A DNA stretch of 64,000 nucleotides from Atractiella rhizophila (GCA_021432655.1 MU271323.1:4851-68850); one strand, 5' to 3'. Positions 1-64,000 are shown, numbered from the stretch's first letter. Numbers and translations are program-made. Notes: generated from the letters alone by a model not told the origin.

Positions 1-1740
1 GAACAAACTCAGGAAAATGGTACAAAGGGGGAAACATTTGATTCAACCATTGACCATACCTCGAGGTCCTTCTCGAACATCGGATGATTGGATGGAAGGT
101 CAGTGCACTCTTCTTAGTCTTCTCAAAACCACTTAGTCCTAGGCATGGATGTAGAGATCCGTCACATGTGGAAAGAGGAACAACTTCAGAAAGATCCCAG
201 AAGATTATTTATCCGAGATGTTCAACAAGACCCTGTTGATGGTTTCCGTTATTGTGTCTGCTTTACATCATTCCAAGCAGAAACACTTCTTCATGTTGAA
301 CTCCTGGCTATCGATGTTACCTTCGAAGGTGTGGAACGGAGTACAAATCTAAGAGAATGGGAAGTGGCAGGAATGTATCATGCATCCCGTTAGTTGTCTT
401 TCTATGCCCATATGGTTTTCATAAGCAATTCCATTAGGTCACACTCTAGGGCATGGTTTTTTGGACCGAGAACATTCAGAAGGATATCAAAGGGTTGCAA
501 CCTCATTTTTTCGGAGCATCGAAGCTGTCACAAAGAAGAAGATCCCTTGGCTCTGCTTCAACAAATTCCAGAACGGCCCTATCATCATCTGCGATTTACA
601 TCAGGGCCAAGCAAATGGGATGCTGGGGGATTACTTTCGACATCTTATCCTTGATCGGTATCCAACTGAACGCCTACCGGGCTGGAAGCTGACTCCATCT
701 TGGCCACCTTCTACAGCAGATACAATCTCTCATACATCCTTAACATGTGAGACTCATGTTAACCGGTAAGACTTCTCTATCTACCAGTATAGCCATATTC
801 TGATATCCATTTAGGAATCTCCAATCTATGGTTTCTTCACTCGCTACAGATCCTACTATTCAAGCGAATTTTCAAGTTCTTTACAATGATTCTCATCAGC
901 CTGATTTGAAGCGACGCCAATATCTTGTGTATGAGGATCTGATCAGCGCTGCTCCCATCAAGGCAAGGACTATAGGACAATTTATGAAACAGTTCATGAA
1001 TTGCTTCTCCGAATTAGATTTTCGTTTGTGGTATGTGGTTGCGCAAGAGCTAGCAGCTGACAACACCATTCTAAAAGGTTTATTTTATTCTGCTTTACTT
1101 TGTCAAGCTTACAAATAGAGTATATTTGCAGATTGGTTGACAAATAAGGATTCAATTGGCTGGTTCTGGACATCTTCAGTTCCAGCTTTATCTCCTATCC
1201 CTCGGAATATCTGGGATCAACTCGCACATTCATCAAATTTAGTTGAAGGAGCTCATGCCTATCAATATGCTCGGGTTGGGGTAGGATTACCACTGCCGCA
1301 GGCCATCATCAAGTATGTGATTTGATTCAAAGTGGTGACTTGTCAGTGATCAGACCATTAGACAGAGGAGTATAGATTTTCGAGATGCTGCAAATCTACA
1401 GTTGGCTGAGGCACAGTCAATCTCAATTCACGCACCCTCTCAGAACTCTTTTATGTCTAGAGCCGTAAATACTGATCAACGACAGCAACGAATTCGGCAA
1501 ACATGCAGTCAAAAGACAAAGAATCGATCTAGATCTCACTTCCCATCTTTGATTCATCAGAACGTCGCGACAGTTGTCGAATCACTGCAAAAAATAAAGA
1601 GAAATATTAACTCCCAATATCAAAACACAACTAAAAAGGCAAATGCGGATCTGAAGAGACAACTCAAGGATGATTTAGACTGTGCCACAAGACTCTGGAA
1701 CCAATGGACAGCTATTCAGCAGCAAATTGTTCCACTTTCG
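1..1740 (+). pseudogene. Mutator-like (MULE) DDE transposase, fragmented and intron-containing, running into an assembly gap
   Basis: Ordered motifs across frames: LLAIDVTF (first D), IIICDLHQGQA (second D), TCETHVNR (CxxH), SSNLVEGAH (catalytic E region). Contains in-frame stops and GT..AG intron-like segments. Confidence 0.6.
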
Positions 1741-2529
1741 NNNNNNNNNNNNNNNNNNNNNNNNNNNNNNNNNNNNNNNNNNNNNNNNNNNNNNNNNNNN
1801 NNNNNNNNNNNNNNNNNNNNNNNNNNNNNNNNNNNNNNNNNNNNNNNNNNNNNNNNNNNNNNNNNNNNNNNNNNNNNNNNNNNNNNNNNNNNNNNNNNNN
1901 NNNNNNNNNNNNNNNNNNNNNNNNNNNNNNNNNNNNNNNNNNNNNNNNNNNNNNNNNNNNNNNNNNNNNNNNNNNNNNNNNNNNNNNNNNNNNNNNNNNN
2001 NNNNNNNNNNNNNNNNNNNNNNNNNNNNNNNNNNNNNNNNNNNNNNNNNNNNNNNNNNNNNNNNNNNNNNNNNNNNNNNNNNNNNNNNNNNNNNNNNNNN
2101 NNNNNNNNNNNNNNNNNNNNNNNNNNNNNNNNNNNNNNNNNNNNNNNNNNNNNNNNNNNNNNNNNNNNNNNNNNNNNNNNNNNNNNNNNNNNNNNNNNNN
2201 NNNNNNNNNNNNNNNNNNNNNNNNNNNNNNNNNNNNNNNNNNNNNNNNNNNNNNNNNNNNNNNNNNNNNNNNNNNNNNNNNNNNNNNNNNNNNNNNNNNN
2301 NNNNNNNNNNNNNNNNNNNNNNNNNNNNNNNNNNNNNNNNNNNNNNNNNNNNNNNNNNNNNNNNNNNNNNNNNNNNNNNNNNNNNNNNNNNNNNNNNNNN
2401 NNNNNNNNNNNNNNNNNNNNNNNNNNNNNNNNNNNNNNNNNNNNNNNNNNNNNNNNNNNNNNNNNNNNNNNNNNNNNNNNNNNNNNNNNNNNNNNNNNNN
2501 NNNNNNNNNNNNNNNNNNNNNNNNNNNNN
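1741..2529. other. Assembly gap (789 N)
   Basis: Run of N. Confidence 1.
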
Positions 2530-3109
2530 CATCTCTGAATTCTCCAAACACACTCATCCAGTCAAACCCTCCATTCTATTACTTGCATCACAATGAGGTT
2601 GAATAGATGCATTGGCAATGATACCAAGGGAGAGTTGGGAGGAGCGGCGGGAAGGGAAGAAGGTTGAACCCATTGGATAGAGTTTTGAGGCGAGCCGGGC
2701 AAGTTCGTGATAATGAGAGTAAGTGGCAGGTGCTGTAACTTGGAACGAGGATTCAATGATTTGAATGAACGGTGTGAGATTTTGATAGAGCCGGTGCACA
2801 TAATTGAGGCTGCAACTTGATTAGGACGTAGGACGTAGAAAAGAATGAGGATCACTTACTTAATTGTGGATTTTCTGGTATCAGCAGAAACCAGCACCTC
2901 GTCACTTGGATGAGCAAGAGCATTCCACAAGCCCGTGAATATTGCACCGACTGGTTGACCCTTCTCTTTCATATGCTCAACTTCCTTTTGATCCCATCGA
3001 GAATCTGAACTTTTTGGAGGAGTAACAGTTGTCAATGAAAGAAACTCGGAAACTGCATTGAAGGCATCTACAAAAGCTTTATTTGCAAATTGAGGACCAA
3101 AGGGAATAT

Positions 3110-3896
3110 NNNNNNNNNNNNNNNNNNNNNNNNNNNNNNNNNNNNNNNNNNNNNNNNNNNNNNNNNNNNNNNNNNNNNNNNNNNNNNNNNNNNNNNNNNN
3201 NNNNNNNNNNNNNNNNNNNNNNNNNNNNNNNNNNNNNNNNNNNNNNNNNNNNNNNNNNNNNNNNNNNNNNNNNNNNNNNNNNNNNNNNNNNNNNNNNNNN
3301 NNNNNNNNNNNNNNNNNNNNNNNNNNNNNNNNNNNNNNNNNNNNNNNNNNNNNNNNNNNNNNNNNNNNNNNNNNNNNNNNNNNNNNNNNNNNNNNNNNNN
3401 NNNNNNNNNNNNNNNNNNNNNNNNNNNNNNNNNNNNNNNNNNNNNNNNNNNNNNNNNNNNNNNNNNNNNNNNNNNNNNNNNNNNNNNNNNNNNNNNNNNN
3501 NNNNNNNNNNNNNNNNNNNNNNNNNNNNNNNNNNNNNNNNNNNNNNNNNNNNNNNNNNNNNNNNNNNNNNNNNNNNNNNNNNNNNNNNNNNNNNNNNNNN
3601 NNNNNNNNNNNNNNNNNNNNNNNNNNNNNNNNNNNNNNNNNNNNNNNNNNNNNNNNNNNNNNNNNNNNNNNNNNNNNNNNNNNNNNNNNNNNNNNNNNNN
3701 NNNNNNNNNNNNNNNNNNNNNNNNNNNNNNNNNNNNNNNNNNNNNNNNNNNNNNNNNNNNNNNNNNNNNNNNNNNNNNNNNNNNNNNNNNNNNNNNNNNN
3801 NNNNNNNNNNNNNNNNNNNNNNNNNNNNNNNNNNNNNNNNNNNNNNNNNNNNNNNNNNNNNNNNNNNNNNNNNNNNNNNNNNNNNNNNNNNNNNNN
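3110..3896. other. Assembly gap (787 N)
   Basis: Run of N. Confidence 1.
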
Positions 3897-4269
3897 AATG
3901 ACCGGAGTCGTTTGTGATTGCAAAGTGGAGGGCTGTGGGTGAGAGGAGAGGTGGTGTGAGCTGGAATTGACGCTGTCGAAGCTCGGTTGAAGAGGAAATG
4001 GAGGGAAGAATCAAGGAGAGAACACTTGGTTCTTAGATGCAGAAGCGCGAAGCCTCTGCCTTCCGCTTCCACCACATTACAGTTGACTCTCTGTGTCACC
4101 ACCCCTGGCCGCCCTGGGTTTCAAAACGTCAGGGCTATTCTTGGCAGCCAGTGGTGGCACAGGGCGCGGCATTTGGCTTGTTTCTATCTGTTCTGTGCAC
4201 CCTTCAGCGCAGCTTCGGGTGCTGCAACCATTGTATACCTTACAGAAAAGGTACATACTCATTACACGC

Positions 4270-5330
4270 GCAATGGGCATCTGCCATCTGTCTGGTTGAC
4301 CACTCGTTCAAACAGCCAAATCCTACCTTGCTCGCTGGTGTGCAAACAGTGGAGCGAGCTCTCCCTACCCTATGTCGATTGGTTACTTAGACTTTCTACT
4401 GCGAATATGGACGGGATTATTTCGTTCATACGCCAGTCGCCTCGCGTCGAGCCAACATTAAGCACCTGTTCGTTAACTTTCCAAAATTGTCGCAAGAATC
4501 GGAAGACGTAAATTGGGCGGCGCTTTGGGATGTTTTCAGCGAAGTCTTAAAGTCTGTAGGAGATCAGCTGCAAACTATGGATGTCATGCTGTGGTAGATG
4601 AAGCGTCCAGCACCAGAAGCTCGTATTCGATGGCCCTCGAATTTAAGTCGTCTTTGGGTATGAACGAGTAGCGCCATGACCGATCCAGTTCTTCAAAATT
4701 GGTTTACCGGTCTAGAAGAATGCAAATATTTGCGATACCTCCACTTGTGTAATATTTATACATCACTGTCCTCTCCAGCTCCGTTTACGCTCTATGAACT
4801 CATTATTAGCGCCATTCTGCCTTCAGACCTGGCTTTTTTCTCGGCATCAGCGAGGACTCTTAAGTCTCTTACAGCATTTCGATCTGCGAGCTTCGACGGC
4901 GAAACATATCTTCAATTCTGGCGTGCGTTCTTCTCGCTCCTCCACCTCATCAAAGACACTCTGGAAGAGCTGGACATGGATGGGCGTTCTGAAGATGCCT
5001 GGTTGCGTTATGTTGGAGAAGATCAACTTGTCGCTCCAATCTTACCACGATTAATGACCCTTAAAGTGTCCACAGACTTCTTGAGAAACCTGGTTGATTC
5101 TTTCCCAGACCTCCGCCTCTCATCGCATTTGGTGAGATTGAAGCTAAAAATGTCCCAATCACATCGACGACGCAGGAGACACAAGTTTGGGCTTGAGAGT
5201 TCCATGTAACTTGCAGCATTTGCAGAGATTGAAAATCCGTGGCAGTACGGAGGATTTATCGATTGGGATGGCGCAACTTGTATTCGATCCCACATTGCGT
5301 CCTCAGAGGCTCATGCGACTTGACACCAAC
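4270..5330 (+). pseudogene. F-box / leucine-rich-repeat-like protein remnant
   Basis: ILPCSLVCKQWSELSLPY resembles an F-box C-terminal half. It is followed by LxxLxL-type segments (LRYLHL, LKSLT, LEELDM, LMTLKV) broken by stops. Confidence 0.45.
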
Positions 5331-6179
5331 GTAACAACTTTCAAATCCTCATAGGAACTCAAATCTTTCCTGCAGATGACACAACCACGAATGTTCGGCA
5401 TCCTGTAGAGAAGTGTTTCGAGGTCTTGGACTTTCTCCTCACATCAGGTCACATGATCCCTGACATCCAAGAGATGTCCATCATGGGCAGAATCTCCAGT
5501 TCATATTTTAGTTCCTCATCATTCACAAAAGGTTCTTGCACTGCCAGAGACTTTCCCATCCTTCTTTGGCTAGGAAAAGTGGATACATCTCGTCCTGTGA
5601 TATTGCAGAAGATTCCATCGTCTGAAAGTGGAATGCGTTCACTTCGCCCACCCTGGATATTAACTGGTTCAAGACCTTTCACATCTCCTCCATCATTCCA
5701 GTCTCCCAAAGCCGGTGCTGACACCGCCTCCAAACCGACCACACTTATCAATTCGCCTGTATCCTACTTCCCCACCTTCTCTTCGAAGGAATCCGAGCCT
5801 CATCAAAGCGGTTTGGACAAATGGGAAATCGTCAGGCATCCTGGTTCCCTTTTATTCTATCGCCTGCAAACAACGGCGGCTCCTATTCTTTTTTCTCCCA
5901 AAGCAACCTCGCCGCAACTCCCGTCACCAGTCAAAACCAAACTCTCTCTCACACATCAGTCCTACTGTGACGACCACGCCACCAACAAAATCTCTCGATA
6001 TCTCAGTGCTCATACCCTCACTCGATGTTGACAGACCCCTTCAAAACCTACCAGCACTGACTCCTCCATGAAAGGAGGAGGATGAGAATGTGGATGAACG
6101 GGATGACAACTATTCCATGTACACAATAGAAGAAGTGACGGAGCCAACGACGTCAGGAGATTGTCCATGCTCACTATGG

Positions 6180-6290
6180 TCTATTCCTCTAAGATTCATC
6201 AGTTCTTGGCACGAGTCATAAAACACACTTTTGAGCGTTCATACCTCCCTCAGCAGGCAAGTAAAAATGAAATGAATTGCACCATCAGGG
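6180..6290 (+). mobile_element. Helitron 5'-terminal sequence, related to the element at 33478
   Basis: TCTATTCCTCTAAGATTCATCAGTTCTTGGCACGAGTCATAAAACACACTTTT is nearly identical to the start of the Helitron at 33478. Confidence 0.75.
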
Positions 6291-9200
6291 TGGGACATCT
6301 TCTTGGGAGTTGTCAGGTCTAGTGCAAGTGACGTCGAACGGGAGATGTGGTTTTCTCTAAGAACAGAGTGAGGCAAGAATGATCCTTTTGTCGATGTTTT
6401 GATATGTGGGTGGGAGTGATACTCATCCAGACTGTCACGATGATCCAGGCTAGGAAACAGATCAGGCGGAAGAAGGATCACCCAAGGAATTCTTACAAGA
6501 CCGTAGGACGGTAGGATGTTCTTGAGAAGGCTGACCTAACACTACCACGAAATGTAGGTATCCACTTACAGGGCCTTGTTGCCAACAATCTGATAGCTGA
6601 AATTCAAGGTTAAGTTCTCTCAATCTTTCGGGGAGAATTTGATTGTCATCAGGTTACGCTCCTTGCTGAGTTGCTTAAGGTCCAGCATCTACAAGTCCAA
6701 TGCTTTCCCATATAGTTTTTTCCTGAAACTTTTGAAGGATTGCCTCCTATTGTAAGTTTTCATTTCCACTATCCCAATCAACAATCAACATTGGTATCAA
6801 CTTGACAAATGCCTGCAATACCTCGGCATTCAAACTCTTTAACATTCATACAGCCAGTGACAAGAATGTGCCTTCCCTCAATAAGCCTGATTTCTTCGCT
6901 ATTGATAAGGGCTTTGTGGAGGGCATATCCTGTTGTGGTGAGTCTGTGGAAGGAAAGCCGCTAACAAAGCTCTGCTGGCTACATCCAGAAGTTGTGGAAA
7001 CTGAGAACCACCATCCTTTCAGTGGCGCGACACTAGAGCCAAGCCAGAAGCGCCAGGACACACTTAAATAGCTGGCACACTATCTCTCAAGATCCCTCAG
7101 AGCCAGCCTTACATGAGCACCGTTCTAATTTTCATCTTCAAAGTTTCAGCCAGACTGCTTTGATGGAGCCCAAAATCTGTCATCTACACCAATTTGTTCA
7201 ATTTCAAAAAAAAGGTGACATAGAACAATGTCTATAGTTTATCAAGGCCTTTGCTGCTTCGACTCGAGCAGATGAGATATCAACATACTCTTCAATTTAG
7301 TGTCACTAGCTGATTTCAGAGGTCAAAGAAATTTCAGGAGACAAGTGACAAAAATTGGAATGAACGGTTTTGACGATCCTACTAATAGTCATGGTTCAAG
7401 CATACTATCCAGTTCTGGTTGCTCTGACTGGAAGTGCATTTGAAGATGTGAGTCAAGGTCTGTATGAAATTCAAATGCATTTTGTCTTTCACCAACACTC
7501 TGGGCACTCAGGTGTCCTAACTGCTCCATGGTTGTGTTTGGTTTCTAGGCTCACAGTTTGAGGTTTGGCTTGTGAGGGTTCTGAGAGCCAACGAGAGTTT
7601 GTGAGCTGGAAAGGACCCCAAACAAGGTGGTAAGCAAGATGATAGGCTCACCTCAAGGCTCATCTCAAAAGCAGTTTCAAAAGTCATTACAGGAGGAGAA
7701 ACTAGCTGTTTTGTCCTGATGCTGTACCAACCACCACACCACATCAAGGACTAGCTTTAGCAACTGGTTTACTCTTTTCGGTTGACTAAATTCGTGTTCA
7801 TGGATGTCTGAGTTTTGGCAGTTCTTTGTGGCTTATGTTGTTTATCACAACTTGGGCCTTCATTCTGATGAGAGTCCTCAGGAGGTCAATTACCATCTGC
7901 CTGCCATCATTACAAATTCCACGCCTGCCTTCGTCTCTTGGAATTAGCTGTGGATGAAGCGTTTCATGGCTTTGTCAACTGAGGCATTGGGTGGGGTGTA
8001 TGTATCCTGTTCGGGTAGTTTGCAATGCTGACATTGACACCATTTTAGATACCATGCATGAAGTGTTGGAATTCATTTAAGAGATTGTACTTGATGTACG
8101 CTTGAATGCGTGCAAGGACTTGTTCTTTCGATGACATGAAGAGGACGGTTGTGCGCCGTGTGCAATCATCCGTAAATGAGATGTAATATCGAGATCCACC
8201 ACATGAGGGAACACGAGAAGGTCCCCATACCTCAGAATAGGTGAGTTCTCCCGGTGTTTCCGATCGTGTTGACGCTTCCTATAAGTGGGCTCCGTGTGCT
8301 TATTTAGCCTGGGTGCAGGCTTCACATTGGGAAGTTGAACTCGTTTCATCTACATTCAATTCCCTCAACTAATCCTTTCTTCTGCAGCTCTTTGAGCGTG
8401 TTCAGGTTGATGTGGCCAAATGTATGGTGCCTATCATCCTAGGTTTGCGCTTGCTTCCTTCCGCCGCCATCGCTTTCTCACCACTCTTTCCACAGTTTCT
8501 AGTACATTAAGTTTCCTCTTTTCTTTCCTTTTCCCAGCAGCCGATCACTCTTGTTGAACAGCTGCACCTTTCCACCTCCGAAGACTGCCTTGCCCCCAGC
8601 ATTGTTGAGCGGCTGATGGAGAGGAGATTGATGAGGGGTGTGTAGAGGGTTTCCTTAAGCGTCAGAATAATCGTCTGATCACCGGATTTTATAGGTAGTT
8701 GATATGTCCCTCACCTGTCGGCATCAATTGGGGTTTGGGAGAGACCATGGATCTTGAAATTGGACAGAGGTACGCAGGTTTCTTTAATGAAACCCGTTAA
8801 GTCGTTACTGGTATGTGAGGTTCCAGAATCCACGAGCCATGTGATCTTGCAGAGCGTCCTGTCGAAGTGCTCCTGCACATTGAATGCAGAATCGACGATG
8901 GCGTTGTCGACGTTGACCTCGGGGCTTCTGAGGCTTGGTAAGCCTTTCCTTTTTTCTTCTTCCGAATTCCTTGGTTTCTGACCTTCCATTCCTCCTGCTT
9001 TGGCCCAGCAGTCAATCGTCATGTGTCCTTTCTTGTGACAGTTGAGACACTCAATGTCAGGCCTGTCTCCTCCACCTCCCGCTTTCGGTTTCACCATCCT
9101 TTCCCTTTCACAAATAGCGCTGTTTCTCTAGTCCTTTCTCCGCCTTGCTTCTTCTTCGATTAATAACGCCGATAGTTCGTAGGACAAGAGAGTTGGTTTG

Positions 9201-9521
9201 TTGGAGTTGGCGCCAAAATATGCGGATGTGAAAGTGTCCCAAGATTCGGGGAATGGACGTGATCAGGAGGAATGTGAAATCCTCATCTTTGTTTGAGGGT
9301 ATCCCCCATCAAGGCAAGTTCTTCTTGAACTCCTCTGAATGCGGAGATGTGTTCTACCATGCTGAATCCTTCCTCAGCATACGAGCGATATAACCGCAAC
9401 CTTGCAGCTAGGCCTCTTTCACCGCCACATCTGTTTCCACATATCCGCCGTCTTTGCTCCCGCCAATGGATCAACTCGCTGTCCGAAATCGTCAGCAGCT
9501 CGATTATTGTTTGGGCATTTG

Positions 9522-9711
9522 TGTTGTTTTTCTCTGCTGCTTTGTTAACCTCAAACAAATGTATTACGTTTGGCTGAGCTCTTGCAAACGCATGAGCAGC
9601 AGAAACACAAGAACAGGTGTTTATATACATGAGAGCTTGTGGCAAATAGAAAGTTCCAGAATGTTCATGAAGAAAGTATTACTAACATTTTACTTTTACA
9701 CATCTCCAACA
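9522..9711. mobile_element. Solo LTR inserted into the Copia gag
   Basis: TGTTG...CAACA termini, 190 bp, with a 5-bp TSD ATTTG (9517-9521) / ATTCG (9712-9716). Removing it restores gag WDTKDSNAQTIIE. Confidence 0.85.
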
Positions 9712-10032
9712 ATTCGAGTCCTTGGTGTCCCATTCGTCTAGAGCGTCTCGATTCGCAATGGTGTCGTCTTCGCCATCTTCACGTGACGGCCTTTCTTCTT
9801 TCCAATGACATACTCTAACAAGTCGCCTTCTTGCAGGACGGCTGTGATGCGTCTCTTGTACACCACCCAGTTATTCGTCTTCAGCGGCTCGATCTTGAAT
9901 GCATTGAAGGACTCGGACATCGTTGTGTGGGGCTGCTATCAGGAATTGGATGCGTTGGTACATTGTCTCGTTGTGATGTGCTTGGCTGGTAGGGTGCTGT
10001 TTTATATCTATGAGCTTGTTGGGCTCATAACC

Positions 10033-10224
10033 TGTTGTTATTGCAGAATGTAATAATCATCATTTCGCTTTTCAGGCTTTATAATACTTGTGGATACATT
10101 GTTCTAGAATCTTCAAGAAAAGTAAGATCAGAAAAAAAGCGAGAGGCGACAACTTGTGGCAAAAGAGGAATGTTCTAGAATTGTGACTTAAATGAGATGG
10201 CAGGATGAATCATGAACGACAACA
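10033..10224 (-). repeat. 5' LTR of the Copia element
   Basis: TGTTGT...ACAACA termini, 192 bp, directly adjacent to the PBS. Confidence 0.8.
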
Positions 10225-11740
10225 GTAGGAATGCAGAATGGAGTTTACATACTAGAGTTCTTCATGCAGGTCCTCCTTCCGCTGAGATGCACTGTCTGTG
10301 AAGGTCAGCATAATCAACCATTCAAAGGATCCGCACGGGTCAAGATAGCGCAAAGCAATACAACTGAGAGCGCTCATATCATTCTCAAAAGCGTGCTCAG
10401 TAAAGCTGGCTGACGAAAGGAAAGCATTGGTTGGTTTGGGGCGAAGCTTAGGCGAAGGCTTCATGAAGCTCGGAGCTCGGCTGAATGACAAACCGACACC
10501 AAATTGCCCACGACCTTGGTACTCCCTTCCTGTCTCCCATATCTCAGTATATCTCCAACCAAAGCTCAATATTCTCTGGCAACGACTGTGTTAACACAAC
10601 TGGGCAAGAACTTCGACATTCAAGTCTTGGGTTATCTTGGAAGCAGGATTTTCGTTTGAGTTAGCCTGGACATAAGTGGGGCTTTGTGGGACATTGGGTA
10701 ATGCAGAACTGGTGGTAATGCTTTCTTTCGACTTATTCAGCAATACACTCGTGGTTCTTTCTTCTCCATACCTCCTGTCATGATCGTAGCCCTGCTCGCT
10801 CTTCTCCCAGCAACTTTCTCCCAATCATCACTTCCTCAAACCCTCAATCCAAACGCAAACACCGCAATCCAATCCCAAGCCGCTCGTCCATTGACAGTAT
10901 CCACGCCTCCTCTATCGCCTCTACACCTCGATATACTATCCTCCTTATCCTTCAATTCTCCTTTCGCAATCCCTCGTCTTCTGAACCGACGATACACAGT
11001 CTCTCTCCGCTAGTGCTAGTTCATATGCTCGATGGAGGTTTCCACACTCTAGAAAGGGATAGCAGGAGATGGGTGTGGAGCCTCAACTCTGAGGCAGACG
11101 ATGTGGAGATGACTGGGTTGAAGCAGCCCGTTGTGGGAGGGAGGAACTGGAGGAGTTTCTCGAATTCATCCTCCGTCAGAAAGACGAAGATGTCGCAGTT
11201 TTTCAACCTCTCAGCGTTCCGGAGTTACACAATGACACTGCTCCTCGGATGGATATTGATGTACGAGATGCAGAAGAACACATTTTTGAGCCATACGGCG
11301 ATGGAGACATTTACCTCCGTTCAGCAGGAACGCTTCAGCATCTACCTGTGCCGCTCAAGACAATTATCCAACTAACCGTTCAGGTTTCCGGAGATGAGAT
11401 CTCGCATGTTTGTGGTACGCAAGGAGAGTCGGATACTTCGAGTTGATATAGCCAGTGGAACGGTTCTGGGAAACTATGGTGGGAGTGGAGGACAGTGCCT
11501 TTGGCATTCTAAACCCTTTGTAATTTTTACATCTTCTAGTAATTGTAACATAAGTGTGAGCGAGATTGTAAAACATGCAATGATGAGGGTGGTTTGTAGG
11601 AACATTTTTTCAGGTGAAGCATATGGAGCTAGAGCACCTCTGTGGGAGTGATATATCATTCATATGGAAATTGCATGTATATATGAACTTTGTCGCCACA
11701 TCCTCATTAGCCACCGTTGGTGATGAGCAAGAGATTAGAA

Positions 11741-12117
11741 TGTTTGGAGCAAAATTGCGCTGTCCACACCCCCTCTACACCAGTGTCGATAACCTATCGA
11801 CTGGGGACGTTTTGAGCGAAATTGCACTTTCTACACGCCCTCTAACTCTACACCAGTGTCGATAACCTATCGACTGGGGACGTTTTGAGCGAAATTGCAC
11901 TTTCTACACGCCCTCTATACCTGTGTCGATAACCTATCGACTAGGGACGTTTCCAACAAAATTGCCCTGGAGTGACCCACTCTACACCAGTGTCGATAAC
12001 CTATCGACTGGGGACGTTTTGAGCGAAATTACACTTTCCACACCCCCTCTACGGCTGTGTCGATAACCTATCGACTGGGGATGTTTTCAACAAAATTGCC
12101 CTGCAGTGACCCCCTCT
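11741..12117. repeat. Tandem array of about 67-bp units with palindromic core GTCGATA-ACC-TATCGAC (5 cores)
   Basis: Units start at about 11781, 11854, 11921, 11988 and 12055 (periods 73, 67, 67, 67). Two recurring linker variants occur. Confidence 0.95.
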
Positions 12118-12899
12118 GCTTACAGAGGTTTTGGTTGCAACAACCCTTTCTTTGCCATTTAAACCCATTTTCTTCAATGTTTCTGATGCCTCTCTACATC
12201 CTCCATATGTTATCAATGTGCAGTATTCTTCTCAACAACCCTAAATCCCATTCTAACACCATGCTGTTACTTCCCTTTCTGATGTCTGGTGCAAAAGCCC
12301 ATTCCTACGTGCTTACCACACATCAGGCTTACCGCACCTCAGGCTGGCCACACATCCGGCTTACCATACATCTGGCTCCTAAGCTTTGCATCTATTTGTT
12401 GTTGTCCTACGTGCCCAAATCTGTGGTAACAGGGCACATTGTGTCGAATAGATTGATCGCTCTTAGAACCGATCATCCCTACATGACTTGCATTACAACC
12501 TTGATCCCCAAAAAGTTATAAAAGACCATGTTGCCTGAACTTGTTCCCGAGACAGATTGTCACCCAAAGCGTTTTTCCAGAACACATCAAACACCCCAGC
12601 CTTAAACACCCCCCAATAACATATCAAATCTAAAAAAAACAATCGAAATGGCTTTAGTTACAGCTGCATTTACTTCTCACTCTGGTTCATTCGGACTCGG
12701 ATTGGCTTTCAGTCCCCAATTGGTCACAAGATCAACTCCTGCCCCAAGGTAGATGTGGCGAGACCTATCATCAAGTTTGTGCCCATCCATGTGAACAATA
12801 TAGACCCATCCAGTGGACCAGTTAAAAGTAGAACTCCTAGCCCTATAATGCCTCAGTGATCATCATGCTAACTCAGATATAGGACAAGCTCAGTCTGGC

Positions 12900-15800
12900 C
12901 CAGCTAAGAAAAGGGTGCCCCATACAAAGCCCATCTCCAAGCTTGGGGCATTCAGAGCAGGTGGCCATGTGATCAGCACTGGCCCTGACAATGAAGGTTG
13001 GCGAACCATCATTGCACACCCACATCTACAGGCAAAGCGGGCGAGGGAGGCAAAGCTAGCAAGGCTTGCTCTGAACAAGCAGCCAAGGGTCAAGCCCCAC
13101 CCGATCTCTCCTGCGTCAGCAGGACCAACAAAGTTGCAGAGACCAGTCAGTCTTCGTCATATCAGTCTGGGTATGCTGAAATCTGCAACGCGACAAGCTA
13201 GGCCCCCAGAATACGTTCGTCTTCACTCACTCCCCCTCGAAGAGCTCCTGTCACGATTTACCCACGATTTCGAAAGCAACTGGCACGAGTAGGAGAAACA
13301 AACCGCAAAAGAGTGCAAAGAGAAATAGTACTTCTGTTGACCATGGAGGGAAGAGACGTGGTGGGACATCCGCTAAGGTGGGACAAGGAGGGCATGAAGG
13401 AATATCAAGGAAGAGGGGAAGTGGAGGGGCTGGTGGGGGGGAATCGAGCGAGGAAGATCGGCACCCGAGACAGAAACGTGGGATTACGGACGTAGCGAAG
13501 TGGAGAAGAGAGCGAAGGAGAAGAAAACTCCAGCCGCAAAGAAGAGAAAGACTGAAGGGAAGAAGAGGGTAGGGAAGAAACTGGTCAATATGGACTGGGA
13601 AGAAGCGTTACGGTCAGCGATATTCATCCTCATTGGGCTTGCTGACCATGGTGCAGCGTCATGACACCAGAGACAAGCAAGGGAGGGACAATCAAGCTCC
13701 CATTCAACTTCATGTCTCCACATCTAGGGTAAGTAACACCGTCTGGATGATAGAGCTAATAGTGCTGCAGGAGGATCACGTTGGAAGATGGAAGCGTCCG
13801 TCTACGCCAGTTCACCGACTTTCCCACCTTGGCCCCACTCTTCTTGTGGTACGAATTTGGATATGAGCCATCGGCAGAACAAGCGAAGAAACATGCGTTA
13901 TCCCAGGCAACAATCGATTCGCTTACAAATGGAGCCGCCTTCATCGACAAGTACAAACAAAACACGGCGGTGGCCATCGATCGTCGAGGGTATCAACTTG
14001 AGGACCTGCCTCCTGCCCTTTGCCAGGCCAAATTCTGCAAGGAAGTGGTCAAATCCATCTTCTACAAAAAAAGCAAACCAGTCCATGTCGAAATGATACG
14101 ATTGGCACACGAATTTGGAATGGTACCCTGGGCACACCTCCATCACTACACAGAAACCACCAAAGTGGATCAAGCGATTTATGGGAACCCCGCTGGAAGC
14201 TTTGTGCACATCGATAGGCTTGACCCCACCATGGCAAAGGTGGGGGCTGAGTGAAAATCACATTCAAGTGACTGAGAAAGATCACAGGCCAAAGTCATGC
14301 TGAACAACTGCCAACCGAAAACAGCAGATCAGGCATGGAGCACTTGTCAAGCCAGAAGGATCACCATCACAAAGCTCTGGTTTGGTTATGAAGGTGAGTC
14401 CTCACATCTTTGAGACAACAGGCTGACCTACTCGACAGCAGAAGACAAGGAAGGCAATCTGGACAGGTACTGCGAGAAAGCCGCTCAGGCCGCGTTCGCA
14501 AGAAAAGTGTTCGAACCGCTGGCTCTCACGTTCCGTCGACAATACAACAGGGCTATGGAGAACTGGAGAGACATCACCATCGTCCTAGACAGTATGCAGC
14601 CCCAGTGCTTTTAGGCAAACTGACGATGAGGACAGAGTTGATGCCTAGCTGGGACAAGCCAGACGAGGAGAAGACGTTGGATGCAGAAACGGTCAAGGCA
14701 GATGTAAGGGATCCTCACCAAACAAGCACAGATTGACTCCATGAACAGCAAGCGATCGAACTCCTACACCTTTGCCGACATTTCATCTCAACATACTCCA
14801 CATGGTGTCTTGATCTCCGTCGACATCCCGTGTCTTTTCGAGAGAAGACCATCGCCTTTGTCATGGATCAGATCGAGGGATTCATCATGGACAAAAGAAT
14901 AATCCTCACGTCGTTGCAGAGCCAGGAACGTGGTGAGTGTCTCTGCTCCATAGCGACCATATATGGAGAGATGGACAGGTACGACGGCGCTCATGTCCAG
15001 CAACATGAAGTTTGAGATGGAGGACGACGAGAGGAGCGCCTTGGCCATGGAGTGGAACTTTGGAGCCAGTGCGAGCAATGTGGAGGAGATTTTCACTTTG
15101 ATGGAAAGCCCATCCTTGGATGGAGTAGCAGAGAAGACAGTGTGGGCGATGGAGAAAGCTTTGGCCGGAGATCTCGGAGTGAATGAGATTGCCACGCTCA
15201 TGAAGGATGAAGTCATGACGGACATCGGTCTAGAGACAGACAAACCATTCCCAAGTTTCTGGTCAACAGTCTACCCCATCAAGGACCAGAAAGAAAAGAA
15301 GCTGGGGGACCTGGGGGAAGGGGAACCCTGCGATCTCTTCGGTCACCAAGTCAAAGGAATCCACTCCATCGTGAAAGGACTCCATTCTGCCACCGACTCA
15401 CAGTTGGCGCGGGCAGAACATCAATGTCGGTTCCTGTGCGATTTGGTCGGTCTCGGAAAGACCATGACTGCGACAGGGACCTTCGCCTATCTGCACCGCC
15501 TTTACAAAAACACCTCCACCACCCCAAACCTGGACAAGGTCCGCGACGCGGTAGCACATGGGGTCCTCAACTATCAAGGAGAATACAATCCTCCAGCAGC
15601 AACACATGCTGTCAAAATCCTTACCACGGTTTGGGAAGAGATCTGTGACCAGAAGTCTCGAGAGATACAAGGAGAGGTTTCCCAAGATTACTTTGCGCTC
15701 GCCAAGTCCGCAGTCCATCGCATCGCAATGCTTCTCAAGGACAAGCCCGCTGGATCGACCCTTTGAAGAGACGAGGCGAAGACACCCTCAAGTACGCCGC

Positions 15801-17200
15801 TCTTCTGAAAGAGAAAGCCAAGATAGCACTCACCGGTTGCACTTTCCCACCATTTCTGAGTAAGCCTCCTGCAGACCACATCTAAGCTCATGTTTCATTC
15901 AGGAGACACACCCGTCTTTGCAGGGGACGGATGGATGAAGAATCTTCCCTCATTACTCATAGTTCCTCATAACCTCATGAACCAATGGAGGACAGAAATC
16001 GATCGAGAACAAAATGGATCCCTCCTACCTCTGATACCTCGTCTATGGCGACGACGTCCGTTCTCGTGCCACCTTTCACAAGAGTCACAAGAATCTCTTG
16101 GAGGGAAAAGAGAAGGACGCCTCCAGCATAGTCGTCATCATTTCCGACAACACCTTGACAACAGAAGTGGATTGGCTGGAGGGCGAGAACAGGATCGACA
16201 TCTACCGGGTACGAGAGAAGTCAGAGGCTCACAAGAAAACACCTTCCATCTTTGACTATCGCTTTCATCTTGCAGTGGTGGACAAACATACACCCATCGA
16301 ACAAAGGGGAAACTCACAGCAGCTGTTCACCAGGCATGCTGCAGGGCCCAGGCGGTGCTCGCCATCACCGCCACTCCACTCTTCACATGTGTGGAAGTAA
16401 GCACCCTCTTTTTATAAGATGCAGCTAACAACCAGAAAAGGACATCTTCGTGCAGGTCCTATCACTAGGACTTGTCTAGGCGATAAACAGCAGTATATCT
16501 CTATAGACATGGATTAGGCGAAAATATGAAAGGAAATAGGATAGAGAACGAACCTATTGGGACCACAGCAGTCAAGAAAAAGTTCTTGGACCGTGCCCAC
16601 ACCATGGGATTGCCATAAGTGGTCCTAAGACTGCCCCTGGTGCCTCGACACCGATACCAGGCTACATGATACAGTTCATAGCACCTCCTACATCCAAAGA
16701 TGAGTAAGATGGCGCTAATATGAGACAGGAATCGAGAGAACTCACCTCTCCTCCCCTGGGTGAAGCAGAACAGGGAACTGTTCATCCATAAAGCATACTA
16801 CAGAGTTGACGATATATGAATTCATGAGGGTGGAGAATTCATCACTGATGAGGATCATAAGAGAGAACCAAGGGGATGTTCTCATTCTCTCCCATGACCC
16901 AATGCTTCACTGTGATGAAACCCACAAAGATCAGAAAAGATAGGAAGGTACACAAGCAAAGAACGTACCTGCTTTTGGAAAAACATTGTGACAGAGTTGC
17001 CATTGAAACCAATCTTAAAGCTTCAAAGCCATAACAATCTATGAGATCTAAAAGGATAACCAGTACTTAACAGAAGAAAGGTGTAAAGAATTGAGAAGAA
17101 CACCCACCTTTCATTGATACCTTGCCCATGACCAGATGGATCCAAAGAAATAGAGTATTTCTCTCTAACAGCATCAAACAAGGTATGAAGGGACGTCACA
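12900..17200 (+). pseudogene. Large intron-containing gene with a SNF2/SWI2-family ATPase domain, decayed
   Basis: SNF2 motifs in order: LFGHQVKGI (Q motif), FLCDLVGLGKTMTA (Walker A), LLIVPHNLMNQWRTEIDR (motif Ia), FHLAVVD (Walker B), AITATP-like (motif III, frameshifted). Short GT..AG intron-like segments near 13729, 14393, 14705, 15859 and 16397. Boundaries approximate. Confidence 0.75.
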
Positions 17201-17882
17201 TTGCTTCCAGACATGATGGAAAGTCTGTAGATTGGTGGAGAAAGGCCACACATAGCCAGAGCAGTTTATATACCCTTCTCCCCCTGCCATAAGGGGCCAT
17301 TGCTTATGCAGCTTAGTAGAAGCTCCTCACAGCCTTTCAGGCTGAATTTTCGGCCACAAATCAACGCAGTGGAGCAATGTGTACGCCCCACAAAGCAGGA
17401 GCTCCACCTATTAGCCTAATGATCAATTAAAATCATCACACCATCCATTCAAAACGAGGAGCCTCGCTGATGAAATGATGCAAAAAATAGGGATCCCACA
17501 GCACTTTGCCATCGAAAAGAAATGGAATAGACGCCTCAGGACTCTCCATGACCGCCCTGAATCATCCAGAGCATCCCCATTTAGCACAAGGAGCATATGA
17601 TGCATTGCTGCCTCATCTTGAGGAACAGGGAAATATAGGAGAGACAGCCCATAGAGGGGGCATCAGGACCCTTTGAGTGACCAAAAAGGCGCTACAAAGA
17701 CCACATTCCACCCTATTTCCTTCTACATAAGGACTCAACATTGCAATGAATAAAGAAAACACAAGAAAGAACCTCAGCCTACGCTGAAGCGCAGATAACA
17801 ACTCTGCATGATGCGATGGGCAATCCCCATCAATTCCTTCACTTATGAACCACCCAGAGTGCCTCCCAAAGAGCGCTCACCA

Positions 17883-17941
17883 TCACCAGAACTGAAGAAG
17901 CCTTAGCGAAACAGGATCTAACCAGTCTTGTCTTCTGGTGA
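17883..17941 (+). ncRNA. Type I hammerhead ribozyme
   Basis: Stem I TCACCAGAA (17883-17891) / TTCTGGTGA (17933-17941), 9 perfect bp. Core CTGAAGA (17892-17898), short stem II (A)GC-CTTA-GC, then GAAA. Stem III ACAGGAT/GTCTTGT includes two G-U pairs. GTC cleavage triplet, predicted cut after C17932. Confidence 0.85.
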
Positions 17942-18623
17942 AACCCCTCATCTCATACCCCACTATTGTTCCTCCCCCTCTTGCTCCTAGTTATTTACTG
18001 TTGGAAGTGAACATATCAAGAAGGGAGAAGCTAAACTGTGAGTGTTTCGTCTTTGGTTCGCTTTGGAGTCCCACTTTGTTGGACTCTGATGGTTCTACCC
18101 TCTCCTATTGATGTTGGTCCCACCTTCATCCCTAACCCTTGTCATGCTGAAATATGCACATTCTGGACTGTACTCCAGGGGAAGCTACTGTTGCCCAGGA
18201 CATCTTTGGGACTCTTTTAGGCTTCCCTTCTCGCCTCTTATCCAATGAGGATTCGTTTGTCTTTACACTATCTTTCTACACATCAAAAATTCTCCCACCT
18301 GGTGGCGTCAGCCCCTCTATAGGTGTTACTCCTATGATCCTGAGCACAAAGCCTTGCATTATAGAGAGATTCCCTTTCACTGAGCACTAGTATACTCAGG
18401 ATAGGGTGTTCCAGTCACTCTATTATGGACACTGTGAACTAGGTGTTTTCGCTAGATTCACAGCTGGAGAGCGTTGGTCTCCTGATGGCCATCTAAGTGG
18501 TGGCCTGAAGGATTCCTCCTGCATTTCAATGACGAAATTTTCGTCCAAATAAAGCTAGCAAATATCAGTAAACACTTCTGATAATTACCTATACAGATAA
18601 CATGTCAGATATCGATATGATAG

Positions 18624-20427
18624 ATCCCAGGAAAAGGACTAAGCGGAAGAGAAAAGGACCTCCTCAGGCTAGGCAATAAATTCATACCTTGTCCGAAACC
18701 ACGCCTAGACGTCATCGATGAAGCCATCGAAAACTTCAAACGGACCATAAGGCTCAAGCATTACTTTCAGGACAAAGAAAACTCTGAGATCCCTCGATGG
18801 AGGACCATGAGCGCCTGGCAACCCCCTGAGAGCTCTCCAGAGCTGGAAAGCGCCCTGAGGAAACTAGAGCATCCTCTGAAAGCGAACCTAGACTCTGTAC
18901 ATAGTGCAGACAAGCAAAACATGTCAAACCACTCAAAAAGAGGGCTAGAATGCTTGTTGCAACGACCAGACATACTTGTAATATTGACAGACAAGAATCT
19001 CGGCTACGCGGCCATCCATATGGGCTGGTATGTCTCACAAGCACTGATGCACCTCGAAAATAAAGATGTCTACGCTGTGACAAATGAGGAGAGGGCCCTT
19101 GCTGCCACGAGGGACGAACTTGACTCGCTCATCGAGATTGCTGACGAGTTGGAACTCGAAGGACACATAAATCAAAATGAGTTCAAGTGGCTCTCCCAAA
19201 GGAAAGAATGGGTCATCCCAAAGTTCTACATCACCGCAAAAGTCCACAAGGCGAGCCCTTCTAGTCGCCCCATATGCCCAACAATGACTTGGGCCACGTA
19301 CTTTATGTCGCAGTGGTTGGCAGAACAGTTCCTGCCCTTTGAGCGCACCTCCCCTACTGTGCTCAAAGACAGCTCAGAACTCCTCCGTATCTTTGCCTTC
19401 GATCGCCCCCTCCAAGACAAACTCAGGAACAGCAAGCAACGAGGAGAGGAACAGCTCTGGATCGTGACTGCTGACGTAGAATTACTCTATCCCAACATCA
19501 ACACGGAAGACAGCATCAGGAGCATAGATGAGATATTGCAATCGGATGCCAAACTGGAACGCCTGAAGAGGGAATTCTCATTCGTATGCTACAGTTCATG
19601 CTACAACAGACCTACGTCCAGTTTCAGGGCAGGTGCTACCAGCAGAAGAATGCACTGCCATGGGGACTCCAGTTGCAGTCCAGTATGCGAATCTATACCT
19701 CCACCTGCTCGAGAAGGACCTTGTTGAACGCTGGCTCTCCACCAACAAACTCATACTCTTCAAGAGATATATTGACGACATCTTTGCCCTCATCCTTGGA
19801 ACACGGGACCAAGCGGAAGCCTTCATCAACGAGTACAACTCCTTGAAACCCACGATACGTCTCACATACGATCTGTCTGTCCACCAAGTCTGTGGACTTC
19901 CTTGATCTCACCATCTATAAGGACAAGGAACTGCCCTCTCACGGACGGATGGCCACCAAGATCTTTCAAAAGAAGATGAACCAGTACCTCTACCTTCCCT
20001 TTCACTCGTACCACGAGCACAAACAGAAGACCGGGTTCATCAAAGGAGAAGCCATCAGATACATCAGGGCGTGCTCAAGTGTCAAAGAGTTCGACAAAAT
20101 GATCTCACTCTTCACGGTACGCCTCCAACGTAGAGGATACCCCCTCAAGATCATAAGGTCACAACTATCTATGGTCAGGCACAAAGATCGCCTGCGCTAC
20201 CTAGAAGAGAAGGAGAATAAGAAAGATATACTCCCACTCCTCTTCAAAGTGGAGTCGAACCCATTCACAGAAAGGGACAGGATTCGCCCCCCACTCGATG
20301 AATTTGCCTTTACTGCCACAAACTTGGCATGCCCCCATCAATCTCTGAAAGAGCGAAAATATGCTTCAAGCTACCCCCCAAACTGCACGTCGCTGTATGC
20401 AGAGCTAGAAAGGCCAAGGGATACTGA
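18624..20427 (+). pseudogene. Penelope-like element (PLE) reverse transcriptase, no GIY-YIG endonuclease seen, frameshifted
   Basis: LLRLGNKFIPCP, ILTDKNLG, PKFYITAKVHK..SRPIC, VLKDS, VTADVELLYPNI, AMGTPVAVQYANLYL, FKRYIDDIF, VDFLDLTIY, YLPFHSYH, GFIKGEAIRYIRACS, RRGYP. Ends at ...KLPPKLHVAVCRARKAKGY* (TGA 20425-20427). Frameshifts near 19585, 19630, 19890 and 20350. Confidence 0.92.
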
Positions 20428-20566
20428 ATCTAATTGATATGCAACATGATATCTGTATAGAAAGAATTACCTCAGAAAAATAATACAAAAGATTGAACCC
20501 CTGATTACGCCTAAGAAGAATAAAGGCTGATGAAATAACCAAAAAACAGATTCTAAAGAAGAAAAC

Positions 20567-21523
20567 ATGTCTTTCCACACAAGAGCAAGGACCCTCCAGG
20601 ACCATATCGAAGAGGCATTTCGCTATGCAACGAAATCAGCACACAACGCCTTCAGATTCTCCTTACGCAGCGCCCTCGAAGAGGACCTCCCAGAGGTCCT
20701 TAACACGCTTGACTTCGATGGACTCAACTCGCGCAGCCAGAACCTCTTCTGTCGCTCCTTTGAACAGGCCATGGGCATCGGGCCGCTCGACGAAGGCGAC
20801 GCACACCCTTGAGACGGATATAGAAACCTGGTCGACTACGTCAAGGCGATAGGACTGAGGTGGGAAGACTTTGTCATCTGCATCGACCTGGAGACCACAG
20901 GACTGAGCAAGCTCAACGACAATATCGTCGAGATCGGCCTCGTCGTCCTCCCCAAGCACCACGATCGCCACTTCTCCTTCAACATACGTGTCTTTCCTGA
21001 CCACGTCATCCCCAAACCAGCCAGCGATGTGCACAGGATCTACGACAAGGATGTCATGTGGTGTGCCACTTTTAGGGACATTGCACCCCGACTGCTCCAC
21101 TTCATCAAGAAATCGTCCGGAATCTTTGGTTACAACATAAAGGAATTCGACTGGCCCATCCTCGTGAGAGAATTCCAAGAGGTCGAGGTGGATATCGAGC
21201 CATACGAGAGGAAGGTCTTTGACCCCTACCAGCTCCTCAAACTCAGAAATACCCGATACGAGAAGTACCCTCGTCCCCAGAAGCTCGCCACCCTCTTCAA
21301 GAACGTCACAGGCAAGGAGCTCACGCACAACCATAACGCAATGGTGGACGCATATGCTGCGATGGTCGTCACGATTGACTGCATCAGAAATGACGAGATC
21401 TTCAAGGTGAAGAGCCTGTCCCATGCAGCGTGGCAATTTGATGATACCCAGAGGGCAATCGGCAAAAGGAAGAGACAAGAGGTCAGGGATGAGGATGAAA
21501 AACTCCATAGCGACTCTGAATGA
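20567..21523 (+). pseudogene. DEDDh (DnaQ / DNA polymerase III epsilon-like) 3'-5' exonuclease with one in-frame TGA at 20810-20812
   Basis: ORFs 20567-20812 and 21029-21523 share one frame. ExoI CIDLETTGL..DNIVEIG, ExoII FGYNIKEFDWPIL, ExoIII HNAMVDA. No introns are needed. Confidence 0.9.
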
Positions 21524-22059
21524 ATGAAAGCTGTTTACAGATACAAAGTACCATGTTAAAGAACCAAAGGCGAAACACTACTAGCGAAAGCAGAAAGGCT
21601 AGACATGAAAGACAAACAAATCACCCAAACCTGTCGCCCAACGAGCTGGCGATGAGGACACCCTGAAGCTGGTGTCGACAAGAGACTTACTGAGCATAAT
21701 GGGGACACTTAGATGTTCGCCCCTGTAAAGAGATCATGCTGGAACCTTGCTACTTAGCTTGGGGTCACCACGTCGGGGGGGCGCCGTGCAAAAACCCTAC
21801 CGGACGATGCGGGTATGCTCAGCAGGAATCGGCGGGGTAATCCGAATGCTGCAACATCTCATAAGAGGTCGTAGGGACATTGGCAATGGACCCTTCTAGA
21901 GGCGACCATGAGGTGGGTCTCTCTCAGGAGAAGCCTTCACATCGAACCCATTGGGGGGAAAGATGTGTCGTCGTTGACGAAAAGAAAAATCTCCATCCTT
22001 GGATGCAAGACTGAGGCGAGGCGATCTCCCCTCGCAAACTATTTTGGTCGTCAGGTCTG

Positions 22060-22219
22060 AGCTGACGGGACTCAACGGTGCGTTCCGTCCTGTCAGGTTA
22101 GTTCCGTCAGTCAGAGCCTCGCGACTGGTCTGGTGGGGCTCTGGCCGTGACCCTAACTCCGTTCCCCAGCCAACTTTGACTGACGGAACAGTTCCGTCGC
22201 AAAGGAATAGTAGTAGTAG
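22060..22219. repeat. Cluster of GACGGAAC/GTTCCGTC inverted repeats ending in (TAG)4, a probable element terminus
   Basis: 13-bp inverted repeat GTTCCGTCAGTCA (22101-22113) / TGACTGACGGAAC (22177-22189); palindrome GACGGAAC-A-GTTCCGTC (22182-22198); then TAGTAGTAGTAG. Confidence 0.7.
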
Positions 22220-22852
22220 CCGGGAGGATCTTTCGGACCTTAGAACAAGGACAGGATGGCTTAAAAGTCACTGATGCTGGGAGCGCAAATAAGGGGACAA
22301 TCGTGTGCCACTTACACTCTGCGGAATGATGTCTCGATGCCCTGTACGTGATGGCTGTCACCCCTGGAAGTACAGTCCTCCGAGTTGCGCTCCTCTGCTT
22401 AGCACAAATTGCAAGCTGGCTGAGTTGGGTTCCGTTTTCAGCTTGAAGTCTTCGGGGTTGATTGAAATTTCAATGTGTATGTTTGGACTATTCGTAAGCT
22501 TTTAATAAAATAAATATCATTCAATGAATCCACAGTGTTATTGTTGCCATGTCAAAAATTTGCAGAGAACACAGGCAACGAGGAAATTTATGAGGAAATG
22601 GTCAATTTGAGTAAGATACATGGTGGCTCTACAAAGCTCCAAGTTCCAGCACAGAGTGCTCGAGGCCAAGGAGAAAATCATGCTTGTGCATCAGTTTTAT
22701 GTGGAATGCAGTTTTGAGGCTCATCTTAGCAATGATTTCTGGATTGTTAAGGCACCTATTCGTTCTGTTCCACCTCGCGATCATGTCAAGATGTGCTGAA
22801 GCTGAAGAGTATTGCTTCTAGTACTCTCAATTGACGGATAATACAATCCGAA

Positions 22853-25110
22853 CTATCGAGCCCCAGAGCTCCTGAGCCTCTTGGATCCATCTGCAACCAT
22901 TGCCAATCCTTTCCTCTTGTTACTTGAGCCATGAGCATGAGCATCCATAGGCTCTGCCTTGTCCTGCTGACTTTGCCATATTCCACTCTCATCCTTGAGA
23001 GCCTTCAATAACACCTGTGACATAAACGTATGAGTAGTCATTCGTTTAATCCTCCTGTCCGCCTTCTTGTCAGCTCTCATCCTCATCTTCTTCACCATCT
23101 CCGGCGTAATCTCCTTGGTCGCCTCCTCTGTCGACTCATCTGTCTCTCCATCCGATTGGAGGTCATCCAGAATTTTTTCCACTAAATCAGGACGAGGCAC
23201 CAAGCGATCAGACAGGCTGCGGAAGAGGGTCCCGAGTACATCCCTAAGCTCGTTAGAAGCGAGTTTGAGGCGGTTCACGCCTCCTAAAATGATGCCTTCT
23301 CGACCCCTAGCTGTCGTAGTGGGGTTGTTCTGCATTCTGTCGAACGGACGGAGGAAAGAAATGCGATCTTCGTTAGATAACTCGCTTCGTGCATAGGATA
23401 GGACGGTCCAGGTCAGAGCGTAAACGAACGACTCAATATCGTCTTCTGGCTTCTGGCGAATGTTCTGGGTTGAGCCCATTTCTTCCAAGAGTCGACGAGA
23501 CATGAACTCGTAAGTGCCCTGTTCCATAATTGATCACTGCACGGAGCTACCAGGAAAGTAAGTACCGTTCGCTCTCGGGAATTGTCACGTTCGCTTTCCT
23601 TCTTCGCAAATTCCCAATCAATCAAATACCCCTTTGGTCCTTCTTCAATTGGGCCAAGAAGGACGTTCCCAAAAGAGATATCACGGTGCAGCATTTTGAG
23701 TTTGCTCCAGGCAGCAAAGTGAGCTGTGAGCGGCCAACCATGGCAAATCAGATTCATTTACGTGAAGACAGCATCAATTCACCTTCAAAAGCATCTGAAA
23801 AGCCTTTCACAAGCTCGTAACTAGATGTAAATTTGTCGAGTGGCCGTCCTACTTTAGCCAGAACAATTCGGTAGTGTACCATCTCCCTCTCGTCATCCTT
23901 GCCTGTCAATAGCTTGACGTGTTGAAGGTTGCCCCTTACATCGCCCTCAGCAATAACCTGGAGGATATTTGGGACTTTAGACTCGTGCAATTCGGCATAG
24001 ACTTCACCTTCCCGACGATATTGGGTGTGTCTCCATGCGTCCTTGAGCAGGACGAGGGATTTCTGTTCAGGGTCGTAAGCTTCGAAGCATCTTGTTCCTC
24101 GGCCGATAGGTTGGTTGTGACGAAAGAGGAATGGTTCCGAAAGGTAGAACACCTTGTTTTCTACCTCCACCTTGAATAATGGCTTGTTGGTTGTAACTTT
24201 GAGCTTTGCTTTAGCCGCTTCGGAATGATCGTCATCCTCAAGAAGTTTCTGCATCGTCACGTCGTGTCCTCTTTCAGCATCGGATGCATGCGTATAGCGC
24301 CAGAAGAATTCGCGGAGGTGAGCGGTCGTCACGTAGTTGAACAAAGGGGTCACGAAGAAACCGGCACGAGAATGGCAGAGGAGACGAGCAAAGTGTTCTC
24401 GAACATAGAACGAGAAGACTCTCGTTCTTTGTTGGGAACAAAAAATGACGCTACTGTAAATCGTGATTTGACCGCGCGTTAATTTCGAAGTCTGTGAGTC
24501 GCCCTCGAGCACCTTGCCACCTTTCTCATCGCGAAAAGGTTCATCCTTGCGTGCCTTCTTAAACTCGCCAAACGACTCGGCGCTCTTCATGACAGTAGTC
24601 GTCGCCCCGTAAAAACTATAGAGAAGCAGATCAGGTTTGACGCCACCGACCCCAAGCACGGGGATAAAATCCCTGTCGATGCTCTCGCTGGTGTTGACGA
24701 GCTGCCACGGTTGATTGAGGAAAGGTTTCATATACCGTATCTAGAGTGATATATTTGAAAGGGGTTGTGAAAGATTCCAAAAAGAACAATGCACTTACGA
24801 ACTCATCGTAATGGGTAGGTTCGGGCCCTGACACATCAGGTGCTGGTGGCGAATCTGGGAGCTCTCCGTGCTCTGGCAACAGATTGAGAAAGTCTTCAAC
24901 AGACACCGTGATGTATTTCCCCTTCATATCTCCGCAGACGAAGTCGTAGGCACCTTCATTCTCTGTAGCAGGAATGATTTGACCGTGATGGTTAGAGCCG
25001 CTGGCTAGACGCTTCGGGGTCGGTTTTGTTAGAGAAGGATCAGCAGAGGTGCTGGCGGGAGGAGTAGAAGCACGGGTACCGGCCGAGTGAGGTGGAAGAG
25101 TCGTGGCCAT
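22853..25110 (-). CDS. Fungal-type protein kinase (FunK1 / Pkinase_fungal), about 4 exons, apparently intact
   Basis: KPDLLLY, GQITIYSSVIFCSQQRTRVFS, IGRGTRCF, LLKDAWR, HYRIVL..VGRPL, MLHRDISFGNVLL, GYLIDWEFAK, GTYEFMS, DDIESFVY. Short introns near 24740-24798, 23720-23780 and 23520-23565 join the ORFs. Confidence 0.9.
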
Positions 25111-27597
25111 CGAAGGATAGCAGATAAAAACAAAGTGTGATGACGGCTTATTGTCCTTTGTTGGTGGATTCAGTTACATTACGCTGTGACTCTGACTCAG
25201 GGCGTGGCGTGGCGTGTGTCGGGGGCCACGAATATTATATTCCCAATTGAACTACCCCCATGGCAGCATTTAAGGTTCCCATCATGTGACTATGGAGCAA
25301 ACCTACGCAAGTGCAGTGCACTGACCCACCACCTCTCCCTCCCTCCACGCTCCGTCTCCTCCTCACTCCCTTCAATTACCACGAACAGCTTTCGATGCTT
25401 CCTCCGACAACGGGGCCGCTTGATAACCAACAAAATCGACCAGATCATGGAAGCTTCCTTCGACGACAACGAGGACGAAATTTGTGAGAGGAACAGGTTT
25501 TAGGATGTCCTTGTCAGCTTGGAATGGGTTTCAACAAGGTGTGTGGTCTCATATTCACGGAGAAAAGGACGTAATTTGGTTTTGAATGGGGGAAAGGAGC
25601 TTTTTTGTTGCAACCAGAAAATACTGCTGGAAATGAAGGAACGACTGTGGAATGGATGAACAGGTACGCACTTACGCTTATACTTACTTGAAATGACTGA
25701 ATTTGGTGTAAAGCTTTAATTCCCGTCGAAATCACTTGAAAATGACCGGAACGGCGACGACGAATGGACTTTCGGCTCTGTCGAATAAACGCCCCTTGGA
25801 TCGAAGTAGAATAGCACCAGGTGTAGCTGTAAGCCCTTTCCTATCTCTAACAGTTCGTAAATCTACATCACGAATGGCCTAACGTACTTTAGCAGTCCGA
25901 CGCCTCCACCTCCAGTCCGCGATGACACCCTCTTTCGCCTCGATTGTCACCTACTTTCAACTACCCCTCACGCTTTTCGCTCGCTGCGATCTCCCTGTGT
26001 GGACGAGTGGTTGATGTGTGACGAAACTCACTTGCAGAGCAGTGGCAAAGGAGGAGTTGCCACGGATTTGGAGGACTAAATTAGAAGGAGCAACTCATAT
26101 AATCACAAAGTGTTGACAGATAAATGAGATAATGGAAAATAATTCTTTCATTTATTCTTATTCTGACTTAAAAGTACAAAGGAACATGGAGAAGTAACTC
26201 ATAGAGTGCAGCGAAACTGTTCGACTCACATATCTCGATTCTGGGGTCCCCATCTCAAACTAATACGCTATAGTGCTACCCGAAGGCTCTTTCGGTGCAC
26301 AACAACATTCTCTTTTTCTTCTATTTCGTTGATAGTAAGCTGAAGGCGCTGAGAAAGGCCCTCACCGTGTTCGTGTTCGCGACGAGGATCCGTGCACGCA
26401 CACACGTTCCACAAGCACCATCGGAAACTCTTTATCACCTTCCTTCATTCCTCCATTTCATCCTCACATCCACATCCACTGTGAGCAATCCTTCGACAAT
26501 TAGAATTTTGACAGTCAGTTATTGGAAGTGTCGACCCAGCAACAAACGTTGACCGAGAGACCGCAATGGGCTGATGACAGTCCCCCATGTATTACATGGG
26601 TTCTCAAGACAAGCCGAACGAGGGAACCAACCCTTGCTCTTTGGTTGGTGTCTTAAAGTGATAATGTTCCCAAACTAAAGAGGTTGAGCAGCAGAACAAC
26701 CTCCAGTTCATTTCTACAATCCTTATCCTAGTCCCAGAATCATATATCAGGTCGATGCGTCGTAGACTGCTTTCACTCCACACCTCCCTCTTCCTAGACA
26801 AGATCTCAACACACCATCTGTGCACAATGTTCAAGATAGCGCACAGGATGAAGGTAATCGACAGTTCGGCTGGACGAAGGGAGTGAAGTTTGTGAACGAC
26901 AATTTAAAGTTGAAGAAGGAACAAATGCAGGAAGAATTAAACAAGATGGAGCACAGATGCTCTCATTGCAAGAGGTGTGAAGAAAAATGAAAAGGATGGT
27001 CAACTTCTATACCCGAATATCCATCCTATGATTTTTGCACCACTCATTTATGTTCGAGAGGTTGTTGTTGAGTTGACGACTCCTCCTTTCAAGCAAAATA
27101 AATTAAGACGAAAATCATATAGAAATATTAAACAATAGTCGATGAAAATCAAATTCAGGTAAACGATGTTCTAGACAAAATAAAATGCGTCATCACAATA
27201 GTTGAGCACATGGTGCCTGCGGTGAAGGTGAAGTTGATGACAACTGGGGCTCTTCATCACCGCATAGATGGTCGACGGGGACGGGACGGTGAAGAGCCCT
27301 AATGACAACCAACAACACTAATTTTGCAAATGACTCGGGAGATCGTAGCCATCTAGAGATCAACCAATTCAGCTTATTTTTGCATTATTGGAAGATCGAA
27401 AGTACCCAAGATGTCATAATTATCGTTTAGTGTATTTTTCAACCGTTAATACGGCGAGGTGAGTTACGAGGCACCATCAAAGATTTCAGCCGTGCAATCC
27501 GGTGCATAATTTCAGGACGTAATAGATTGTGTGCCTAAATACCGGCCAGAGCCGAATGAAAAAGACGATCGACGATGGCGGTGTGATTCAAAAGTCC

Positions 27598-27680
27598 AGA
27601 AACTTCGCTTATGACGCATTTAACTCTGGCTGACCTGGCTGACGACGTCTCAAGAGGCTGGACTCGCAAAGGTATATAAA
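27598..27680 (+). promoter_or_regulatory. Putative HSP20 promoter (nGAAnnTTCn element and TATA box)
   Basis: AGAAACTTCG at about 27598 and TATATAAA at 27673-27680, followed by a CAA-rich leader before the ATG at 27765. Confidence 0.5.
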
Positions 27681-27764
27681 CTGGTCTTTTCACCCTATGT
27701 AAAAGAGCCTTACAACACCACCAACCACAAAGCAACCAGCAACCACAAAACAACAACTCCAACA

Positions 27765-28250
27765 ATGTCGCTCATCCAAAACCTCTTCCCTGAGCTCCGC
27801 CGCTCTCCTTTCTACACCCGAGCATTCGATGTCCCCGAATTCTCGCAGCTGTCTCAACTACCGAGACCCGCAATTGACGTTCACGAAGAAGGAGACAAAT
27901 ACGTTGTTCAAGCCGAGGTCGCCGGAGCTCTGAAGGAAGACCTAAAACTCGAGTTCGGTGGTGATGGTGGAGAGGTCCTCACACTTAGCGGGAAGATCGT
28001 GAAGACGTAGGAATTCAAGCCTGAAGAGCCAAGGGAAGGAGCGGGAAATGAGAAGGCGGTTGAGAAGCGAAGTACGAATACGAGTATCTGGCATTCCGAA
28101 CGCTTTGAAGGATCTTTCGCCAGGTCGGTGAGGTTCCCAACGCCAGTCGATACGGAGAAAGTGTCCGCAAAGTATGAGAACGGTATTCTGGAGGTGGAAG
28201 TACCGAAGAGGTTGAAGAAGGAGGGTTCAAAGAGTATCGAGATTGCTTAA
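27765..28250 (+). pseudogene. Small heat-shock protein (HSP20 / alpha-crystallin domain) with a single premature TAG at 28008-28010
   Basis: PAIDVHEEGDKYVVQAEVAG..KEDLKLEF..VLTLSG, continuing in frame past the TAG with SERFEGSFARSVRFPTPVDTEKVSAKYENGILEVEVPK..SIEIA*. Confidence 0.9.
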
Positions 28251-28765
28251 GCACGTTTAATTTCTGGTGCTGCTGAAGTCGTACTAATTACTTCCTTCAG
28301 ATTCGGATGTTGATCAAGCAACCTTAATTTCTCTGTTTCTTCGATGTAGTATCTAAGAATTGAACACACGAAGCCAAAGCGTCTGAATGATGAATGACAA
28401 TGGTATCTGTAATTTCCACAGAAAATCCCTTTGAGGATTGGGAAATCCAGGTGAATCTAAGAAAGAAAGAAAGACCCTTCCCATAATCTAGGAGAGGAAA
28501 CCATGCACCTAAACGTCACTGCCCTCCTTTCCCTTTCATATATCATGCCAACCTAACTCGCTCTCCCTCATCCACCTTCAACTTGTTCCGCAAGTAAAGC
28601 ACCTTCGTTACCTCGAACGCCTTCAGCGCGTGCTTGTTCGGCCAAATCGAAATCAATCTCCACGATGTTGCGGCTCTTGTGTAGATCTCCCACTTCCATA
28701 TGCAGCATTTTTGCCTCCTGGGCATGCTCGTTGTCGCTTGTTGGAGAAATCTGGATGGAAGAGAC

Positions 28766-31695
28766 TAGGGACGGCTATCGGAGTCGAATCGTACCAGCTA
28801 CGCCGAGTCCGATTGCCAGTCGGTATCGATCGAAGACAAAAAAGGACCACGACTTACGATTCGATACGAGTGCGGCTCCCAAGGCGTATCAAATCGCCAG
28901 CGTGTGGATTTTACCACTACGATACGATACACGATTCCATGCGCACGTTTTTGGGGGACCGGCACCAATAGCAAGCTGTTCACATCACTCTCAGCTGCAT
29001 GTGCTTACAGTCCTCAGCCCCATGGCTGCTGTCCGCCAGCATATAAATCCTCCCTACCTTCTCCCCGTTGACGTCGCGCCACCATGGCAACACTGGACAA
29101 TTTTCTCGGGCTAGGAAAGAGGTCAAGGACTTCAGTGGATATTGCGAAGAGGAACAACGAGGATGGGACTGCACTTACCCAGTCCAAGAAGCGAAAGGAT
29201 GAGGAGTCTGAGTGGGTCTTCTCTCCTTACAATGGACGCTCATTGATTGAAATTGCACACAGACACCAAAAGATACAGGGTTACATTGTGCTTAAGATCT
29301 TGCTGGCAGCTTCGCACAATTTCAAACCTGACCTGAATTATGTATGTCTGCCCGTCATCAACTGCATTAGCTTTCGCTAAATAATGGTCCAGGAGGCTGC
29401 TTCGCTCTTTCTCACTTGTCAACATCTTATTCAGGAGGTTGCATCGCTTGCCGAGAACAACGAGGAACCCATTCATCGTGCATTCTCTCTCTGGAACCCG
29501 ACTCTGACCGACATTGGCGGGAAACAAGGGCTCGTTGCGTTCCGAGTGCTCTGGCTGAAACTCCTGCAAGTCGACGAATCCTCCGTACCGGGCTATCTCC
29601 TTAACGCGCGAAAAGCCTCCATCTGTGCCATTGCTTCAAAAATCCACACAGCCCTTGCTGCGAAGGTCTCGTTGATGATTCTGAGATTGAGATGGACTAT
29701 GATCCTTCAAAGGATGAGAGTAGTGCTTTGTGAGAGGATTAGGAAGATCATTAGCAATGGATATCGATGGGCTTGAGTTGGTGCAGTCGTTGGAGCAGAA
29801 TAAGAAATTGGATCCGAAAGGCAAGAAGCAGACAAGAGCAAAGGTTCGCATTCTTTGTTTGTGCTCTTCGACTTAAATAATTCTGTGTGCAGAGCTCTAC
29901 CGGCAACCACGTACCTGTTTCGACCTTCGATCCACTCGCGCGTGAGGCAGTTGTGGCAGACACCGAGCCGAGGCAGTATCACGTAAGCTGATATTTTTGT
30001 GTTCTGTGGCAGTGGTAATGCTTCTCTAGGCAACATCGAAGAGAAGAAACCCTGTCTGGCTCTTCTACACCATAATCCCGAAGTCAGAGGCACATCCTGA
30101 TGTGCAGCATGGGCACAAACACGGGACCGTTTACTTCAAGTGCAATCACTGTCACTGGACGAATCGAGTCACGAGAAGCAGCAACGGAAAGCTCACACAC
30201 CTTGAGGACCATCTCACCATCTCACCACGTCACTTCAAGAGCACTGGTCCCCTTTTCAAGTTGCTGAGGAAGAAGTACGAGGACATCTCGGAAAACGAAA
30301 AGAAGAAAGCATCAAATGAGATTCCTGTTCGTCTTCTTTTCAACTTCCTCCACAGGCCAGTTATACATAAATAGATAACCGATGCCGATGTGAAAAACTC
30401 AGGGCAACAGCTAGATATCTTAGATCAGCTACAAGGCATGGCAGCGCGTTTCGGCGATCAGGTGAGCACAGCTCATCTTTATTAGATTCTTTTTCACTTG
30501 CTTTGTTATAGGCGTTTGACCAACTGAAGTTTGATGAACTCCTTGTCAACTTCTTCGTTGCGACGGATCAGCCCTTTCAACTGACGGAGAACCCACACTT
30601 CCGTGACCTCCTCCACTACCTTCAGTACACCTATCCCACGATGAAACCTGAACACAAAACCATGCCTGCCAAAGGGACATCATGGAATAGTGACGATGAG
30701 GGTGGAGCAAGTGATCAGGACATAAATCATGTTGATACAGGTGCAAAATCCATGAAAGTGCCGATGAGGAAGAGGAAGAAGTTGCAGGAAAAAGTGATGA
30801 AGAAGGGTGAAGCTACGGTGCAAGAACTTAAGCAAGAATTGATGGTTTGCTGTTCACAGTTGATTGGGCAATTTTTATTGATATCTGGCATAGGAAGCGG
30901 ACACGACTGTCAACCTTGCTCTCGATGCATGGACGTCTGAAAATGGCTTCCCCTTTCTCTGCACCACCGCTACTTACATCAACAAGGACTGGGAGGTTGT
31001 TGAAGTTGTCCTTGATTTCACAAAGCTTCAAGGATCACACACGGGGGAGAATATGGCAGAGGCAGTGTGGAGGTGTATCACGAACTTTGGCATCACTCAT
31101 AAGGTCAGTTACGGCTTGAATTTACACCATATGTACTGATGGATAGAACAGATCGGCTGTATCACTTCAGATAATGCATCTAATAATGATAGCATGATGA
31201 CTGTGTTTGCTCGAAGATTTGTTTCACGAGGCATTCCATTTGACCCAAAGGAACCACGCATACGCTGTTTTCCGCATGTCATTCACCTTGCCGTCCTTGC
31301 GCTGCTCGATTCTCTAGGTGTGTAGGCTAAGGCTGATGGACACGGGAAGAAGAAGAAGAAGGGAAAGATAAATTATCATGATTGTGTAACGGAGAAGCTT
31401 GGAACCGTTCGTGATGATGAGGCGAGGGCGGAGGACGAATAGTTCGAAGATGAGGTCAATACTTTCCAGGGCGCTATTCCAAAAGTGTGTCTTCATTCCT
31501 TTCAACTGCAAACTGCGGAGGACGAATAGTTCGAAGATGAGGTCAATACTTTCCAGGGCGCTATTCCAAAAGTGTGTCTTCATTCCTTTCAACTGCAAAC
31601 TGTAAAACTGAAGTTCTTGTTGCATAAGCTTTGCGCAGAACTATGAAGCGACTTTGGTAAACGGATCCTGAATCGGCATCTATCAGTCGACCCTA
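28766..31695 (+). mobile_element. hAT DNA transposon, 3'-truncated transposase
   Basis: 5' end TAGGGACGGC with CGATAC/GTATCG subterminal repeats. BED-type finger YFKCNHC..HLEDHL; DQPFQLTENPHFRDLL; LDAWTSENG; GSHTGENMA; ITSDNASNND; RCFPHVIHLAV. Right end (GTCGACCCTA) is tentative and no TSD was found. Confidence 0.85.
31428..31601. repeat. Perfect 87-bp tandem duplication
   Basis: 31428-31514 is repeated at 31515-31601. Confidence 0.95.
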
Positions 31696-33477
31696 AGCGA
31701 CTTGGTTGGGCCGCGGCTCTATGCGAAAGCCTGAGGTTTTAATAGTGTCTTGACAGCAATTAGGTCACGTCGGACGACGACCATCGGTTGGGAAGTTGCG
31801 TTGCCATTATTCAAAACGCCTCAATGTGGGACGCCGGTGGGACATTTCAACACCGGTTTGATTCTAACTACAGTGCGGCAAGCTCATGTGAGATCATCGA
31901 TTCTCATACGCAAGATTTTGAAAACAAGGATCGAAATTGAGAAGGGTTAGTAAATATATAGAGCACATTCAGAGAGTTCGTTGGACTGTTTCCGCACAAT
32001 GCTAATGTTGGTAAGGATTTCTCCTTTTCAAAAGATATCCAGGTGTAGGGAGGGTGAGCCAGAGCTGGTTGATGGCCGTTCTTTGAAGCGCCATTTAAAG
32101 GCGAGTTCGCTTCTTGGAAGCGTGTCAGACGGGGACGCCCCACGTTTAGGGCATCAAAACGGGAGCATGGTATTCCTAAAACGCTTGGCCGTTCACCCAG
32201 GCCCCCCCCCCTGGGCAATCGGGGTGCGGCTCCGTCGAACCAGTCCACGATGCTTCCAGCGACATGCGACGCACCTCAGCTGCTAAAGTGACTGTCCTTG
32301 GCTCCTTCCTTCCTTCAGACTTGAATTGGCCTCGAACAGCCTGGTTGAGTTAGCCGCACGCTGAGAACGGTAAAAAAAATCGAGACCGGACGGTTGGGCC
32401 AAAATTCAAAATGAGGAGGCAAATGAGGTTTAAAAGCTAAATGCACCTTGCCATCCCCAAACACTCTTTAAGACCTGTCGGATCCAGCAAGGTGAGAGAA
32501 ATAAGATATGGAGTGCCTGAGCCAACCATGGAATGGAAGACTCGCGGAGAGCAATCGGTAAAGCAATGGGCCCCAATGTACCAACGGGGCTAAGTGTGAG
32601 TCATGCGAACGGCTAGATTGAAGCTCAAAAGGTTCAATTTCCTTGGTGTAACCAAAGAGTTGATTGGCATATTTCTACGCAGGTTTTAAGCCTCTCAGCT
32701 CCTCGGCCGAATATTACACCCCTTATCATTGCTGACAACTATGTCAGATGGTTCGACAACCACTAACCCGCTCGCGCGGCTAAAGTCAGTCAAAGCCCAG
32801 AGTCCTAGACTACGACTTCTAAGGAGTGCTCAGGTAGTGATGTTGGTTCTTAATTTGTATTACGAAAACTGTTGATTCGTCTCAATGGTCGTGCTCAACG
32901 TATGCAACAATGAAGGTAACAGAGTGATGAAAATGCGAGATAAGATCGCGGACTATCTCGTACAAACCTGCGTGATGCGGAAATCGGGAGAAAATTGAAG
33001 ACTGTAACGACGTCTGCTAGGTTAGGAACATGAACATTCCGACGGGGCATCGGCGAAGGGTGGTAACCCTTTACTACTAAGGCAGGCAAGGGTTACCATA
33101 CGGACAAAGGGTTCGGAACGCTCAGACCTTAAGCATAGAGCGTTGAACGTTGAACCGGGGCAAATAGTTTCGCCGAGATCATGGTCATCAGCAAGTGACG
33201 GCCGGGGTGACATCAAACGTGGTACGGTTAGGTGTGTAGCATCGAGGACGCGTTGAAATCTCTCACGCTTGCGTCGAAGGGGAGCTCCTGATTGGGCTTC
33301 GGTAGTTTGATGAGCGGGAAGAAGGGAGATGCAACATGTTAGCATTTTCGTTTTTGAGGAAGGCAAAGTGGGTTCATGTGGTGGAACGATTACTTAAAGG
33401 TGCCAATCCCTCCATAACAATTTCCTTGGGTCAGTATTTTTGTTGTATCATACTAATTATCATTATAATTATAATAA

Positions 33478-36400
33478 TCTATTCTTCTAAGATTCATCAG
33501 TTCTTGGCGTGAGTCATAAAACACACTTTTAAGCCCTCATACCTCCCTTACCAGACACATTGAAATGAAATGAAGCACACCATCTTACTGCATATGTTTG
33601 CGCCTGTCTGAAAGTGCAAGGAAATTTTATTTTAAAGTCATGAAAAAAAGTGTTCCCTCCTAGATTGGATGGATTTGAACCAGTGCAGAGGCCCACAAAG
33701 CCAAGAATGCCGTGCGCAGCAGCCCCACAAATTTCATGCCGTGCCTGAAGTGCCGCACATGCCAGAAGCGCTGCACGCGACTTCTACAGCGCATTTTGGG
33801 TTTTCTCAGGTTATGTGCCAGAAGAACATGTTTGTCTACCATGAGGGGAAGAAAGTGAACACATGTGAGTTGGAATATGCTCCACATTATGTTCTCAAGC
33901 CATCTTAGAATCATCATGCCCCGTCCTAAAAAAAATGGTGCAAACCAACTCATCCATGCTTAGCAACAAAGGTGGGAGGAGAGCCCATCAGATATACCTC
34001 AGGTTGCTCCACGTCACTCAGAAAGACGTCATGCAGGATTGCTGCAGCGCTTCCAGGTTACACAACCGACACCACCTCAGCATTTGACCCGTCAAATTCG
34101 TATGCAGCAACAGCGGGAGGATGAACCTCCTAGAGGACGCCGATGACGACGGCAGCCAGACCCTCCACCTTTACATGAAGAATGCAATGATGGTTCCTCT
34201 GATGGACAACAAGGGGGAGTATTTGAGAATACTGATCTGCCTGATCAAACAGTGGTAGCTCCTCGGGATGCAAGACGAGATCAGCATCCTTTTCTTGCAT
34301 TCAACTACTTACCAGACACAGTGGAGGCAATCCGGCTTTCGGGCTGGAATGAATTCTTTTGCTCAGAATGTGGTGCCTTCATTGGCTTGAGGAACGAATA
34401 GCCAGGAGCTCTAAGCAGAATCCAAAGTTTTCTAACTGTTGTTCTCTGGGAAATATTATTCTTCCTGCTTATGAAGAACCACCAGCCGAATTACATCAGC
34501 TATTAATCAACCCAGATACCCGAGAATCAAAGCAGTTTCGAGAGAATATCCGGTCCTACAATAATGCTCTCTCCTTTACTTCTCTTGGAGTCAAGCGGCC
34601 ACCTATTCCTGGGCAAGGAGTTTACTCTTTCCCGATTCAAGGGGAGCTGTGCATCGCATTGGAGCTTTGCTACCTGATTCTGATGGAGATGAAAGGTTCG
34701 TACTAATCTATATGCTGGATTCTGAAGAGCAGATTCGACAAAGAATAGAGACTGTTGGACAGCACAAACTCAAGGAAGGGACTTTAAGGAAGTTACAAGA
34801 AATGATGTGGCGAGTCAATCCCTGGCCAGAAATTTATAAAACAGCAAGAGAGCACATGGGGGATAATCCGATTTTGAACCTCCACCTTCGAACTATCGAT
34901 CCTATTGATCGGGACCCTCGACGATACAAGGGGCCAACAGGTCATGGCATAGGAGAAATTGCAGTGCTTCTCATTGCCGAACAGTCAGGAGCTATGGCAA
35001 GTATCACAAGGGACATTGTGGTTAAACTTCGACGTCCTGATGGTCAGAATTTCTTTGAGAGAGTTAGTGATCAGAATGCCAACTACCTCTACGCTTCCCA
35101 CTTTTGTTCCCCTACGGCGAGCAAGGTTGGCAGGCATACATCCCCCTCAGTCATGGAGATCTGCTTCTATGGGGTCCACGAGAAGAATATCGAAACGATG
35201 AAGGACGAATAGTTGGTAATATGGGAGAACAGAAACACGTTACTCAGATGAACTATTACTCTTACCTGCTTCACCTAAAGAAGGACAAATTCTCTCTAAT
35301 TCACCATGGTGGCCGGCTGTTTCAAGAATGGTTTGTGATGCTTATGCTCAGATAGAAAGTGGACGATTGAGGTTCCTGAGGTACAATCAAGAACTTCTCC
35401 AAACTAAGTCTTATGCTGGACTTGGCGATGCATTAGAAGATGGTCGAGATGCTGCAGATGTTGGGAAGCAGACCATTCTACCATTGTCACACACAGGAAG
35501 TCCCTGCCAGATGAACCAGCAATTCCAAGATGCTATGGCGATTGTCGGGAACAGAGGTTCACCTCCTATCTTCACAACTTTCACTTGCAATCCATGGTGG
35601 CCAGAAATCATAGAAGCTCTACTTCCTGGGCAAACAGCTGCTGATCGACCAGGCTTAGTCTCTAGAGTTTTTAACACAAACGTCAAGGCTGACATGCAAG
35701 ACATCAAGGATAACACAATCTTTGGAAGGTCGGTCAGCTTCGTCTGGGTGATTGAATTTCAGAAATGTGGTCTCCCTCATGCTCATCATCCTTAATCCTG
35801 AAGATACCATCAGGGATGTTGAGGCAATTGATCACATAATGTCTGGCGAATTTCCTGACAAGGATATGAATCCTGAATTGTTTGAGATTGTCTACACTCA
35901 TATGCTTCATGGACCCTGTTAAGATATCAACCCAGATGCTCCATGCATGATAGATGATCCTAAAAATCTTGGAAGAAAGATCTGTGGCAAAGGGTTCCTG
36001 AAGCCATTCATGGAAGAGACATGCATCAACAAGGATGGCTATCCCACCTACCGTCGCCATAACAATGGATGTACCTTTCAGAAATCATGGAATGGATTTA
36101 TTTACAACAATCATTGGGTCATACCATTTAATGCTTATGTCCTTCGGCGCTTTATAGCTCATATTGATGTGGAACTTTGCATCTCCATCAAATCAATCAA
36201 GTACCTCTTCAAATACATCTACAAAGGAAATGATCAGGCATAACCTGTCCTTCATTGTGCCCGAGGTGATGTTAGGGTGGTGGATGAGATTCAAGAGTAC
36301 TTGGATGCTAGATTCATTGGATCTTCTGAAAGGTGGATGTGCCTTTCAGTGGAGTTATTTTGGTTCTTGGTGGTAAGTGAATCAAGTCAAAGAGTTCATG

Positions 36401-36821
36401 TCTGATAAATAATTAGGCAACATGTGACAATGCCTCTCAGTCATCCCCAAAGCTTCATGTGCACAGATGGTCGATGAGTGTGTCATATCAACAAGTTACA
36501 AGGCCAGTCGGTGGAGACTGTTGGATTGTATTTGGACACACCAGTTTTGCAACTTTACATAGGACTTTCTAGAGTTTTGAACGCTAAGAATCTTCGAGTT
36601 TATTTACACCAAGTGCAAGGGATAGAGAATAAGAGGATGGAAAATATAGTGTACAGAGAAGTTTTGAATTTTCACAATTGGATGGATGTGCTCGCCAAAG
36701 GCGAGGCCCCACACAGTGGCTCCCAGCGTCAAGAGCTCCACACAGTGGCTGCTGGAGGCTGGGGTCCAAGGGCAAAGCCCCTGGGGGGGATGCCGGAGGG
36801 ACGAGGGCACTGACACACTTG
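33478..36821 (+). mobile_element. Helitron with a decayed Rep domain and most of the Pif1 helicase deleted
   Basis: A|TC 5' end. Motifs CSECGAFHW..CCSLG, FRENIRSYNNALSFTSLG, GRLFQEW, FTTFTCNPWWPEI, VIEFQKCGLPHAH (HUH), KYLFKYIYKG, then only the helicase tail INKLQGQS..QLYIGLSRV..NIVYREVL. GC-rich 3' hairpin region (GGGGTCCAAGGGCAAAGCCCCTGG) and CTTG|T end, with AT-rich flanks. Confidence 0.92.
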
Positions 36822-36989
36822 TGAATAATAATAATAATATGTTATCTAAATAAATCATATATTTTAATATTTCGTTTAAAATATATCTTTTATAATATTT
36901 ATTTACTAGTAAGAATATCATTGATATATTTTTACTATAACAAAGTTTGGCAATACTCTTAAATACAGCATGAGAGAATTATTAACTGA

Positions 36990-38116
36990 TCAGGATCAGT
37001 CCATTTGATGCTTCATCGACATCAACAGCATGAAAAATCAAGAATATGGGTTGTCTTCCTCACTTACACCGAACAGGATACTTCCAATGGCTCTAATGAA
37101 GAAGCACAGGCTGCTTTAGAAAAGCCTGTTTAAGATATCGTAAAGCATTATGATCAAAAACAAGGACCTGCTTTAAAATACAAAGTAGGCAACTTAGTCT
37201 ATCTGGATGCTAGGAACATTACCTCCCTTCACCCTCTCAAGAAGCTAGATGACAAGTGGTTTGGCCCTTTTCCTGTTGCTAAGATCATCTCTCCTGTTAA
37301 TACTTTCCCATCCAGCATGTCAATTCATGCTGTATTCCACATCTCTCTTACTTGAAAGACCTCTCCACATATCTGTCTCCCTGATCAACCAGAACATATG
37401 ACATTATTATCATTAAGGGAGAAGAACCAGAGATACTTGAAGCATGGAAGTGATATAATAATCTGTGGTTCAGAGTCAAGTGGAAGGATTACCCTCTTGA
37501 GGAATCAACAATAAAGAAATGGAATGACCTGGAGAATGCACAAGAGGCTGTTGAGTCGCTTTATCAAAAGAATCCACAAGCACTCAGACAGAAGAACATT
37601 CATTCCTGGGTGTTTCAACCTGAGGACTTAAATCAGTGCCCTCTTAACAGAGCAGGGTAACATGATGGGGCACCATAAATCCTATCAGTATTAATCTGCC
37701 CTAGAGGGCAGTTCATACATTCCTTCATTGCTCTTCAACATCAGCTTACATCCTTTACTCTTCTACCTTGTCCTAGCATCAGTCTTGACAGGGGGATATT
37801 GTCAGGGTTCGGTTCTGGAGCATGACTTATGTTCTAAAATATGTGGCAAATGGTCTAGAAGGTTCCATCAGGTAGGTGGCAAATAAAGTTAAAGATGGAA
37901 TATGCTGGAACATTCTGGAACTTGTGGCTGTCTGTGTATAAATACACTGGCCAATGGAGTAAGATATCCAGATTGGTTCTCTGAGGATATCCACTCTTCT
38001 TGCAGGTTAGTATCTCCTTAGATCATTGATATAATACTTAGGATATCCACTCTACTTACCAGCTTCCCCCATTGCTTACAACAAGAGTGTTAGCCCTAAC
38101 AAACCGTGCCCTAACA
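36990..38116 (+). mobile_element. Old Ty3/Gypsy (chromovirus) 3' remnant: integrase tail, chromodomain, PPT, LTR
   Basis: YKVGNLVYLDARNI..PLKKLDDKWFGPF, IHAVFHISL, WFRVKWKDY..DLENAQEAVESLY. Purine tract GACAGGGGGA lies just before the LTR. Confidence 0.8.
37800..38116 (+). repeat. Gypsy 3' LTR (317 bp)
   Basis: TGTCAGGGTTCGGTT ... AACCGTGCCCTAACA imperfect terminal inverted repeat. A related inverted copy lies at about 38865-39058 and another LTR start at 38663. Confidence 0.8.
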
Positions 38117-38739
38117 TGGTTCTCATCTAGCCTAATTAATCCCCACTTCCTATTAGCCTCAATGTCTGAAAGCCATCAGACGACAATCCTTACTTCTTTG
38201 ACTATCATGAAACTCAAGGGATGGGAGAACTACCACACTTGGTGCTTCTAGGTCCAGGCGAAGCTGCTGGGCAGGAACTGCTAAGGGAATGTTGCTGGGC
38301 TGGATGTCAAACCTGTTGATACTTTGGAAGAGGTGGTAGGAGGTCTCGGAGGATGGCAGGAAGGTTGAGACAGCATAGAAAGAGTGACAAGGCATGCCCA
38401 TCTAACGTATTTGATCATTACTAAAGTATGTAAGGATCACGTACTCACTGATTTACCTGAGATCAATGTTAGGAGCAGAAGGAGGTCTGGTATAAGTGCA
38501 AAGAGCTGTTAGAGCTGACATTCAGTCAGGCTATTGGGTAGAGAGGCTGTCGAGTGGATATCCTAAGTATTATTACAATGACAAGTGTGTCAACGGCCTT
38601 TGTCCCTCAGGCCCCTCACCCACTTGCAAGGGGCATGGCCCCTTGAACTCTACTGTGACCATTGTCAGGGTTCGAGTCCAGCACAAAACACATTTTTCAA
38701 CCCTTTCAGAATAAAATTTCCTTGCAGGTTCAGAAAGGG

Positions 38740-38864
38740 GCAAGCATATGGGATGTGATGGTATAATATATTTCATTCCATTGTGTACGGTGAGGGAGGT
38801 GTGAGGGCTCAAAAGTGCGTCTTATGACTCATGCCAAGAACTGATGAATCTTAGAGTATAGGAA
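38740..38864 (-). mobile_element. Third copy of the Helitron 5' end, abutting an inverted LTR fragment
   Basis: Reverse complement reads CTATACTCTAAGATTCATCAGTTCTTGGCATGAGTCATAAGACGCACTTTTGAGCCCTCACACCTCCCT. Confidence 0.75.
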
Positions 38865-39199
38865 TAGGATACAAGAGATACTAACCTACTAAGTAGGGTG
38901 GATATTCTAAGAGAACCAATCTGGATATCTCACTCCATTGGTAGCTATATTTATACATATACAGCCATAAGTTCCAGAATGTTCCAGCATATAGTACTCT
39001 TAACTCCATTTGCCACATCTAATCTTCTAAGAGCGTTGGGTTCCTTGGCATGAGTCATTTACAGTCAAGAAACTCAGGTGAGTAAAGAAGTGAGCAAACC
39101 AAGAGGCTAAACTGAGTCTGGAAGATCCATCTCATCACTCTGACCTGCATCTCCTTCAAGAAGAGCCTTATCTGTCTCTGGCTTAAGGATTGGGTGGGT

Positions 39200-40044
39200 T
39201 GATAAGTACATCGGAGTGGTATAGTGAAGGATCCAAACGAACCTTCTTCCCTCGCCATCTTCTGCTTGAAGATCCCAATCAAGCACATGATTTGATCAAG
39301 AGGCACAAGGTGGAATTCATCGCTCCACTGGTAGAGGATTTCGCTTTCAAAGAGGTATCTGGGCTTGTTTCAGGGTCGAAGAAAGTCCCTGGGACTCAAA
39401 GATAGACAACTGCCTCGCCATAGAAGGTCTCTCCAGTGCCGTCAATGCCCTGTTTCTCTCATTAGAAGAGATAGTAAGACGGATTGACCAACAACATACC
39501 TCATATCTGCACATCTTGTATGCTTCAAACTTCCATGACCTTTCCAACTTCCGTGAACGAATGACGTCCCGTTAGCCAAAGGGCACTGGCCCCAGTGTTC
39601 CCACTTTGCCACAATCTTCTCCAGGTCCAGCCCATCAAGGTTCTTTCCGCGAGAGTCGCAATAGGTTCAAATCAAAGCGAGCTCCTCCATCCATTCAGTG
39701 CTATATTCGGTGCCTTGCAGCTTTGCCAGCTTCGTGGGAAGAATCGATGCCTAGCGAGGCGAGTAGACTGGGTTACATGAGTGGATGGAAGAAAAGGGCT
39801 GAATTGAGAACCTGCCATCTCATAAATTGCATTTTGGGCTGGATACAGAATATCAACAATATTCATCTGCTCCTACAAGAGAGCTTGGTTCAGCAGGTTC
39901 TCCTGGTACCTGTTGTCCTGATTAATTCGTTTCTTAAGAAATCCAATCATTCCCTCTATCGGGAACTGTGAGTAGAGAATCCCTGGCCCCTACCAGAGGA
40001 TCCAGTCGGTGATGTGCAAGAGATGGTGGATGTACATGGGCATA
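39200..40044 (-). pseudogene. CACTA (En/Spm, Tnp2-type) transposase, C-terminal fragment
   Basis: Reverse strand reads IHHLLHITDWILW*GPGILYSQFPIEGMIGFLKKRINQ..ENLLNQAL and later GETFYGEAVVY. It ends at the Gypsy 5' LTR. Confidence 0.7.
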
Positions 40045-43000
40045 TGACTAAGCCAAGTGCATGGCTTGCCCCTACGCATTACCGAAATGCACCATTTGAA
40101 GTCACGTGACCTACTTTCACCAAGTCATAGGATCACGTGCCTGCCCATCGCCGCTTTGCTCATGTTTGCGCTGATCGTCGCCTTCCCCTATCTCACACAA
40201 ATTGCCGCTCAGCAAACCTTACACATTTCGCCGGTCTGCACTGTCTCCATTATTGCTTTATTGTCCTTTCTCACTTGTACTGCTCAGTATGTCTTATTTC
40301 CGAGTATTCCCTTTATTGCTTTCCTGATCTAGCTATCTTACATGTTTCAAGAAACGTATGTTACAGTTTATGGCAGTGCCTTTACATATGTATATATACA
40401 TCGAGATGTAGTGGTGGTGACCTCAGAGTATTCCCTTAGGTTTACCTCCACTACAGGTTAGTCTTCTCATGCCATACTATTCTCTTAGGTTTACCTCCAC
40501 TACAGATGCATTGCCTGTCAGCGACCGCACATAGTGTCCGCCCTAACAGAAGAATACTCTCTCTCTCATTTTCGAAAACCAAACTTAAAAAATGTCGGAG
40601 GTTTGGGGAGATATGGAAACATGCGAACCGCCAACGAGCAAAGTACGCATCCAGCACTTAGAAAGGATGTTCCAAACTCTACACCTCACAACTGAAAAGC
40701 AATTCAAAAAACTCGAACAAGACCTCATGACAAGCTTCAACCAACAAAATGCGCAAACCTCCCAGAATGCGAACGAAATTGCACAACTGAGGTCCGACAT
40801 CCAAAACACAAACGACCGAATTTTACAATTGCTAGATTCCAGACTACCCCCTCCTAGAGATAGTGGAACCTCTTCCCCCTTTTTATTGTGAATGGAACCA
40901 ATACCTCAAGCTTACTCTTCTCCCTCTATACCCCAAACTGCCCAAGTTGCACCAAAATGAGCGTTACCCAATCGAAAGATCTTGAGGAGGATTTTTAGGA
41001 CGGTGGTGGGTGGAAGAAGTGTCTCCATCGCTGACTTGCAATTCATTTACGTCATCTAAAATCACTTCCAACAAAACGACGTCCAGCACAGTATTCCCCC
41101 TGTCTGAACAAGACTCCCCATTCCCGAATTCGCGTTTTCCCTCCTGGAGACAAAGATGCGCAGAAGTCGCAAAAATGTATGACAAAGTCCACTTATGCTC
41201 GACAACAGCATCTCTTGTCAGTTCGAAGACGAAGCTCAGAACCGCATTCCACCATCCACATTTCCATGGCCGACACGCCACATCGGCGCTCGTTGACAGC
41301 GGCGCAACTACTTCTTTTATTTCTCCAAAACTCGTTTCTGCATACAACCTACCTGTCACCCAACTTTCTTCCCCAGTACCTGTTTATAACGTCGACGGAT
41401 CTCTCAATCAAGGAGGATCCATCCATTCTGTCACTTACTTACCCATTTCGATCGCCGCTCACCATGAGGTTTGGCAATTCGCTGTAGCGGAGTTAGGGAC
41501 TGTCGACATGATTTTAGGCCACGACTGGCTAAGACACCACAACCCAGAGATCAACTGGGACTCAGGGAAAGTTGCAGCCTCTCGTTGCCCTACCAGTTGC
41601 AATGCAGATGACGTGTCTACCACTCGCGAACACTTCCCGCCATCGTCTACCTCGATACGAGCTGCTATGACAAAATCGCAGAAACTGGCGAAAGATGCGG
41701 TGGCGATGAGACCAAAAAATGTCGTCGAAATACCAACGCAAATCACCGATTTTGCAGACATTTTCGACAACGAAAAATTCGACGACCTTGGGACCACGCG
41801 ATCAACCTTATACCCAAAACACAACCATATGCAGGTCCGGCCTACCCCTTGAAAAGAGACGAACAAGCGGCGCTCGACCAATTCATTGACGCTGAACTGA
41901 GCGCCGGTCGTATACGTCCTAGCACAGGTGAACATGGAGCTTCTGTTTTTTTCACGCACAAAAAGACTCCTCCGAACTTCGTCCCTTTTTCGATTATCAG
42001 AAGCTGAACGAAGCCACAGTCAAAGACAAGACCCCACTCCCCATTCAAGCTGACCTCTTTTCCATGGTTTCTGGTAAGAAGTTTTTCAGCAAGATTGATC
42101 TGAGGAAAGGGTTCAACAACGTTCGTATCAAAGAAGGAGACGAACACTAAGCGGCGTTTCGCACAAATCGAGGACTTTTCGAACCATTGGTGATGTATTT
42201 CGACTCTGCAACTCACCGGCGACCTTTCAAGCTTTCCTGAACTCTATTTTTCGCGCTATGATCACCGCTGCGTTCATCTTCATATACATCGACGACATCC
42301 TAATTGCGACAGAAATTGAAGAAGAACACTGGGAACGCGTTCAACAAGTTTGTCCAATTTTGCGCGAAAATGGACTTTATGTTAACTTACAGAAATGTGT
42401 TTGGTGTCAAAGCGAAGTAGAGTATCTAGGATTGATCATTACCAGCAGAGGGATTGAACCAGATCCAGTAAAGGTCGCAGGAGTGATGGATTGGCCAGAA
42501 CCGAAAAACATGAAGGAGGTCCAAATGTTTCTCGGTTTTGCTAATTTCTATGGCCGCTTTTGCGATAGATTCAGTCACATCGCAAGACCTTTATATGAAC
42601 TGACCAAAAAGGAGGTTTCCTGGGTCTGGGCGGTAGATGAACAATGTTCGTTCGTCGCTTTGAAACAGCTCATGACTTCGGCGCCCGTTTTAGCACATCC
42701 CGAACAATAGGACGATTTTTGCTCGAAGTCGATGCGTCAAATTTCGCGACAGGCGCCGTTTTGTCGCAAATGAAGCCAGATGGGAAGTTTCATCCTCTTG
42801 GTTTCGTATCAAAATCGCTCGACGCTGCCCAGAGGAACTACGACACCTACAACAAAGAAATGCTCGCGATTATGTGCGGACTGCAAGAATGGAGACACCT
42901 TCTACAAGGTACTGATGAGCCATTTCTGATCCTGACCGATCACAAAAACCTCGAGTATTTCAGAATGCCACAGAAGTTGAATCGCCGACAGGCACGCTGG

Positions 43001-44764
43001 ATCACAGAACTTGCATCCTTCAACTTCACTCTTCTACACCGTCCTGGGCGGAACTCCGCAAAACCAGATGCGCTCAGTCGGCGACCGGATCACAAACCGG
43101 CAACTTGCCACAACTTCGACGTAGTATTACTCCCAGAACGTTTTTTCAACACGGATGGTATCGCCATCAACGTGGCTGGGAGCACGGTTGCGCTCACAAG
43201 ACAAATGTCGGAGTTGAGTATACTAGAACGCGTGAAAAAGGTACCTGAACGAAAAGAACAAGTAGTCAAGGCCTTGAGAGAGATCCTAGACGAACCAGTC
43301 GACGTGATTCGCCGACGGGAGTGGCAAGAAGTCGATGGCGCTGTCTATGTTCGTGGAAAACTCTACATTCCCCGCGACGACGAAATTCGCCGCTCGATTT
43401 TGCAAGACCTGCACGATTCGCAAATCGCCGGTCATCCAGGCGTAAAATCGACGACGGCTCTCGTAAAAAGGTACTACTGGTGGCCAGGTTTGGCGCATTA
43501 CGTTCGCCGCTATGTCAACGCCTGCCACACTTGCCACAGAATGAAAAAATTTCCTTCCCCACCTGTCGGGTTTTTGCAACCAAATGACATTCCCACACGT
43601 CGATGGCAAATTGTCAGCATGGACTTGGTTGGACCTCTCCCAGAATCTGGGAGGTTTGACACGATTTTCGTCATAGTAGACAGACTCTCAAACCGCTCCC
43701 ATCTCATCCCCACCCATCCAACGATGGATGCAGAAGGCCTTGCAAGGCTTTTTCACGATCATGTATGGACGTTACATGGACTTTACGATGTCGCAATTTT
43801 CGATCGAGGCAAAGAGTTTGTGTCCCAATTCACATCTGCGCTTTTTCGCCTATTAGGTATCAAAGGTTCACCATCGACAGCCTATCACCCGCAAAGTGAT
43901 GGTCAGACTGAACGTGTGAACCAAGAAGTTGAGCAATATTTGCGCATTTTCTGCAACCACCTTCAGGATAATTGGGTGGAAGGACTCCCCAATGCAGAAT
44001 TTGCGCTCAACAATGGCGTCAGTTCGGCGACGGGCATAACTCCATTTCACTCGATTGGGGTCAACACCCCCACATGGGCTTTGAACCCATCTCCGACGAA
44101 GACGTCCCAGCAGCGGCGCAATTCGTCGAAAGGATGCAAATCGCCAACCGAGAAGCACAAGCAGCAGATCTCATGGCAAAACATTATGACAGAAAACGCG
44201 CACCAGCGCCCGAATATCACGTCGGGGATTTCGTCTGGTTGAGCGCGAAAAACATCAAGTCGAGGAGACCTGTCAAAAAGTTGGACGACAAATGGCATGG
44301 CCCTTTTCGCGTTCTGCAAGTTTTGCGTCCCCTCAACCTCAAACTCGAGTTGCCATCCTCATGGAAGATACATCCAGTATTCCATGTGGGCCTAATACGA
44401 AAAGTCAACGAAGACGACATCCCTGGTCAAGTCCAGTTGCCTAAACCACCTCCGGAATTAGTGAATGGAATTGAGGAATGGGAAGTAGAAAAAATTGTGG
44501 ATGGGAAATGGTTCGGTACCCAAAAGAAAGTTTTCAAATATCACGTTCGATACATAGGGTATTCACCATCTGAAGACGAGTGGATAAACATTGCAGATTT
44601 GGAAAATTCGCAAGATGCTATAAAAGACTATCACACTGCACATCCTCTTGCAGTTCGTCCCGATTCCATACCGAACTCCGCAAAAAATCGCTCAAATAAG
44701 TGTTTTCGTAACCTTTGATGAAAACGCGCTGGAGGGTCTTCCTCACTTTAAGGGGTCCTATGAC
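40045..44764 (+). mobile_element. Ty3/Gypsy chromovirus: 5' LTR, partial gag, PR-RT-RNaseH-IN-chromodomain, 3' LTR deleted
   Basis: LTR about 40045-40520 (TGAC..GTCA). Protease ALVDSGATTSFIS; RT FSKIDLRKGFNN and YIDDILI; RNase H EVDASNFATGAVL and TDHKNLEYF; integrase H..GHPG..CHTC, SMDLV, PQSDGQTERVNQ; chromodomain EWEVEKIVD..YHVRYIGYSPSEDEW. PPT-like AAGGGG then only TGAC. Confidence 0.95.
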
Positions 44765-46145
44765 AAAGATAGCATCAGAAGGCGTCTTGTTGTTGAAAAC
44801 TTGCGCTCCATCAAGAGAAAAGGCAAGAATGGTATCGGAAGGTAAGATTTTCTTTTCACGAGCAAGCTTGAGGTAATCCGAACCACAATAGATATCGTCA
44901 AGGATATCAGGCAGCATCCCATCTTGGGGACACTTTTCGAGAAGGTCCTTCGTCCGTCTGGCCCTATGCTTTGAAGCAGACACTCCTTCTTCGGTGGCCC
45001 AGCGAGCCTGGAGGGGAGCTTCAAATGGAACCACGAAATACTGTTGTCTAGGAACCTTCTTCTTGCGCTTGCCTCCTGGTTTTGACGTTGCTTCTCGATA
45101 GCGTGATAGGTGACATTTTGGGCATTCCATGAATTCAGACCATTCACCAGTATACACAATGCAAGAGTTCGGACACATGTCAAATGCCTCTGGCATTATA
45201 TGACTTTTCTCCTTGATGCAACGCTTTATTCGATCGAGGGAAAGTGTGCTTGTCTTGAATCGCTCCTCCACCTAGGCACGAAGATCCTCATACAAGTCTC
45301 CAGCGGCACGTCCATGGCAAATCATGAAAAGCTCTAGGGAGATAATTTGTTCGTGGGTTAATGGAGTATACTCGTATTTCTCTTCCTCCATGACATTATG
45401 AACTTGTCTGTCAGAATCTTGGGTTGTTCTCTGTTCACAAGAGAGACGACGAAGTTGTTCATCGACCAACAAGAGATTTGCAGCCAGCTCGTCCACTATT
45501 GAAGGTCAGTATGATAATATTCCTAGTATCAGTACGTACGCTCATGATTTTCCCCTATTTGCTCACTGTTTTCTTTTTCTCCATCACATTCCTCTTCCTC
45601 CTCTTCCTCCCCTTCTTCTTCATCCTCTTCATCTTTCTCCTGCTCATTCTCGCTTAAATCATCTAGGGGTTCCTCTTCTCCTGGTTCTCCGACTATTGGA
45701 CGTGCCAATCGGTCTCGCACAAGTCGACGATGTTCAACCCGCTCAAGCTCGTTCAGAGTGGTTCGGATCGGGTCATCCCCAGGCATAGAAGTGCCGTCGC
45801 AGCCGGAAGGAGGTTGCGAAGGAATATGGTGTGAGAGGTTGACGTTATGTTCGTCGTTGTTGCTCTAAAGCTCTCTTAGGATCTTAGGACAATTAATCTG
45901 AAATAACGACATACCAGCGGCCCAACCTCAGATCCATCCAAGAAATCATCCTCCATTTCTCCCTGTTCCTCCATATCTCTAGCAGAGATGTCTTCTTGCC
46001 CTATGCCTCCCATCATAGCCTGATCTGCTTCTCGATACAGAGCATGGCGGTTATAGGAGCTTTTGCCAACCCTTCTCCATTCTCCTCCGCAATATTTCGT
46101 GCAGTTACACTCCCAAATATTGTTCTCGCCATCTCCTTTGGCCAT
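44765..46145 (-). pseudogene. CACTA (Tnp2-type) transposase, N-terminal part
   Basis: CNCTKYCGG..SYNRH, an acidic tract, FDMCPNSCIVYTG..CPKCHLSRY, PLQARW, DDIYCGSDY, LAFSLDGAQVF. Truncated at the Gypsy junction. Confidence 0.85.
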
Positions 46146-46299
46146 CACAGGTTTTAGGGTAGATTTAGAGCAGTTGGAAGGACTCAATGGCGCAGAATTA
46201 TGGGACTCACGTGCGTACATCACCTTCATTCTTCTTCCACAACGACCTGGATATTTCCTCACTATTTTTCCTTACTAATTTACTGCAGTACCTCTTTAA

Positions 46300-48848
46300 T
46301 ATGTCTTCAAAACGTTCCTACAACTATGACGAGTCCGATGACGATATAGGAGGTGCTTTTATGTCCTGGTCAGATAATGAAGGGTATGGGGACTTGTCCG
46401 TCCTTTCTTCCACAGTCCTTCTAATGATATCCATCTGATGAATCTGTGGCCAGAGTCTGACGTTGACCCTTGAGAACACCTTACAATGCTCCTTCCGTCA
46501 ACTGATCTGTCGCGGCAGACGCAGAGGCGTGATGTTTCTCGTACACCTTCCTCCCGACCTTCAGTCCCTCCGCAAAGTCGAAAGCCCTTCTCTGAGCTTT
46601 CTGAATGAGACTGGCTGAAGATTCAACAGGCGGATGAACATGCTTTGATGAAGTCAGGAAACTCCGTTTATCTTGGGTTGAAAAAAGAGGTTGAAAAGCT
46701 CAGAAGCCTTAATGAGTCCCCTCAGTGCGTGTTCTTTGCTTTTATCCTGCAGGCTCTAAGGCAACAAGTGTCACTTAGGTTGGCTGTGTGCAATCTTTCT
46801 TCAAGTGTCATGCCAGCAAACAAACCTCAATCTGCTCCTACCCAGTCTACCAGCTCTCAACAGTTTATCATACCCTGAGGAATATGAACAGTATACCCTT
46901 CTCCGGCCAGCTCAGAAAAGGCCATCTCACAGTCTCCTGTTCACTCGTGAGGAGTTCAAGAAGTGGAGATCGCAGTTTCAGAAACTTTCTGCTGAGGGCA
47001 GAGCGGGGAAGAAGTACGAATAGTTGAGGGACTTCAATGGTGTACAAGTTCCTCAAGAACGCATGATGGACATCAAACAAGAAGCTCGTGAGATTCTGGA
47101 TGCCATGTATGATGGACCTTTGCATCAACGGAAGACATGGCATCAGATTCTCCATTCTCATCGTATCTGAGGTGTTGCTGTGCTCGAAAGCAAGTTTCCT
47201 GAGCTAACGCAGTGTCAAGGACGTGCCATGGCAGATCACATCCTCGCTGAATGCAGACATCGACAATTAGAACGTTACAGAGCTGGTGATCGGCGTCGCG
47301 AGAAGCGACTGAAGGTCGAGGAAGATGCGGGGAAGGTACTTGGAGAAGAAGGATCCCTCTCTCCACCAGCTCTGTCTTTGACTCAGCATTTAACTCCCTC
47401 TGCGACAGGAAAGGAGCGAGGAGCAGAGAATCGAAGTTATGCAAAGAAGAATGCAAGCTCTATTTCAGGATCAAAGCCCGTATTCTTTTCCTTTTACTTT
47501 TCACGAAGCTGATAGACTGAGCAGCTTCACCGATATTCCGATCCACCCTTCGTTGCAGAGTTCAGGATACCCCAGTGGTATGACACTCTCTTCAAGATGT
47601 GACATGAACACTTACCTCTTTGTTTAGACCGCGTACCAACTGGGTCCAGCGTCACGGATGCTCGTGGAGAGCTGCCAAAAACAAGAAATGACGTAGAGAA
47701 TAGTATGTTCTTTCCAAACTTGTCCCTCGTTTCTAATGTTGCACTTGCACATCACATTGGTGCATTTACTGATAAACAATTACGCATAGACACCAATCTC
47801 AACATCACCCGACCAGCTCATACTCCGTTTCGCGCAAACAACTCCAGCGCCGCTGATTCTACAACTTCAAAAATCACAGAGGAACTCAGCATTCAAGTTG
47901 GGGCAGGCATATCGGTCAACGTCCACCGTATGTTCTTTCCGTTCCTGACGTGTTGATTTCTTAACAACCGATGCTTCAACTGCTCCTTCAGACAGCCCAT
48001 TGTTGTCTCATTTAGATGCTCTTCCGGTTGCCGAAACCACCAACGTCTACATTGTCCAGCCTGACTGCTTCGCGGCTGACAGCCCTCGTACTGGCCCAGG
48101 TGCTGTACCAGTACGCCAACTCGAAACAACAGAGCGTAACGGCACAGCAGTGAGTTACCCAGGAGCCGATGTGCGAGAAAGCAACACGGTGGATAGCGTG
48201 GACTTGCCAGGTCTGTACTCCACGGTTATTTCCTATGATTCTCGCTAAGTGTAGGTGCCAGCGACAATTGTGAGGCCGTACGCTGAAAGGACAGCTTTAC
48301 CACCTCGCACGCTTACACCTGTTGCGGCAAGCTATTGCTGCTTCCTCTATGTACGCAAAGCTTGTCTGAAAAGTGGCAGGCACCGCTCCATATTGGACAC
48401 TTGCCAGCGACAAAAGGAGCTACGACTAAGCGTATCCTGGGCGGAAGGTGTGTCAACAGCCTGCTGGCAATTCTGTGTAACTGAAACATGCATTTCACAT
48501 ATAGGGAGATGTACAAGCGGTTTCGGATGGAGCAATGTGAGCAAGAGCGTGCTGCATGCAATTGGTAGCAGACCAGATTTCAAGAAGGAGTATACGCAGC
48601 TTTCACAAGCTGAAAAAGCGGTCTGTATCTCGTTCAATACAGCAAGTTTGTGCTTTGCTAAACTCAATGGGGCAGGACTGGAACCGGTGATGGAAGGAAC
48701 AATCGGCATCGACTCAGACAGCAGCAGCAAAGCCATCGAGCTCATCGACAACATTGTGAGGTTGAAGTTCAGAAGGGTGCAGGAGGGTGCAGGAGGAGGA
48801 GAAGGAGTAGGTGCAGGTGCGAGGGGCAACGGGATCGGCAGATGTTAA
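46300..48848 (+). pseudogene. Multi-exon gene divergent from the CACTA transposase, probable accessory (TnpA-like) ORF of unknown function
   Basis: Chained + strand ORFs with GT..AG intron-like breaks and stops, lying between the transposase start and the CACTA terminus. Confidence 0.4.
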
Positions 48849-48849
48849 A

Positions 48850-49061
48850 ACGCTGCAAATTTCGGAAAATAATGGAAATTCCTGTTGTTGCGCCAATCAT
48901 CAGTCTCTCGCGTGTCTGAAAAACTGCAAAAAAATCCGTAACCTGACCCAAATTTTGCGAGTTTTCCATCACACCGAAAAAGTGGGGAAAATGCTGGTAA
49001 ATCTTGTCAAAAGCCGGAAAGCATTTTTGACAGGGTCTCAGCACTGTTTTCGCTGGTAGTG
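48850..49061. repeat. CACTA element terminus
   Basis: Ends ...GTTTTCGCTGGTAGTG at 49061 (reverse complement CACTACCAGCGAAAAC), preceded by A/T-tract subterminal motifs. Confidence 0.6.
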
Positions 49062-49299
49062 CCTGGAGTGACTAGGTTGGCACTAAGCCAGCCCTGCAAG
49101 GTTCCATGGCATGTGAATTGTGGTGTAATATGTTGGTCATGCCATGTGTCTATGGTCCTGCTAGCAATAGCTAAGAATCTCACTAAAGGTGGAACATAGA
49201 TTGTGCTAAAGGAGAAGACAGAAGGTATTCAATTCTCTATTCAATAAATTTCGAAAAATCGTTTCCCTCAATCACTCCGCAGCAGCTGATGGTGATATC

Positions 49300-52200
49300 A
49301 AATGAGCTGCCACATAAACCTGCCCTTGTCAAAGACGAAATTCCACCCCTTTGTCTCGCTACCCCGAGACACGCTTATTATTTTTTCTTGGGATGGAACA
49401 TTCTGCTCAACTACACAAGAGTCCTCATATCAGGGGACCTCGTCCGCCGCAACACGCTCATCAACAGGAACAGCATGCATCTTTGAGCGACGAGTACGAT
49501 CCGAACGCTCCACCTCTGATCCTGCCTGATGGCAAGAAAATTTCAACGAAGACGTGAAGAGTATTTGGTTCGGGTGCGCTTTCTAACTTTCCACATTCCC
49601 GCGCTCAGTGCAGCATTGATGTGAATTCTCTGCTACCAGAAAAGTTGATACGGAAGAATTTGCCATGCTCGTCGTGCATGCTGCTCACTTGGGAAAGCTC
49701 CCTTTGATGAATACAGCCGTGATTGAGTTTTTGATGAAGTTGGGAGACGCGAGGTATCGTGTAACCAGTCCTGGTAATACTTGGGTGTTCGTCTTTCTCT
49801 CCAGATCTTCTAAACGTGACTCACTCTGCGAAAGGTTCAAAGGTCCTTCTGGTATCCCTGAACTGATGGCAGAGATGGTGGCGCATTATTTATTACTAGA
49901 AGGTTGGAGTGGAGGTTGGGCGGATGGCGAGGAAGCTTTCAAGGACCGGGTTGGGGAGGTCTTTCTTTGTCGCTGTGAGCAGGACGATAGGAGTGAGAAA
50001 GAAGTAGACTTGCTGGATGTCCTAGGTATGCTGCCTCTCCTTACGTTGAACACGAGGTCATGGGGTTGTTGGGAAGAGGAACACCGTGCGACAGTGTCTA
50101 TCTGCAGATGTACTCCTGAGCCAGTCCGACTTCTCTGCATGGGATATCTCCCCGCCTCTCCCCACTCCCTCGAACCGCCTTCTCTATCCGCTTCCTTCGC
50201 TTTCATCATTCTATGTCGGCGCCTTCCGGAATTTCAACCCAAAGCTGGATTGAGGGATGGCAGAAATATCTTCATCTGCTACCCGGCAAATCGACTGCTT
50301 TGAAAGGACGCGGGACTGATCAAGTATGTCTGCCATCCCTTGCTTGTCTTCCACACCATTCGTCCAAGCGCCTTCATATGTTCCTGCTCCATGTTAGGGT
50401 TATGTGCTAAGTGTTCATGTTGGGACCAGGCACGGTCGTTTCGCATTCCATTTGGGAAGACGGTCTCTGTGTTCCGGTGCATCCTCCTAGGTGTGCAACA
50501 ACTGCTTGAAGAGACCTTGAATCATCGCACCTCTGATCGGCTCGCGATGATCTGCCCCCTTGCTTCGGACCTATGGAGAACGAGCGAAAAGAAGACAAAG
50601 TGCCGGACAACATCTTCAGTATGGATGGCAACTTTGTTCAGCGGCATCAAGCAAATAGCACCATCAATGCCATTCCCCTTCGCCATCCTCCATCGTTCAT
50701 CCCTCAGGAGGCCATTGATGATGCAAGAGAAACGAATGAAACAGCCACTAGCAGGTATAAGTCCCATGACAAGGTATGCATTTCTGTTATATCAAGGTTG
50801 AAGTATTTTAAATGTCATTAGGACGCTTGCACAGAGTCTTTCAAAGCTGCAGACGACAAACGGAGCCAGTCAAACTTCAAGAGCTCAGATGACACGGGGC
50901 TTTTTGCTGCTGTTTGCCGCCATGATCAACCATTGATCTTTGCAAACATCTTCAAATCGGGAGAGAAGTACATAGTCTTGCGCATGAATTTATAACTCAC
51001 TGACTGTCTTCAGACTTTGCTATTCCGTCGCGGTTGTTAAATACCTTGCTCAAGCTTTCGTGGACCGGCGATTTGGAGCCCAATATGATATCGCCTGCAA
51101 TTTCGAAAAGCATGTGGACAAAGTGCGTAGTACTTCAATCATGGAATGTCATTGAAAATTTATCGTCAGCGTAACCTCCTCCCCACTGACATCCGAGAGC
51201 GAATTCAAGCCCGTCTTCCGACCTTTCACGGCTATGCTCACGGTTGGGACTGCCAAATCAAATACAACTCCAAATACTCCACTGGATTTGGCCAGTCAGA
51301 AGGTGAAGGAACAGAGCGGACATGGAGCAAGATGTCCTCCATCATTGGAGGATGCCGTTACATGACACGTAACAACCGCCTCCTCACTATTGAGTTTCGA
51401 GCTCAGTATATTGTTGAAGAAGGACTTGTGGGCCTCGGTATGTCGTCCACTCATTCAAATTATATTCAGCAGGCTCACAGGTGTGTCTATAGCTGTAACC
51501 CTTCGTCGAAAGTATGCTAATGCCGCAACGTGTTTGCAGCAGGCGTCCAAGCGACTTGACTTTCTCAAATCCATCGACAACATTCACCATCCAGGGTCGA
51601 AATATACTGAAGCGTTTTTCTACGAACAATGGGAACAGGACAGGAGAGATCTTGGTCAAGAGTCGAAGAAAACGCGACAAAAGGAGGAAGAGGAGAAACT
51701 AGGGGCATTATTTGACCTGCAGTATCGACTAGAACAAACTTCGTATGCTCTCCTTCAGTTTTGTCGCATTGCTCACCCATCAGCATAGAAGAATGCTCGA
51801 GTCCACGCGCCAGATCCTTCCAGACACAGCCGCGAAGGCGCTTACTGCAATGGACAAATATAGTGCGGAATTAGAACTGCTCGCAAGGGAGTTGGGAGAT
51901 GCATTTCGTGACCTCCGTCCTGCTGAAAGATGCTTCTCGCTCTCTAGGCCGGATGCTTACCTGCAATGTGTTAAATAATAGAAGAGAGGAGAAAACAGCT
52001 TCTCCTTATTCGGCATGCAAAACTAGAATTGCAATGGCGTCAACTTCGTATTAAGGAAGAACTCCGTCCGATCACACTTGCCAAAGAATGACGTGGAGGT
52101 TATTTGACAGGTTCGTCGACCTCAGTATCATTATCAAGACTAATTCTTGTAGGATCCAAAAAGCGTGAACGTATCCTTGCCTCTGTATCAAAACATCACG

Positions 52201-53001
52201 CTGCCGCCAAAACAACTTTCAATGCCTACTTGCGACATGTTGCGAAGTACGAATGAGACTATCCTGACGAAGCACTCCCGAAAAAAATGTCAACTTATGA
52301 CGAACTCAAATCCCTTTCCCTTGATGACCCTTTCTGGAATGATGGCTTCATGATGTACGCCCGAGGGCTGTGGCAGACAGATGTGATCACCCAGGCACGG
52401 ATACGAACGGTCATGGAGCGGGATCGTGCAGTGGAGGAGCTGAGGCGTATAGGGTGGGAAGTGCGTCGTGCGATGGCTTGGGCAAACGAGAGAGGATTGG
52501 AGTTTACTCGGAGCACAGATTATCTTTCTACACGTGTGTCGTTTTTTCCTTCTGACAAGTTTTCTGTGCTAATACTTTGAAATGGTAGTGATAGACTCCA
52601 CTTCTCCTGATGACCCTTCCCTTACAGCAACGCCCCCACCATTCTATCAAACGTCAGCATACTTAACCCAAAACCCATCCGTCTCGCCACTCAAATGTGC
52701 ACAGTCCCCGCTCCATCTCCTTCAGAAGGAACTGAGTCGCTTACAATCCCTTGAACAAGTATGGTTTAATGACCTCTCTTGGCTTTGGGAAGAAACAAGG
52801 AGCGAAGGGGAAGGTGTACATGCCTGGTTGGGAAGACTTCGGACAGGATCAGAGGTGGTAGGAAGTTTCGCTGAAAATTTTGAGCAGGAATGGGAAGATG
52901 AAGATGCATTCGAAGAGGGTAACGAGGAAGTTGACTTTGCAGAGGAGTCGCAGGAAGCAGAATGTACTGTAAATAGTTTTGATGATAGCACTTTAGAATA
53001 A
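49300..53001 (+). mobile_element. Kyakuja-Dileera-Zisupton (KDZ) transposase gene with CxC1-like domain, multi-intron
   Basis: SICRCTPEPVRLLCMGYLPASP; SMDGNFVQRH; DDTGLFAAVCRHDQPL..SGEK; QYDIACNF; PTFHGYAHGWDCQ..GFGQSEGEGTERTWS; RAVEELRRIGWEVRRAMAW. At least one internal TGA (about 52089). Confidence 0.9.
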
Positions 53002-54045
53002 ATTCCGTTCTTTCTCCTTAATATTGTGCCCTTTGATATCAGAAGAGAGTTGTTTTGAGTTGGTGCTTACGCTCTTGATTGAACGCCTTGGACATGGACC
53101 AAATTTCCCAATTGGTAAGATTCATTTGCTCAAATTCACTGAATGCTAAGCTATCACAAACAATGATGGGGGTAATGGTGGAAACCCATGGTGGCAGTGA
53201 CGCAGGATGGCTGACATCGCAGTACAAATATAAGTATGCATTTGATGTATTGCTTATAACTCGTGAGTTTGTCGTCAAAACTCGTCTCGTTATGCTTTTC
53301 TTAAAGATATTATCATTCAATCGATCAATATTATCATTATACCTATGTTAACCCACTAGCAGAAATCAAACATGCCACAGCCTTCAACATGTTCTTGGAT
53401 ATAACGTATCGCTTAAATATTGCTGGCTAACACATACAATTTCATTTACCGAGAATAATTATTCTTTGCTTAAGTTTAACAATTAGTCCTTCGACAATGT
53501 GTTTCATTTCTTCCCATTCAGCTTACCTAAATCTCGTATCACACCAAAGCACATTGAAAACTTAAAAGCAATAGCTCGGCAGTACTTAAAAGGCAACAAG
53601 TGAGTAATGACAACAGCCTTGTCAGACCCTTCTTAATGCTCTTTTACGATAAAGCTAAGAGTGTTAGATATTAAAGTAAGGATGACTCTTTTTTTCTAAT
53701 GATTAATACTATTTCAGTGTTCATTTTACTTCCTTAGGATTTTCATTACCACGAAGTAATGGCAGAGAGATTTATATAGCGGTTTGGCAATTGGATATCA
53801 TTCCAGCCTTACCTATTAACTCTTGCAGAGTAAAGCGTAACGTGTCAGCATTGGCACGCGAATATCTGAGCATCTTTAAGAAGCCAACCATCTTTGAAAA
53901 ACACGAACTCCTGGACGTGTCAAAATCACGTGAGGTACCCCTTTCTTTTTGTTCCGTTCTGACTACAGCAACATCAGCGTATTTTTTCGTGTTTGTAATA
54001 TCTAGTGAGTTATTATTTATCCTCTCATGTTTTCCACATATTGAC

Positions 54046-55924
54046 ATGGAATCTAGATACGACAATCCTTCAAATATTCAATTCATGGATAATACGCTCT
54101 CAAATGATCATTGCTGGCCTGTTACTACAAGCCGTCAAGGATTTGGGCAGTTAGTGGGAGAACGAGAACATAATCGCCCAGAGCCTAATAATGGAGGTAT
54201 AAATGGATTTAATACTACTAATCAAAGAGTTTGTGCGTAATTTTCTTATTGGCTGAAGGGATATCCTAAAAGCCAACGGATATGATTGCCAGCATATGCT
54301 ACACAAAATGGCACTCATCAATATCCAAATCACCTCTTTGATTCAGTCGGAGACAATCCCTTTTTTGTCTCTGATGTGTGGAAAGATGCCGGTCATTCTC
54401 TTTTCACACTGGAAAAGGGAATGGCACTTAGTCAGGACTTTGATCACCCTGTACCGGCCACAACCGCTTCAATTGTTAATTCACCTTCACCTTCAACCTC
54501 CTATCTGCCTATGCCAACTTTTGCGAACTCCTACAAGAGAACCGGTTCATCTACTCTCAACATACAGTCCTTTCCCGCTGCTTCAGCAGTCCGAGTACCA
54601 TCTCTCCTTTCCTCAGGTTTACCACATTTACCCGTCGAAAATTCCTCTCATCCTCAGCAGTCCTTCCGTGAGCATTTGCTCAAGTCCACAACAAATCCAT
54701 CTACCAATTTCGCCTCACTAGCAGAACCACTTTCCACACTCGAAACAAACACACCATCCTCACTACCCACCTCACACCACCTCAGTTCAAAGTCCCACCC
54801 TCCAGCCGGCCTCGAATCTCGATTTCGTCAAGAGCGCCTTGACTATCTTGGAAAGCATGTGGACTTGGATAACACGGCGAATTCAGCCCTTCTATCCTTT
54901 GCGCGTGGGTTGGGTTACAAACAGTCGCTGAATAATGTGCAAAGGGAGAAGTTCTCAGCTTGACGGAGCGGCAAGAGCGTGAGATGATTGTCAAAGCCAT
55001 TGAACTTGGTGTACATCCTGACGGTGTACCGCACTATAGGTCAGTGATTCTATCGGAAGTGAGGAAGGATGGCGCCACTAATACAGAGTACTAGCCTTGT
55101 ACAAACAAAACTGAATGACTACAACATCTTTGTGAAGTATCATCCGGCTGCCCAGGTAATTTCGCAATCTAAAGAGTGTACGTGATATGCTATACACCTC
55201 CATCCTACAAATTAATACATCGTTTTTATAAGTCAGATCTATGCGCAGTGTTGGCGATAGGGGGAAGACGTTGGGCAAGAAGTACGAAGAGTTGAAAGCG
55301 GCTGCCATTGAGGCGGGGGAAGAACATCTGTTTCTACAGGCTGAGAAGATCAAAGCGGCGTCGGAAAGCAGCTTCCACAGCTTCAAGGTGTCACATGCCG
55401 ATGATGAGAGCACAGCTACAGCCTATATGCAGAAGGCCCAAAGAGAGGTCAATCTATTCGCTGCCGCCATTAAGACTGCACTCATTTCATCAATGTCTCT
55501 AGATCAACAATGTGTCTCCTGCTGCTCACTGTGAATTCGTCATCTTCTGCGTTTCGTCACAGGCTCGAAATGGGGCATTCAAGATGGAAGCTTCGTCTGA
55601 CAATGCAAGTAGCTTTGTCAATACACTCCTGACGGAAAGCTGTATCCGAACCAAGGGTATGACCCACGGTCTCTCAATTTTAAACTACATGGCAGCATAT
55701 AAACAATCTCCACACACCCTTCCTAGCAGAATTGGACGATTGGAGGCTGTAAACAAGAGAGAGCCAGTGTACCACTTGCGGAAGCATGAAGGTCGGTTGA
55801 CATTTCTATCTCATCAACAGACATCTGATATATTATGTAGATCAACTCCACCCATTAGATGATTGCCAGTATCGGGATGAAAAAGAAACTTATGCAAAAA
55901 AGTTGTTGAAACAGCTTGCCAGTG
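54046..55924 (+). pseudogene. Multi-exon gene with an S/P-rich N-terminus and possible HMG-box-like segment, cut by the IS3EU-like insertion
   Basis: KLNDYNIFVKY..MRSVGDRGKTLGKKYEELK weakly resembles HMG-box helices. Coding-like sequence stops at the 55925 terminus. Confidence 0.35.
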
Positions 55925-56445
55925 TATGGGGTGTGACAAGGGTCAGGTACCCTGAAAATTTAAGTAGACCCAGGACGGTGTAGGGTAGACCCTCCGTGTT
56001 GCTGAGTAGACCCTCCATCAATGTAGTAGACCCTCTATCTTGCAATACTCACATGTAAACACAGCCTGTAAGGGCAACAAAGCGCGACAAGGCACGATAA
56101 CAAAGATGTGGGGGGGAATGGCTTCCATGTGAGTTATGTATAAACGGCCGGTAACGGTCCGTAAAGGTTCACGCTACCTTTACGGGTACCGTTGCACCCT
56201 CCGCCCATTCAATAGTTGTTTGAGCGTCTACTTCACCACTGTCTCACTTCCTCTGCCCTCCCAGTTCCACTTTACACGGCTTTTACAGACATGGGCAACA
56301 AGCGGAATCAAATCGCTCAAACCGTCCGCCTCTCCTATCAAATTTTGACTCTCTCACTCACCACCAAACGATAAAAGAACGCTCAGCGCTCCAGCTCGAG
56401 ATCATCACGTTCTCTGGCTCAGTTTCGTTTTGTTCTCATTCCAGA

Positions 56446-59400
56446 TGGTCAATCTGGACGATATCTCAACCGAAATCCTCCGTGAGGCACTTAGGGTGAG
56501 TACTTCTATTTTTCCACTTGCTATCAACTGTAATTCTTGCTTCACAGCAACGAGATGCGACTCCCAAGCCGCTCTTTCTTCAATCCCCCGGAACATCTCT
56601 GCCACCGCGCGACAATGCCGCTAATGCAGCGAGTGGCACGAACTTGCCAGACACTGAAGATCAACGGAATGAAGGTGCTATGAGGCACCCTGAGCCCGCC
56701 TTGGATGAAATCGAACGACAAGAGATTGATGAAGATGTGGGAATGGAGACAGAAATGGAAAGCTGGAAAGAGGAAGGGAGAATGAGAACGAAGAGCGTGG
56801 CTCAGGAGTTTGGCGAGGAGACACGAAGGTATGTTCTTTGCGCAATGTTGATGGCCACGGGTGTGACGTGGTTGTTCAATAGGAGGGCTGATGCATCTGT
56901 GCCGTTGCATCGCAACCGAAGGAACTCCCGCTCTAGATCCCCTCGTCGTGACCAATCTCCTATATCCCCCCGCCAATACCGATCGTCTCGTCGCAAGCAA
57001 TCGTCCAGGTCCCCACGCCACATTCGATCTTCGAGGTCCCCTCATCACCGTCGCCGATCTTCATCAAGTTATGAGGATGACGATGAATACCACTCATCAC
57101 ACTACGAAGGAGAGCATCGGCGCTCACAATGGTCCTCTTCCAGATATGGTCACAAACGGTTTAGATCTCGCTCACCTGGCCGTCGTTCGCGCTCGCGTTC
57201 GCGTCATTGCTCTCGCTATGACGATGGCGGGCTGCCACCCTCCAGCCACTCTCCCCCCGAGCATGCCTTCGGTTACGGTCACAGCAACAATATCTTCTCC
57301 CACGACCGCTCCTCCTCAAATTCTTACTCTGAGGATGAAAGAAGTCGCTCCAGGAGCCAATCTGCGTGGATTGAAGGCAGGCATCACCGGTCTGGAGTCT
57401 ACTCGGTAGAGGACCGTGCGGAGCGGGAGGAAGCACAGTTTGTGACAAGAAGGGAAAAGTTGCCTACCATTGTAGAAGCTGTAAGTTGCTCCTGTTATAC
57501 ACAACTATTTCAAGACTGACAATGTCCATTAGTCGCAAGATGTAGTCCTGCCGGCAGGCACGATCACCCCCCAAGCTTCGGTACCTATGGCACATGTTAC
57601 TCGTGAACGTATCATCCCCCCAGCCCTCAACCAAATAGAATTCATGGCACCTCCACCGTTGCCCTTATCCAACCCATCGTCAACAACGGTTGCTCCTCTT
57701 GATCAGATCCTGCCACCTCTGTTGGTAGCCAAGCTGGCGGCATTTGAAGCTCGACTCAACGGTCCTTCAACATCATCGAATGAAAGCAACCATGCCTTGC
57801 GGCATGAGCTTGACATGCTCAAGCAAACTCTTCTGAGCCACACAAGTGGACAGCCCTCTCAGTCGAATCATGTTGTGGACCAGGAACCGGGACCTAAAGT
57901 TGCGGGAAGCGATAACATTCAAGAAGTTCAGAAAGTGGTTGGTGTGGTACAGTCAGGTATACACACTTTCACAGTGCATACTGTTTACTGATTTGGTTAC
58001 AGGCGTCTATCACCCTGGTATCGGCCGCGTTATCAGTGGGGCCGGTATGTTTTGGTTTTGTTGCTTCAGATTCCTGCTTGATTGTGTGGAACATGATATA
58101 GATGCCCGAGCGATGCAAGCAGTGGCGCAATACGACAGTCAGCTTGGAAACGGTACACTGAACCTGCCGAAGCACAATGGTGAAGAGAGTCTTGCTCTTC
58201 TTGGTTTTACTACCGGTGCTTCAAAAGTATGTTGGATCTTTTCTGGTTATCTTCCGGCACTAACTTTGCTGCAGCCTCTCCAACCAGGACTTTCCACTGC
58301 GAATTATTTCATCGGACACGCCTCTCAACTTCCCTCCAAAGACCTCTGTGCCAACCGGCCTATCTTGGGAACAACAAGAATTCAAGGTCCGCTAAGTCTG
58401 ATAAGAAAACGTCAAAAGCGAACCCATCCAGTGGTCCGATCAAATGTCTTGGACCAAAGGGTGATCGCGGTGCAGCATACCTTCTGCCCCACCCTGCAAT
58501 TCTTCGCTCAAGCAAGGAGCTTCATGCGTGGCTTATGGCAAGTTCTTTGAAGAGGACGCTCAAGTTTGATTGGTCGGACAACTCAGAACAGGTGTTCAAA
58601 AGGATTGTGCAAGAATGGGCATCAAGCCATGTCAATCTGTATGGCTATCGACTTGAGTAAGCAGTTTGCATTTTCTCTCTAATGTTCCACAAGGCTAATG
58701 ATTCCCAAGGTTTCTATATATGCCTGCGAGTAGTGGATCATTCCTGCAGGTGGTCAACGTTCCTCCCGATCCATCGCAATCCTTCGATGTCGACAACCCG
58801 CCGGAACCTCAGCCACTCCATTTTCCTTCAATCAACGACCTCATTGATAACTTCAGCAACCGGGTAATGTACATCCGAGTCACGACAGCAATTACGGGAC
58901 GAATCTTTTCGGTCAGGGCACAGGTGTTTGCAGATGGTGACAAGGAATACGTTCTACGCCAGAATGGGATTCTCTCGGATGGTCTCGAAGATGAAGCATC
59001 CCAACCCGCTGCAAAGGAGATTCAGTTGCAATGTAAGCATTGCCTTGATTTCTTTCCAACTAGCCTTTTAGCCAGGCATGAGGCCGCCTGTGTAAGTTTT
59101 CAAGTTTGTTTCGGCATACGCCAATTTATTGATTGTATTGTGGGTGAGCAGCCAAAAGGGTCAACAGACCTTGTCATTGCCTCTCCCAAAGCTTTGACTT
59201 CCAAGGCTGCCCGCTGGCAACGCCAACAGTCTGCCCGTTCCCTCCGTCCCTCCACCCCGCACCAGACTTCCTACAGCTCCTCACTTCAACCGCTTTGTGG
59301 TGATAAGCAAGAGGGTGGTGGTGCTGAGGAAGATCTGGAGGATGATGAGGAAGATCAGCTTCGTGATGATGATCTGGAAAGCAAGAATGAAGGGAACGTG

Positions 59401-60239
59401 AGGAGTAAAGAAAACCAAAAGCGTTGCCCTGTTTGCGAGGAACAGCTTCCGCCGCTTTCGAAGAAGTTCTATGACATTGTTGCAGCATGTCGAGCTCACC
59501 CACAAGCGCAAGACCGCGATTCCGCGTATGGAACCCCGAAGGCTTTTCACCCCGCTCTTTTGGAGTCCCACCGCGTGTGACCGGCATGAGTACGAGACAA
59601 AGTGGAAGGTCTCTGCCAGGGAAATGGGGTGGGACCTGCGTATCAATTGGAACTACTTACCAATGTAGGTCTGTTCAATTCTATCAAATGTCGTTGACCA
59701 TGCCGTAGCCGAGTGAACGAGCTCAAACCCCATCTCAACAATATCTTGCTCAAAAAGACACCCTCTCGGCTTCTCGACAATGCAGAGGATCAATACAAGA
59801 GCGTTGAGGGTAGGAAGACAGGTATCAAATTGGCCAATGTGGTTAATGGAGATGATGGACCGGGATAGTACATGATGCCGTTCTACGATTGCCGTTCTAC
59901 GAGTTTTCCCGCTTGCTTATTGTGAATTGTCGCAGTTATGGAAAATGAGGAGAAGAAGTTATTACTGACCATCTGACCAACTGGCTTATAGTTGAAAGGG
60001 GAGGGACACGGTCAAAAGAAGTGATGGACAAGCAGTTTTTCCTACTTGAACAGGCACTGGTTACTGAGACAATTATTCAACTCATTGCCGCTGATAAAGA
60101 TGTTGACTATGCTGAGGCAGACAAAATCAGAAAGGCCAGCACCCCCTATGGTCGTATTGCGTACCCATCATTTGAAGGAAGAGCGCACAGGGCCTTTGAT
60201 CGCTTGCGAGACGGCTCATATGAAGAGGAGGAACTCTGA
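56446..60239 (+). pseudogene. Cargo gene: RS-rich low-complexity region, Cys/His motifs and a C-terminal RTC4-like domain
   Basis: RSRSPRR-type repeats at 56910-57360; CKHC..RHEAAC; CPVCEEQLP; GPGY/YGK*GEEVI..LVTETIIQLIAADKDVDYAEADKIRKASTPYG. TGA at 59946. Whether this is one gene is uncertain. Confidence 0.6.
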
Positions 60240-60301
60240 CTGGTGATAACTAAACAATTAGCTGCAATGATATTATTTATTTATTCTGTATCGGAAAATT
60301 G

Positions 60302-62148
60302 CTACAATTGATTAATGAGTTGAGATGAGCTCCTTTGATGCTCACACGTAATGTCGAGGCATTCGATCACCTTTAAATAAGGGCCAAGCCCCATCCTATC
60401 ATCAGCCCTTCTACCTCCTACAGGAACAGTATGAGTTAGCCATGTATATTCATCTGTGGTCAGGAAATCTGGGATCGGACCAATGTGAATGTAAGGATCT
60501 TCTTCATTCCGCTCTCGCTGTTGCAAAAACTCGTAATCAATACCGTATTCCGCAAAGTCTGTAAGGCGCGCAGTCTGAATATCAGGTTGCAGGTCATCAT
60601 TCTTTCTTCCGATCTGTTCATCTTCAAGATTAATTGAAAAGCCGGCATTTTTGGCATGTAGCAAGCCTATAAATGGGAGATAAGATAAGTTGTCAGTCCA
60701 TGTATTGAAAGAAGGATAAATGATTACCTCGATAATAAATTTGTAAAGGTGTCCGACTACCCTCTCTAGACATGGGGTGATTGTTCCACATTTGTACGCA
60801 ATGATCCAATGATGACTGAATCCGAGGGAGAAAGACGTAATGTAGTGCCCAAAGATGAAGGCGATTTTCTCGATTTAGGACACCTGTTTCTTCCATAAAA
60901 GTAAAAAGAACATAATAACCTCGAATCACCCAGTTCCAGATGTCTCTCCAAAGTCGTTCAATCCGCTGATTACGTGTTGATGATCCAAGAAGCATGGAAC
61001 CTGGACAATCAATAACTCAACATCCATAGTTAAGAAGCAAAAAGTGGTTACCTCGCTCGGTGCCTCTAAGAACTTCCATAAACAGCTTCACTAATGTATT
61101 CTCCCCTCCAAAATCTGCTCGACATCGACTTGGAATACCCCACGTCCTACAGGCTGTCCAGAATGAGCTTAGGACAGTTTCAGCTCGATTGTTGTTGGCC
61201 ACCTTGAGGTAAACGATAAGGCGACTTTTGCCATCAATTCTGCCATGAACAATGAATTTCCAGTTAATTAATGCTGCATAACCTGTTAGAATATCAGCAT
61301 ATGTGAAGAATAAAGGGAAAAGGAACCTACCATCAATGTGCCATAGAGACATAGGGAAAGGAACTGAATAAACTCTCCTCTCTATTGTGGCACCCCATCG
61401 CTCTGCCACGCCGACAGGATTGAGGCGGCGCATAACTGCTTGTAGAACTCGGTGACGAAAAGGGACCTTCATACTGTTGAGGGCTCCAATAATACCCCGA
61501 AGTCCAATGTATCGATCGCCAGAGGATAACAGTTTTGAAATGACATAGGTGAGAACGTCTTCGCTGACAGGATTCTTAAGAATGTCTTGTGTCAATCCCC
61601 ATTCCTTGCGCCGGCGATCGATAGTTTTTTCAGAGACACCAAGCTCAGTCGCAATCTCTTCACTCGTCATCCCAAGCTCCTTCAGATAGAATTCCACTGT
61701 ATCTTGATCAATGTCAAGCAACTTTCGTCCGTTCTCTCCCATAACCCATGTACACTTCTTTGGGCCCTAATCTATGCACACCCGTCTCAAGAAGTGCCAG
61801 CTGGTCTTGAAGCTCATTAAGGCGTAAAAGGTTTGGTATGAATATAGAGTCATGCGGTAGTTGTTCCTTCAGTGATGAATATTGTTGGATTGCTTCGTTT
61901 ATAAGATTAAGATAATGGGGAAGCTCGAGGAATCGGTTCGGAGTATAATCAACACGAAGGAGCTGGCAGAAGTCAAACACTGGCCGAACTTCTATAGCTA
62001 GGTCCACATGAATTTGATGAATTTGCTCTGAGGAGAATGGGGCAGGCTGTTTTGTAGCTGGATGTTGTGTTAGGACGTTGTAGTTTCGAGCGGCCTCTCT
62101 TGCCTCCTCAACTGCATTACGGCGATTTTTCCTCAAATTTTTGCTCAT
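60302..62148 (-). CDS. IS3-like integrase-core DDE transposase with an N-terminal HTH, intron-containing, one frameshift near 61765
   Basis: HTH TSEEIATELGVSEKTIDRRRKEWGL; RRVYSVPFPMSLWHIDG; VHGRIDGKSR..NNRAETVL; PSRCRADFGGEN; GSSTRNQRIERLWRD; WNNHPM. Confidence 0.88.
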
Positions 62149-62714
62149 TGCCGGCTAGAATCGTATCTTAGCACTCCAGAAAACATATGTAATGTATAAA
62201 ACACTTTAGCAACCCATTGTACTCAGTGAAAAGCAGAGTCACCGGAAGCAAGCAACTTTAAGGGGCAAGCAAAGGCTTAGAGTAGGGCAGCTCACCTTTC
62301 AAGACTGGAAAGCTTATAAAATCGAAGCCAAGGACAAAGATATTGCTCCTCTCTCTCCTTTTCCGCCGCCGTTGGTTGTTGGTGCTGCTTGAGAAACGGG
62401 ACAAGCACGTGAATAGAGAGTTAAATGACGAAAAATCAAGCTTGATGGATTGATAATGGGTTCGCTGGTGCGCTTTTTCCTTCCATTGTACTTCTTTTCC
62501 TCTCATCTCAGAGGTCTTGTGCTTTGCTGTATTCTTGTCACGCTTGCACTTGCAGGATAATATTTTATGTTGAAGTTGACAGACTAAGGTACATCACACT
62601 CGGTAGCTAACATTCTAACCTCAATTTGAGAGGGTCTACTGTCATTTTTGAGGGTCTACCATTTTTGACCAGGGTCTACCGAGGTGTCGCGAGGGTCTAC
62701 CAATACACGCCATA

Positions 62715-62768
62715 GTGGTATGAGGGACACCAGTGGTATGAGGGACACCAGTGGTATGAGGGACACCA
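62715..62768. repeat. 3 x 18-bp perfect tandem repeat GTGGTATGAGGGACACCA
   Basis: Units at 62715-62732, 62733-62750 and 62751-62768. Confidence 0.97.
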
Positions 62769-64000
62769 GAACGGTAGACCCTCAGGGATATTGGTAGACC
62801 CTCGCGACACCTCGGTAGACCCTGGTCAAAAATGGTAGACCCTCAAAAATGACAGTAGACCCTCTCAAATTGAGGTTAGAATGTTAGCTACCGAGTGTGA
62901 TGTACCTTAGTCTGTCAACTTCAACATAAAATATTATCCTGCAAGTGCAAGCGTGACAAGAATACAGCAAAGCACAAGACCTCTGAGATGAGAGGAAAAG
63001 AAGTACAATGGAAGGAAAAAGCGCACCAGCGAACCCATTATCAATCCATCAAGCTTGATTTTTCGTCATTTAACTCTCTATTCACGTGCTTGTCCCGTTT
63101 CTCAAGCAGCACCAACAACCAACGGCGGCGGAAAAGGAGAGAGAGGAGCAATATCTTTGTCCTTGGCTTCGATTTTATAAGCTTTCCAGTCTTGAAAGGT
63201 GAGCTGCCCTACTCTAAGCCTTTGCTTGCCCCTTAAAGTTGCTTGCTTCCGGTGACTCTGCTTTTCACTGAGTACAATGGGTTGCTAAAGTGTTTTATAC
63301 ATTACATATGTTTTCTGGAGTGCTAAGATACGATTCTAGCCGGCAATGAGCAAAAATTTGAGGAAAAATCGCCGTAATGCAGTTGAGGAGGCAAGAGAGG
63401 CCGCTCGAAACTACAACGTCCTAACACAACATCCAGCTACAAAACAGCCTGCCCCATTCTCCTCAGAGCAAATTCATCAAATTCATGTGGACCTAGCTAT
63501 AGAAGTTCGGCCAGTGTTTGACTTCTGCCAGCTCCTTCGTGTTGATTATACTCCGAACCGATTCCTCGAGCTTCCCCATTATCTTAATCTTATAAACGAA
63601 GCAATCCAACAATATTCATCACTGAAGGAACAACTACCGCATGACTCTATATTCATACCAAACCTTTTACGCCTTAATGAGCTTCAAGACCAGCTGGCAC
63701 TTCTTGAGACGGGTGTGCATAGATTAGGCCCAAAGAAGTGTACATGGGTTATGGGAGAGAATGGACGAAAGGTGCTTGACATTGATCAAGATACAGTGGA
63801 ATTCTATCTGAAGGAAGCTTGGGATGATGAGTGAAGAGATTGCGACTGAGCTTGGTGTCTCTGAAAAAACTATCGATTGCCGGCGCAAGGAATGGGGATT
63901 GACACAAGACATTCTTAAGAATCCTGTCAGCGAAGACGTTCTCACCTATGTCATTTCAAAACTGTTATCCTCTGGCGATCGATACATTGGACTTCGAGGT
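62769..64000 (+). mobile_element. Second, inverted copy of the IS3EU-like element (transposase 5' part, runs off the window)
   Basis: 62789-64000 is a near-identical reverse complement of 61494-62705. ORFs 62988-63236 and 63346 onward mirror 62258-62506 and 62148 downward. Confidence 0.92.

Follow-up and report, generated by a model that had tools for sequence, protein, structure and literature searches.

Based on the homology, covariation and contig evidence presented here, the segment 17239-22216 on the plus strand of the window (the whole 64-kb stretch of Atractiella rhizophila DNA that was analysed) is very probably a single decayed unit of a Penelope-like element (PLE) that has two genes and no endonuclease (EN-less), is multi-copy and belongs to a clade with conserved gene order. 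Among retroelements, EN-less PLEs are the nearest relatives of telomerase. The unit, of about 5 kb, has a period of 4976 nt (contig joint 22214>17239), and all of its parts lie on the plus strand. It opens with a terminal-repeat-like module (17239..18139), recognized from contig joints and depth, which resembles a pseudo-LTR (pLTR) and represents either an incomplete unit upstream or the family's 3' end module; this module contains a type-I hammerhead ribozyme variant (17883..17941) and closes with CCCTAACCCT, a short C-strand telomere-like repeat (18130..18139) at which other copies end. There follow a low-copy spacer with no detectable coding (18140..18623), a PLE reverse transcriptase pseudogene (18624..20427), ORF2, of 318 codons, for a DEDDh 3'-5' exonuclease (20567..21523), and a non-coding tail (21524..22216), delimited by sequence, contig depth and copy ends, with a single CCCTAA at 22151-22156. 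A sequence-only reading of this DNA had already placed hammerhead, reverse transcriptase, exonuclease and non-coding tail in this order on one strand. Both genes that it named are real, but both are broken, which it had not reported. With at least four frameshifts in the reverse transcriptase and no recognizable N-terminus to it, a nonsense codon in ORF2 and a hammerhead helix II of 2 bp, the copy could not function and, to judge from its sequence, is dead. Self-BLAST of 16500-23000 against the window returned neither a second copy nor an internal repeat, and Tandem Repeats Finder gave nothing relevant in 15500-23000.

Reverse transcriptase

Homology to PLE reverse transcriptases (RTs) begins at 18624 and passes through frames 3>2>1>2>1, hence the four or more frameshifts, before the stop codon at 20425-20427. 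The sequence contains the motifs LTDKNLGY, AKVHK..RPI and RYIDD, and its thumb is alignable to that of relatives, so that the window carries the N-terminal DKN motif, the core with YxDD and the thumb of a PLE-type RT. The RT profile search retrieved 347 proteins at E<=1e-30; relatives match PF28514 (Atlas name DUF8422) and, weakly, RVT_1, and Atlas assigns the RT N-terminus to broad clusters only, of rotifers, arthropods and streptophytes.

The end of the window RT coincides exactly with that of intact relatives (612-976 aa, also without GIY-YIG), and the alignment with relatives of 612-625 aa runs end to end. Among the matches listed, the top representatives (P0022-P0043) reach the end of the profile at most 10 residues from their own C-terminus, which leaves no endonuclease there; since full-length relatives are likewise endonuclease-free, a GIY-YIG domain has not simply been deleted from the window copy. 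The earlier statement that no GIY-YIG is recognizable at either end of the RT holds for the window and its intact relatives. Pfam detected nothing besides RVT_1 in six full-length relatives, and a GIY..YIG regular expression gave zero matches, also in 125 second-tier proteins, hence without a positive control. The 260-390 N-terminal residues of the relatives have no detectable counterpart in the window: this extension is absent or unrecognizable in the spacer 18140..18623, where no open frame exceeds 79 aa and Pfam yields no match at E<=1. The RT tree shows the window as the first to branch off in one group (SH-aLRT 99) that includes 20 exonuclease-linked metagenome loci, L031, which has no room after its RT, and L016, which has room but lacks the exonuclease.

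Hammerhead ribozyme

The minimum-energy fold of 17883-17941 is a three-way junction with the parts of a hammerhead in order: a 9-bp helix I, CUGAAGA and a bulged A, a 2-bp helix II, GAAA, a 7-bp helix III and GUC, with predicted cleavage between 17932 and 17933. This hammerhead, claimed in the sequence-only reading, is real. A descriptor scan finds it as the single site in the window, and the descriptor with helix I of at least 6 bp, helix III of at least 4 bp and helix II of at least 2 bp finds no site in any of 200 random 64-kb sequences. A covariance model seeded with the window, L021 and L033 recovered 13 further loci at E<=1e-3 and, at 0.013, L023; every one of these hits lies on the RT strand. 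In an alignment of 15 sequences, 98.4% of cells pair and both sides change at 8 of 14 pairs, the compensatory changes lying in helices I and III; none of 500 shuffles reaches this level, and slid controls pair in 37-65% of cells. The core (CUGANGA ... GAAA ... UH) is invariant in all 15, H17 being C or U, and helix II measures 3-4 bp in the relatives against 2 bp in the window. Rfam reported no hammerhead in the window at gathering score, none at E<=10 in 6.5 kb or 106 nt, and no hammerhead family match at either threshold in 19 related loci. Given the strength of the custom model and of the covariation, we reject these negatives as evidence of absence. The ribozyme is a type I variant, predicted to self-cleave, whose helix III is large and whose helix II is preceded on the 5' side by a bulged A; PMC4209133 describes type I hammerheads with large helix III in fungal PLEs and, for PLE hammerheads, a base bulging out 5' of helix II. 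A hammerhead variant that is conserved by covariation in 15 loci and missed by current Rfam models is thereby defined.

Copies and ends of the unit

The organism's own contigs from two runs, X1 and X2 (463 and 619 on the region at >=80% likeness), have depths of about 75-110 and 120-140, respectively, over single-copy flank. By comparison, the summed depth of the bin for the RT-ORF2 spacer is 562 (X1) and 1509 (X2), and variant contigs span this spacer (20435 T>C in four contigs; a 20378>20446 deletion), which is thus multi-copy. An X2 contig joins 22214 to 17239, head-to-tail. Summed depth climbs towards 18139, the copy number of 17239..18139 being much above that of the genes. Tail copies end at 22216, past which 9-10 contigs per run continue into unlike sequence, and the final ~160-185 nt of the tail (about 22055-22216) are very high copy (depth 18875 for bin 22032-22315 in X1). 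Because no hammerhead module follows the tail end at 22216, where the flanks are diverse, and because the last ~180 nt of the tail are far more abundant than any other part, the unit termini may be either 17239/22216 or 18140/18139. Since CCCTAACCCT, the point at which other copies stop or are joined to telomeric repeats, lies 189 nt downstream of the hammerhead, the latter probably belongs to the 3' end module of a partial unit that precedes the RT, the pLTR-like repeat ending at 18139, and not to a 5' leader of the RT unit.

There is some chance, which we consider the smaller one, that two elements are present: 17239-18139 would then be the 3' end of a separate, abundant and possibly non-autonomous (retrozyme- or SINE-like) element, and the RT-exonuclease element an unrelated neighbour ending at 22216. 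This would fit the halt of copies at 18139, past which seven contigs per run continue into diverse, unlike sequence, and the depth of 17772-18139, several-fold that of the genes, next to a bin (18340-18623) of the lowest depth, near single copy. Joints also lead from 18139 to 22165, 22170 and 22183 via extra CCCTAA letters, short forms link 18139 directly to 22165-22216 and skip both genes, and the sequence upstream of 17239 (16352-17238) is itself repeated, with other contigs crossing 17239. However, 10 related loci have the same hammerhead on the RT strand, 570-1165 nt ahead of the RT, and contig-end overlaps in L001 and L017 place it ~740-790 nt before the next RT. The 22214-17239 joint is moreover what a single tandem unit would give, and a partial upstream copy, the pLTR arrangement, is described as the rule in PLEs (PMC4209133, PMC11167929). 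We retain the reading of one two-gene unit.

CCCTAACCCT is the only CCCTAACCC within the window, and no telomere array occurs in its 64 kb, in line with the earlier remark that none lies nearby. The organism's own contigs do contain telomeric joints and a telomere-capped truncated copy, which begins at 17991 immediately after (CCCTAA)4.5. Related loci have the same kind of C-strand motif 90-190 nt past the hammerhead, with an exact CCCTAA(A) within 330 nt in 7 of 15, and L008 opens with (CCCTAAA)15 on the sense strand. Counting against the preferred explanation, the clear (CCCTAAA)n stretch of L001-type relatives lies 1.4 kb upstream of the hammerhead and does not adjoin it.

ORF2 exonuclease and its linkage to the reverse transcriptase

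As first noted from the sequence, ORF2 begins 140 nt past the RT stop. It matches Pfam RNase_T (E=7e-18), the RNase D family not being the Pfam match. Its sole nonsense codon is an in-frame TGA at 20810-20812 (TGG>TGA), a position occupied by W in the paralogs P0001 and P0003; none of the catalytic motifs (DxE, D and Hx4D) is damaged. In the alignment, D73, E75, D161 and H222 are invariant and D227 nearly so; each of the 25 related ORF2s examined has an open frame in which DxE, N..FD and Hx4D are preserved, the ExoIII motif being Hx4D in the window as well. The AlphaFold model reaches pLDDT 85-97 across the core, and its best PDB fold matches are TREX2, TREX1, DnaQ domains and Pol III epsilon (E down to 3.5e-10), the last also matched by sequence at 1e-4. 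By its Exo motifs and modelled DnaQ-like fold, ORF2 is a predicted DEDDh exonuclease. It shares all three Exo motifs and the fold with the DnaQ, TREX and ExoX exonucleases; in contrast to these, it is encoded by a retroelement, carries at its N-terminus a helical extension of ~100-130 aa that is not conserved, and ends in a basic tail. Several of the nearest stand-alone relatives possess an ExoX-like domain, PF20600, at the C-terminus, which ORF2 lacks.

We infer a role in 3'-end trimming for priming. It seems doubtful that RNA is the substrate, in which case the enzyme would shorten the template RNA from its 3' end back to the hammerhead/telomere-repeat module, as proposed for Terminon DEDDy ORFs, or degrade host small RNAs that silence the element: RNase_T does include RNA exonucleases, but the nearest folds and sequences are DNA exonucleases, even if fold alone leaves the substrate unfixed.

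Of the 55 related metagenome loci fetched, 30 belong to the close clade and have at least 800 nt past the RT, and 28 of these 30 carry an intact exonuclease ORF there on the same strand, at 120-500 nt from the RT (1519 nt in L033). L016 and L037 have room and no exonuclease, and among distant loci with room the exonuclease occurs in 0 of 5. The co-occurrence in fixed order on which the sequence-only reading depended is therefore found, and all but these two of the close-clade loci with room have the exonuclease. With this linkage and the multi-copy RT-ORF2 spacer, the exonuclease is part of a multi-ORF, endonuclease-less PLE, and its adjacency to the RT is, on the loci compared, not due to chance.

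The origin of the exonuclease is less straightforward. Three paralogs in A. rhizophila share 82-92% identity, and the nearest relatives outside Atractiella by sequence are stand-alone bacterial-like proteins (~31-38% identity). Compared with metagenomic ORF2s, the Atractiella exonuclease is 17-23% identical, as against 26-36% with stand-alone bacterial-like proteins, and it falls on the side of the latter in the best-supported split; this counts against the preferred explanation and leaves a single capture of the exonuclease as one possibility only. Atlas gives broad clusters only, bacterial and phage. That a host or bacterial-derived gene came to lie beside the RT by chance or by local capture in this genome is highly improbable and we reject it: the stand-alone relatives and the NCBI gene model 'ribonuclease H-like protein' on a 300-kb contig would agree with it, but the exonuclease is not a syntenic single-copy host gene, being multi-copy and decaying in this genome like the RT, with a multi-copy spacer between them, and the related loci repeat the adjacency, their ORFs being open and their catalytic residues conserved.

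Possible mechanism

Beside the observed gene order and its conservation, the catalytic motifs, the hammerhead covariation, the copy ends and the telomeric joints, a mechanism may be proposed whose functional steps are all drawn by analogy, from Athena, Coprina, Terminons and the internal RT initiation of an EN+ PLE, in which reverse transcription starts downstream of the hammerhead (PMC11167929). Units would lie head-to-tail and be read through into an RNA that crosses the junction, and the hammerhead may process or fold this RNA at the end module. Having no endonuclease, the RT would use a free chromosomal 3' end, typically the G-overhang of a telomere, paired with the C-strand repeat shortly past the hammerhead; priming there would make inserted copies end at that repeat (18139 in the window). 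The exonuclease could trim unpaired or damaged 3' DNA ends into a paired primer terminus, or proofread for the RT. Tentatively, the DEDDh exonuclease might even be a functional stand-in for the missing endonuclease, trimming chromosome 3' ends until they pair with the C-strand repeat and the RT can extend them. If so, two EN-less PLE lineages would have recruited 3'-5' exonucleases independently, the DEDDy enzyme of Athena being unrelated, and end-trimming would be a general requirement of telomerase-like, end-primed reverse transcription. The RT and DnaQ-like exonuclease pair, compact and widely conserved, is a simple two-protein system for reconstitution, suited to asking whether 3'-end trimming couples to end-primed reverse transcription.

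Comparison with known elements

With canonical EN+ PLEs (Penelope/Poseidon, Neptune), the element shares the RT architecture of DKN motif, core and thumb, the hammerhead in flanking pseudo-LTRs, tandem partial copies and, as described in PMC11167929, copies ending shortly downstream of the hammerhead. Unlike them, it has GIY-YIG at neither end and carries a separate exonuclease gene in its place. Closer are the EN-deficient Coprina elements (fungi, Selaginella, diatoms), reported in Pucciniomycotina from Microbotryum (PMC8557442), which have in common with it the absence of endonuclease, a fungal host, C-strand telomeric repeats at copy ends and the type-I hammerhead with large helix III known from fungal PLEs (PMC4209133). 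Coprina is described as having a single ORF, or a coiled-coil ORF and RT in Ascochyta (PMC13159263), a description that sets it apart from an element with a DEDDh exonuclease ORF past the RT.

The bdelloid Athena elements and Terminons combine an EN-deficient PLE RT with co-oriented ORFs including a DEDD-superfamily 3'-5' exonuclease, and are described with head-to-tail arrays, 5'-truncated copies capped by telomeric repeats and a 3' end where the hammerhead precedes reverse-complement telomeric repeats (PMC6431247, PMC5408684; the order at the Terminon 3' end, PMC6431247). The hammerhead and telomeric end recur here, in CCCTAACCCT, the copy ends at 18139 and the copy behind (CCCTAA)4.5, the spacer between hammerhead and repeat being 189 nt. 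However, the host is a fungus, the exonuclease is DEDDh (DnaQ/TREX-like, Hx4D) where theirs is described as DEDDy and RNase D-like (PMC5408684, PMC6431247), and the unit has ~5 kb and two genes where Terminons reach 40 kb with many ORFs, so that the earlier label 'Terminon-like' was an overstatement. Accessory DEDD exonucleases in PLEs are thus not confined to rotifers. The literature searched yielded no PLE whose exonuclease is of the DEDDh or RNase T type and no compact RT and DEDDh clade, and Repbase entries or supplements may describe such a PLE.

The gene set is common to a group of related elements in soil organisms, known from the metagenome loci, with the following order on one strand: the hammerhead variant, a spacer of ~0.1-0.2 kb, a short C-strand telomere-like motif, a leader of ~0.5-1 kb, the RT, a gap of 0.1-0.5 kb, the DnaQ/TREX-like DEDDh exonuclease and a variable 3' region. 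Periods in these relatives are 7.8 kb (L001, L007) and 11.8 kb (L017-L019), and L017-L019 have an additional F-box-like ORF.

Linkage of an exonuclease gene to a Penelope-like reverse transcriptase

The combination of a Penelope-like element (PLE) reverse transcriptase (RT) with a DEDDh exonuclease in the plus-strand unit at 17239-22216 is a real finding, and the exonuclease is part of the element. RT homology begins at 18624 and reaches a stop at 20425-20427, ORF2 (the exonuclease) extends from an ATG at 20567 to a stop at 21521-23, and a non-coding tail continues as far as ~22216, all on the plus strand. When 55 metagenome loci encoding RT relatives were searched using exonuclease proteins, a same-strand exonuclease ORF was present in 28 of the 30 loci of the close clade (L001-L039) with room, i.e. 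at least 800 nt, past the RT, and in none of the five distant loci with such room. The gap between the two ORFs is 120-500 nt (1519 nt in L033). Near-duplicate loci (L001/L014, L006/L013, L017-19) bring the independent cases below 28, which still represent three deep subclades. Each of the 25 ORF2s inspected has an open reading frame in which the three Exo motifs are preserved. The linkage proposed by the sequence-only reading from a single copy thus recurs in the same order and strand, and its multi-ORF element is supported both by these relatives and by a spacer depth above single-copy level in the organism itself. Logan contigs from two runs of one sample (X1, X2) that match 15500-24000 at >=80% likeness number 463 and 619, respectively; the summed depth of the RT-ORF2 spacer bin, a rough guide only, is 562 (X1) and 1509 (X2), compared with ~75-110 and 120-140 for single-copy flank contigs. 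Variant contigs cross the spacer, and RT, ORF2 and tail pieces 95-99% alike occur in a rhizosphere metagenome of a second study.

In the RT tree (48 rows, quick search, unrooted), the window, 20 exonuclease-linked loci, L031 (without room past its RT) and L016 form one group (SH-aLRT 99), with the window as its earliest branch. L016 and L037 are the loci with room past the RT but without an exonuclease; the position of L016, nested beside L017/L018, suggests a secondary loss. A third co-oriented ORF (453-472 aa; L017:5189-6547, L024:3053-4468, L016:3798-5162) with a weak F-box-like Pfam match (7e-6 to 1e-3) lies 3' of the exonuclease, or 3' of the RT in L016, in the subclade with an 11.8 kb tandem period, and suggests a stage on the way to Terminon-like multi-ORF units.

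An endonuclease-less RT in a fossil copy

The RT carries the PLE hallmarks LGNKFIP, LTDKNLGY, AKVHK..RPI and RYIDD, together with the thumb. A profile search of 1.84 billion representatives gave 10010 matches at E<=1e-3. In the relatives P0022-P0043 (620-944 aa), among the top matches listed, the alignment reaches the profile's end and the RT match stops at most 10 residues from the protein's own C-terminus, indicating that the family as a whole has no GIY-YIG endonuclease at the C-terminus. Six full-length relatives gave a weak RVT_1 match in Pfam and nothing else. The window RT stops at the same place and is an endonuclease-less PLE RT, as had been claimed; a GIY-YIG domain deleted just in this copy is contradicted by the listed full-length relatives, which are likewise without one at the C-terminus.

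The window copy is a dead fossil. With five intact relatives as tblastn queries, the RT follows the frame path 3, 2, 1, 2, 1, which implies at least four frameshifts, and homology begins only at residue ~260-390 of these relatives, so that the N-terminal extension is either absent or past recognition. ORF2 contains a single nonsense codon, an in-frame TGA at 20810-12, where two Atractiella rhizophila paralogs have W.

Type and origin of the exonuclease

ORF2 matches Pfam RNase_T (7e-18), and its DxE, N..FD and Hx4D motifs place it in the DEDDh class. Sequence comparison with the PDB gives matches to Pol III epsilon (1e-4) and to one entry titled exodeoxyribonuclease III (8e-4), and to nothing else. 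The AlphaFold model of the paralog P0001, built from a 34-row alignment, has pLDDT values of 85-97 across the catalytic core but is of low quality over the first 60 and the last 40 residues; its top Foldseek matches (E down to 3.5e-10) are TREX2, TREX1, the exonuclease domains of DinG and DnaQ, and Pol III epsilon, all of which are DNA 3'-5' exonucleases. The closest stand-alone relatives of ORF2 (~31-38% identity) are bacterial-looking; PF20600 is present in several of them, and the name of one comes from a Chitinophagaceae MAG. In the unrooted exonuclease tree, 16 metagenomic ORF2s (support 98) and three Atractiella sequences (100) form two adjacent groups, a topology under which a single ancestral capture may or may not have occurred.

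The accessory exonuclease ORFs known from rotifer Athena/Terminons and from rotifer LTR elements are DEDDy (RNase D-like; PMC5408684, PMC6431247), whereas that of the window is DEDDh; Coprina is described as single-ORF or as combining a coiled-coil ORF with the RT (PMC13159263), unlike the RT plus exonuclease ORF found here. A compact RT + DEDDh exonuclease clade was not found in the literature searched (the 2007/2017 primary papers and Repbase lay outside its scope), and an earlier description is possible.

The hammerhead motif

The hammerhead-like motif at 17883-17941 (+) is real, as the sequence-only reading held. Its minimum free energy fold is a hammerhead three-way junction, and a descriptor scan picked out this site alone in the window; of 200 random 64-kb sequences scanned at comparable stringency, none gave a match. 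Rfam is blind to the motif, giving no hammerhead match in the window or in the relatives. Clearly homologous motifs occur in L021 and L033, and a covariance model seeded with these two and the window motif recovered 13 further loci at E<=1e-3 and L023 at 0.013, all on the RT strand and within the exonuclease-bearing clade. The core CUGA(A/C)GA...GAAA does not vary among 15 sequences, which have C or U at the cleavage site. In an alignment fitted to the model, which somewhat favours the structure, 98.4% of cells pair, a value reached by none of 500 shuffles (slid controls, 37-65%); 8 of the 14 pairs change on both sides, five of the seven in helix III among them. Helix II is 4 nt shorter in the window (2 bp, compared with 3-4 bp in the relatives). 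The motif agrees with PMC4209133, which assigns fungal PLE hammerheads to type I, gives them a large helix III and, for PLE hammerheads, notes a bulged base on the 5' side of helix II. A TATA-like TTTATATA lies at 17265-17272, ~26 nt past the unit start at 17239 and ~610 nt 5' of the hammerhead, and L021 has GTATAAAT immediately 3' of its hammerhead.

Telomeric motifs and unit ends

Ten relatives have the hammerhead 570-1165 nt 5' of the RT. Contig-end overlaps indicate head-to-tail periods (7.8 kb in L001 and L007, 11.8 kb in L017), which place the downstream hammerhead ~740-790 nt ahead of the following RT. Some 90-190 nt 3' of the hammerhead comes a short C-strand telomere-like motif. Seven of the 15 loci have it as an exact CCCTAA(A), among them the window, where it reads CCCTAACCCT (18130-18139, +); CCCTAACCC at this position has no other occurrence in the whole 64 kb. 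The sense strand of L008 opens with (CCCTAAA)15 (L008:2-106). Such Arabidopsis-type repeats indicate hosts with TTTAGGG telomeres, which are, on this evidence, not typical fungi or rotifers; the RT + DEDDh clade spans a fungus and such hosts. Short internal CCCTAAA stretches also occur ~1.7 kb past the exonuclease (L001:6183-6196, L004:6316-6329, L007:6748-6761, L014:4066-4079).

In the organism's contigs, copies terminate at 18139, towards which depth climbs, and seven contigs per run then continue into unlike sequence. Joints lead from 18139 to 22165, 22170 and 22183 via extra CCCTAA letters, one copy starts at 17991 directly after (CCCTAA)4.5, and one contig joins 22214 to 17239 (period 4976 nt). 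The Athena/Terminon 3' end consists of a hammerhead and, after it, telomeric repeats in reverse complement (PMC6431247), and a PLE RT tested in vitro starts synthesis internally, at a point downstream of the hammerhead (PMC11167929). The best reading of these points, the copy ends, the joints and the hammerhead position in relatives takes 17239-18139 as the family's 3' end module, a partial upstream unit resembling a pLTR, followed by an RT-ORF2 unit whose own downstream module is lost. That 17239-18139 and RT-ORF2 are instead two separate elements is less probable, yet deserves serious weight, since three observations are unexplained by one unit. First, the tail end (~22055-22216) is of very high copy number, with a summed depth of 18875 (X1) for its last ~160-185 nt (22032-22216), ~200x that of single-copy contigs. 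Second, the flanks past 22216 are diverse. Third, 16352-17238 is repeated in the organism, and some contigs run from it straight into 17239. The 22032-22216 segment terminates in (TAG)n and has variable 5' ends (22055, 22141, 22165, 22170, 22183) but a fixed 3' end, 22216; a heavily 5'-truncated retroelement may be represented here by its 3' end, or the segment may be a SINE-like repeat in its own right.

With no endonuclease, priming would have to use existing DNA 3' ends. The C-strand repeat may anneal to telomeric G-overhangs, and read-through RNA may be processed, or folded, by the hammerhead at the end module. For the DnaQ/TREX-like exonuclease, the proposed task is to cut back unpaired 3' DNA until a paired primer terminus is left, or to proofread; trimming of RNA rather than DNA is the main functional rival.

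Genomic surroundings

Atractiella rhizophila is a root endophyte of the Pucciniomycotina, and ORF2 is 92, 86 and 82% identical to three of its NCBI proteins. As the sequence-only reading had noted, no telomeric array is nearby: the 64-kb window holds no telomeric run of >=2 units. The neighbourhood is TE-rich, with a Helitron_like_N domain (35220-35792), a Gypsy-type element encoding protease, RT, RNase H, integrase and chromodomain (40986-44715), a KDZ transposase with CxC1 (49620-51517) and an rva_4 integrase-like ORF (61020-61766, -). Directly 3' of the element, on the opposite strand, a Pkinase_fungal (PF17667) gene lies in several frame pieces (22856-25173, -; ORFs at 23416-24740), of which the part 23452-24000 is also multi-copy in the organism's contigs. 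Fragmented SNF2-helicase-like ORFs (14954-16397, +) were spotted by eye from the motifs LVGLGKT and LIVP..L..QW..E and have no Pfam match at 1e-4; they are ~3-4-fold repeated in the contigs and cut where the 16352-18139 repeat starts. Two N runs, 1741-2529 (789 nt) and 3110-3896 (787 nt), are assembly gaps in a low-complexity region, surrounded by an AT-rich stretch (2001-4000, GC 0.10-0.21).
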